Program-made: the position numbers and the translations under genes | Part shown: positions 1 through 64,000 of the stretch, one piece after another | Position numbering within the stretch: position 1 is the first letter of the stretch | Layout of the letters: each line of letters starts with the position of its first letter | Assembly: GCA_951804945.1 (NCBI GenBank) | Contig: OX638149.1 | Span: forward strand, 77,190,001-77,254,000 | DNA: 64,000 nucleotides | Direction: 5' to 3' | Source: Podarcis cretensis | Lineage: Eukaryota | The notes under the pieces: model-generated | Databases searched by the model: none | What the model saw: the letters and a program-made list of their open reading frames with translations, nothing else | Told to the model about the DNA's origin: nothing

Positions 1-661
1 AGTGAATGGAGCCAACATTTTTTCTGCATTACGTACCCCCTCTCCCTCCCAGCACTGCTATTCCTGCAAGAGCCTGACTGTTCTTTAACCTCTGCTGATT
101 CCAGAGCAACATCTGCAGCCCCTCCCTCAACACCTCTGCGCTTTTATTATAATTGGCTTATCAAGCATGTTGCCTGAAAGTCCTCTTAAGTTCATGCTGT
201 CAGCAAGGATGGTGTTGGGCTGAAGGAGGCAAGGGAGCCCTCACCAGCCTTTTCCCCCTTTTATGTTTGCTTACAGGGGTGGTGAAGAGTTGGCATGTGC
301 CGGACCCAAGTGCTGACACCGCAGCTGCCTTTGGTGCTTCTGTGCAGCTCGGCAGGGACCACCTACTCCGCTCTGGAGAGAGGACCAGGCGTGCATTGTT
401 TGACTGCTAATAGGAATGGGAGAGACAGATTTCCTGGGGAGGGTGGGGCAGAGCTAGTCAAGAATAGGATCGTGCTTCAGCATCAATGGCACAAATCACA
501 ACTTACGTCACTGGTGCTTGAAACAGTTTATGGAATTGGTTATTTAAAGTCTGAGTCAAGTAGCTCTTTTGAGACAGTTGGCAGCAGTGTTTTCCCTTGC
601 TTCCTCCTCTAACAAAAAATGGGTGCTGTGAGCCGGGGTACACCATGATGAGGGCTAGCAC

Positions 662-768
662 CATGGGCATAGCCAGGATTTTTTGGGAGGGCAGAACCTC
701 ATATTTGTATTGATTTGAATTGATTTAGGAGGCAGCTGCCCCCTATCCCCCCCTTGGCTATGCCCATG
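662..768. mobile_element. Short hAT-type MITE
   Basis: TIRs CATGGGCATAGCCA...TGGCTATGCCCATG. 8-bp TSD GCTAGCAC/ACTAGCAC (7/8). Confidence 0.8.
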
Positions 769-2571
769 ACTAGCACACTTACTAACAGTAGAACCATTAG
801 CATTATCATGTCACACTAGCTTGAAAGATGTTCCAAATCGTGTGTGTGCTGTTGCCCACAGTAGTACCTGACCCTAATGATAAATGAAACTAACAACACA
901 TGGTGTATCTCTATAGGACTTAGTTATACTTCCTCACAGTTGGTCAGTGCTAAGTCAGATGTATTCACCTCAGGTGGTGGCCCAGAAGGCCTGTTATTTA
1001 AAAACAAACAAACAAACACAAGCAAACAAACAAACCCTAATTTCCAACTAAAGGCCTCTTTCTGTGTTATCCTGAAGCAAGCAAACCAGATCCTGAGCTT
1101 TGCCCTGAATATACAAGACAAGGTTGTGGGTGCTGAATCTGTCTGATTCTAGCAGAGGGGAAGTTACAGATTGGGCCCTGGCTTGGTGGAGACCAAAGGA
1201 CTTGCTGAAGGTAAGACTCTGCCCTCAGTTTCCCATAGCTCTGAAGTAGCTCTTACTTGAAAATTAGGGAGCATAATTTGGTGGTAGGACTAAAATGCAC
1301 AAATCCTACCTGGTTCTGCATCACAGGACTGATGAGGTGGTTCTGACGGTTGGTTTTTCAAGTGCAGCATCCTTTATGCTTTCATAGAAGCAGCCTGGGA
1401 GTGTGGAATAGCCACATCTTTCTCATGGGAGGGTTCACTGCAGGCACATGAGGAGTAACCTAGGGCAATTCATGTGAGAAGCCTAAGGCCATTCACAAGA
1501 GAAGTGGGTGTGTGCACAGCCTAGAAAAATAAAAACAGTTAACACTAAGAGTTGTGTGGAATTAGACTTTGAAGTAAAATAAAATAGAGGGCTAAATTCA
1601 GCCTGCATTTGAGCACAGGATGAATAGTTCACAACAGTTCAAGACATAGGTTATAAAGAATTCAGTATTCTGCAACTGAATGAGCTATTTCTGAAGCTCT
1701 GACTGAGTCCCTCCCACACCCACACTCTTGGTCACCAAGCTGTGCTAAAGCCTTTTGTACCTTTTCTCAAGCCAGTAGCTTTTCATCTGGCCCTGGTGTA
1801 CATGTGAGCTCATCAGCCATCTTCTTCCCCACTCTAGAGCTTGTACCAGTTCTGTGAAGAATGTTTAGATTTTTCCATCCCTCTTTTTTTCTAAATTTAG
1901 AGCACCCATTTAACACTCATGATTTGGAAAGAATGTGGCATGGTAATAATTGATGAGTGATCTCTCCATCCTCCAGCTCTTCAGCAAACACATTGCCTTT
2001 GACAGGTCTGGCCATACTCCCAGACCACTTGCAAACCTGCAGTGCTATGGAGAGCCTGTGTCTTTCAGAGGCATATCATACATGCCCATTTCTCCTCCAC
2101 TCCTATTTCCCTAAACTCAGTAGATCCATTTATTTTCTTTACCTCCTGCGGGATATATCAGGAAGGGTTGAAAGCACATTAGCAGCTGTGAAGAAATACT
2201 TCTATATTCACCTGACAAGTCAGGAGCCAATATTTGTGTCGGCCCATTTAATTTCCCCCCCATTTGTTTATGTGGGGTTGTTTAATGGTGCCTGGTAAAT
2301 GAAGCAAAACAGGGCCCCAATATTTACAAGTATGTGCAAAGGAAATGGTCAAACCAGTAGCATAGACGTATATAGTTTATTTGAACTTCCTAAATGGGCC
2401 TATAGATGTCCTTCTCTGGAGTCTATTAAAAAAGGTAAGTATCATAGAGGTAAGATCTAAAAGTTTAGTAATGGGTTAGAAATTGGCTAAGCACTAAAAA
2501 GTAAAACAGAAGAGAAGGGTCAGATGCTTAGAGCAGAAAGTTATCAGTGGGAAAGGCCTGTAATTCTGATA

Positions 2572-2786
2572 CAGTGGTACCTCGGGTTACAGATGCTTCA
2601 AGTTACAGGCTCCGCTAACCCAGAAATAGTACCGCAGGTTAAGAACTTTACTTCAGGATGAGAACAGAAATCGTGCGCTGGCAGCGGGAGGCCCCATTAG
2701 CTAAAGTGGTACCTCAGGTTAAGAACAGTTTCAGGTTAAGAATGGACCTCCGGAACGAATTAAGTTCTTAACCCGAGGTACCACTG
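2572..2786. mobile_element. Tc1/mariner (Tigger/pogo-like) MITE, family A copy 1
   Basis: TIR CAGTGGTACCTCGGGTTA...TAACCCGAGGTACCACTG with TA target duplication. Four copies in the window. Confidence 0.92.
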
Positions 2787-5700
2787 TACAGCTTTCAAAA
2801 GATGTACTAATTGTTGATCACATGGCAGCACATAAAGATAACAAAACAACTTTCCACTGCATCAAACTATACTGTTTGAGATGTTCTTTAAAAAGAAACA
2901 AAACAAAAAAAGCTTTTTCAAAACCATTCACTTTTCAGATACTTGGAAAGTTTTTTTTTTTAAAAAAAAAAAGTTTAGCACTGTGAAGCGGTCCATTGCT
3001 GCTGTATACATGATAACTGAACATCTAAGCTTTTATCTTACCTTGGGCCAGCAATAAGTAGAATGTGACAGTGAAAGAGGTATAGACAGGGTTTGGGGGG
3101 TTTTTAACTGCAACTTTTTAATTAAATCTTAGTAAAGCTGCCAACACAAACTTGATAAACTGCTCTTTCAACTGGCAGAGTCATTGTGTTGACTTGAGAT
3201 GTTGGTGTTTCTTTTTCATGCACTGCTTAATTGGCTAACTTGTATGTCCAGCTTTTGATCTTCCTTGCAGCCATCATGCTTTAGGGCAGTGATACATGTT
3301 GTGTATCAGTCTTAATGGATAAGATACTTTCAAGGCAAGTGATTGAGGAGGTGGCACTCAGTACCCCATTAATGCTGGAGAGCATTGTGTTGTGAGTCCA
3401 AATATGGTGGCTGACTGTGCAGAAAGGGAGAGCTTTGAAACTTGGGATCCTAATTTAATTCCATCTTGTTTTAATATGCTGCCAATCCATGTTCTCTGCA
3501 CTGAATTCCATTCTAGCTAATGTTTGGTGGCAGATTATATCATGCCTTTAGATATGGTTTGTTAAGGGATTTGGCATTTCCAGTTCGCTACATTTTCCAC
3601 AGGACCGGCCTGTAAGGAAACTACAGGAACGTGGATAAAGATATTTTGAAAACATGTAAATACTGTACTTGGGAGCCACAAGGCATTATTGGAAATTTTA
3701 CAGAAGAAAACTTCTAGGCTTGGTTTGGATTTGTCTAATAAATCAGTTTCCAGCAAAAACAGTGAAGCATATTTTGCATGGTGAAATAGTGAACGTTCCC
3801 TATGACATAAGCTTTCATGAACAAGATCCCACTTTATCGAATGCATGATAATAGATAAAAGTTCAGGGGTTTGTCGGATATGACCATTAAGGTATCGGTT
3901 AAGTTTTCTAAAGGAATTATCCTTTGTGCATCCATGTTTCACACTTAGGTTAACTCTCAGGACAGGAGTGGTTCATCATTGACATGACTACTTACTGTAC
4001 TGAGATAGAAACAGTAGTTTGTGCATAAACGGTGGGGAAGAGAATGGGAATATGTTCTTGGGTTGGCCCAGAAGCCGAGGTTGCAGCTGCTGTCTGCTTA
4101 GGCGGCAGCCTCCTTAAAAGCTTGTTAACAGCAGGTGTTAATGAAGTGCTAATGAAGCAGTTTGCCAGAAGCAAACCAAAGGCGCTCACTAGCCTCTTCA
4201 TCTCAACAGGAACCTCAATGGTCCCCTAGTACAAACTGGTTTATTAGATGGAGTCAAATAACCTGTAACAGATGCAGCCTTTACTTCTGGAAAGTGGGTT
4301 AGCAACACACTGATCATTTGTAGTTGCCTAGCGACTGTTACACACACACACACACACACACACCAATGGAATACTGTCCCAACGCAAGCAGTACTGATAC
4401 TTGCACAATTCTATTTTCCAGTGAAATTCCAATAGAGATTCTTCCAAGTGATCTTGTTCAATATCACTGAGTATCCACAAAGAATCATAGTTGGTGATGA
4501 TGGCTTTTAGTTTAATATTGAAAGTTCAGGTGATTGCTTCCACATTGGGCATGTACTGTGGTGTTGCCATACTTTGTTTACCCACTTTTATGGGGCATCT
4601 ACATGATCTCATGTACAAAACCCTCCCTCTTAGTCCTGTTCAGCTTGGTTCCCCCCGACCAAGTTCAGAAAATGGTTGTTGTTTTTAGAGCAATGACATA
4701 GCAGCACAATTTCCCCTTATGTACACAGCATATCGTGCTCCTATGCTGTTCAGTTGTGGTGTATATTTCTGCTCGTGGGTGGGCGCCATTCAGCCAGTTA
4801 TGTGGCATCTGTGATGGGAATTAATGTGGACCTAGTGGCATTAGTCACAGTGGCATGGAGGTATGGCCTTTGGTCCATTGAAGCAGAGACAGAAAGTCTT
4901 CCAGAGCATACCCATATCTGTTCACAGTCAAACAATAGATTATCTTTGTCTTGAACAAGCATGTGGAAGTGAAATGTTTCATTGCCGCACACCACCCTGA
5001 TATTGCAGTATATAAATGGTGGCATATAATTACTTTTAAATAAAACTAAAGGTGAAATGTGTAGTACTAATGCCGCTGTCTGCCCAGCAACTTGGAAGAA
5101 GAACTAATTTTCAGCTCTGTACAGAGAATTATGATTTTAGTGTTTTTCCCCTGCTCCCCCCCCCCCCTTTAAAGTAAGCTCAGGAATATGCTGCAAGCTC
5201 AAGGCTTGGTAGCGTGGCCTTTTCAAGGCTGGACCCACAACAGTAGAACTCCCTTATGCCAAAAAAAGAAGAAGAAGGAAAAAAACCACCAATCCTACTT
5301 GGCTGGCCTCCTTTTTTGGAGAGCTGTAAATACTTTTCTCCTCTTTTCTTTTCTTTTCTTTTCGACACTCTCTCCAGTCAGTAGGTGGTTGAGAGTTGTC
5401 ATTGTGACCTCCAATTTTACATGGAAATTGATTTGAACTTCTTATAGGTTTACATTCATAATTCCTTTATTCATTTGGATTTGAAATGTCATAATATTTT
5501 GTTATGCTTTGAGGATATAAATGCATACATGTCAGTAAAAGCCAGTGGCTTCATAGTGGAAGCCTTAACCAGTCAGGTATCAAAACAGCACATGAAAAGC
5601 CCCTGTCTTTGCCTGTCCTGTCTAGCCCCCTGAAACACAGCTTGTAAATTACAGGTCCTGCATACAGAATCTTGGAGCTCTGACAAAGACTGTGTTAGCT

Positions 5701-5944
5701 CCCAATCTGCCAGTTCTGCACTCTTCCCCCCACCCTCTTTCCTCTTATGCTTCCTGAAACAACTCAGAGAGGGGTGCCTGTGTGAGCACACCCTGATCAA
5801 TCCCTTCAAGGAAAGGGGATGGATTAAGGTGAGATGAAGCAGGAAGAGGGATGTCTTCCCTGGTTTTTTCTTTTCTCTTTTCTTCTAGAAACATCATACA
5901 GAAGAGAGGAGAATGGTGGCTATGTTTGCTGTCAGAGGCTAGCC

Positions 5945-6226
5945 CAGGGGCCAGCAAACTGTCCCTCAGTCCTTGTGGGGGGCCAGACTATATTTTGAAA
6001 AAAAATATGAATGAACTCCTATGCCCCACTAATAGTCCAGAGATGCATTTTAAATAAAAGCACACATTCTACTCATGTAAAAACACCAGGCAGGCCCCAC
6101 AAATAACCCAGAGATGCATTTTAAATAAAAGGACACATTCTGCTCATGTAAAAACATGCTGATTCCTGGACAGTCCACAGGCCAGATTTAGAAGGTGATT
6201 GGGCTGGATCCGGCCCCAGGGCCTAG
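5945..6226. mobile_element. hAT (Charlie-like) non-autonomous element, family B, one end deleted
   Basis: Starts CAGGGGCCAGCAAACT. Reverse-complement homologue of the copies at 24883 and 52857, with an internal ~50-bp repeat present twice. Confidence 0.8.
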
Positions 6227-8517
6227 CCTGTCCTTCACTCTTGTACAAAGTGGCCCCAGTGGAAGTGTAATCGCCAGCCAGAATCTTAGATGTTTCTGAG
6301 TGCTTCATTCAGAGAGAGAGACTGAGCCAGGTCACATGGCTGAGTGAATTGTATTCCAAGCCTGTGTTCTATAACATTCTGTTTAGCAATGTCATCATCA
6401 GAAGACTTGTTTTCCTGATTCTATAATTATTCTTTGGAATGCACTCCCACCCACTGTCTTCCCTCCCCCCACACTGCCAAGACAGCTTTTGTAACAATTG
6501 GACCAAGAGCAAGAAACTCATTGTGTGGGGCTGCTGAGGGTGGGCGGGGAGAGGAGAGGCATTCAGCAAATTTCTACATACAAAAATGGCAAAAGTACTG
6601 TGTTACGTCATAACTCAATGCTTGCAAATAGAAAGGAGGTGTGTGTATAACGTAAGAGCCTGTTCCCAGTTGATATTTATTTCCTTTTAAGAAAACTGTT
6701 TTTATTTTTTTCTGACAGAGCTACCTAAAGAAGTCATACAATGGAAAGGTGCGAAGTTTCCATTGCTGTAGATCACAGGAATCCTGTGAACTGCAACTCC
6801 CATCACTCTGAACCAGCATGTCCAATAGTCTGGGGTGGTGGAAGTTGTAGTCCAACAACATCTGGAGTGCCAGAAGTTCCTCACCCCTGTTGTAGATGTT
6901 CCTTCTCACCAGCTGGAGCTTTTGATAAATCAAATGCTGAAGTACAAAGTGCTTTCAGTATTGCAGACACTTCTTGATTGCTTTCACAAATTGTGTTGTG
7001 CCAGTCAGTGTCGACGTTGCAGGGAGCAGCTGCTGTAATGTTTGCACGGGCCCTGGTTGTCTGCATGCTAAGAGGACTTGCACTGCAAATGTGCAACAAA
7101 AGATTCTTATTTTTCTTAAAGTACCCACAGGATTCACTCAAGTGCTAAAGAGAGAGCATAGGAAGTCCTGACAAGAAGCAGCGTCTACTGTCCAAGGGGC
7201 TTGCTCAGCTGCGACAAGCCAAGGAGTGAATTAAATAACATTAAAAGATAAGAAACTGAGCTCGTACATCTCAGTGTAGTGACTTCTCCATTGATAAATG
7301 GTATATTTATGGTACCTCAGTTCTAAACCAGGCCTTTAAACACATTATCAACCTTTTGCTTGATTGCTGGGAGGTGGAGGTTTTTTTAATTGGAGGAAGG
7401 TCCAATTAAAAATAGGAGGAAGGTCAATTTTGAGCAGTTCAACTGGGCAGAGAATACATACATATTGACCTGAAAATGATAGACTATAGTATGTTATAAA
7501 AGATGACCTGATTTTTCATTAAGAAAGCAGAGGGGACATGGCCGCATAGGGTACTTACTCCCCCTCCTAAAAATAGTTTCAGGAAGCAGTGTTCAGAAAT
7601 AGAGTAAATAACAGGTTTGCTTGGCTAAACCTACTTTACCCAGTGAAACTGTTACCCAGTTTCAGGAAACAGTTCTAAATGCTAGGAAAGCAAATGCAAT
7701 TGTCCTCTAAAGTTATGTTCTTCTACCCCAGTTTTGCTGCAGTACACTGGCATGATACATTGACTGGTGGTCAAGCGATATGTTCTGAGGGCTAACAGGA
7801 GCAGCATTCAGCATACTGCCTCTGTTTAAACACTGCCCCTCTTCTCCAGTGTAGTTTCATTGTACTTCTCTAAACTCCAACCCACATATGATAATAATCA
7901 ACCCCATATTTGTTACAATAACAAGTCTCATTAGAACACTGGTTCCAATCATGGAGCGGCGGGTGGGAGGGAGGGTTTATTTAATGCTGGTGACTTCATC
8001 TGGAGTGATGTCACTGTTAAGGAAAAACACTGAACTCCCATGAAACAGTTCAGCCTTGGATTCCTTGCCCTTGTAAATCGTTGGCTTTAAAGAGACAAAG
8101 CATCCCATCCAGCACATCTAATCCTGGATGGTTTTCCATAGAACTAGGAACCATTCAGTCCATGAGCAGACTTAGAAAGCATCAGGGCATAAAGGTAATT
8201 AAAGAATACTGAGTATATGCTTGTCCAGTGTCCTTGTCGCAGCAGAACAAACATTAGGCCCCACTGCCTTATCAAGCTCTCCTCTGTCACCAGTGTGGAG
8301 TACCCTTACAGTCCACACAAGTTCAGGAACTAGGAGCCAGGCCTCAATATCAGCTTCCTTCACTTCTCCCTTTATGATTGTTGCGCTGGTGTCAAAAAGC
8401 ATGAAATGTAAAGGAGAGCAGAGCAGAGTGCAAAGGCCATAGAAGCTGGGTGCAGAAAGGGTGGCAGTCTGTGGAGCAGGAAATTTGGATGACGGATATG
8501 TTCAGGCCAACGGGTTA

Positions 8518-8680
8518 GGAAACTAGGAAGGTGCTGCACACTGAGTCAGGCCCATTGGTCCATCTAGCTCAGTATTGTCTACACTGACTGGCAGTGGCTC
8601 TCTGGGGTTTCAGATGACATTCCCAGTGCTACATGGAGATGGCAAGGATTGAAACTGGGATGTTGTGCATGCAAACGGGG
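8518..8680 (-). mobile_element. Old tRNA-derived SINE with CR1-like tail (degenerate)
   Basis: Shares the core CTGCCAGTCAGTGTAGACAATACTGAGCTAGATGGACCAATGG with relics at ~20950-21030 (+), 48205-48360 (-), 57258-57430 (-) and 57525-57625 (+). Confidence 0.65.
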
Positions 8681-8961
8681 ACTAGAGGGCCAGCAGTGGC
8701 AAGTGGCAAAGAGCTTACACGTTGGAGAGTTGAGCGTGCAGTGGGGTGCTCACACCACCAGGGCAACTGGGGATGGCAGAAGTGCCATATTTTAAGAGAC
8801 AAAATGTGAGAAGGTGACACATTGGGATTTGATAGCAAGAGGGGTTTTTTCTGAAATAACCACTGGCCTTACAAAACCTTCCTTGCCCTCATAAAAATGG
8901 ATAACTTTGTTGCGACAATTAATTTCATTTAAACTGTTCCCCGGCTGACCTGGAATGAATA

Positions 8962-9203
8962 CAGTGGTACCTCGGGTTAAGAACTTAATTCGTTCTGGAG
9001 GTCCGTTCTTAACCTGAAACTGTTCTTAACCTGAAGCACCACTTTAGCTAATGGGGCCTCCTGCTGCCGCTGCGCTGCCGGAGCACGATTTCTGTTCTCA
9101 TCCTGAAGCAAAGTTCTTAACCTGAAGCACTATTTCTGGGTTAGCGGAGTTTGTAACCTGAAGCGTCTGTAACCTGAAGCGTCTGTAACCTGAGGTACCA
9201 TTG
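8962..9203. mobile_element. Tc1/mariner MITE, family A copy 2 (opposite orientation to copy 1)
   Basis: Same TIRs, TA TSD at 8960-61 and 9204-05. Confidence 0.92.
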
Positions 9204-10230
9204 TACTTGTGTGCATTCTGTTATATGCATTGTGTGGTTGGTGTTGGCATGAAAAGGTGTTGGGAGGCAAAGTCTAGTTGAGCCCTGGTTCCAGCTTAAC
9301 AAATGGGCAAATGTTGTGGTGCAGATTTGCTGTTAAAAACAATGCTTTCATGATGGAGCAGAAGCTGGGCAATGGCCAGAAATAAGGACAGCTTGGGACT
9401 CCTGTCCAGAACAGTCTTTAATGAGATACATAGTTTTCTCCTGGGTGTGGAGGTGGTGGAGAGGTGAAGTTCAAAGAGTTTCAGGAAGAGGATGTAATGT
9501 ACTGCACTGCCACCCCTGATCACAAGGGAGATGCAATGGATTGTGCAGGAAACTGCCGGCTCAGACGTTAGCTGTTCAGGCTAGTACTCTGCCCACTATA
9601 CCACACTTCCTTCTGCTTTCTGTTGGTGCTTTGGGACCAAGCTTGTATTAAATGGATGAGCAGGGCTGCACAGCCTTCTAAAGCTTCAGTTTGCTGTGCA
9701 GATATATTGACTTGCAAAAACAAAAGGCACCAGAGCTGCTTCTTTTACCCCTGCCGCCTGCCATTCACTAGGGTGGTTGGAGGAAGCGGGGAAAGGGATG
9801 TTGTCCCTTTAAGCAGCTGAGCGAACCATATGCCAGTAGCGTAGCCCTTGAGTTAAACTGCATGTCTGTGTGCTGAGTAAGGAATGTGGTTGCATGCCTG
9901 ACCCGTTAGCTATGACTGCTCCTTAGTGGATCAGCACGGCTGTTGCTCATGTGCTGATCTCATTCAGCCTCATTGGAGCTGGCGCTGCACATACACAAGG
10001 AGTGGAGAGAGGGGGAGAATCGTTCTGCTGAGAAGGAGCAGGAGTATTCCTGTCCTGCTCCCTCCCTCCCTCCCCTTTTTTATTTCTCCAAGAAGCTGGA
10101 TCTAGGGGTGTTTCGGGCTCCCCTACTTTTTTGGGGAAATAAGGAGGCTTCCACCCACCCACCTCTGGCAACTGTTGTTTTGCGAGGGCAGGAGGTAGCT
10201 CTTGGAGAGAGACGCAGCGCAGCTGCCTGG

Positions 10231-10348
10231 ATGCCTTTGGATGTTATGATTGCTCCCTCTGAGGACCAGTTCTGGCCAGACATGCACAAAGAGCAGATGA
10301 AGCTGAAAATCAGGGTGAGACGGATGAAGGAGAGCAGGGAGATGCGAG
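10231..10348 (+). CDS. DUSP8: DUSP8 putative alternative first coding exon (39 aa + 1 nt, MPLDVMIAPSEDQFWPDMHKEQMKLKIRVRRMKESREMR)
   Basis: ATG at 10231, 118 nt open frame, donor AG|GTTGGT at 10349 in phase 1. This matches the phase-1 acceptor at 24588 (G|GG GGC TTT = G-G-F). The peptide resembles an alternative DUSP8 N-terminus I recall from non-mammalian annotations (unverified). Confidence 0.75.
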
Positions 10349-13300
10349 GTTGGTTCCCTGGATTTCCCATCCCTTTTAGATGGGGTGTGTGCATGAGAAG
10401 TGAATGGGGATGGGACTGGAGTGTGCTTGGGGGGGGTGCGGGGGGGGGGGGATGGAGGAATCAATTCTGTTGCCTGAACCATGTCTCCTGCCTCCTGAGT
10501 GTGCCAAGTGGGGAGGGGATTGGCAGCTGGCATCTTGCCATCACAGGACTGGGACAAGTTTAAAATTCTGGCGGCAGGAGGGGGAGAATGCCCATCATTT
10601 CTCCAGCCTTCACAGATGCAGGACACAACAGGCAGCAATCCTAAGCATGCGCATGAAAATCTCATTCGTGAGACTTACTTCTGAGTCAACATGTTCAGAA
10701 TTGGGCTGTTGGAATGTGACAGAGTAACACTCCCCCTTCCCCAGAATAATCAGAAAATGTGCTGCTCTTTCAGTGTAGGTCTTATCTCTCTCTCTCTGTC
10801 TGCTGCAAGAAGATGGGCATTGGGTGATGCTTGCCTTGAGTCCCTCTGTGTTCCTGCATGTGCAGTGCTGCAGCACTCATCTAGAAAAAAGAGTTGCTTC
10901 CCCTTTAACAGGGTCTGGATTTTTTTAAAAAGGATTGGGGGGTCTTAATTTCACAATGAACTGGAATCATTAAAACTGGAATATAATGGGAAACTCAGAG
11001 GAGTGAGGCAGATTCTTCCTTTCTTATGTAACTCACCACATTCTCCAGGGCAGAAGGGTAGGGAGCTGTGGAAATTTCCTGGGGACATCTCCATGCATGA
11101 GAAAGCATCTTGCATTCACTGCTACCTTCTTTAGAGGTCACTTTCTATCCAGTGGATGTGCAGATGGAAGGAAAGGAAGGAAAGGAGGAATTACCTTCTA
11201 GAAAGGCAGAATAAGAGAAGAGGCATCGAGGAAGGTGGGGGCACTATGCTGTCCATAGCTTTAGATCTTGTGCATTTGCTTTGCTGCTCAATATGCCCGA
11301 CTGCATTTCTCTACTGAGAATGACTCCTTTATTGAAAAGGCATCCATAGTGGTTTATTACTTGCAGGGCTATCCCGAGAGGTGAGAAGAGAAATGAAAAG
11401 CAGCTTTAAAAAAGTAGAATGACCTACTTTTACCAAACGATGGAACCATGAAACTTTCCCACAGCCCTTGCACTCTTTACAAAATCAGAATTCTCCTGCA
11501 GCGCTTGGAAGCCCTTTTGTGTCATGAGATGCATAGCCCAGCGATTGTGTCATTAGTAATAAGTCATTTATGGAAATGACACATTTTTCTTTACTTAGAA
11601 CCAGTAGAGCTGGTCCTGGTGAGGCACATTTACCAGAGGAAAATCTAGACCAGCAACTCAGGAGGGCTGATTCTTTCAAGGGTGTTATTGCCCAATCCTT
11701 TTTAAAAAAAATATATTGGTGTTAATGGTTGCTTTCCTATTTACGTAAGGTCTTGCACCTTGGAGAAATATAACAGTTGGCAAAGATTCAAAAAATGAAG
11801 CATGACTGACTTGAGGACAGGGAATGTGGGGTTTTCCCCCCACTCTCCCTTATGGATTCTTCTTTCTGTTGTACACGCAACCCAAAACTGCCTGCCCAAC
11901 AGATGTTAGTTAGTTCAGTAAAAGCAAGAAGCATACTTACTTCTATCCTCTGATACTAGTATAGACAATCAGAACTGGCTATATGCTGCATATAATATGC
12001 CTAAAACATTTTTGTGTGTGACAAGGGGGAACATAGAATGGGTAGAAGTGTGCATAGAGGTTTGGGTCTTTGTATGGTGGTGAACTAAGGTTCCTGTTCC
12101 TTCAGCTAGGAAGAATTTAGATATGATAGTCTTTCATCTGACAAATGATTGAGCTTCCTCACACAATGGCAGTGTCAAAATTGTCTGAATTGGGGGGAAC
12201 AGAAAGTAATTATCCCAGAGTTAAAGATACCTGATGATAATGATGATGCCACCAGCAAAAGTGCCACCAGCCATGATGACAAAGGCATGAAAACAGAGAT
12301 TACTTGATGCAGCACAGGAAGATGGTGAGAGTCAATATAGCAGGGGGCTGTGAGGGGAACAGCTGCAAAGACCAACCGAGCCCTTTCACTGCAGTAACAG
12401 AATTCAAATAGGAACTTGATGAAGTAAGATCCTAAAGCCATTTAAAATGAGGGATCAGGGGAGGCAGTCTCCAGAGACCTAAGAGAGAGTGTCAGTTCTT
12501 TTTTCCCCCTTTTCAGAAAGCTGCTTTAACTGCCATTTTAGAAGCCGGTGTTTGGCTCTGGCGAAACAGCAAATGTTGCCCTTGCAAAAGGGGCCAGTGA
12601 GGCTGCATTGAAAAAATGTGCTGAACATTCCATCCGCTTTGATACATACGAAAAGGGGCTTTATGTGGAATTGGCCAATGTCCAGCAATGGGTGAGATAA
12701 TCGAGCCGATATAAGGAGTAGAACACCATTTGTTACTTGAGGAAGGAAGTCAGAACTGACTTTTGCTAATCCTAGAAGGGGTGGGGGTGGGGAATGCAGC
12801 CAAGTGTCCTTTCCTCGTGAATTTCAGAGAATATTTTGCTGTTTCAGGTCTTGATATATCCCACCCACACTCTTCAGTTATGACAGCTCTCCCTTACTTA
12901 GCCTAGGAAGAACAGAGGCCAAATTCCCATAGCAATATAGTGTGATCTACCTCTGTCACTTGCTTGTTCTGCTGTTTCTCCATACTCAAAAATGCATACC
13001 TGTGCATGGGAGTGAAGGTGTGAAGTAGCCCTGGAAGTGGTGTCACTGCTCTCCTCCTACTTATTTAGCTATGTTGAGAGAGTAACAATGCTCCAGTGTG
13101 ACAGCTAAGCAGGGTTTTGTATGTGACCAAAACATATAGCTCATGCTGGAGGACTCTGCTTTGTGTGGGAACAAAAGAACCAAAATCAGGGCTGTTGTCT
13201 TGCACGTAAAGGCAAGACAGCAGAGCAGATAGCAGAGCAGACCATCTAGCTGCAAAAAGGAAGTAATGGTTGTGAAAGCCAAGGAATTTTCTATGGCAGG

Positions 13301-13699
13301 ACTGAGTAAGATTTTCAAGTGCTGTGATTTCATCATTGGCGAGGCTTGTAATGGAAGCCGTCCTTAAGCAAAAGTACCCCCCCCCCCCGCCACAGCCACC
13401 GCACACCCCTAATGTAAGAGATCGAAGCTAGAATGTAGAAGACTGGGCTTTTCTCAGACATTTAAAGGAGGAAACATAGAATGAAGGTGTTTTGATACAG
13501 GCACACAGTTCCCCTTTTGTGGCTTATCTGTTCCTGACACTTATTTACCTGTTCATCTCTTCCATACTTAAGGCACTGAGTTAACTGCTGTTGAATAAAG
13601 TGTGTGGTGAGTTAATAATAATAATAATAATATCAGCACTACCACTGGCTTGGTAATGGATGATTTTCACATATGGGGAGAAGTGAAAATGACATTGAA

Positions 13700-14978
13700 C
13701 CGTATATCTTGAATTCAGAAAGCCTTTTGACAAAGTCCCCCATGATATTATTGGGGAGAAGCTGGTAATATAAGGGCTGGACAAGGTCACTGTTAGGTGG
13801 ATTTGTAGCTAACTGAACCCCAAGAGTGCTCACTAATGGTTCCTCATCATCTTGGAAAAAAGGGACAAGTGGGGTGCTGCAGGGTTCTGTCCTAGGCCCA
13901 TTGTTGTTCAGCATCTTTATAAATAACTTGGATGAATGAACTAAGGGGATGCTCATGAAATTTGCAGACAACGCCAAGCTGGGAGGGGTAGCCAATGCCT
14001 CGGAAGACAGAATCAGGATTCAAAATGACCTTAATAAATTGGGAAACTGGGCCAAAACTAACTAAATGAATTCCAATAGGGAGAAATATCAGGTTCTATA
14101 CTTAGGCAGGAAGAACCAGCTGCACAAATATAAGATGCTGGGCACCTGGATTGCCAGTAGTACATGTAAAAAGGATCTAGGGGTCTTAGTAGATCACAAT
14201 TTGAACATGAATCAACAGTGTGATGCAGCAACAAAAAAGGCTAATGCTGTTCTATGCTGTGTCAACAGAAGTACAGTGGTACCTCCTGTTGCGAACGGGA
14301 TCCGTTCCGGAGCTCTGGTCGCATCCTGAGGAATTTGCAAAAGGAGGTGATGCTTCTGCGCATGCACGTGACACGGTTTAACTCTTCTGTGCATGTGTGC
14401 AGTACATAGAGCACTTCTGCACATGCGTGCAGGGAGAAACCCTGCAAAATATTTCTGGGTTTGCCGCATACGTATCCCAAAGGATACATAACCAGAGGTG
14501 AACACAAGTAGAGGTACCACTGTATAGTGTTCCAATCAAGGGAAGTTATAGTCCCACTCTATTCTGCCTTTGGCAGACCACACTTGCAGTACTGTTCTGG
14601 GCACTACAATTTAAGAAGGATATTGAGGAACACGTGCAGAGAAGGGTAACCAAGATGATAAAGAGTGTGGAAACCAAACCTTATGATGAATGGTTGTGGG
14701 AATTGGGTATGTTTAGCCTGGAAAAGAGGAGACTAAGAGGAGATATAATGGCCATCTTCAAATATCTAAAGGGCTGTCACATAAAATATGGAACAAGCTT
14801 GTTTTCTCCTGCTCTGGAGTGTAGAACCCGAACCAATGGCTTCAAGTTAAAAGAAAGGAGATTCCAACTAAACCTCAGGAAGAACTTTCCAACAGTAAGA
14901 GCTGTTTGATAGTGGAATGGACTTCTTCAGGTGGTGGTGGACTCTCCATTTAATAGTTTCAAGCAGTGGTTGAATGCC
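13700..14978 (+). mobile_element. CR1 LINE 3' fragment (decayed RT domain), interrupted by a MITE
   Basis: Remnant RT motifs: [62 protein letters not shown]. Contains stops and frameshifts. Confidence 0.92.
14274..14522. mobile_element. Tc1/mariner MITE, second family sharing the CAGTGGTACCTC TIR, nested in CR1
   Basis: TIR CAGTGGTACCTC...GAGGTACCACTG with TA TSD. Removing it restores the CR1 sequence AACAGAAG-TA-TAGTGT. Confidence 0.88.
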
Positions 14979-16132
14979 TACCCCTGGTCTAAATCTTACC
15001 CTAGAGTAGGTGCCCAAATCTCTAGTCACAGGTAGTTTTAAATGCTTTATCAACCAGTCTTGCCTAGCAGATGGCGTCAAGCTCTATTGTCTGAGGGGAT
15101 CACATATCCTTAAAGTACATAAGATGGAAGATGATATACCACTAGCTGCAGTTAAACAAATACAAGGCCCTGAATCATTTGACATCATTTTACAGTTGCC
15201 TAGTCTTTGCTGTCCAAGAGAAGCCACAAGATATATTATTTCTGAGCTAGTTGCTAAACCCAAAGCCAAACTTGTCTCAGAACCTGTTTGCGGGGGAGAT
15301 CTTCCTCCACTCATTGATAGGCAGCTGGCTGGTTGCAGTGGCTTTTTCACCTAAAGAACAGTGTGAAAATGCATGTGCACCACAAAAAAAGCTAAGGCTG
15401 CATCTGCTCCCTCCACTGCCACCACACTGACATGAAAAAAAACATGAGGGGTTTGGAGGTATATTGTTCTCTAGATAATGGACTGTGAAGTGCAGGCCTC
15501 ATTCAAGAGTTCCATACAGATGCTGGCACAATGATTGCATCAATGGCTGAGCAAGCCTTTTGTCCAGATCCTGTGGCTTGGTTTTAAATTGGTGCACGAG
15601 TGACGTACAATCGATCAATGCCACAATGCAGATTGCAAGGGCTGGTTGCACATCGGCGCATAATGATGTTAAACTAACCTGCTGCTTTGTTCCTGTGTGA
15701 AAACAGCTAGGAAAAAAAAAAAGATGAATTGTGAATAATCAGTGGAGTTATCTTGGATGCTGTGATTGCTGGCCATTATTCCTGTATTTTCAAGGGATAT
15801 TTCTAATGTGTAGGCTCAATGCTTGTTCCTGGTTTCATAGACCAGGGATCCAGATATGCTTTATGCAAACAAGCCCAATATATTTTAATTGTTATCGCAG
15901 CCAAATAATAATGTATGCTTGTTCAATACATTAATTCAAAGTGAGTATCTTTATTTAAATCACTGATTTAAGACTGTCTTTTTATTGGTGATGTAATTCA
16001 TATTTCTAACAGCCTTAATTTAAATCAATCCACCTTAGGGGGCGGGAAGGACATTTAAACATGGAATCCATTTGTAAAAGAGTAAAGAACAGAGGGGAGG
16101 GGAAAGAAATGTTTAAGATTAAGGAAGCAAAT

Positions 16133-16232
16133 ATTTAGAAAACTAAGATGTTCAATCTCAAAAAAGGGAAGGGGGAGCAAGAATTTAGAAAACTAAGATG
16201 TTCAATCTCAAAAAAGGGAAGGGGGAGCAAGA
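16133..16232 (+). repeat. Perfect 50-bp tandem duplication
   Basis: ATTTAGAAAACTAAGATGTTCAATCTCAAAAAAGGGAAGGGGGAGCAAGA occurs twice, back to back. Confidence 0.95.
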
Positions 16233-16793
16233 AAATATAACAAGAGGAGCATGAGTGAGATATGTTGAAGGAACAAGAGAAAATTAAAGTAACACATTTG
16301 TCAAAGTAGGAGCAGTTAGCAGCTGTTGCATGGCAGATAGATTCCACCAAAATAGGAGACAACATCATTAGGAGAAAGGCAAGTTCGCACGGCAGGGTTA
16401 GGAGATGAATAAAGAGAAATAATATTTGACAAAAGTTGGCAAGGATTAGATGATGAGCAAAAAAATTGGGGTGTGGGGGGAGAAGCAGAAAGAAAAATAA
16501 GTATTTTGTGACCAAATATTCAAACATGACAACTGGAAACCAAGAGAAATCAAGAGCTGTTGATCAGTGGACAGGTTAGAAGAAAAGTGAAGGAAAAGAA
16601 TGAGCTGTAAATGAACTGACTGCTCTGCAAGGGAACACAGAAGAATAGGTGGGGAAAGAAATCAAGGGCAAAAGAATAGATTAGGAAGAAGAAGAAAAAG
16701 AATCCAAATCAATACAAAACTAAGCAAGGGAGTAGTTGAATTTAGAAGTAGAAATCACAGAGGTAATTAAATTGTAGTTAGGAAGAGGAAACA

Positions 16794-17157
16794 GGGACGC
16801 AGGTGGCGCTGTGGGTTAAAGCCTCAGCGCCTAGGGCTTGTCGATCGAAAGGTCGGCGGTTCGAATCCCTGCAGCGGGGTGCGCTCCCGCTGCTCGGTCC
16901 CAGCGCCTGCCAACCTAGCAGTTCGAAAGCACCTCCGGGTGCAAGTAGATAAATAGGGACCGCTTACCAGCGGGAAGGTAAACGGCGTTTCCGTGTGCGG
17001 CTCTGGCTCGCCAGAGCAGCGATGTCACGCTGGCCACGTGACCCGGAAGTGTCTCCGGACAGCGCTGGCCCCTGGCCTCTTAAGTGAGATGGGCGCACAA
17101 CCCCAGAGTCTGTCAAGACTGGCCCGTACGGGCAGGGGTACCTTTACCTTTACCTTT
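16794..17157 (+). mobile_element. Sauria SINE, full length, young
   Basis: tRNA-like head (A box GGTGGCGCTGTGG, B box GGTTCGAATCC), (ACCTTT)n tail, TSD AGGAAGAGGAA. About 98% identical to the copy at 40883. Confidence 0.93.
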
Positions 17158-19828
17158 AGGAAGAGGAAGACAGAATTGCAAAGACAGCACTGCAAAGTAA
17201 TAACTAAATCTAGAGCAATCTTGGGGAACTAGGGGATTTCCATGGAACTGTAGGGAAGCCAGTATGTGCCAATATTTACAAAGGCGGACAATCTTTAGTG
17301 TAGAGGAATAATAGATTGGCTTCCGCATGATCAAAAAGATGCCAAGTGCTTAAAACATAAATAGCCACCAGGCACCACATTATGGTGGAAACTAGTTCTT
17401 TTCCAGCAAATAGACTTTTTGATACTTTGATGATGGTGATTATATTTCTTTCACATTTCTGGTTTTCATACTATGGTTATTACAGAAGAGAAGGCTTTCT
17501 TGGTGATCAGGCACTAACCTGGGGCTTGCAAGTCTAGCTTTATTGACTTCAGTCTCATGGATGGAAAAGACGGCATCTGCCTGAACTCTGGGGACTTTCT
17601 TCAGAGTTTTCCCAGGCAGCTGCTACCAGCTGGGCTCACTAGGCTGAGAAAGTGATAAACCACGAATGAGTTAGTTGGGTGTTGTGTCTGGAGAAAACCT
17701 TTTCCGTGTGTTCTTTGGGAGTGCAGCCATTGGCTGCTGTGCCACAGATTTCCTGTGTGGCCTTGGAAAAACCTGCTCTGTGTAACATGTGAGATAAAAG
17801 TAACATTTCCACCTCACTCTAATGTTGTGAACAGTGATATGCTCAGGACTGCAGGTGTTCTTCCCCTGTCCACCCCCTAATATTCTTAAGAGGGTCTCTT
17901 CTCCAGTCTTCAGAGAGTAGCTGGAAGTGGCGAGGCTGAAAAAGGTCCTCCTTTCCTTCCACACTGCAGTTTTAATCTGAAAACTTAGGTGCAGTACTAC
18001 ACCCAGAGCTCAGAAACCACTCACGCTATTGAAATTCCCTGTCGCAAAATGCACCTAGAACAATGGGAGTTTCTAACATTGCACTTGACCCTATGCAAAA
18101 CAAACCTTCTTTATGTAGCTTGGGAGACAAAGTGCAAAATTTCCAACTGTAGCTGTGGTCCAGCAAATTCCCAACAAATCATTTGCAATGAGCATGGGGT
18201 AGAGTACAGACTGGGAGAAATGATGTTGGTTGCACAAAGAATGACTGGGTGAATCCAGCCTCTCTAATGGCCTAAACAAGACAAGGATTAAGAAAGCTGT
18301 CTTCTGTGTCATTTAAAAGCATGCTCTTATTTCTCTTGGATGGTATGAGGTAGGATTATTTAATGTCTCCAAGATGCTTTAAGATGCTTAAATAGAAAGG
18401 TTGATTCATGAGTAGCTTGACTGCTAAAATGGGGCCTGCATGTGGAATAGTCCTAACCCTTTTCTGCTGACACCCAGGTGGTGCCCCTGTGATGTCCTAA
18501 TCACTTGTAACCTTTGTATCATATGTTTTAAAAGAGTGAGAGAAACAGGAGCCAAGTGTTCTCTCCATATTAGATCCCATATCTACTCTCAGGTTATAGG
18601 ACACTTTTACTGGAGTTTTGGGTGCTCTGCAGTCCCTGAAATCAGCGGATGCCCTAAAAAAAAAAAAAAAAAAGCTCAACAACTTTGATTTACCCCCGAA
18701 AGCTCCAAGTCACTGCTTGCGTTACCAGAGTTTGGACTAGATAACCCTTGTGGTCCCTTCCATCTCTATAGTTATATCATTCTGTGCTTGGTAATCTTGT
18801 CTAAACCCTCCAGGAAATCTACAGCTCTGGCCAGCCTCAGGATTTTCGACCAGATCTCCTATTGGAGAGAGCACTTATAAGTAATCTGAGAACTCTTTCT
18901 GCCCACGCTGTCCCGCATACAGATGCACTCCCTCTCTTAATTCCACTCATGCCAAGATAATACCACTCCTAGGCCATATAGCTTGACAAATAAAAGAACC
19001 ACAACTGTACAAGGCCAGGCCTTTTGTTATTCCCTGACCCTCCACTTGCTTGATCTGATGCTAGAAGGGCAACTAGCATGTGTTAATAGCAAAGCCAACC
19101 CAATCATCAGTCATGTCTGGAATCCTGCTTGTGGCCTTTGCATTTTTTGCATTAAGCTATGTTGACTTCTTAAGATTAAAAGAGGTTTTAAGGCCACTAT
19201 TGTGGCTGAGAGTTCTGTCCCCCCCCCTCATTCCTTTGAAGGATTGCTTAAACCTCCGTTTAGATTAAGGAAATTAACTATTTAATTGGATATTTAACCC
19301 CCACCCCTGTTCCAGTGGGACTCAGGCAGACTTAATGTTTCTTTATTCTATCCAGTAAATTAGCTTATACAGCCTTTGCAAGATCATGCTCATAATGAGG
19401 CCTGTATCTCTGAAACAAAAGCTTGTTGGGATAGGAGGACGTGTGCCAAGAGTAATATCAGATGCTGGGCCCTCCTTCCCTCAATGAATCCCCACTGGCA
19501 TTCTTAATAGACCCTGCATGCTTGCTTGCATTTTCCTGAACAAAACTAGCAGTGAATCTGCTGACAGTTAAATTCCCTCCGCCTGTATTTTCTAGTAAGG
19601 CTGTTAGAGATAAGAGCAGCCTGGGTCTGAGCAGATTTCTCAGTGCCCCAATTCCTCCCAGCTGAAAATGGGCATAATAGGCAAGTAAATGAATGGCATG
19701 TTTCTCCATCTGCAAAGATTCTAAAACCTCAAGGGGGACGTTTTTGCTGAAATGAATGGGAGCTGTGCAAGAGCTTAGCAGTGCCCAGTGGACTGAGCCC
19801 TAAGACAGAGCTACTGCGCCAACATGGC

Positions 19829-20082
19829 AAGAAGAAGAAGAAGAGTTTGGATTTGATATTTCGCCTTCCACTCCCTTCAAGGAGTCTCAAAGCGGCTCAC
19901 ATTCTCCTTTCCCTTCCTCCCCCACAACAAACACTCTGTGAGGTGAGTGGGGCTGAGAGACTTCAGAGAAGTGTGACTGGCCCAAGGTCACCCAGCAGCT
20001 GCATGTGGAGGAGCGGAGACGCAAACCCGGTTCCCCAGATTACGAGACTACCGCTCTTAACCACTACACCACACTGGCTCTC
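19829..20082 (-). mobile_element. Squam3-type tRNA/CORE SINE
   Basis: Minus strand reads GAGAGCCAGTGTGGTGTAGTGGTTAAGAG...GGGTGACCTTGGG...(CTT)n tail. Second copy at 42727. Confidence 0.85.
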
Positions 20083-22936
20083 AGGTATTACTGAGAGGGT
20101 ATTACTTAAATTAGGAAGTGGTAGGGCACAACCCTGCACTACATGACCTCCTTCCTATGACACCCTGCAGCATAGTGACAACTGGCAACCGCATCACTCT
20201 GCAATACAGATTACAACAGGGCAAGAAGTGATGCAGTGATGCATAGCACATGTATGACCAATTCACACCACAGTACAGATTATTTAGCACATGCCCAGTG
20301 TAAAATCAACCCATAGCTTTGTGCTCCAGGACATGCAACCTTGTTTCTTTGTCTCTTGCATCTATTGGGAGACAAAAAAAGCAAGCAAAAAACAACAACC
20401 CCCCCTTCCTGCCTGACACGCTGAGTGCTGGCTATTCTTAGCTTTTCTTCTGAGTATTCAGAAAAACACATTAGGGAAGGAGGAAATTATAGCTCGATAG
20501 CATGCATAAGGGTGCCAGGCTCAGTTTCTGACATCTTCAGTTAAAAGATCATGAGCACAATAGATCTGATGGCAGCAGACCTGTATGCTTAAATGTGGCT
20601 CTACCCCCAACCACATGGAAGAAGGGAGAGGTTGTTTTTTAGGGACAAATACATGGCAACCCGGTGTTCACAGCTTACCTGTCCACAGTTTCTGTGATGG
20701 TTCTCTCCTTCTTTCCTTCTCAGCTAAACTCCAGTAGCAGGAGTGTGCTCAACTGAGAAAAGTGCTTGAAGAGTAAGGACCACAGGGACATAAGCTGCAA
20801 GCAAGGGGAGGTTTCTGCACTCATTTTGCTGTTAAAAACAGACCGTTCACTCCCTCTTTCTGCAGTTCTGTCTTGAGGGGGTTGAGTGGAGAGATCTATA
20901 TCTAAATGCACAGATCTGCCACTGCCAGAGCTAGTTTGAACCTTAGCCTTAGAGAGCCTCTACCAGTCAGAATACACAATTCTGTCCTCTAGATGGACCA
21001 GTTGACTCAACTCGGCATAACACTGCTTTATCCATTTGCAACAATACAACAAGCTGTGTAGAGGATGACTTCTTTTGTCTAGTCTTTCCAGATGCCCAGG
21101 TCTTGACTCCTGGATTATCCGCCAACACCCCTCATTCCACGAAAAAATAGAGAATTACATATGCTTATATACACACTTCCCAACCCCGTAATTTATGCTT
21201 CATGGTGAAATTGATGCAATTGTGGTGCGGGGGGGGGGGGGTGAGGGAGGCAGCTAGGAGTAACCAGAGCTCATGTGCACCTGTGCTAATCTTGTTTCGT
21301 TCATTCTGATTTAATATCCCAGTTGAGGGGTGATGTCATGCCACAAAGAGCCACAGAGGAAGTGGTGTTGCAAAGTGCATTTAACTCCTCACATCCCGAA
21401 TGGACAAGACTTGGTGATTTAAAAAATAAATAAATTCTAGTATTTATCTGGCAGCAGAAATAGTGTTGTTCACAAATATTATTAGTGTTTAGGAATTGGG
21501 GGGTTTTTGTTTAGTTAGTTGCCAGATTCTGCAGGGAAAGCAAAAAATATACCCTGTGAAGCATTAGATCAGAAGGCTGTCTCAAGGAAGATGCTTGTGT
21601 GAACTGTATGGTCAGACTTTACCTTCTGATAAGAGTGTCCAGGAACAGTATTTTACGTAAAAGGTGGCTTTTCATTTGTGCCTGGCGCGAGGTGGAAAAC
21701 ACAAGTCCTTTGTAAAACAATTTTTTGTCAAACTGTATTATAAATTGGTGGTTAGGCAAATATTTCCTCCTACTGAACCTTTGTAGCTTTTCCCAATTTA
21801 GTTGTGTCAATCCAATATAAGATGTGCAATTTGGAAAGTAAGCTTCACAGAATCTCGCTACTAAACATCAGTGTTTTAGAAGAAGCCATTATCACCGATA
21901 TGTCCTTGCTGCTCAGTTTTGGGAAGCTGATCAGAACAAGAACATGCCTGACGCTCTAAGCTAGAACAAGATCTGTTTGATTCAGGTGCTGCTTGCTATG
22001 CCATGTTCTGCAACATCTGCGGGGGGGGGGGGATCACTGTGATCTGTTCAGAAATGAGATCCTGCCATCTATCTCAGCCGCCCACCCAGTATATGGGCTC
22101 GCTTTCCTAATTAGTATTGTACACGGGGCCGCTTTATCGGCCATCCACTTGGGCATGAAATAGAAAAGAGCTCTGTGTGCATGCGTGGGAGCCACAAAGA
22201 GAGAGGCAGACTACTGAAATGCAGCATGACTTTGACGTAGGTCTGTTTCAAGTACAAAGGCCTGCAGCTATGTATGCTGTGATTCAGCTGGAGATTACAG
22301 ATGATGGACCAGGGGAACAGGGATCTACCAGTAACAGACTGGCGCAGTCAAAGGATCCTAGGAGTGATTTCCTAAGCCACTGATTTTCAGATTGTTCCAG
22401 AGGGAACACTAGGGTGAGGATCCTCAATGAGAAGATCACTCAGGGCTTTCCTGAAAGGCTGCTTTTACCCAATGTCACAATTCTTCCCTCTGAATATGCG
22501 GCTTCAGCAAAGTCTTGGATGTGTTTGAGGTTGATAGTCTTCAATCTTAATAGATCCAGGTCCTATCTTTAAATGAAATGTACATTGGGGGCACGTCCCG
22601 CTTCTTAATTATTATTTTTTAACATATATTTGTGTGGTGGCAGTGCCGTTGGTGCAACCCAACTTAGTATCCTAGGTCACATTCTGATTTCACTCGGGGT
22701 AGCAGGGAGACTTGACACATCCAGCCACTGCCCTGAAGAAACCAAGGGTGTGCTCTAGAAAATGCCCTAAATTTGTCTACAGCACACTGGGTTATCCCGG
22801 CAGCCATAGCAAGGCTTCCTTGGCAGAGAGGTCAACACAGAAAATGTACCAAAAGGTAGGCAATTTGAAGAAACACTGCTCTGGGCAACGCTTTCCCCGC
22901 AGTCACTTCTAAACCTACAACAACACCACTGGCAAC

Positions 22937-23140
22937 TGCCGTTTCTCAGATGACAAGCGTTGCTCACATGTGGCTGCTAAAGATCCCAGGGGGGGTATTT
23001 ATAAAAGAGGAGTAAAATTAGCCCATAGCATCCTGGCCAAATTCCAGTGCAGGTAATTTATTTCCTGCCTTCCTAGAATTACATGCACACACATTCTCTC
23101 TCTCTCTCTCACTCCACCCCCACCCCCTGCAGATTCAATT
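22937..23140 (+). mobile_element. AmnSINE1-like (Deu-domain) ancient SINE fragment
   Basis: Collinear blocks GCCGTTTCTCAGATGA, TGTGG..TAAAGATCCCA, TCCTGGCCAAATTCCA, GGTAATT..CTGCCT.CCT and CCCCCTGCAG.TTCAATT match my recollection of the AmnSINE1 core. A ~35-bp simple-sequence insertion interrupts it. Confidence 0.7.
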
Positions 23141-24587
23141 TATTTTATTTAGCATGGTGTGTTTATCTGCTGCTCTCCTGTCACTAAGATACTTGGTTGC
23201 TTGTAATCATTTAAAAATCTGCAGGCTGGAATCAGCCTATGCTGCTTGCTCATGCAGCTGGGAGGCGACAGCCTCCTAAAACGTTAAAGGGTAATGTAAA
23301 AAATAGTTTATCCTGTTGGTGAGTTACTGGGGATTGACAGTAGACAGGACATGTGAATCGGCTGGTGCCCCCCCCCAAAAAAAAAACCCAGTACCAAAGA
23401 TATGCACAGTAATCGGAAGAGAAATGGTGAATGGTAAATCCACCCTCTGTTTACTATTATAGTAAAGGCTGAAGGAATGAAGCGATTAATGGATATGATA
23501 AATGAGCTGATTCATTAAACTCAGATTTAAAATGTGGGGTTTTTATTGGAGCGTGCAGCACACTCGATTTGGTGCTCAGTGCGGATGACAGCGCTGTTGA
23601 AAGCATTGCATGTCTCAGGATTTCAGCAGGGCGTTTATTTCCCAAAGGGAAAACAGTGCAATGTTGTTGGTTAGTCCACAGAATTGTTCGCCTTCATTTC
23701 AATATCCACAAAACAGCACACTTCTTTGAGTATGTTAATATTTATTTCAGTCAGTTGATTAGTGAACCTAGTAATAGGTGGAGAGCCCTAGCCCTTTGCA
23801 GAGAGACCACACACAATGCTTCATGCACCAAGGGTTGGGGGCAGACGGCAGGACTGCAACAAAGGAGTGAGCCAAGTGTGACAAGGGAGGCGGGTTTAAA
23901 AGCCATTAAAAGCAGGGGTGGGAATGCTGATGATGGACTCCAGTACCATCAGCCCCAGCCAGTGTGGCCAGTGGTCAGGAATGATGGGAGTTGTAGTGCA
24001 ACACTACCTGGAGGGATCACAGGTTCTCTAGCCTTTCATTAGATGCCAGGGAAATACCTGTCTTTGTAATAGGTAAGTGAGCAGGGAAGTTTATAGATTC
24101 TAGGGACTAATCATAAAAAGATGAATTTTACACACCCAGACAATCCGTGTCAGCAGAGGTCCAGTGTTATCCCCAAGAGTGTTGCTTTATTTTTATTTTT
24201 GCTAATGAACAGAATTGTTGCCTTTCCCGTCCTCTAGAGGACAGAAGGGGACATGGCACCAGAAGCCCATCATCTGTAACCAAGGCAAACGGCGAAGGAG
24301 CTTGCTTTTATATGCATCTAGTATCTAATGCTCTTGTGGGAGCTTAGGGTCTTAATATGTAACATTATGCATTTATATTATGTGAGAATAAAATATAAGG
24401 TTTCCCTTCAGTGTGGAAGAATGGGGTTTAATTGTCCTCTTTACCACAGGGTCATTATTTGACTTTGGGACTTTGCTTCCAGTTCTCTGATTCAGTTCCC
24501 TATCTGCAGAATTTTCATAAAAATCAGTTTGTGGGAAAATGGGGATAGTTGCTGAATAACATTATTCCCTCCATTCTCTTTCTCCAG

Positions 24588-24754
24588 GGGGCTTTGCCAC
24601 CTTCTCATCTTGCTTCCCAGGACTCTGCGAAGGGAAACCTACTGCTATCCTGCCAATGAGCATCTCCCAGCCATGCATGCCAGTGGCCAATGTTGGCCCA
24701 ACTCGCATCTTGCCTCATCTCTACCTAGGCTCCCAGAAAGATGTCTTAAATAAG
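24588..24754 (+). CDS. DUSP8: DUSP8 coding exon (GGFATFSSCFPGLCEGK...TRILPHLYLGSQKDVLNK)
   Basis: Polypyrimidine tract + CAG acceptor (ends 24587), 167 nt, donor AG|GTACAT. The translation is near-identical to human DUSP8 (end of rhodanese domain, start of DSP domain). Confidence 0.97.
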
Positions 24755-24882
24755 GTACATCATGTAAAGAAGAAGAAGAAGGGGAGGGAGGGAGGGAGGG
24801 AGGGAAGTGTAGCTTGCCTTAAAGAAACCCTTCTCCTTAAGACTTGGGAGAGCAGGTGGGTCACCTGTGTGGGAAACTATAT

Positions 24883-25121
24883 CATGGGTAGGCAAACTAA
24901 CCTCTGGGGGCTGGATCCAGCCCAATCGCCTTCTCAATCCGGCCCGCAGATGGTCTTTTTACATGAGTAGAATGTGTGCTTTTATTTAAAATGCATCTCT
25001 GGGTTATTTGTGGGGCATAGGAATTCATTCATTTTTTTTTCTTCAAAATATAGTCTGGCCCCCCCACAAGGTCTGAGGGACAGTGGACCAGCCCCCCACT
25101 GAAAAAGTTTGCTGACCCCTG
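24883..25121. mobile_element. hAT non-autonomous element, family B
   Basis: Ends CATGGGTAGGCAAACT...AGTTTGCTGACCCCTG. TSD is degenerate (TATAT shared). Confidence 0.88.
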
Positions 25122-26295
25122 CTGTATATTGTCTGATCAGGACAGGGGTGGGCCATTTTTGAATTGTGCAGCAAAACAGAGCTATAGACGTGAGCTCCCT
25201 TTTGAAGTGCTAAGGACATTAGCAGCAGGAGCATCAAAACTGCAACATTGACCCTGAGAGATCTTTATGACAGGGGAGCCAGCTGTTTCTTGCCAGAGCC
25301 CAGTGCCAGCCAAGCTAAAGAATAACACTGACCTCAACTCTTCCATGTCCAGCCTCAGAGCCAGAGGATGAGGTATTAAGCTTGGCATTCAACAGTGACT
25401 GATGGTGAGGTGAGGGCAAGGGAGAGTGTAGGGAACGGCAGCCCACATCTGCAAGCAAAGAACCCTTTGAGCAGGCCCCAAAATGGACAAAGATCTGCTT
25501 TGGGAGTTGGAGAGGGGAGGGAACAGGCAGCATCCTCTCAAAGGACACCAGAATGCTTGGGCTATGATATCACATCGGGGAAGAGAATTTCATTGAAAGA
25601 AAAAATAATACAAGTTAGAAGAAGAAAGAAACCGCAGTTGTTGTGAACATACCAGTGGGCACAAATCCTGGGCAGGAGAGAGCCAGTTGGGCATTCCTGC
25701 CTTGGGGGGAGGGTTAGGTAGAAGCGCCTGAACTAGAAACACTGAGAGGGGAAGGGGGAACATTTTACACAGGGAGTAGAAGGGAATGGGGGAGAAAAAT
25801 GCCAGGAATGTGAGCTCTGGAGCTCGGCTGGCTCCTAGGGACCGAGGTGAGAGTTATTACACAGAGACTACTTGGAAAATGGAGCCACAGAACTCGGGGG
25901 GGGGGCATAGCATTGGGCATCAGTAGCTGAAAACAGGAGGAATGGAATATGAGTGGGAACCCCAAAGAACTTTGCTCTGGATATTTTCTGTAAAACTCTG
26001 CTTTTAGAAGTGAGTCTTGGCTTCCCTACAGAAGTCCTGCTTTTTTCATTTTGGCAGCAGCCAGTGGTTTTTACTGAATCTTCATTGACCTCAGGCAACA
26101 GTGCCCAGCTGGCGGCCCAAACAGCCCCCTCTGTGATAGCACAGCCATACATTGCAGGCTGGGCAGCCTAGTAGCCAATGGAGGAGAAAGAAGAGGAGGC
26201 AATGACATCCTCAGGGCCTCTGGAAGAGTGGGTGAAAACATCCTACACTGGACTGCCAAACATCCATTGCTTCTCTCTTTCTCTCTCTCTCTCAG

Positions 26296-26455
26296 GACCT
26301 GATGACCCAGAATGGGATAAGCTATGTCCTCAACGCCAGCAACTCTTGTCCCAAGCCAGATTTCATATGTGACAGTCACTTCATGCGCATTCCAGTCAAT
26401 GACAATTACTGTGAGAAGCTTCTGCCCTGGCTGGACAAGTCCATTGAATTCATTG
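26296..26455 (+). CDS. DUSP8: DUSP8 coding exon (DLMTQNGISYVLNASNSCPKPDF...WLDKSIEFI)
   Basis: (CT)n tract + CAG acceptor, 160 nt, donor G|GTAAGA. Phase 0 to 1. Contains the general-acid Asp (VNDNYCE). Confidence 0.97.
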
Positions 26456-27440
26456 GTAAGACTGCAGACCAGCCACATTTGGGGCAGTTCATTAGTTCTT
26501 CTGGGCTGTAACCTTGGTTGCTGCAAAAGGCATCTGGGCAATAGTGGCTGCGTGGTTCATTTCCCCTCATGCACATGCACAGACTTCTGGTTTTTGTTTT
26601 TTGTTTAACTCTGATGTGTCCAAAACACTCAGTCTGCCCTTGGGAGGCACACTTTCTCCCTTTGTACAAAACAACCATCCTGTCCCCAGACAGCAAAGCT
26701 ACCAAGACTGTTGTAAACCCATAGCATCACCTGAGGTATAGCTAACACCACTTGGGAGAACAGTTGCTGCTACAGAAAGAAATGCCTCTTGCTCTATCAA
26801 GGTGCTTTTCTTTATCAACAACAACTATGCTCTTTCTGGTTCCAAAGATGATTGATTAAATGAGACTGGGAGTTCAAATAGTAATTTTCTTCCTAGCAAA
26901 TAGAGAGGGTGGGGAAAATAAAAAAAAGTCTCTTTAAAGCATATACTAGTGAATGGTTTGTTTTTTTAAAGAATAATAATATTAGCAACCCTTTGCAGGC
27001 CAGGAAGTCCCTCCACTATTTCTCATCAGATAAAACAGCAACATTATTGACAAGCCAAGAAGCCAAATAAACAAGTCCTGGTTTATAGCTTCCACTTCTT
27101 GGTTGCACATATTTGACTTACTTAAACCATTTAGATTTGTGTTTTTCCTCTTTATTTACTCTTCCAATTTTGTTAAAAAGCGTCTTCCTTCAGAGTCATT
27201 TCCAGAGAGGTAGCTGTGTTAGCATGCAGCAGGAAAAACAACCAAGACACTTGTGGCGCCTTAAAAGACTGACAGATTTATTACGTTCAAGCTTTTGTGA
27301 AGGGGCTTCTGGTCCACAAAAGCTTATGCTGCCATAAATCTTTGAGCCTTTGGGGCACTGCAAGTCTCTTTGTTGTTCAGAACAACGTAGATAGTAGAGT
27401 CCCAGAATATCGACCTGAAGGCTGTTTTCTTCTGCTGCAG

Positions 27441-27564
27441 ACAAGGCCAAGGTGTCCAGCTGCCAAGTGATCGTTCACTGCCTGGCAGGGATCTCCCGAT
27501 CGGCCACCATTGCCATTGCATACATCATGAAGACCATGGGGATGTCTTCAGATGATGCCTACAG
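27441..27564 (+). CDS. DUSP8: DUSP8 catalytic exon (DKAKVSSCQVIVHCLAGISRSATIAIAYIMKTMGMSSDDAY)
   Basis: CAG acceptor at 27440, 124 nt, donor AG|GTAAGT. Intact HCxxGxxRS PTP signature. This exon is missed by the ORF track. Confidence 0.97.
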
Positions 27565-28402
27565 GTAAGTTGCTTTCTGAAAGAGAGGGCACTAATGTTT
27601 TTCTTTGCATTTGACTTTGGGGTGTGGTTTTTTTCTTTAAAGTGGTGCCGTTTATCATGAAGCATACTTTCCATGTGTCTCGCTCAAGGGTACTGGCTAA
27701 TAAGCATGAAAGAACATAGTGCCATATACATTATAGGGTTGATTCCAATCATAGTCCTACCAGGTGTAAACCCATGGAAATCAATGGACGTGACTATCTC
27801 AGGTCCATTAACTTTAGCAGGTCTAGTCTGATAATACCTTAGTTAGATACCTCCAATAATCTACCTGTGCTGTGTTTTCAGTTACTCATTTGCCAGTTTC
27901 TTCAGTGTAAGCTTACCAGGCTGGTTTGCATGACTGTCAGGCTTGTAGTTGCCACTTGAATCTCATCTGCAGGTTGGCTCCCAGCCTGTTGCCAGCTGGT
28001 CCCCATGCATGTGCCAGCAGGCTCACAGCAGACGTAAGTGTTTAGCTGTTAGTGGCAACATGCAAAAAAAGAAGGAAAAGAAAGAAAAGAAACACCTTGG
28101 TGTGACATGTGGCAGTGGCAGAATGGGGACAAGGAGCCAACATCCACAGACAGATCCCATGGCTACTGCCGTGAGTCTGAAGGTTGTCCGAAATGACCAT
28201 TGCATAAACAAGGAGCAATCTTTAAAGCATCACATTACACCCCTACTCCTTGATGTCCCAGGATGTGGGGGGGGGGGGGACAGATCCAGCCGATTTCCAG
28301 TGCTGCATTGAATCATACAATTCTTGCAGCATCCCGCACCCAAATCCTTAGAAGTAAGAAAGGGCCCAGTAACAACTGCAGCTGTCTCGTTTGCCCCAAC
28401 AG

Positions 28403-29516
28403 GTTTGTAAAAGACCGGCGTCCCTCCATCTCGCCCAACTTTAACTTCCTGGGTCAGCTCCTAGAGTATGAGAGAAGCCTGAAGCGGCTCAAGGCTCTGA
28501 AGGCCCAAGGGGAGAAGGGCGAAGGGGAATCCCAGCAAGACCAGCCAGAAGCCCCTGAAGGCTACAGGCACCAGATTCTGTCTACCTCAGAAAAGGCTGA
28601 GGAGCTATTCAGAAGCACAACCTCGGAGACCTCCTCGCTTGACTCCGAGAAGCCAGTGGGAGTCTCCAAGGTTGTCTCGCCTACAGCACTGCAACAAGGG
28701 CTCCGTGGCCTCCACTTGTCTTCGGAGCGCATCCAAGACACCAACCGGCTGAAGCGTTCCTTCTCCCTGGACATCAAGTCAGCCTACACCCCTAGCCGGA
28801 GGCAGCAGGACCCTCCAGGTCCAACAGAGGCAGGAGAAACCCCCAAGCTGTGCAAGCTGGACAGCCCATCAGGTCCCAACGGCACATGCCAGTTCTCCCC
28901 TGTCCCAGACAGCCCAGACTGGCCCAGCGGGCCCGACTTCCTCCTCGAGGCCAAAGTACGGCAGAGACGGAAGCACAGGCACCAAGCCGGCTCCCCTGCC
29001 CACGGGCTGAGCCTTAACTTCAGTGGGGTGTGCGCCATGCACAAGAGCGCCAGCGTGGAGGACAGCCTCAAGCAGACGCTTCGGGCGGGCCTCCCCGGTG
29101 TGGGGCAGCAGCCGACCGCCACCCCGGCGCCCACCGGCACTTGGGGGGTGCACTTGGAGTCCCCTGGCACCCCTTCCTCTGAGAACCCCTGGTACTTCAG
29201 CACAGACTCAGCGGCGGGCAGCAAAGGCAGCGGGAGCGGGACTCTGTTTGCCGGCGCCACCACCTACTCCTCCTTCAGCTGCAGCACAATCCAGGCGAGC
29301 TGCGAGATCAGGCTGAGGGACAAGCAGCGGGGCGAGCCGCGGGACGTGCGGCACAGCTGGCACGAGGACACCGCGGCCGAGAAGCAGTTCAAGCGCAGGA
29401 GCTGCCAGATGGAGTTCGAGGAGACCCTGTCGGAGAGCAGGTCTCGGGAAGACCTGGGCAAAATCAGCAAACAGTCTAGCTTTTCGGGCAGCATGGAAAT
29501 CATTGAGGTGTCCTGA
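28403..29516 (+). CDS. DUSP8: DUSP8 terminal coding exon (RFVKDRRPSISPNFNFLGQLLEYE...SFSGSMEIIEVS*)
   Basis: CAG acceptor at 28402, phase 2 continuation, TGA at 29514-29516. DUSP8/16 tail motifs LQQGLRGLHL (NES-like), LKRSFSLDIK, QFKRRSCQMEF and IIEVS are present. Confidence 0.97.
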
Positions 29517-30621
29517 CACTCACCTTGTGAGATCTGAGAGCAAGTTGCGTGTGCATCAGTGGGTGGGTGGGGAGGGGGAAGGCTGGCAAGATATTTAACT
29601 AGGGAGAGGGAAGGGGGAGGGGAGGGTATTATTTATATGCCTGTGTGCGTTTCCAAAGGGCACACATGCTGAAGCAAAGGCAAAGCTAAACGAATCCAAA
29701 GTCAAGAAACATAACGGTGCATGCTTGGTGCCCTCCCCTTTATGTTCCTACCTCCACCACCAAGGCAAAACCACACCGCATTCCCTTTGTTGGCTGGTGG
29801 AGGGTGTATTAACTCTTTAAAGCCTGGATTCCTTCCTTTCGCATGTAGTGCTCTCTCTGCCCACCCGCCCCCCCCCCAAAAGGCAGGGGGAAGGGGAGAG
29901 CTGAGGTGTAACTTCAAAGGTGGGGTGAAAGAGAAACAGGGGAGATATTAACATTGTAAAGACTTCCACTGATGTAAAAGCTTTTTTTTTCATTGAAAGA
30001 AGATTATTGTTGTTTGATCTGCAGGTTTGCAGTGGGGGAAGTCTAAAGGGAAGCAGGTTCTTTTCTTGTGAGAGTACATTAGCAACTGTTGATATTACCC
30101 ACCCGCTCCCATTACAGGAGGAGAGCTTCCCTCCCGTTCCATCAGGGTGGGACATTATCTGTGGGTGGCTCCTTCCCAGATTGGGCTGCAGAAACCTGGA
30201 GGGGCTAAATTTCAATAGCTTCCCTAGGTGTGTCCCCCCCTTCCCATACTGAGCATGCTCCTCTTGTGTTTCTCTGGCTAGAATTCTTAAATGCTGCACT
30301 GCGGCAGCCCTATACATATATAAATATATATTATATATAATATAAGAGAGAGAGAGAGAAACACAAAGAAAAAAGTTTAAATGGTTTTACTACAGTTTTT
30401 ATTGAGACAAATAATATTTCAACTTTTCTTTTTAATTTATTTGAAGCTTTTCATTCTGGCAATGATTTTCAGACAATGTAGGGGCGGTACTTATCAGCTC
30501 TATTTTTACTGTGTATGGTATTTAAATCTGAAACACGAGTTTCAAAGCAATATCCTAGGCCTGCGGCTCCTTCTGTAACTCACGTCAGTGACGCAGACAC
30601 CCCAAAAAGTGGGATGAGAAA

Positions 30622-30623
<2 letters not shown>

Positions 30624-30668
<45 letters not shown>
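30624..30668. repeat. (TG)n(AG)n compound microsatellite in the putative 3' UTR
   Basis: Direct reading. Confidence 0.95.
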
Positions 30669-33354
30669 ATGCATGTGCGTGCACTTTTATTTAAAAAGAA
30701 AAGTGAGAAAATGTTCAACACAAACTGAGCCAGGAATCCTTCTTAATGTTTCTTTACTTCCTACACCTGTCGCATCTGCAATCAAAGCCATAAAACCTTT
30801 CTCTTCCTGGGTCTGGGTGGAGTATCACGGGGTTCCTTTATAAGAGAAGGAGAGTCCTGTTCTAAAGTCAGGAAGGGGCATCAAGAGAGCTTGATGAGTA
30901 TTGGGTTTTCTTTTTAATTTTCTCTCTAGAGGAAATGTATTGGACCTGAGGGTTAAATTCCCAGAGGCTGAGTCCCTTTCCAGCAGCCCAGGATATCTCC
31001 CAGATGAATGATGGTGACAAATAGGCCATTCCCTGCCCTTCCGAAGGGGGGTGGATTATGGCGAATGGCCATTCAGATGCTGCTCTTTTCAAATAGTGTT
31101 CAACCCAGTCTCCATCAGGTTTTGTGGAAGGGGTTAGGGGGATACTTGATGCCTAAAACCTTGGCAAAGGATGGCTTTAGCCAGCTGAATGCATTCTATT
31201 ATTGTGGTACTAGAGGGGGGGAAATCATTGAAGGTTCTTAGGGATCCATCCCACTGTAAGGAAGTGTCCACTTACTGCTGCAAGCAGGAATTTCTTCCCA
31301 GCTTCAGTTCTCCATCATAAATTTGTGCCTACTCTGAAGTACATGTTCACTTTCTATCAGGGAGCTGCTGCCATACAGAGACTTCATAACGAATGCAAAT
31401 CAGCCAATGAGAAAACAGTCCAAAGACAAATATAAAGACCAGTAAAAGACCAAACTGAACAGCCTTTTGAGAAAGGAAGTTCTAGGAAAGATAGAAAGTA
31501 TTTCAGCTGTAGTGCAAAGGACCCACTGATCCATTCCCAGCTCTCCCACATTCAGCAGTCATCTTCCAACTGATGAGTTCACAAGGAGATTAGCTTGGCT
31601 ATAGAACCTATTTGTCTTATCATTGAGAAATAGGGTTCATTGGCTGTGATATTACCTACAAAAGAAACCTAGTCCTGAGATCCCCACTGGCATACTTCAT
31701 GGGGGAATGGTTGGCTGTAAGAAATCCTCCTGGCACAGGATTTCTTTTCCTTTTTTCAGAGATAGGGAAGAAAGATTCTCCCGAAACTTTTCTAAAGATA
31801 TACACCAAAAGACAGAGAAGAGGACAGGGTTAACCCAAGGTATTTTGACCCTTGAAATGGATAATCCATATCTTCCCACCTCATCCCAATGGTAAAAAGT
31901 ATAAGAATAAAGTACACCACTTATGTCACTCTTTAATGGCAGAAATCTGCTGCCTGAAGTGGCTGCTTCTTTCCGTTTCATATTGGGGGTGGCCCTGGAT
32001 GAGGATGAGCTGGAGTCTGTTCCCCCTAGTTGAACTAAGGCAGCCTTGCCCACCCTAGGGTTCCCAGGTCTTGTTGGGATGATGAGAGATGTAATCCAAC
32101 AACCCCTGGGGTCAGGGGAAGGCTGAACCGAAGGGCAGGTTGAAACATGATGGTCTTTTTTTGTGTAGTTGCTAGGAAGGTTGCTGTGCAGTGAAGGCTC
32201 TCTACAGAGGTGGTAACATTTGTAAATCACCAACTGTGCAGATGGGCCCAATCACATGGAGAGTCGAACCCCAGCGAATCACGTTCATGGTTGCAATCTG
32301 TCCATGTGATTGGACTGATCTACATGGTATGTAGCTGTGAAATATTACCATTCTTGCACAACGCTGCTGCACAAAGTATTTTTTGGAGGCCACGTTGTTC
32401 ACATTGGTCTCTTGTTCTGCTCCAAGTGATGGCCTCAGCAGTATGGTCACTCCAACCCACAAGGCAAAGGTCTAGGTTCCAGCAGGTACTAAGCTGGCAA
32501 GGCAAGGTCTAGGTTCTGGCAAGGCGAGAGCGCCCTGGACAGCAGGCTGGAGACTCAGAGCAGAGCTCAGATGTTGTCTCGGCACTATTCAGCCTCATGC
32601 TGAACCTTATGTAGGAGCTGCAGCTCTGTGTAACCAACTCTACTTTGGGTGAGAGGATTCTCATTTAAAGGGGCCCATCCTGCTTTGACAGGCAAATGGA
32701 TCCAATGGAGTTAGGGAGACTCTAGTTGCATGAGGGCTTCTAGAGTCCTTCAGGTCAGAGGAGGGCACTGTGTCCATCTTGGGCCAAAAAGGTGCTGCAA
32801 CAACGGGCTTCTGCTGCGCCAGTGTTTCTGGTTAGTATGGACATTTGCAGCTGACCAAGGGTCGATCCCTCTCACATTCTGAATATTTGGCCTCATCCCC
32901 CAAAGTTTGGGAGTCTGACCCTGGGGGCTTGAGCAGGAGAATGAGTTAGCAAATCAGTAGAGTGTTGATAATTCAGCTAATAGGGCAAAGGTTCCCAGTC
33001 AAAAACAGAAAAGTGGGAGGGAAGAACATTTTCGCTCTTTGGCCACACTGGTCTTCTTCCCTTTTGAGGAGTAGCAACACATTCCCTCAACAGCTCCTGG
33101 CAGAGGCACTGCAATGCTGCTTCCTTCTTTTGGAACACAGGCCTAGAGCCATCTCTCTTAAAGCCGAAAGCACATTTTTCTCTTTGTGTAACTGATTTTG
33201 CATTTGCTCCTTTCTTATCACATGCTGGTTTTTTGAGCCAATACCTCAGGGTTGTTTGTGTAGCTTTTAAATGAGAAAAAAAATTATTTGAGATAAAAGC
33301 AACTTCATTTCTTTTCCCATTTTCTTTCTTGTTGAAATGTGATTTTTTTACAAA

Positions 33355-33390
33355 AATAAAAAATCCTACACAAGACAAAAAATAAATAAA
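33355..33390 (+). terminator. Candidate polyadenylation signals (AATAAA at 33355, 33381, 33385)
   Basis: Three AATAAA hexamers after a U-rich stretch (33170-33350). An alternative AATAAA lies at 31906. Confidence 0.4.
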
Positions 33391-33842
33391 AATCTCAGGT
33401 TCAGAGCTTACCAACACAAACCACAGGGAGCAGCAATATGATGTTTTTGCATCAGATTGTCTGTTTCCTGACTGTAACAATTGCTGTCTGTACTCTACCA
33501 AGACATAAGGTAGAGACCTCATGATACTTATTTTACCAAAATATTTTCATATTAGATGCTGCAAGCTCAGAAGTGATCCGACTGACCTGCATAGTATTTT
33601 GAAAGTAGCATGACAGAGTAGTAGGGGCTGGGGGAAGTGGAATAGGATAAACATGGGTAACCTAGGTTGAGAGTTTCTTTTTGATCCCTCTTCACATCTT
33701 CAACCATAACTTAATGTATCTGGGTGCTTAATGTATATTGATGCTTTCAGATGCTTTAAGTTCAGAATCCTCATTTCCTCCAGTAGATTGCATCCAAAGG
33801 GTGGATTAACCCTTTAGCAGCATGAAACTCCATGTTTTAAAC

Positions 33843-33953
33843 CAGTGTTTCTCAAACTTTGGTCCCCAGCTGTTGTTGGACTACAACTCCCATCATCCCT
33901 GACCGCTGGTCCTGCTAGCTAGGGATGATGGGGACCCAAGTTTGAGAAACACT
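33843..33953. mobile_element. hAT MITE (URR1/Charlie-like palindromic)
   Basis: TIR AGTGTTTCTCAAACTT...AAGTTTGAGAAACACT with internal GGACTACAACTCCCATCATCCCT. Confidence 0.8.
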
Positions 33954-35172
33954 TAATCCTGTGCCTCTTTTCCTGTGGAACCAACAGGAGAATAGCATTC
34001 AGACATGCAGGTGATTAGAACAGATATTGCTGCAGGGCAGAACAGTTCATAATGGAGCACTGCTTTCATAAATGGTATGCAGTAGACATGAAGGATGAAA
34101 TCTATAAGGCTGTTAAGCAATCCAGTCTTCAGCAGTCACTCCCCAGCAACTCTGCTTTTCACAACTAAATTGCTGTCCTAGGTTGGTTGTTGTTGTTGTC
34201 CACAAGGAATTAAAAACAGTCACTTGGAAAGTTCACAGATCATTGGCACTGCAGTGTTCAGCATGTCCCTTGGGAATTTTTACAGGGATTACCTGGAAAA
34301 TCCTATCTCTTTTCAGTGTCTGCTGCCATCTTTGCCGTGACACAATGTGCTACTTGCACTCTGTGAATACCAAGGGCCCTTGAGATCTGTTCTGTGTTAC
34401 AAGTGTAGCAGTGTTTGGTGCAGAAAATACCACAAGGACAAATTCGTGACAGCTACTGAACACTTGAAATTTATACAAAAGTGCTGCAGTCCATTCTGTC
34501 AGACAAAAACTTTCTCAGTTCACAATCTGATTTCAGCCAGTGCTGCAAAGTCAATTCTTACAGTATATGCTAGCAACTAATAGCATCAGTGGGGAAGGCC
34601 AAAAATGAATGGTTTCTTGCTCTGAAGAGCTGCCACCTGCTGTCATTTCAGAGCAATCACTCCTCCAGAATTAAAAGGTGGGGAAGAATATGTGGGTATT
34701 CAGGCTAGCATTCCCAGCAAGCTGCAAAATTGCCAACAGTTCCCTTCAGCAGGAAAAAAAAAGTGGGCCAATCTGAGTGGGGGGAGGAATTTCTAGGACA
34801 ATTGGTGGAGATTGAAGTGAAAATCTGGGGGTTTTCTCAAATGCAGAGAATATCAAGAAAAGAAGAGCAATTTAAAATAGTGAAAGACACAGTCTTAATC
34901 TTCACCCTTCTTATGAAAATCAAATTTGCATTTTCTATTTCCTTTCTAACCGTGTTAGAAGCCATATTTGGCTATTTTCCATAGCCCTATGTGGAATGTA
35001 TCCTGCAGGAGATAATCTACCATTGCCTTCTATTGAAAACATCAGAAAAATGCCATTATGCTTGTCTTAGTTGAACTCAAAAGGCATCTTTGCCTTGTCT
35101 TTATTGGGATCAGGTTAAGCCCACAGGTGACCTAGAACAGCTTTTCCTGAAAATATTATTAGCTGTTTAACT

Positions 35173-35350
35173 AAGGGTTGCCATATTTCAAAAAATGAAA
35201 ATCCAGCCACAAAAGTTGTTGAGCTTCTTTTGCTAAATTTCAAGCTTTTTTAAAGGAAATTGGCCAAAATCTACATGTCCAACATGGGCTGCCATATGGC
35301 TGGCCAAATCCCAGCTATGTCTGGAAAATTCTGGACGTATGGCAACCCTA
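35173..35350. mobile_element. hAT (Blackjack-like) MITE
   Basis: TIR AGGGTTGCCATA...TATGGCAACCCT. Degenerate 8-bp TSD GTTTAACT/GTTGAACC. Confidence 0.72.
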
Positions 35351-36269
35351 GTTGAACCCACCAGTTCTTATCAGTCAGGAAATTGCTCCAGGGGACCTCC
35401 GACTTCAATTCTAATCTGATGTTCATGCTTCAACTACACAGTTATCTGCCACAGAATTATTGCCAACTCAGTAGCAGAATGCAGGCGAACCAAAGCCCCC
35501 ATGTGAGAACTCAGAAGTAGGAATCTAGGGCCTGCAAATAGGTTCTGCTCACGGACAATCAGAATTATATGAAAACATTTTATTTGCTGTGAGACAAGTG
35601 TCTTCCGGGATGCAAATAAGGTCTTTAAGATTTATTGAAAAGGTAAGGCAAAAAACAACCACCCCACTATAAAACAACCACCCTCTGGCACAACAACCTG
35701 GCCTTGCGTACGATGTCAATGAAATATCCCAGGAACTTTTTTGAAAATTCCTCATAAATCCAAGCTCTAGTGTTTGTGGGACAATGCAGGTTCACTGAGT
35801 TCATAATGCAAGTTTGCAGTTTGCTTTCATGGCAGATTCTGGAGAAGTATCATTTTCCTGCCTCTTAACCCTCAAGCTTAAAAAACAAAAAGTGGTGGAG
35901 ATGTGCTGTTTTGACCTCACTTGAGATGCAAAACACTAAGGCTGGCACCACCCAGGTCTATGGTGAATTTCTGGCTTGCAGCACCTTCTCTTTGCAACAG
36001 CAACAAAAATAGGTTGAGTTTCCCTCCCGCTTTGTAAGTCTGTGCTATGTTTCTTTGACCCTCCACCTCTTTTGTCATCTGCGCTCTCTGGTTTTATTTA
36101 TTTTCCCTTTTCCCTGTGTTTCTTCCTGTAGCCATATGCTCTTGTTCTGTCTCCTCTCCTGGATGCCATCCCTTTAAAAGGAGGTATTTTCTGCCTTCCT
36201 CCTGATCCTAATGCTAATGATAATAAGCTATCAATGTTGTAATTGCAATGTATGAATTATAGATTTAAG

Positions 36270-36272
<3 letters not shown>

Positions 36273-36312
<40 letters not shown>
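36273..36312. repeat. (TTA)n microsatellite
   Basis: Direct reading. Confidence 0.95.
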
Positions 36313-36618
36313 GTAATTTTACTTCTATGTACGTTGATCTTTGTTTCTCTGTTGTGAGTATATGCAGAACATTTCCATCTCCAACTGCCCTTTTGCCTTC
36401 CCTGACTCCTTGTAGGTAGTGGCTGGTCAGTACTATGGCACACCAGGTTGTTAGATGTTATAAGGAGGAACAGATCAGTTCTTGTGGAGTTTGGAAAGGT
36501 GTGGAGTAGCTATCTCTATTCCACGGAAGTTTCTAGGGAGCAACAGAAGAGTTCCAAAATGATTTCAAATTATTAAAGATACAGAATCAACATATTCCAC
36601 ATTTTCTTCATCCTAGAG

Positions 36619-36754
36619 CAGTGATGGCCAAACTTGGCCCTCCAGCTGCTTTGGGACTACAACTCCTATCATCCCTAGCTAATAGGACCAGTGGTCAGGG
36701 ATGACGGGAATTGTAGTCCCAAAACAGCTGGTGGGCCAAGTTTGGCCATCACTG
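36619..36754. mobile_element. hAT MITE, near-perfect 136-bp palindrome
   Basis: TIR CAGTGATGGCCAAACTTGGCCC...GGGCCAAGTTTGGCCATCACTG with perfect 8-bp TSD TCCTAGAG. Decayed relatives at ~6780-6890, 23913-24030 and 49075-49195. Confidence 0.93.
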
Positions 36755-38634
36755 TCCTAGAGCTTGTCTGCACTGCAAAAAACGTTTCAGTGCAACGTCT
36801 TCCCAAACCCTAACCCCCCCCCACAAGTAGCCCTAAGAATTATAGTGCAATGACCACATTTCAGTAGTCCAGATTTCTCCCTAGAGATATAAAAAAACAA
36901 ACAAGCCTGCATCTGTGCCCGATGATGAAGCATTTTGTTTCCAAATCCTATCATAAAAACTCTGAGTTTGATAGCACTGTGCTCTAGAATTTTCAGCCAC
37001 CTCAAGAAGTGGAATTACGTTGGTCCAAACAGACCGGAAGAGATTTAAATGCTTATGATTTCCTTAGAAGTAAGGACATTTCCACACAGGAATCTTAAAG
37101 GAGTTCTTGCTTCAGTTGCTTTGTTACGCTAACACAAAATTCTCCCTCTTCCACATTAATAGTGATCAGAGATTCATATCACTAATGAGAAAGTTCAAAG
37201 GTGAATTAAGATTAAATTATTACTGAAATTATTGTCCTAGTAAAACTAAAAGCACAATATAATTTATACAAAGTTCCAGGTCATGAACAAGTCTCCAAAA
37301 CACCCCCTGATAAATGGGCTGAGGCCTTTTCCTGTATGAGAAAGAGCTGTCCATGTTCCGTCACAAATTTCTCAAGGAATTTAGGATGACAGAAACTATC
37401 AGGCACAACCCCTGTGTGTTTAGGTATCATCTGGTGACTCATGTCTCAACATTCCTATATTGCTAAACACATTTTCCTTCCCAGCATTGGAAAGAAATGT
37501 CAGTATTACTGAAAACTCCAGTGAACAAAAAGACTTATTTGTCTCCTGTAAAGACACCTCTGTGCCACAGTACTTTCCTAGCCAACCTTGGTAGGAATCA
37601 GTTTAAGGTGAGATTATTAAGAATAGCCATCAAACAGACTATATTTGCAATGCAAAAGACACAAAAGGTGGAGGAAGAGAGGTGCAGAATGAGGTCTTTC
37701 CATTGCAGTATCTTACATTTATTTATTGTTGCTCAGAATTCTTTTGGAAGGAGTAGAGAAACTGAGTTACCTATATTCTCAGGAGGCATACGTAGAATCC
37801 CTTTTTGGTCTCTTGTCTTCAGAGCCATGTTTTTATCCCAGGTCTCCTGTCTTGCAAACATTCACAGACAAAGATTGATTAGGGGCGAGTTGTTGGAACC
37901 CCCTAATCCAGGCGCAGAGCGGAAGGTCTTAGTCTGTGGGGAAATCTTCATACACAAGAAGTGAATAGGTCTCAAACTGAGCAGTTCAGTATCAAAGGTT
38001 GCCCTTGGAAGGCTGGGGAATGAGTTTTGAAGTCCCTGTGCTTTCTAGGATTGAATTCCGAGTACTGTCCAGGGTGGGCTACAAGTTGGGTGGGATGGGG
38101 TGGGGAATAGACTTCTTGCATCTAGTCTGTGAGTTCGTTCCCTCTCTCATGAGTCATGATAACCAAAATGCACCCCCTTCTGCCTGCTAAAGGAATGCTG
38201 ACATTGGATGTTGCCTGGCAGGACTAAGTGGTGCACTCTGCCCCGGCTTTGACTTTATTTATTTATTACTGGAGGCTGTAAACAGCAGTGCTTTTTTACC
38301 CTCTCTTTCTTTTCCTTTCTTTTGTATTTGGGAACAATGTGTTGTAATAAATTCCTAATAGATGTTTTAACAGCCAGTGTCAGTTTTGTTCTTTAATGAT
38401 GTGTGTGTGTGTGTGTGTGTGTGTGTGGAGTGACAAGGGAGGGAGAAAAGGGGGAGGGAGTGATGAGAGCATTCATAGGGGATCACAATAAAGCTGATGG
38501 GAGCAATGGTCAGGTCAGCTAAAACAACAGTATTTTACTGTTCCAACCAAGAAAGCCCACATTCTGCCATAGAACCAGTGCCGGGATGTGAATAGGGACA
38601 GCCTTCCCCAGCCTGATGTCTTCCAGTTATTTTG

Positions 38635-38747
38635 GATAGCTCCGTTGGTAGAGTATGAGACACTCAGTCTTGGGGTCTTCTGCATTGCAGGGGGTTGGAC
38701 TAGATGATCCTCGTGGTCCCTTCCAAGTCTTCAATTCTGTTATTCTG
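38635..38747 (+). mobile_element. Short tRNA-head/CR1-tail SINE (Squam2-like)
   Basis: TAGCTCCGTTGGTAGAG head and GGGTTGGACTAGATGATCCTCGTGGTCCCTTCCAA...TTCTGTTATTCTG CR1-type tail. Confidence 0.7.
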
Positions 38748-38832
38748 CATCTCCCATCAGCCCCACCCAGTTGGCAAAGGCTGGAATAGGGATGCTTGAG
38801 AAATGCAATCTCTGGAGATTTCTATATGACAC

Positions 38833-39240
38833 TGTTTTAGAAATTCCCAGGGGACCCCATTTAAGAGGTAGACATACAGGAAGACTCAGGAAATCACCTC
38901 AAGACACTTTATCTCTGATCTAAAAGGCTCCCAGCAGACACACAAATGAAGGCCAGGACACACATAATGGTCAGGCTGGAAGCCCCTAGCAAAGATTAAG
39001 CAATGGTCTTTATAGGGTAGGATAAGTTACGTTTAGGCTTTGTCCAGACTGAGCATGCCCATTCCAGAACCTTCTAACTAGCTCAAATACTGACCAATCA
39101 TAAAACTTCGCCCCATATATCAGAACCAATTACAGAACATCAACCCACTTAACATAGCACCACACCTAGAATGTTCCCCCCAACTCCACTTCCCATCCAA
39201 GTTCACACAAAGTTTACCTAAAAAGAGACTTGTCTTAACA
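38833..39240 (-). mobile_element. Possible solo LTR
   Basis: Begins TG and ends CA with similar termini (TGTTTTAGA / TGTCTTAACA). TATA-like and CCAAT motifs are present. No TSD found. Confidence 0.3.
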
Positions 39241-40882
39241 GTAGAAAAAGCCATTTCCCCACCCCCACCCCCTTACACAAAACCAGATCTGCACCTCCCA
39301 GACTTCTCTGAATTTCGTGACAGTTTGCCACCATTTCAGTGGCAACAACCTGCTGCATAATGGTGGGATGGAAGTTGCCCCGCAGGCTGAAGGTTTTGTA
39401 CCTGCGCAGCTGGGGATGGTTACAAACATGTAGGAAGAAAGCATGATGAATTCTATATTGGTATGGTACACTGAGCTATAGGCAGGTACAAGTTAGGGAA
39501 CGCATTGAAGCTTAGAAGAGGAAATTGGTTCTTAGAACTATCCAGATAAATATTTAAAGTGCTATATTTAAAAAGAAACCCATGTCCACAAACAAAAACG
39601 GGTAAGATTGAAAACAAAAGAATACAAATGCACGATGGCTTAAATGCTAACTAGAGATAACTGGTGAATAAGGAGGCATGGACCAATTATTTATTTATTA
39701 GCTATAAATATTTATGCCTCACCTTTCCGTGAATCATGCCCAAGGCAGCCAAAAGCAGCAGTAGATACAAAAAATCAATAAAACAATTATGGTTGTATCA
39801 GGACGGGATGATGGAGTTAACCAGAAGGCATTGCCCACTTTTAAGTGTGTGAGAGATCCACATAAAAACACCCAGACAGAAGTTCCCTTAATTCGAATAA
39901 ATTTAAAGGAGCTGACACAAAATTACAGTGAAAAAATAGTTTTGAGACCTGACATTCGCCATATGTTTGGTCCCAATATTCGGAAAGGTTTCCATATCCA
40001 CCTAAAATAAGTTTGTTTTAGTGGCTCTAAAACAGAGGTGGCTGTCCTGTGGCTGTCAGGTGTTATTGGCTTCCATCAGCCTCAGTCATGTGTATTGAGA
40101 AAATTAAATTGGATTTTATCTATATAAGCATACAAAGAAAATAAAATTGGTTCCAGAGACTAATAGACACAACAAAAATCACTCAGGAATTACTTTCCAC
40201 AGAGCACGTTTTTTTGTTACCATAAGCCTAACTTTGCTTTACTGTAATTACCACAAGGTCTAAGCACTGAAGATTCAGACTGTCCTTTAACTCCCTCAAA
40301 ATCTGCACTGGCACAAAATGCAGAACGTATACATTGGATAATAATCCCAAAGTGTCTCGAAAATATCCTATTGCATTCCACAGTGACACTGAGTTATCCC
40401 CCAGTCACCGTGATAAGATGCCATTAATAAGCCTACTTCCCTATTGCATTGTGGGCTAGTCTCAGGAGAGACAAAGGATAAGAGTTCCTGTAGACTAAAA
40501 AAATTAAGAAATGGACTCTGTTAGTCTACACACCTTCTGTTAAACCTCTGCAGTCAAACCAACTGCAGATGTCTTGGCAGCTGCCCTTCCTCTAGGTTCA
40601 ACCTGGGTGGTCAAGAAGGGGAATCTTGTTCCATAGCCAGTTTGTGTCTGTCACATGGCCCAGGCTTTTTCATCACATTGGACAAATGATTGCACTTGTG
40701 CTAGCTCCAGTCCAACACTACTATCATGATACCCATCTCCGGTATAACAGTAGGGGCCAAGGAATAGCACAGATTGAGAGGGGGAACTGAACTTGTTCTC
40801 TTTGCAAAAGGGCCTGAGGAGCTTTGCACTTCATCAATGGACACCAGGAGCACACAAATTTCACAGAGCTAAGAAGGGAAAT

Positions 40883-41241
40883 GGGGAAGCAGGTGGCGCT
40901 GTGGGTTAAAGCCTCAGCGCCTAGGACTTGCCGATCGAAAGGTCGGCGGTTCGAATCCCTGCGGCGGGGTGCGCTCCCGCTGCTCGGTCCCAGCGCCTGC
41001 CAACCTAGCAGTTCGAAAGCACCTCCAGGTGCAAGTAGATAAATAGGGACCGCTTACCAGCGGGAAGGTAAACAGCGTTTCTGTGTGCGGCTCTGGCTCG
41101 CCAGAGCAGCGATGTCACGCTGGCCACGTGACCCGGAAGTGTCTCCGGACAGCGCTGGCCCCTGGCCTCTTAAGTGAGATGGGCGCACAACCCCAGAGTC
41201 TGTCAAGACTGGCCCGTACGGGCAGGGGTACCTTTACCTTT
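40883..41241 (+). mobile_element. Sauria SINE, full length, young
   Basis: Same sequence as the 16794 copy. 13-bp TSD TAAGAAGGGAAAT. Confidence 0.93.
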
Positions 41242-42726
41242 AAGAAGGGAAATTGGCAGAAAGTTCATGAAAGAACAGCACATTGCTATGGGCAGGGTGT
41301 ACGCCATTTCTGGTGTATTGCATTTTTGTGGCAAGAGGATTGCAAGACTCAGTAAGTGTTCTCCAGCTGCAATGGTAGAGCAAGAAGGAAGACATTTCTT
41401 CAAAGTCTGTGTAAATAAATAAAACCAAAACACTTTGTGAAATGGCACAGGCATAGACAAAGTGTAGTCATTAGTCATGCTGTTGTGGGCAGTGTTCAAT
41501 AGGTGGCCCTGACACTTGCAGAGCCATGAGCCATGTTCCACATTCCACACTGCACCACACCCAGGGACAAAATCCTGCAGTTTGAGAACACTTGAGAAAT
41601 TTAACAAAATCAGAAACGGAACTGCTAGTTCTAGCAAGGACAATCAAAACTCGCTGCAGCAAATCAGCGGCTACTTTGTATTTATTCCCTTTTAAAAAAA
41701 CAAATCCCAAAGACTGACCTGTGAACACATTCACATTGCTACTGTGTGTAACAAAAATAGATCCCACTGGAAAATGGATCGTTGATCGTCTTCAGAAATC
41801 CCTAGACAGCTGTGCTTAAAGAATGCTGCAAGTGGATTTTCGCAGAGCAGTGACAAAGGCAGCCTCCTGTGTAGCAGATCTTCAAAAGGTTGGTAATCTT
41901 GGAATGGCTGGCTGCAATGCATCAAAGGCCTTTGATTAATGGCCTTAGATTCTGCATAAGGGGTGGGCAACTTGCCTGCCAACGTGCTGATCCCAACTCC
42001 ACCTCTGGCAAGAATTGAGCTAGTGCCCTTATGCAGCTTTGAAGGGGAGCCTGGCTCAGGCAGAGATCTGGGTTGCTGCCCGAGTCTCCCCCCACCCATT
42101 AAATTATTTCCAAGCATTGCTAGTACTGCTAGTTTGTTAACCAGCTACAGTACTTGGCAAAGGAGGCCTTGCAACGCTCTCCCCTGCCTATTTATGCAGA
42201 CTTTGTGACAAATATATAGCAGTGAGGAATCCAAAGGTTCTGCAGCATAATGAAGTGGCAAGAGGTGACCAATCTAGGTCACCTATTTTATTGTCATGAA
42301 CCTTTGAGCTGCATGTATTTCTAAAAGATTTGTGGACCTCCCTTTTGGAATTCAGCCCATAGCAAGAGCCTCTGAAATGTATTCAGTCTGAGCATGCTTC
42401 CTCAGGCAGAAATACCACTGAATTCATTGGGGCTTACTCCCAAGCAAAAGCGCATAGGATCACAGTCTTCATATGTTTTCCTCTCTGTTCAAAAATCCTG
42501 TTTGGCCTCTTCCCAAACCCAACTTGTATACTATATATATATGTATAGCAATTTAAGCCTCATGGTTGATTCTATAATTTATAATTAAGTTTATCCTTCC
42601 TTGACTCTGCTGGGCAATACTTCATGGGGACAAAGCAGAGTGGTGCTCAGTCTGGGCACACAGAACAGCAAGCAATCAACATGGTAAAACCACACCAACA
42701 TGGTATCCACAGGGGATATGATTTCC

Positions 42727-43004
42727 GAAGAAGAAGAGGAGGAGGGGGAGGAGGAGGAGGAGGAGGAGTTTGGATTTGATATCCCGCTTTATCACTACCC
42801 TAAGGAGTCTCAAAGCGGCTAACAATCTCCTTTCCCTTCCTCCCCCACAACAAACACTCTGTGAGGTGAGTGGGGCTGAGAGACTTCAAAGAAGTGTGAC
42901 TAGCCCAAGGTCACCCAGCAGCTGCATGTGGAGGAGCGGAGACACGAACCCGGTTCCCCAGATTACAAGACTACTGCTCTTAACCACTACACCACACTGG
43001 CTCT
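42727..43004 (-). mobile_element. Squam3-type tRNA/CORE SINE
   Basis: Homologous to 19829-20082, with the tail expanded to (CCT)n(CTT)n. Confidence 0.85.
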
Positions 43005-44136
43005 GAATGCTCCCCCATGCAAACAGAAAGCTAGCACATCCAGGACAAAGATTCTTGGCCAGCTCCTTCCCTGCTTTTGTTACACTTGATTAGATCAATG
43101 TCATAATTGAATTCAGTTTTCCGCACTGCACCAAGAAGCAGGATCCACCAGAACCACAACATCAGTCTCTAGTCTCGTAATCTAATCAAGGAATACTCTG
43201 AAGCTCTAATATAGATCGTTTGACCTTTCTATAACATAATCAGCTTGCAAAGCAAACCCCATGATAGCTATTGTTTTCCCATTGCATAGAAAAGTAACAA
43301 TTTTTAGTAACCCCTTTATATACATTTTCAATATACTGGGAAAAGCAGCCTATCGTGAGCCATCAGGACAAGGTAGGATACGACTTCATAAATGAATGTG
43401 GGGAAAGCCTCCTTCAGGTGGCAGTGGTAGCAGCATTTATTGCATGAGAAATACTGGAACATCCTTTTTCCAGTACTCAGGCTTTTATTGACTCGGAGCG
43501 GCTGCCAAACCTATAAATAAATGTTCTCATGCTAAATATAGAAGCTACTGAAACAGGCTGCAGTCTATTTATTTAGCTTGGTGCCTCCATGAGAGGCTGC
43601 CAATATCCAATCTATCACTGCTTTATCCCCATCGTGCTGTGACCACCCATGGAGGGCAGCAGGCCAAGGCACCGCAGTGCATCAGCGGAAGGAGGTTGCA
43701 TTGCTGAACCTCTGCACATAAACTGACCCCTCAAGGTGCAATCTTCATGAGCCCTTGCCCCACAACGAGAGGGGGGCTTTTCCATCTTGTTCAGGGCAGT
43801 AATAGGCAATCTGTGACACAGGTGCTTGCTTGTGGCATCTGCATACCTCCAGCAGTCCTCTATAGGGCATTGAGAATTTATTTGTTTAGTTATTGGTTCA
43901 AAAAAACCCTGAGATCCTGCCCTTTGTCCTAAAACCCCAGGGTGGGTTACAGCAATGCCTGTCAACTTCTTACTAACTCTGATAGAGGCAACCTAGCCTT
44001 AATTCTCCCAAATCCTGGCAGCTTCAGTTGCATATTATGGAAATTGCTCCCTAATTATGCAAATAGAGCCTATTAACTTCGAACATTTTCTATCAATTGC
44101 TTTGCGTTTGCTCCTGGCATATAAAACCACACACAG

Positions 44137-44137
<1 letters not shown>

Positions 44138-44179
<42 letters not shown>
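44138..44179. repeat. (CA)n microsatellite
   Basis: Direct reading. Similar CA/GT tracts at ~4339-4363, 38400-38426 and 50425-50462. Confidence 0.95.
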
Positions 44180-44181
<2 letters not shown>

Positions 44182-44717
44182 TAAATATATATGAGGGGAG
44201 AGAGCCAAGGTAAGAATGTGTACCTGTTTTGCTCTGGTCATGAATGAGTGGCCTTTAAAGGAAAATTCTGCCTGCTCTTCACTCCGGTCTGATAGCACAA
44301 CAAAGCATGTTGGGAGATGTATGGGCAGCAGTGGCTGGTGCCCATTGGAGCTGGTGGCACAGAAGGTAAGCAGGAAGGTGGGCAGGAAGTGGAGCTAGAG
44401 CCAGTGACAGGCAGAGCCAACAAATGCTGGTTTTGTCCCCATCCTCTTCCCAGCTCAGTTCTGCATGGGACTAAGGAGCAGGAAATTGACAGCTAGTGCT
44501 TCCCCTGTAGCATGAAAGAAGGCAGGGCAGATGAGGGCTGGCTGAGGTTGGTGGGGCAGCTCTCATGAGTCAGCTTCCATTGAGTCCTGTATGGGAGGCT
44601 GGTGGGCCCTTCTGACCTGTAATACGCGGCTCGGTATGAGAGGGAATGTCTTGTTTTTCTCCCAGATCTTGAACTCATGGCAGCTGAATACTAAAGGCAA
44701 AACCCCTCCGTTGATTC

Positions 44718-45060
44718 ATAAAGCAATAAAATAACAATAAAATCCAAAACAGTATGGATCAAAAATCCAACAACTACACTCAAATCCACCTACATGTATG
44801 TGAGAGTTGGGACCATCTTACACAAGCTAAGAACATAGCAGCTAAGAGCAACACAGCCGCAAGACAAGCAGAGAAAATATCCAGTAATGCTAATTAGGAA
44901 TGAGAGGATGCTAAAAGAATGTTGAAAGTCCTGGGAGAACAGAAAAGTCTTTGCTTGGCACTGAAAATACCAACGTTGGCACCAGGCAAGCAGGCGCTGT
45001 AGAAAGAACATCCCATAATGGGGCAGGGAGGGGCACTGATGAGGAAGCCATCTTCTTTGC
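44718..45060 (-). mobile_element. L2 LINE 3'-end fragment
   Basis: Minus strand has CCAAGCAAAGACTTTTCTGTTCTCCCAGG followed by a T-rich tail, as I recall for squamate L2 3' ends. Confidence 0.45.
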
Positions 45061-48000
45061 CATAAAGGCCACCCAAAAGTCTCGGTTCTTATCTCCTTTT
45101 TGAGGTTGGGTGCCAATGTGAACCCACTTCCCTTCACTTAAAATGTGCTTCTCCTGACACATTACTCCTTACAGAATTGTCACATTCTGTGCCAAAACGC
45201 CAACACTTCTTCCAGAATTAATAATTCAAAGTGTAGAACACTGATGCAAAGCAGGCATTTTGTCATGGGTAGAACACAGATTTATGCAATCTATGTGCAC
45301 AATTGGAAGTAAGTTCTCTGGTGCAATTTTCCTAGCTTTGTGGCACTTGGTGTTTTGAACATAATTATGTAACTGCTATTCCCCCATCCTCCATTCATAA
45401 TACAGGTTACCTACTGAGACACTCATGCTTCCAGGAGGTACCTTATGTCTCAGTAGTGGTGCATGTATTGCTTCACATTCAGAAGGCCTCACATTTACCC
45501 TTCTTTTCTTCGGCTTAAAGGGTCTCAATATCAGAGTCCTTTCTTTGAGGAGTCACGGGCAGACGATGTGCAACTTGAATTCTCCTGTGCAGCTTCAAGG
45601 GTGCAATTTGGAAGAAAACCAGCATGAAAACCTCTTTCAATGTCAGAACACTAGCAGAACACCTGCTATCACCTGCAAGTATGCTCCATGCACCTGAAAC
45701 TTAGAAAACCCACACTTGCCAGTTCTTGGGCATTGCCATTTTACAGAGTACTTTGACTTAGCTTGTAAGTCTCACTATAAAGTGATGAGGGCAAAGGCTT
45801 CAGGGATCACAGACTCGGGTGGGGGGTACAATTCTGTGGTGTCAATAGGATCATTCAGACCTCTGGTGGAACAGAGAGGAACAGGATGCACTCTGGATTT
45901 GCCCCAGATGGAGTACATGCTATTTACAAACTGGCTTCTGCCATCCCATCTGAAGTGCCCAGAACCCCGTGCATGAGCTGGTTGAGAGGGGCTTGAACTT
46001 CTGGACTGCAACTGGAAGAACTGCAAACGGGGCAGCCTGTTCTTTCCGTAAGCATCCTGAGGAGGCAATCAACGTATATCATGGAAACAAGCAGACTTCC
46101 TATGGGGAGATCGAAGTGGCAGACGGAAGACCAGGAAAGGAAGAAGAGGTTAGATGGTCATAAAACAAAAGAAAGCATGGAGTTGTTTCAAACCTGGAGA
46201 CCAGCTTCCCACACCTATGATCCTTCAACCTGTTTATTCCCTGTGAGGCATCTGTTGGGAACAGACTGCGATTGAGAATAGCCATGTTGAGGCTCCAGCA
46301 TGGGTCTGCTTCCTCAGTGACTCAGAGCTGGCCGGCCATGGCATTACTCAAAAGTGCCCATTACTCATCAGTCTAGGCTGCCCTAGGATGGAGCCAAGGC
46401 TCTCTTTCCAAGATGCATGCTGTTCTTTTCTTTTTCTTTTTCTTTATTTTCATAATGCTTTCTGTTAGCAGCTTCAGTCCAATACTGTATAGGTTCCAAA
46501 TATCTACATGCAATCCTTTTTCTGTGTACCATGTTGAACGCTGCTGGGACAAAATTATGTGCAAAGTTATTTATTGGGCATAAGGATTAAAGGTATATAC
46601 ACATTTTAAATGGACGCATGCACCGACTCCACACAAAAAATTCCAATCCTTTCAGAACTGAATGTTTGTGTATGGAGCAGGGGCAGAGGCAGGGGGGAGA
46701 GATTAAATAATACATGACCATTTTTCCAAATCATCGTAACAAGCATGCCATGAGTGAATTTTAGCCATTCTATGGGACTCCCACGATCACTTTTTCAATA
46801 TAATGTCTTCTGATATTGAAAAAGGCTTTGTGTCCACCTAAACACTGATGTATGGGCCAATTTTTTGTCTGACTTTATAACTCAGCAGTCCCTACATAAT
46901 TACTTGGGTTCCAGATTTTCAGAACATGTCAGTCACATGTGTTAATGAAGGATTAAGTCTTCTAGAAAAAGGTGTGCATAACTACTGTATCAATTTTGAC
47001 ATCCAAAGGTCAGAACTCTCAGTTGATAACACCACTCTGCTTCGTTTTGCAGCAGATGGAATCTGTGGTTTCAAAAGTATGCAGGATTTTTACACACATA
47101 CACCCCCTAAGAAAACACCAAAGCCCCAGCTCTAGTTGTTTTATTTTTATTTATTTATTTATTTATTTGGTTATTATTATTGCAGGTAGAAAAAAGCAAA
47201 TGGGCCTGCCGGCAGACTCGTTTATCTTCCAAGGCTCCTCCATGATGTGTGGCTGAACGAGGCGCAAACGCTTTGGCTCCTGCCTGCACTGCACTGAAGT
47301 CATTGCCAGCCTCCTTCCAGCAAAGACAGATGACATCAGCGTAATGGGTCTGTGCCATGTAAACAGAACTGTACAGCCAATGCAAATGAAGCCGAAGGAA
47401 CTTTGGTCCCACACACACACAAAAATCTCCAATTCTAATCACCAGTATTACATTATTTACAGCCCTGCCACCCAGACCTCTTTATTCCGGACCTGGCAGA
47501 TAGGGTTGGCTGCCAGGTACTGATTGGCTCTAGGGACTACCTTGTGAGCAGAACTTCTTTGTGTAATAAGAGGTAGCAGAGATTTTTTTCAGAGGCTGTC
47601 AAAGTCTTTTTAAAGTCCTGAGTATTGATTTTGATAAATTATAATGTCATTACAGTTATCACACTTGAATTCTGACCCTCCACTCCCTTTTGTAATTTAT
47701 AAAGATTAAAAGTGCACCTATAGGAGCCATATTCACTCCTAATCAACACCCATTGTTCACTCCCCATTGCCAGGGGGCTAACAGATTTTTAACCACAGCT
47801 CCTGACCTCATTGGCTACTACAGTAGCTGGGATGAACTAGCCAGGCATAGAAATTTAGAGCCAGATAATGAGGGGAGCCCACTCACTGAACTACCGGGAG
47901 CCTCTGCTGGCAAAGCATCAAGGCAAGTTAAGCAGATGAGTGAGTTTGGCAGGAGGAGGAGGAGGCCAGGGCACCACACTCTGCCTTCCTTTCCTTGACC

Positions 48001-48822
48001 TAAAGAAAACCCAAACTCTCGATAAAGTAACTAAAACTTCAAAAACAATTATGCAAGGAAAATGCCAGCAGGAGTGTGGGGCAATGAGTCCAGTCTTGTA
48101 GGCTTGATTTGATCATTATTTGGTCACATATTGTGGAGGCTTTCCATAGCCTATTCAATTCCTAATGGCTTTCAGGATGTGCATTCACAATCTGCACTTG
48201 GACGTAGGAAGATGGAAAGCTGCCTCACACTGCGTCAGACCCTTGGTCTGTCCAGTTCAGTATTGTCCATACTGGTTGGCCATAGCTCTCCAAGGTTTCA
48301 GGTACAGCATATTCCCAGCACTTCTGCATCTACCATTGAGCTATGGTCCATTCCCTAACTTGGTTTCTAGAAGGAAAGGCATCTGCGTGCTATCATTTTA
48401 AGATCTGCAGGTTTTGTTTTATAATTTAAAACATTTATTTATTTAAATAATTCATAAACCTGTAACACTAGCAAACAGATATATCTGCAGTAATCTAATT
48501 CTAGTTGTACTTTCACCAACACACACACACTTTTAAAATTTGTAATCACTGAAGTTAGTAGTACCTCATAACAAACATTACCACAATATCCCTGTGGATG
48601 GTAAACAGATTTTCAGTTAGATTTGTGCTAAGTCAATTCTCATTATTGACACAGGCCTGGAAATTGCTGGTCTATGGCTGTTTTGTTTTGTTTCTCCTGA
48701 GATGCATGCAGGAGTGGTAAAAGCCTCCAAACAGCTAACACAGACTTAAGAGGTCCTTCAGCACCCTTCCCCTATACTAAAAAGGTAAAGGACCCCTGGA
48801 TGGTTAAGTCCAATCCCTTATA

Positions 48823-49069
48823 CAGTGGTACCTCGGGTTACATACGCTTCAGGTTACAGACTCCGCTAACCCAGAAATAGTACCTTGGGGCTAAGAACCC
48901 TTACCTTGGGTTAAGAACTTTGCTTCAGGATGAGAACAGAAATCGTGCTCCGGTGGTGCGGCGGCAGCAGGTGGCCCCATTACCTAAAGTGATGCTTCAG
49001 GTTAAGAACAGTTTCAGGTTAAGAACGGACCTCCGGAACGAATTAAGTACTTAACCCGAGGTACTACTG
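48823..49069. mobile_element. Tc1/mariner MITE, family A copy 3
   Basis: Same TIRs, TA TSD at 48821-22 and 49070-71. Confidence 0.92.
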
Positions 49070-50419
49070 TACTAGAAGTGGGAGACCTCCAAGTGTTATT
49101 CCAGTACAAGTCTCATCAGTCCAGCTAGCATGGCCAGTGCTCAGGGATGATGGGAATTGTAGTCTAGCAACATCTGGTGGGTCACAAGTTCCTAACACCT
49201 ACTTTGTCACATGTATCAGCAAAGTCCCATAAATCCCTAGCTGCACTTTAAGTGAGCCAAGTGTAGTTCGGCAAAAGGAACACATTTTTTTTTGGGGGGG
49301 GGGGGAATATGCACTACTAACTTGCATAATATATAGGACAGGATCAGCCTTGCACAAGGACTTTGTGTGTATGTGACTTCTTAGGGGGTGTTTGCCCCTC
49401 TCCTCCCCCTGTGTGCCCCCCACTTCCAAAATTGGCTTGGGGAGTTTGGGGGGAATCCCTGGACCAGCACAAAGGAGGAGAAGATGGGAATCATTCATCT
49501 AGCAAGCTGAAATGCTTCTGCAGTGAGAACAACCAGAAGAGTGTGACATTCTTCTTTATAGTAAACAAATGTACATGTATGGATGGACACATAGTGGCCC
49601 TTGAAAATCGATTGATGTTAACTCTGCTGTCAGTCTCCCAAAGGTGCAGTTATCAGCCTGTTGATGGTGTGATTGACAGCATCCTTGCTGGTCCAGACAA
49701 CAGGGAAAATACTTCGCATCGGAGGAGGGTGAAAAGGTTCTGAGTATGCTCATGCACTCTCGGTCTCCCTCTTACAAAACGTGAAATCAGTGTGTTTATT
49801 TGGTGCCATTACATTGCTCTGGGTTGGAGATACTGGTTTGTGTCACGCAGAGTCCTGGCAACAGTTGTAAGCAAAACCACTTAAAGGGCCATAATAGCTA
49901 AAAAGAGAAATGTTTATAGGCTATGAGAAAGGCTTGAACAAGACATCTCTGGCAGACTGAGATGGCGACACAGTGCCAGGCACCAGGAGTTATCTGCACA
50001 GACTGGAATCCTTTACTCAGGGTGTGTAATGGTCTGGCATTACTTCATCGTGTCACTCCAGCTTGGAGGATTACTTCACTAAGAAAATACGCACAAACAC
50101 ACATGTATGTGTCTACTTAAGGCTCCCATCTTGACTGCAGTATGAGTGGCTTACGTGAATGCAGATGGATGTTATAGCCATTCCCTTGATTGTCTTTTGA
50201 GGAATCCAAGACAAGGGAACAGACTCACATGATGTGCATAAGGAAGTAACAAAAATAAAATAAAATTCAACAATGGTATAGCTGCTACAGAAACATAGTG
50301 ACTCACTATGGCAAGCATAATCACGAAGCTTCTCCACAGGCATAAAGTGACCATTATCTCTATGCTGACAAGCTGATTTGCATTGGCAAATCTGGCTGAA
50401 CTTTTGCACTGAAGTCCTG

Positions 50420-50465
<46 letters not shown>

Positions 50466-50914
50466 TGGAGAGACTTGGCTGTCACTACTGATTCCGTATA
50501 TTATATTCCCTGAGGTTTGTTTCTAATGCTTCTTCTGAGTTCCAGTCCAAAATAATAAAAATGGAATCACAGCTCTGGACAGTCATTTTGGGCCTTCTTC
50601 TTCAGCATTCTGAACCAATGGCAATTCTTGAAATCAGCATAGCATAAGATTTGACTTTGTCTCTCTCCTCCAAATCACCTAAGATAATGGCCAACACCAC
50701 ATCTTATGACACCTATGCATTGCATTTTGAAGAAACTTGGTTTTGTCTGTTCACAACCTATTCCCAATCAGCTTTGTGAAGTGACTCCAAATTCTAGTAT
50801 TATAAGGGGATGAGGGGTAAGAGAATCTCTGCCTACACCTTCTGCTTTGCTCAACATTTTATAAATGCTTATTTTGTCCCCTCTGTCATCTTTTTCTAGA
50901 TGTAAAAACATCAG

Positions 50915-51018
50915 TCATAGAATCATAGAACTGCAGGGTTGGAAGAGTTCACGAGGGTCATCTAGTCCAACCCCCTGAAATACAGGAATCTTTTGCCCAC
51001 TGTGGGGCTCAAACCCCA
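50915..51018 (-). mobile_element. Short SINE with CR1-type tail (Squam2-like), 5'-truncated
   Basis: CATAGAATCATAGAA...GTTGGAAG...TCATCTAGTCCAACCCCCTG is the reverse complement of a CR1-type tail. Confidence 0.72.
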
Positions 51019-52856
51019 TTAATAGAACAGCATCAGGATCATCTTTTAAATATTATTCTCAGTTGCTTATTTTGTCTTTTCAGTAAGCAGTTATTCACCA
51101 TAATCCCAGGATTTCTTTTTTGGGGGTGGACCCAATCAGCCTCTTGGATCTCAGTATAAATCTCAACATTAAATGCCATTTTATGACTATGGAGTGACCC
51201 TTTTTAGAACATCTTATGCAAATAGTTTTATTCTATTATTTTATTTTATTTTAAATGCAGTCTGGAATTCCCAGTGGGAAAGAAAGGCAGGATATGCCTT
51301 TAAGGAATAGATATATACAAATGCTTGTTTCAACACCTTTGCAATGGCTCAAGAAGTACAAAAAAGGTTCACTAAAATCATCACAGCTTTGGCTTGTGTT
51401 CCTTTTGAAAGTTAAAACCATAGACAGAATAACAAGCGAGCAGAATCACTGATCTGACCCAGATGTTATTGTGTAACACCTGATTAGCCAAAACAGTGTG
51501 CACATACACAAACACTTAAAAAATGTCTAAATTGCATCCCTGAAAAGAAGGGCTTTGCTCTTTAAGCAAAGACATTCCTCATGCGGTTATGGCAATTTTA
51601 GAAAACGAGGCTGTACTGTACTTCATCAATTAATTGGCCAAAACTGTGTTGCAGCCCTTGTTGATACTGTAGAAGTTCACAAATTCTGCCAATGGTATCT
51701 GTGTTGATTTATAGCAGTGTCCCGTGCACAGCGGAATGATGAGGAATATGTGTACATACTCTAAATTGCTTTATTTACATTTCAAAGCTGGTAGATTACA
51801 GAAATGCATCTTTCCTCTGCCGAAGCAGAAAATGCATCCTCTCTCCTCTGAAGCACGGAGAGAATCACACTCTGAGAGAACAGTGAAAAACAGGAAACCA
51901 GTGTACGTCACATCCAGCCTCCCCTTTCCCGTGGGAAACACAACAGCAATGCTGTCTGTGGAATGTAAACATTGTCTTGTGACAAGCCTTTCGCTGCACA
52001 GTGAAGAGAGCAGAAACCAACAATCTGAACAGTGTGCCAGGACACTCCAGTGTAATGCAATAGGAGATGAAGTATGCTGTAAAAAATTAAGCTGCTATGA
52101 TGAGTGCATTCAACACTCAGCAGGTATAGGAACACAAATGCCACGCAGCACTTGGGCCCCCTATTTACAGGCAGTATGGTAGACAGGTCAGCCTATTTCA
52201 CATGCTTTCTATCATAAGTTCCCATTTTTTTCACATCCAAAGTTCCTTTTCCTTAAAGTATGCATTTTGTACACACTCATCATACACTCATCTGCTATCC
52301 ATATTTTTAAAGAAAAATACACATTTTGTGCTATTTTTTCTGTAAACCGCAGATTTTTGTGCGCATAGTTTTGAACTGAAACTGCACTCAGATATAACTG
52401 TGTTCTTGTAGGCCAGCTTTGGCAGGTGGCCAAATCATCTTATTTCATAAAGACATCGGGGACTGACACCTGCCAAAGCACGGCATTTTCTTTAGTGTTT
52501 CCCAAATGGCCAATTAGCTTATTGTCAGGTGCTCTGGAAGTCGCAAAAGGGTAGTTAGCAACAGGTTTGTTTCACTTACCGTATTTCCCCTGAATTAAAG
52601 GAAGTGGGAAAGGAACACAATCTAGCATTTTGATGCTCACAGTGCCATGTGGCTGCTGCAAGGGGGGTGGGGAATTTGGACACCTGTGAAGCACTGGTCC
52701 CCAAATAGCCACCTGTTTGGAAGCACCCAAGGATTTCCCTTTAGATACTAGATTGGATTTTCCTCTCCGAATATCCAGCTCTGATAAAGAGGCATGTTGG
52801 CATCATCTAGTGGCAATTCAAGGAAGTTCAGCTTTAACTTGGGAGACATGATTGGG

Positions 52857-53106
52857 CATGGGTAGGCAAACTAAGGCCCGGGGGCTAGATCGCCTTCTAA
52901 ATCTGGCCCGTGGATGGTCTGGGAATCAGCGTGTTTTTACATGAGTAGAATGTGTCCTTTTATTTAAAATGTATCTCTGTGTTATAGTATTTGTGGGGCA
53001 TAGGAATTCGTTCATTTATTATTATTTTTCAAAATATAGTCTGGCCCCCCACAAGGTCTGAGGGACAGTGGACCAGCCCACTGCTGAAAAAGTTTGCTGA
53101 CTCCTG
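52857..53106. mobile_element. hAT non-autonomous element, family B
   Basis: Both termini intact, perfect 8-bp TSD TGATTGGG. Confidence 0.92.
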
Positions 53107-53133
53107 TGATTGGGTGTCCTGAATACCTTCTAA

Positions 53134-53196
53134 CCTTCCTTCCTTCCTTCCTTCCTTCCTTCCTTCCTTCCTTCCTTCCTTCCTTCCTTCCTTCCT
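53134..53196. repeat. (CCTT)n tetranucleotide microsatellite
   Basis: Direct reading. Confidence 0.95.
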
Positions 53197-53300
53197 TTGA
53201 TTCATTCATTTATATCCTGCCTTTCCTCCAAGGAGTTCAGGGTGGCACACCTTGCCCATACTTTGAGCGCTATATCAGAGCTCACAATTCGTAAAGAGTA

Positions 53301-53542
53301 CAGTGGTACCTTGGGTTAAGTACTTAATTCGTTCTGGAGGTCTGTTCTTAACCTGAAACCGTTCTTAATCTGAAGCACCACTTTAGCTAATGGGGCCTCC
53401 CGCTGCTGCCGCGCTGCCGGAGCACGATTTCTGTTCTCAACCTGAAGCAAAGTTCTTAACCTGAAGCACTATTTCTGGGTTAGCGGAGTGTGTAACTTGA
53501 AGCATATGTAACCTGAAGCGTATGTAACCCGAGGTACCACTG
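53301..53542. mobile_element. Tc1/mariner MITE, family A copy 4
   Basis: Same TIRs, TA TSD at 53299-300 and 53543-44. Confidence 0.92.
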
Positions 53543-55520
53543 TAGATCTATCCTATGCTAACCTATGTTTGTCAGCAGATGTTGGTCTAGGTGCAGCAGT
53601 GCTAAGTGGTGAACTATTGAACTGTAGATGGCAGCTTCTCAGTGACAATCTTTCTGGCAGGGGACTAACTCCACGTACCCAGGCTGGCCATTGGATCCTT
53701 CTGTTCTGGTAAGATGCTTGGGTAAGATCATCCAGTTAACTTCATGGACTGAGCTCAGGTCTGCTCTTGTCCCCTTGGTTCTGTTCTGGTCCTCAGGAGG
53801 CACCCATAGAGTTGCTCTGAATGAGCAACTTTCTTCCAAAAAGAAGAAGGAAAAGCTGGGCCTCTTCCTCTGGTCCACCTCTCCTATCATCTTCCATTGG
53901 AGCACTAGCGACTCTGCATGCTGGGTGGGTGCTTTTCTTCCTCGCCATGTCCTCTTGGCTGGAGCTTCCTAAACAGCCCTCCAGGAAACCAGTTCAGGCC
54001 TTGCAGACTGGAGCACCTAAGCAAAGCCTTTTTAGAAGCCTAGCAGTATGTCAACCATCTTGTCTGCTTCTGTAAGGTGACTGTCATCATTGCCCTTGCG
54101 CTTTCTCAAGACATATCACATGGCCTCTGAGCGCAGCATTCTGTCTGCCTGCCTCCGAGAGAAGTGAACCACCATAGTTGCTGACTAACAGGGATGCACA
54201 GAAATGATACCCACGTTTCACCTCTGCTTGAGCCAGTAGGTGCCCTTGGGTCTGGCATCTATTGGAGTTGTTAGCAATGAGGTCATCCCTCCATTATAGC
54301 TGATCTAGAGTCTCTAGGAGGCTCTCGGAAGCTTAGCTATCGATCACCCTCCACTTAAACTTCCCCCGGAGGGCTTCTGTTTCAGGAAATCTCTACTTTT
54401 CCTTCTCCTACATATATTCTCTGTGGTGTTATTCTGTGAAGGAGGCTGTGGGAGTGGGATTTAAAGAAGCAGTAGCTGAAAGTGCAGCTATCAAGTGAGC
54501 GTGTCAAGCATTTTGCTGAATATTAAATGTTTCTGACTTTTATTCTCCAAGGTCTATTGGGGAAATGACCCTGAGATCAGAAGTACGTTTCCTCAAAATA
54601 ACTGGGGCTTAGTTTGGAGCCTGACAACATGAGCACATGGCTAATTAGAAAATGCTTGTTTTCAGTTACATTTCAGCCACTGAGCACAGATTGGTCTTGG
54701 GGTACTTGGCTGCAGTGAGGTCATGGTGCTACTGGGGTGGGACGGGGGAAGGAGCCACAGGTGGTGAAGCATTGTTGTTTTTAAAATCAGGCCTGAGGTA
54801 ATTCAGATTCCACACTGATAACTCCCGGTTTGAAATGCCAGTTCTTAATCTCAACTACTAGGGGACTGTGGAATGGCCACTTGCCTTGCAAATATGTGCA
54901 AGGGATTGTTTGTAAAGTGTGTCACAATACTTTTTATAAAAAATCATTCTTAATTCAGTGCCCCCTTAGTTACTGCTTCTGTGACTTCAGTGCAACAGTC
55001 CCTCACAAAGTATATGGCACACATATCACAACACTCCCAGTGTATATCTTATAATTATTTTATACTGTAATAATGAAGGTGCTACATTGTTATCTTCCTG
55101 TGGTGAATTCATGTGCTACTCAGTGCATAAAGTGCGGAGGTTGACACCAAGGGGGGAGTAGATTTGTTGTTCATCAAACAGAAGGGAGCACTGAGGGAGG
55201 TTTAAAAAGCTTGCATGTGTTATCATGAGCTGCTATTTCTGTGGGGCTGTGCTGGGCCCGGGTGTTAACCTGAGCAATGCGGTCCAGGTCCGGTCCCAAA
55301 TCCATGGATTCCCCGAGGAGTCAGTCCAGCAGTGCCAAGGCAGGAAACCAAGCTAGGTCAGGCATTGGGTCTCAGGCAGGTTCTAGCAAAGAGCAATCTT
55401 GCTCCCGCAAACTGAAATGAAAAAAGCCAGAAGTCAGCACTCAACTAAAGCTCTGCTCCCTGCTGTACAAAATGGGAAAGCAAACAGTCAACTGCAATCA
55501 GCCAGCCCTCAGGTCTGCCA

Positions 55521-56092
55521 CTGCTGCTGTCGAATCCCAGGTCAGCCTGGAACAAAATCTCCCTCATCCATGATCTAATTATGGATGAGGAGGCTCATCT
55601 GGCATGTATTACTGAAACTTGGGTGGGTGAACAGGGTGGAGTTGGTCTCACCCAGTTGTGCCCACCTGGCCCACTTGGGTGCAGCATCAGGCCAGACTCG
55701 AGGGTTGGGGAGAGGGAGTTGCTGTGGTCTATAGAGATTCTCTATCTTCAGGGTCTCTGTCCAGTGGGGGGGGGGGAAAGGAAATTTAGAGTGTGTGTTC
55801 CTAGTGTTGGGCAATCAGGACAGATTAGAGATTCTACTGGTTTACCACCTGCCTCCCTGCCTGAGCTGACAGAGCTAGTCTCGAAGGCAGTGTTGAGGAC
55901 TCCCGGACTGCTGGTTCTGGGTGACCCCAACATCTATGCTGAGGCAGCTGGTTCTGGGGCAGCGCAGGACTTCATGGCTCCCATGACAACCATGGGGCTG
56001 TCCCAACATGTCACTGGCCCAATGCACATGGCAGGCCACACTCTGGACCTTGTTTTCTCGACTGGGCAGGAAGAGGGTGGTTTGAAAGTGGG
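55521..56092 (+). mobile_element. L2-clade LINE ORF2 fragment (AP endonuclease domain), decayed
   Basis: LLLSNPRS..NK..LIHDLI..ACITETW, LLVLGDPN and GHTLDLVFS are APE motifs. The middle is out of frame and there is no RT domain downstream. Confidence 0.88.
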
Positions 56093-59000
56093 GGCAGAAA
56101 AGAGAAGTTTCCCATGTGAAGTTTCCTGAGTACTGATTTTTTAAAAAAATCTCTTTACACTCATCCTGTAAGTTCATATCCCCCCACTTCAGTCCCTCCC
56201 ATTATCAGCTGGGGGGAATGGTGGGGTAAATAGGCTTTGTTCCTTTTTTATATATGACCATTAGGTGGTGAAATTGCATTTTATTCTCTTATCTTGGAAG
56301 ATACAATAATTAACTACCGCTTTGGCCAATGGGATGAGAAGAAACCCAGTCACCCTAGCTGTTGGATTATGTAGTACTAATCACCAATTTTTAGTGAACC
56401 AGGCTGGAGATGACTTTTTGGAGGCAGTAAGGGAGAATTTCAGCTGCTTTTCTAATCCAAGGCCACTTTTTCATCCATTATCCCAGGCTGGCCCAAACTT
56501 TTGTTATTCAGAAGATCACACCCAATCAAAAACCAACCTAAACAAGTGCCCAAGAAGTGACCACAGAAAGAAACCAATTTAAGTTCAGGATGTGGTAACA
56601 ACATCTATTTCACAGTATTCCAAGCGTAGTGGAAAGTGCATTTTAGTGGCATCAGATTTACATTCCTGAGCCCTAAAATAAGTACTTTTTTCTCTTATAA
56701 CTTTATATTCATACTTAGATGTATGAATGTAAGTTGCTTTGAAGTCATAGGATCGCAGAAGCACAGAGAGCCCAAGATTAATCTGTGCCTTTTTCTTACT
56801 TAACCTCTGCAGGTAGTTGCGATAGATGTATAGACAAATCCTAAGGCAGCTGCGTCCTTTCTGAGATGCTGGGGGATTCCTTGTGTGCCCAAGTGGGAAA
56901 GTGGAGAGGAGAGCTGCTGTAGCTCTTCCAGTCAAGGCCTGGCCTGCTTCCCTTCTATTGAAATTACATTTCCCTGAGGTAATCTTCAGGGATATGTTCT
57001 GCTTTATTGTCTGAGCTAATTGCTCATATGAGATGTATTTACAGAAGAGTCTCTGGTTGTGAGAGACCACTGGTGCAGACAAATAGGTTCTGGTTTCACC
57101 AGGCTTTTTCCATTAAAACGTGGAGGATGAGAGCACTGTCAGAAGCTGATTAAGCCCAGGCTAGCAAGGGCCCTAGGTTTCCTCAACACTCAGGACTACA
57201 CGTGCTTTTTACTCATTGTTCAGCAAATTGCTAAGTTAAATCCTCCATCAGTGTGCATAGGAACATAGGAAACCACCTTATATCAAGTTAGACTACAAGC
57301 TCATCTTGCTCATTCTTATCTACACTAACCAGCACTGGCTCTCCAGAGTTTCAGACATGTCCTTCCACACACCAGTCCTGCCTGGGATGAAACCTGCTAC
57401 CTTTCGGATGCAAAGTAGGTGCTTCACTATAGCAGACAAACTGTTCTCATCAGCAGAAGTTGCTAACATTACTGCAGTCCAACATAATAATAATAATAAT
57501 ACAAATAACATGGGGGGGGGATTCTAGCATCTCCAGGTAGGGCTGGAAAATGCCTCATCTGAAACAATGAGGAGGCACTGCCAGTCCATATATATAGTAC
57601 TGAGGCAGATGGACCAATGGTATAAAGAAAAGGAATGTGGCAAGGCAACAATTTATTTATTTCGAACTCTTGTTGGCCACCCAGTCAACAGAGTCCTCTT
57701 GATGATCCACAGAATGACCATGCCCTCAATGGCCTCTGCACACATGCCAAGGCCCCTTCTTGCCAGCCAACTGCAGATAATCCAGTGCCTTTTCCCCACT
57801 GCAACTGCATTCAATCTGCCCAACCCCCACCTAAACAGGCAGAGTGTGCCCGTCACCTAGTGCTCACCAACCATCACAGACCAACAGCATTCACTTAAGC
57901 AAAAGTCTTCTAGCCCTCCATGTGCCTTACATGACTATTTTTGCCATTAAGTAAGCTAACCAAAAGTCTAGAAAAAAGTTCATCCTCCATGTCCAAAGTA
58001 GATACTTACAACAGTGTTATGTAATGCTTAGCGTTTTGTTAATGATTATCTACAGGATAAGGCAGCTTTCACATCAAATTGCACATGTTGTTATGGAGAC
58101 TATTTACAGATTTAGGTAATCTTGGCCATAATATGTTTTCTGGGTTGTGTCTACAGCAGTGCTTTATGTGTTTTATAGTTTTGTTTTAATGTTTTACTGT
58201 GGTTGTTACTGGCTTCTTAAATGAACTCAGCGTATCATGTATCAGAGATCTCCACCCTACTGCCAAAAGAAGCAGCATGGAATCAGCCCATGCCCTCTCC
58301 GGACGAGTAGTTTCACCCAGAAACTATAGTGATGACTTGGGGACTGTTTTTAACTAGTTTTTATACCTATAGAGCACCTTCATCATAGGCCTGGCACACA
58401 TTTCCAGGCTGCTTTCCCCCCACCCCAGATCAGGAGGCAGATGTTTGTTTCTTTAAATAAACCCTGGCACTCTTGTTTTATTACAAATGTCGCCAACCTT
58501 ACCCATCTCTAAAACAGTCACATTCACCACACAGTATTTGGCAGCCTTGTTGGAAAGAGCCTGTCCATTTGCTGTCCCAGTTCCAAGCCTGAAGCTTAAC
58601 AGGGTGCTGTTGTACAGCAGGCTTTCTTGCAAGCAGAGTCACAGAGCAGCTTGACTGCCAATCAGATGACCTTAAATTTTGCATGAGACATATAAAGAGG
58701 CCACTGTTATGGATGGAGCCGTGTAGTGGCCGGTTGATTTATGATGGGAGGGCAGAGAGCAAAATGCGAGGAGGAGGCAGCAAACACTTAGCGAAACTTC
58801 CCAGCTCCCTCAAGCAACCACACGACCCGGAATTAAAATGAAATAAGTTTTCCTTCAGCTAAACTATTCAGTGCCTATGGTCCCTGCAATGATGAAGGAA
58901 TGATTTGCTATGCTGGAAAGTTATTGCATGGGTGATGCAAACAGGGTTGTTGTTGTTTTAAATCATCTTCCTCTTATTATAAAACCAGAAGGGGGAAAGA

Positions 59001-61338
59001 CAGTGATGCTGTCAGGGCAGAGGGCCAGGGCCTCACTCAGGAGAATGAGTAGTAGGGCCCCACAAAGGCAGCAGGGCTGTTGGCTTGCCACATTTTGAAG
59101 TACACACATATTACCTACCATCTGAAGGGAAATCCTGTATGACCACTAAGTCCAGAGTCGAAAATCACCTAACTGCACCACGGGGGAAAGGGAGAATTAA
59201 TAGCAATCCCTGTATGCAGAGAGAATTTCCCTCTCCAGCCTTCAAACGGGCTGGTTTCCTTATTAAACCTTGTTTTATTTCTTTGTTGACCACTGACTTC
59301 TAAAACTAGATGTTAGGCATCAGGGCCTGGAACATACCGTGTATTGCTGGAAGATACCAGTATTGTTTCTCCCAAATTCCAGATTTGTAGCAGCATGTTG
59401 TTGCTTGAGGAGGAAGAGATGCACTCGTACTTATTATTGGTTCACATGTAGCAGGATTCAGCCGCTGAATCAGGTTTGGTGGGGCTAAGTGCAAGTGAGT
59501 CTTGGCTTAAATAGAGTCCTATCTAAAACCACCTAGGTGGTTTTACTTACAGTGGTTTAGCCTAGTGTAGACTCAGGAGTACAGTTCCCATACTTTAAAA
59601 AAGGCCCTCTACCCAGTGTGCTTGAAGAGGCTCATTCCTTACTTACCCTGGCCAGCAAAATCTGAAATCCTATGTAGCTTAATAAAAAGAAGTTATGGTA
59701 CCATACTTACTTGAACATTGCACAGTAGCTGTGAAGCAGAGTGATAAGGAAATCCCAGCAATGAGGATGAGGAAATCCCAGTACAGAGTGCCTGTTTTCA
59801 GGATTCCAGTCATTCTGTTCCATTCTCCCCAACAGGCAGTCAGCATCCTATGCTCATTGAGCACCATCAGTTTTCATTGAGCCTGTTTTCCCCTATTTCC
59901 ATTTGGGTGTTTGGGAGAGTGGAAGCACTTCTGCCTAATAATACCAACTGCACTAAAATTACTGGTTTCTCCATTGATGTTTATGAGCAGCTGTCCCTTA
60001 CTTCCCCGGAGACATTTTAAAATTGCTTCTCAAAGTGAACTAGAAACTTACCCAGGCAATGAGATGGCTCTTTTTTACCCTTTAAAAATATCTATATGTC
60101 CTTCTCCCCTTCCCAGTGACCTGGCTGTGAGTTTTCCTTTCAGCTGTTCAATATTCTGTGCCTCTGAGTTATTGTGGAGCGGTTCTGTGTGGGTTTCATT
60201 CTCTGAGAGCCTTTCCTATACACTTTTGGGCATCAGCAAACCTTGGGGTTACCCCAAGTCTGCCGATACCTCTCTTACACACAAGAGTGATGCCGTTTTT
60301 GCCTCAAATTCTATGAGCAGGGAAGATCTGAACTGGTATTAAAATAGAATATGCTTTTATATATATATATAAAGGAAGAATGTAACAATGCATTTCCATA
60401 TCAGAAGAGAGCACTGTCTTGTTTGCACAAGCTTACAAGGAAACTAGAGGAAAAGAGAAACAGAATTAATCTTCAGCACTATCCGCTCATGTTACTCGCT
60501 GTGAAACAGCTTGAGAGACGTATAGGTTACAACAAATGTCAAAGTCAGGAGGGAATCTCACTTCACTAGGTGACTTTAGTCAAACTACTATTAGGCTCAC
60601 CTTCCCATTCCCCCTGCCATCTGCAGTATGTTTGGAAGAAGACTACCTTAGAGGGCTTCTCGACAAATGTATTACAAAGAAGTAGCTACGTCAGAATTTT
60701 CTAGGGCACTAGTCTGCTCTTTGAACACATATGGATTTATAAGAGCCTTTGTTGGAAGTGCAGCAGCAGGGATCATTTGGCTAGTAGTCTAAGGATTACA
60801 GTTATGTTCACCATTAGTGAACCTAAAGTTTGGTAGAGGTATATCTAGCAACCACTCAGATTGGCATTATCCTTCCTGAGGTAACTCTAGTTCTGATTGG
60901 CTATGTAGTTCTGAGGGAGTTTCCTCCTGTATGTATAGTTATATATCTTCCTGCTATGTACTAGGCTTGAGCTACTAAGAAAGACAAACCTCTCTGTTCA
61001 CTTCAGCTTATATTATGTACTGTTTTTGTTCAGTTTATACAGTATAGGATTAGCAGTGTATTTCCCCTCTGGGCTCTGTCTGCATCATTGAAGTGACTCT
61101 CTTAACATCCTTCAGTAAGAATTTCCAGGGCAGTTTGTATAAAAATATACAATTAACAACAATGATAGTAATAATAGTACTAGTGCCCCCCCCCCCCCGT
61201 TGTAGACCATTCACTGGTCTGTTTCTGTATTTGGTAAATGTCTGAAAATACAGAAACAAGCTTTCACTTCATGGGTGAAAGGCATTTAGATATCAGGCCT
61301 TTTATCATGTTGCTTTAAAAGTGTATAGTTCTGTTCCT

Positions 61339-61441
61339 GATATCTCAGTGGGTTAGACAAGGTTGCAGGTTCAATCCCCACATGGGACATGGACTAGATG
61401 ATCCTCAGGGTTCCTTCCAGCTCTACAATTCTATGATTCTA
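61339..61441 (+). mobile_element. Short tRNA-head/CR1-tail SINE
   Basis: B box GGTTCAATCCC followed by GGACTAGATGATCCTCAGGGTTCCTTCCAGCTCTACAATTCTATGATTCTA. Confidence 0.72.
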
Positions 61442-62879
61442 TTTACAGGAATGCTGTGAGGAATGTGCATATAACTATAATAATAAGAAAGCCATTTCTG
61501 ATTGTGTGGGGTTTTATTTTAAGTGCTGCTTTCAGGGTAGTCCCAGATTTTTCTGATATATTTTTTTAAGTACTGTACTTCATTACTTTTCCTCCTGTGC
61601 AAAAAGTTGAATTTGAAATGTTTTTAGATAAATGATTATATAGTATTGCAGCCTTAATTAATCAGAAGTCAATGTTTGTTTGTTTGTTTGTTTGTTTGTT
61701 TGCAAGCCAGTTTTTAAATATTTATATCCTGACTTGTTACAGCTATCGAAGTGCAAAAATTAAAATATTGAAAATAGAAAACAAACTATAATTCAAAACA
61801 ACAAATAAGGGGATGCAATCAGTACAGGAAACCAGTGCCGGTCAAAAATAAAAATCCATAAAAACAATATTCTTAAAAGCCTGCTTGCGGGGGGGGGGGG
61901 GGGATGTATTTTATAATGAAAGTGTTGTGGTGATAATCTCCTTTTGCTTTTTGTCATTTATCGTCATTGGCCCGATGGAGAAAATATTTAATCTGACATG
62001 ACGCACACATTGTTTTGGGAGTCAACCATGGATTAAAATGTGTGTCATATAACTAAATACCCTCCTCTTAGTACAATGCTATGCACAGTGGAACTGGAGA
62101 AAATTCATCCTTCACTCACTGCCAAAAGTACTCTTAACAAAGGGTAACAAGAAAGCATAATTCAGATAAGGGACATCTGTTCCCTAGTGTTTGCAGATAA
62201 TGATGGATCAAGTGTCTGCATAAAGGATAATTATTATCAGCAGATGGTTTATCATTATTTTTTTTAAAAAAACTGGAAAATGGTAAGAAAAGGAAATTAT
62301 CGCTGCAATAAATTTTATGATTTCTGCAGAATGTCATTTTTCTATACAGCATAAAGTGATTTGCAAATGAATGATTTCTAATCTTTCAAACAGACCCTTG
62401 AAAGAGAGATGATTATTTGTGATCTCATGGCTAGTCACACTGGGTAAAACTGCTAATCTTATTCACTGGGGTTTTATGCTGAGACAGTTTTCTTTGTGTA
62501 AAGGGATTTTATGTGAAGCGATGGGTAATACTGTTGTTGGAATGTAGCGTTTCCTTTGATCTTTGGGTCTTGCCTGTCTATGTCATGCTGCCTACCATTT
62601 AGATGGTCTCTCAGAAGTGAAGTGATTGCAGCTGCAAGGGGGGCAAAAGGAGCAAGATTACTCAAGATTTCAAAATGTAAGGCTCAATGCACATCTGCGA
62701 CATCTGCTAGGCGCCCTTTTATGGCGTGTGATACTTATTATCGTACAAGAGGAGGAAAGGGATAACCCTTACAAGTAAGAGTTGTAGAACTTTCTTAGGA
62801 ATGGTGTAAATAAATGTTCAAGGGTCCCCCCTAAAAACACCACAAAAGAGAATGGATGACATAACCTAGAAACATACAT

Positions 62880-63140
62880 TGACATTTTATGTATTTATTG
62901 CACTGAAATACCTCCTGGCTTTCAAGGTGCTCAGGGAAAGGCACACAATTCTACACCCTCCCAGCCCATAATCCTAAAAATACTGCTGTGGAGGTAGGTG
63001 AGGAGGAGAGAGAGGGAGAAAGAGACACAGAGAGAAAGCAATTGACCCTAAGTCACTCTAGAACCAAAACTGAATAAGGATTTAAACCTGAGTCTTCCTA
63101 GTCCTAATCAGGCACACTTGAACTAACTTCAGCACACAGG
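62880..63140 (-). mobile_element. MIR-like CORE-SINE relic
   Basis: Decayed TTGACCCTAAGTCAC...GGATTTAAACCTGAGTCTTCCTAGTCC pattern of a reverse-oriented MIR-type element. Confidence 0.5.
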
Positions 63141-63431
63141 TTCAGTCACTGATGTACTGTATACTGATGGCATCTAAATCAAATGATTCATAGAAGTGGC
63201 CTGTGCAAAAATAGCACAAAAGCTGTAGAATAAAAAATTATTTCCAAATGCTGTAGAATATAAAATGATTTCCAAATGCTGTGGTCAGCTGTTCATCGAT
63301 CTGTTCTGAGTTCTTAAAAATATGCATGAGTTAAAGCAAACTTCACTAAGTTTGATATGGCTGTCTGTCCAAATGCTAACACAAGGAGGAGCCACTGAAG
63401 TTTGCTATATATCTTTTCCTCTGCATCTTTT

Positions 63432-63640
63432 CTTTTGGTTTCATGCGAAGCCGCTGCACGTTGGTGTGGCCGTTCCTGTGAAAGCATAGGCAGTCGGCAT
63501 ATATTGCCATTGCAGTTTGTTGCCCTCGGGAGGCGATTCAAAATCCAGAGCATTAACAAGACTAGCCACCAAGCCCAACCGTAGACGCATGAAATCATAA
63601 TCACTCTGTGATTTCCATGCGGAAAACCTTTGTGCAAATT
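63432..63640 (-). repeat. Eulor8-like ancient palindromic amniote repeat
   Basis: Inverted termini TTTCATGCG (63439) and CGCATGAAA (63586), imperfect long hairpin, retained CpGs. Resembles my recollection of the Eulor8 consensus. Confidence 0.55.
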
Positions 63641-64000
63641 GTTCCTGAAAAGGACAAGGAATAAAGACTATGCTATGAAGTGTGTGTGTGTTTCATAAGT
63701 GTGTATTTACACTCACTCTAATACAATCACGGTTGTCACATGTTCTCGTAATACTGTGGTGACCTCATTTTTGGTGCTATGAAAATCTCAAATACTGTTT
63801 AAATTATAAACATCTGTATGCCAGCCTACAGTGTATTTAGTAGCATTTTACCATATTATTTGCAATATAAAATTATCAACATGTCTATTCTTTGCCAGGG
63901 TGGGTTATGGGTATTTGGTGAAGTTGGCTGTTTAAAGGAAAAGCAACTCTGGGTAGCTTTCCATGGGTCAAAAGTATTTTTGCTAAAATGCTTGCTCAAT

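What the first reader, a model, noticed from the sequence alone, without database searches (positions are those of the whole stretch)
10231..29516. Alternative DUSP8 isoform that replaces the MAPK-docking rhodanese domain with a 39-aa peptide
Seen: a 118-nt ATG-initiated frame ends in a phase-1 donor that joins exon 24588 in frame. Exon sum 118+167+160+124+1114=1683 nt gives 560 aa with an intact catalytic site. Known: DUSP8/DUSP16 use the N-terminal rhodanese/KIM domain for MAPK docking. Inference: an internal promoter about 14 kb upstream of the catalytic exons yields a docking-less phosphatase with different substrate range or localisation. I recall a similar N-terminus in fish and sauropsid gene predictions but not in the canonical human protein, which would make it an ancient and little-studied isoform.
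Basis: partly seen in the sequence, partly recalled or inferred. Interest (0 to 1): 0.72.

Follow-up and report, generated by a model that had tools for sequence, protein, structure and literature searches.

The report
Ancient short DUSP8 phosphatase isoform
This reptile's DUSP8 gene, a brake on stress signalling, holds a second start exon, conserved from fish to birds, that is predicted to swap the kinase-docking domain for a 39-residue peptide; databases and a 2025 chicken study already describe such a short form, and what the peptide does is untested.

Summary
Five exons give 1683 nt and 560 aa with an intact HCLAGISRS. The rhodanese exons lie upstream of the window, so the 118-nt exon sits in the intron after them and its 39 residues replace canonical residues 1-123. 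The peptide starts RefSeq DUSP8 'isoform X2' models in squamates, a turtle, birds, a caecilian, lungfish, paddlefish and teleosts, and a coelacanth model; three teleosts have it on two proteins each. One lizard-fish pair gives dN/dS about 0.17 and the same donor position. A few stranded reads cover the exon region; the junction was not listed. It is not new: PMC12536144 (2025) describes a chicken intron-3 promoter and rhodanese-less isoform. 'Docking-less' overstates it: the FNFL site that binds JNK1 in DUSP16 is kept (PMC4802042). I found no paper on the peptide's conservation or on its near-invariant LKIRV core, which resembles BET ET-domain ligands. No mammal appears among 120 of 158 hits listed. 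The scan's earlier notes hold nothing on DUSP8.

The parts
9850..10230 (+). Likely 5' UTR of the short transcript; start site not mapped. Holds five short upstream ATG frames (9862, 9884, 9894, 9912, 9949; 2-10 codons).
   Evidence: Contigs of runs guessed to be RNA cover 9850-10007 and 10062-10329; stranded reads lie in bin 9620-10256; uATGs
10231..10348 (+). Alternative first coding exon: 39 codons plus 1 nt, phase-1 donor GAG|GTTGGT
10297..10323 (+). Codons 23-31, the most conserved core (MKLKIRVRR); resembles the K-phi-K-phi / LKIRL ligands of BET ET domains
   Evidence: L25, K26, R28, V29 invariant in 75 of 75 unique peptides; motif from PMC11939847 passages
24588..24754 (+). First shared exon: last residues of the rhodanese region, linker, start of the catalytic domain
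26296..26455 (+). Catalytic-domain exon
27441..27564 (+). Catalytic-domain exon with HCLAGISRS and the Tyr that aligns with the DUSP16 AYRF tyrosine
28403..29516 (+). Last coding exon: FNFL F-site motif, end of the catalytic domain, long disordered tail, stop

Best explanation
The DUSP8 intron that follows the rhodanese exons holds a conserved ATG-initiated exon that likely serves as the first exon of an internal promoter and is predicted to splice in frame onto the catalytic exons, giving a 560-residue phosphatase without the KIM domain that likely still binds and dephosphorylates JNK through its retained FNFL site. Shown here: exon anatomy, the open spliced frame, position downstream of the rhodanese exons, conservation across bony vertebrates, and retention of the catalytic and FNFL motifs. 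Shown in chicken: an intron-3 promoter drives a rhodanese-less isoform that is the more abundant form in muscle. Inferred from DUSP16: the short form loses high-affinity D-site association with p38 but keeps catalytic-domain recognition of JNK, so promoter choice changes kinase anchoring more than catalysis. Inferred from conservation: the peptide is a short disordered targeting or partner-binding motif rather than a mere translation start.
For: Anatomy. Same N-terminus in named isoform X2 models from teleosts to birds. 107 of 127 catalytic-domain proteins carrying the peptide start at its Met. dN 0.23 against dS 1.36 for one lizard-fish pair, with no alignable flank. In 27 teleost proteins the peptide is 51-67% identical to a lizard's, against 23-44% for the tail. 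Sense-strand reads in the two bins over the exon and none in the next three intron bins, in both raw runs. Chicken promoter marks and CRISPRa (PMC12536144). DUSP16 catalytic domain alone binds JNK1 with unchanged kcat/Km (PMC4802042); residues 73-217 of the short form align to that solved domain including FNFL. AlphaFold2 gives the N-terminus no secondary structure and mostly pLDDT under 50.
Against: The junction read was not listed; depth on the exon bins was under 1 and the runs may be of a related species. I did not see the chicken protein, so that it begins with this peptide is inferred from intron position and from duck and goose models. No protein-level detection in any species was seen. 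PMC4802042 also reports that DUSP16 without its N-terminal domain handles p38 with kinetics like JNK1, so a shift in substrate range may be small. The mechanism is carried over from DUSP16, not measured on DUSP8. The peptide set was collected by similarity, which inflates its conservation. dS is near saturation and rests on one pair.
Confidence: 0.65

Rival explanations
1. The peptide is a BET ET-domain ligand. Its LKIRV core would add a beta-strand to the ET domain of BRD2/3/4 and tether a JNK phosphatase to chromatin.
For: Published consensus K-phi-K-phi, and LKIRL binds BRD4-ET at 145 nM (PMC11939847 passages); the core is a five-residue hydrophobic/basic motif that tolerates Arg (10.1101/2021.07.15.452438 passages). 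LKIRV is in 72 of 79 unique peptides of a pattern-selected set. L25, K26, R28 and V29 are invariant in 75 of 75 in the profile-collected set. None of 6 long isoforms has phi-K-phi-[KR]-phi.
Against: The motif is short: 2-4% of shuffles of this peptide contain it. Strict K-phi-K-phi is present in only 34 of 79 (Arg in the rest). Conservation extends to R36, R39, W15 and M1-P2-x-D4, which an ET motif does not explain. DUSP16, the closest paralogue, is mainly cytoplasmic (PMC9676401).
Confidence: 0.1
2. The basic stretch is a plain nuclear-import or membrane/microtubule targeting signal, or a replacement MAPK-docking strand.
For: 8 Lys/Arg lie in residues 23-39, behind an acidic first half. The canonical KIM is also a basic cluster (PMC6712826), and that review lists the DUSP8 nuclear signal as unmapped.
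Against: By recalled consensus it is neither a classical monopartite NLS nor a canonical D-motif. The fixed hydrophobic alternation is more than a charge patch needs.
Confidence: 0.25
3. The exon is also, or mainly, a cassette inside the long transcript, inserting the peptide behind an intact rhodanese domain.
For: The frame is open from 9958, with phase-1 AGs at 9967 and 10186. 4 of 127 proteins carry both the rhodanese KIM region and the peptide.
Against: Both phase-1 acceptors are weak, and the best pyrimidine tract (10092) is phase 0. Sequence conservation starts only about 5 codons before the Met. 107 of 127 start at the Met. The chicken data show a promoter. A contig runs unspliced across 10092 and 10186.
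Confidence: 0.08
4. The exon is conserved for regulatory reasons (promoter or splice elements) and the peptide is passive.
For: AlphaFold2 sees no structure in the peptide. The Kozak context is weak (T at -3, C at +4).
Against: Changes concentrate at third codon positions (18, against 3 at second) and the flanks do not align between lizard and fish. Indels in relatives keep the frame.
Confidence: 0.1

Closest known systems
Chicken short DUSP8 isoform XM_004941446.5 / XP_004941503.2 (PMC12536144, 2025; seen: abstract passage, section 3.5 whole, other passages, three supplement rows)
   Same: Promoter in intron 3, conserved frame, rhodanese/KIM lost, catalytic domain kept; reported more abundant than the long form in muscle
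   Different: In the passages I saw, the paper treats the N-terminus as truncated and does not discuss the new peptide or its conservation. I did not see the chicken sequence.
RefSeq DUSP8 isoform X2 models (e.g. Elgaria XP_062973199.1, Candoia XP_063145410.1, Rhinatrema XP_029438166.1, Danio XP_005170737.1)
   Same: Same N-terminal peptide joined to the same downstream exon; 88-92% identity for squamates over 560 aa
   Different: Automatic models with no function assigned
Human DUSP4 short isoform, 303 aa (Cadalbert 2010; seen only as a passage and a reference in PMC6600639)
   Same: [quoted passage not shown]
   Different: Different MKP subgroup; no relation of its N-terminus to this peptide was tested
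DUSP16/MKP7 catalytic domain bound to JNK1 (PDB 4yr8; PMC4802042; seen: abstract, sections 5 and 10)
   Same: Short DUSP8 residues 73-217 align to it, FNFL included
   Different: An engineered fragment. The matching intron of the lizard paralogue has no counterpart of the exon (best E 0.47, opposite strand).

Membership tests
DUSP8 (MKP subgroup with DUSP10 and DUSP16) | DSPc catalytic domain with HCxxGxxRS | tested here: met
   HCLAGISRS at 161; PF00782 E 2e-45 on the 92%-identical P0005; best PDB hit DUSP8 4jmk E 6e-91
DUSP8 (MKP subgroup with DUSP10 and DUSP16) | Gene has rhodanese/KIM exons upstream | tested here: met
   G000:C1:77165051-77165254 and 77181429-77181567, the latter ending in phase 1
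Typical MKP protein | Rhodanese domain with KIM in the protein | tested here: not met
   PF00581 is found in long P0094 and in none of 4 short isoforms scanned; KIM is at 53 of the long form only
Typical MKP protein | FXF (FNFL) docking site in the catalytic domain | tested here: met
   FNFL at 203-206, aligned to DUSP16 4yr8
Alternative-promoter isoform | Spliced junction from the exon to the shared exon in this lineage | tested here: inconclusive
   Not among 15 joints shown; 76 more were not shown; depth under 1
Alternative-promoter isoform | Transcription start and promoter marks upstream of the exon | tested here: inconclusive
   Sense-strand reads and contigs reach about 9850; marks are shown for chicken only
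Alternative-promoter isoform | Coding constraint on the exon | tested here: met
   dN/dS about 0.17 for one pair; column conservation in 75 unique peptides
BET ET-domain ligands | K-phi-K-phi / phi-K-phi-[KR]-phi motif | tested here: met
   KLKI / LKIRV; phi-K-phi-[KR]-phi in 78 of 79, strict K-phi-K-phi in 34 of 79 (pattern-selected set)
BET ET-domain ligands | Measured binding as an antiparallel strand to the ET domain | not testable with these tools
   Needs ITC, NMR or pull-down

The most novel reading that the evidence does not exclude
The 39-residue start is a binding module as old as the bony vertebrates. It trades MAPK D-site docking for an LKIRV strand that binds BET ET domains, so promoter choice turns DUSP8 into a chromatin-tethered, muscle-enriched JNK phosphatase that fish, amphibians, reptiles and birds keep and mammals may have lost.
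Probability: 0.08. Interest if true: 0.72.

Novelty: already known. Interest (0 to 1): 0.3.

Why it matters
In chicken the short form is reported to be the main DUSP8 transcript of muscle, and its promoter region carries the top GWAS signal for meat nucleotide content (PMC12536144). Work on DUSP8 in fish, reptiles and birds that assumes the canonical protein may therefore describe the wrong form. The conserved peptide gives a concrete target for testing how the short form is placed in the cell. The isoform itself is already annotated and published, so the added value is its age and the candidate motif.

Tried and rejected
Complex prediction of the peptide with a lizard BET ET domain: no answer, scores 0.16 and 0.27 against a mark of 0.34; alignments were not used and controls were not folded. 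Sequencing-run search: no RNA holder listed; the 14 rows guessed as RNA are not on record as such. Pfam: 0 families for the peptide. PDB profile search: 6 hits, best E 0.096 (TFIIS), taken as chance. ESM Atlas: best score 0.82, a lead only. One of 24 representative hits (P0089, 36% identity, 5 stretches) taken as chance. Counterpart exon in the paralogue's intron: none (17 kb fetched). Second copy in this genome: none, 1 match of 2 candidates. Rfam: 0 matches in the window. My first exon-3 coordinate was off by one and was corrected. The core conservation was forced by the pattern and was redone with a profile. Paper searches: DUSP8 + isoform + alternative promoter 5 papers; + splice variant + rhodanese 0; + short isoform + MAPK 2; three of five DUSP8/hVH5/isoform terms 28 papers, 15 listed; + rhodanese + isoform + lacks 1. 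Only PMC12536144 described the isoform among those I read or saw listed. Two reviews (PMC6712826, PMC13147768; passages) showed no DUSP8 isoform passage. Subscription journals are not covered, and bioRxiv supplements could not be seen. Mammals could not be tested directly: no tool holds mammalian genomes.
Full report
OBSERVATION. The exon chain is as described. ATG 10231 to donor 10348 (118 nt), then 24588-24754, 26296-26455, 27441-27564 and 28403-29516, all bounded by AG/GT, give 1683 nt and 560 aa with HCLAGISRS at 161. The window holds no rhodanese exon. Both lie upstream in the same contig, at G000:C1:77165051-77165254 and 77181429-77181567; the second ends in phase 1, 18.7 kb before the alternative ATG. 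The new exon and that canonical exon therefore compete for the same acceptor at 24588, and 39 residues replace canonical residues 1-123, including the KIM at 53. The genome holds one copy of the exon. The protein is 88-92% identical to squamate isoform X2 proteins, so the window is from a squamate.

CONSERVATION. The 40-residue frame found 26 of 26 candidates, 25 at E<1e-8, the named ones being DUSP8 models of a boa, an anguid lizard, Komodo dragon, a turtle, ratites and other birds. A region search returned 60 of 60, adding teleosts and the caecilian Rhinatrema. A profile search scored 7996 candidates; 158 passed E 10 and 120 were listed, adding coelacanth, lungfish and paddlefish. Megalops atlanticus, Chanos chanos and Aldrovandia affinis each have two different proteins with the peptide, which fits retention in both teleost duplicates. 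No mammal, frog, crocodilian or shark is named among the listed rows, but 38 hits were not shown, many rows are unnamed and the search needs shared words, so loss is not shown. Of 205 proteins held, 169 matched the profile and 127 of these have the catalytic domain (75 unique peptides). W15, L25, K26, R28, V29, R36, R39 and G40 are invariant in 75 of 75, and M1 and P2 in 74. 107 of 127 start at this Met, and 4 also carry the rhodanese KIM region. The set was collected by similarity, which inflates these figures. In 27 teleost proteins the peptide is 51-67% identical to the lizard reference P0005, the catalytic domain 84-91% and the tail 23-44%. One fish-type locus from a metagenome record has the same 118-nt length and GAG|GT donor; 15 codons are identical, 12 synonymous and 12 changed, dN 0.23 and dS 1.36, with no alignable flank. 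That is one pair near saturation, but it points to selection on the protein.

EXPRESSION. Two raw RNA runs, about 12% of each read, show reads on the strand expected for a + transcript in bins 9620-10256 (depth 0.65, 0.58) and 10257-10893 (0.77, 0.53), none in the next three bins, and similar depth at the last exon (0.56, 0.30). Contigs of two runs guessed to be RNA cover 9850-10007 and 10062-10329. That is a few reads per bin, possibly from a related species. The junction was not among the 15 joints shown (76 more not shown; repeats dominated). Transcription is thus weakly supported here and the splice rests on other species' models.

PRIOR KNOWLEDGE. PMC12536144 (2025) reports that chicken DUSP8 has seven long models and one short, that an intron-3 region near the short form's start has DNase, H3K4me3 and H3K27ac marks in muscle, that CRISPR activation of it raises the short transcript, and that the short protein lacks the rhodanese domain and is the more abundant form in muscle. 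Its Table S8 row gives about 2020-2320 after activation against 1070-1330 in mock. I did not see the chicken protein; that it begins with this peptide is inferred from intron position and from duck and goose models. A KIM-less isoform is also known for human DUSP4 (passage in PMC6600639). In the searches listed under Tried and rejected no paper on the peptide or its conservation turned up.

MECHANISM. For the closest paralogue, DUSP16, the catalytic domain alone binds JNK1 through FNFL and has the same kcat and Km as the construct with the N-terminal domain, while that domain gives high-affinity association with p38 (PMC4802042). The short DUSP8 keeps the whole solved catalytic region and FNFL at 203-206. 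It is therefore likely an active JNK phosphatase with weaker p38 anchoring. The same paper says removal of the domain does not drastically change catalysis on p38, so a true change of substrate range is uncertain. AlphaFold2 on 42 sequences folds the catalytic domain (elements at residues 78-226) and leaves residues 1-74 without secondary structure, mostly under pLDDT 50, as expected of a linear motif. The most conserved part alternates hydrophobic and basic residues (MKLKIRVRR). It matches the published ET-domain ligand pattern and four of five residues of LKIRL. Such a motif arises in 2-4% of shuffles of the peptide; the full eight-residue alternation arises in 0.02%, but that pattern was written after seeing the sequence. 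I put the ET reading at about 0.1 and a plain targeting signal at about 0.25. A cassette use of the exon is not excluded, since two weak phase-1 acceptors lie in the open frame upstream. The matching intron of the paralogous gene on contig C5 (named DUSP16 by inference from 78% and 52% exon matches) has no counterpart, so the exon looks DUSP8-specific.

VERDICT. A real, ancient exon and very likely a real isoform, already in databases and described in chicken. What is open is the role of the conserved peptide and its fate in mammals. Interest 0.3. The scan's earlier notes held nothing on this sequence or gene.

Noticed in passing
window 9958-10230: The peptide's frame stays open for 91 codons upstream of the ATG. 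Some bird models also extend upstream (duck X1, 110 aa more), but lizard and bird extensions share only the last few residues.
   Followed up: partly
window 10228-10249: The first ATG has a weak context (T at -3, C at +4). An out-of-frame ATG follows at 10241 and an in-frame ATG with G at -3 at 10246. Sauropsids mostly have Met at residue 6 and fish Val, so leaky scanning could give a second start.
   Followed up: no
window 10231-10242: M-P-x-D is almost invariant at the very N-terminus. After Met removal this would expose Pro1, a possible N-terminal recognition or degradation signal (recalled, untested).
   Followed up: no
P0057, P0071, P0072, P0200 (junction region): Caecilian and some teleost models use downstream in-frame donors that add about 4-12 residues after the peptide. 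In the lizard an in-frame GT lies 36 nt downstream (10385).
   Followed up: partly
window 13700-14950: Decayed retroelement fragment with many expressed look-alike copies in the RNA runs; resembles a CR1 LINE (name recalled).
   Followed up: no
window 16790-17158, 19840-20085, 24900-25100, 41040-41200: Short interspersed repeats with very high read depth for the first three; the first and last resemble squamate SINEs (name recalled).
   Followed up: no
window 16116-16235: A unit of about 50 nt is duplicated in tandem in a purine-rich intronic stretch.
   Followed up: no
window 55449-56201: A 226-aa stop-to-stop frame resembling the endonuclease part of a LINE ORF2 (by eye, not tested).
   Followed up: no
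window 29517-33400: The first AATAAA/ATTAAA lies 2.4 kb after the stop, with two more near 3.8 kb, suggesting a long 3' UTR.
   Followed up: no
G000:C10:28809024-28824535: A cluster of four rhodanese-domain matches within 16 kb on both strands, probably tandem sulfurtransferase genes.
   Followed up: no
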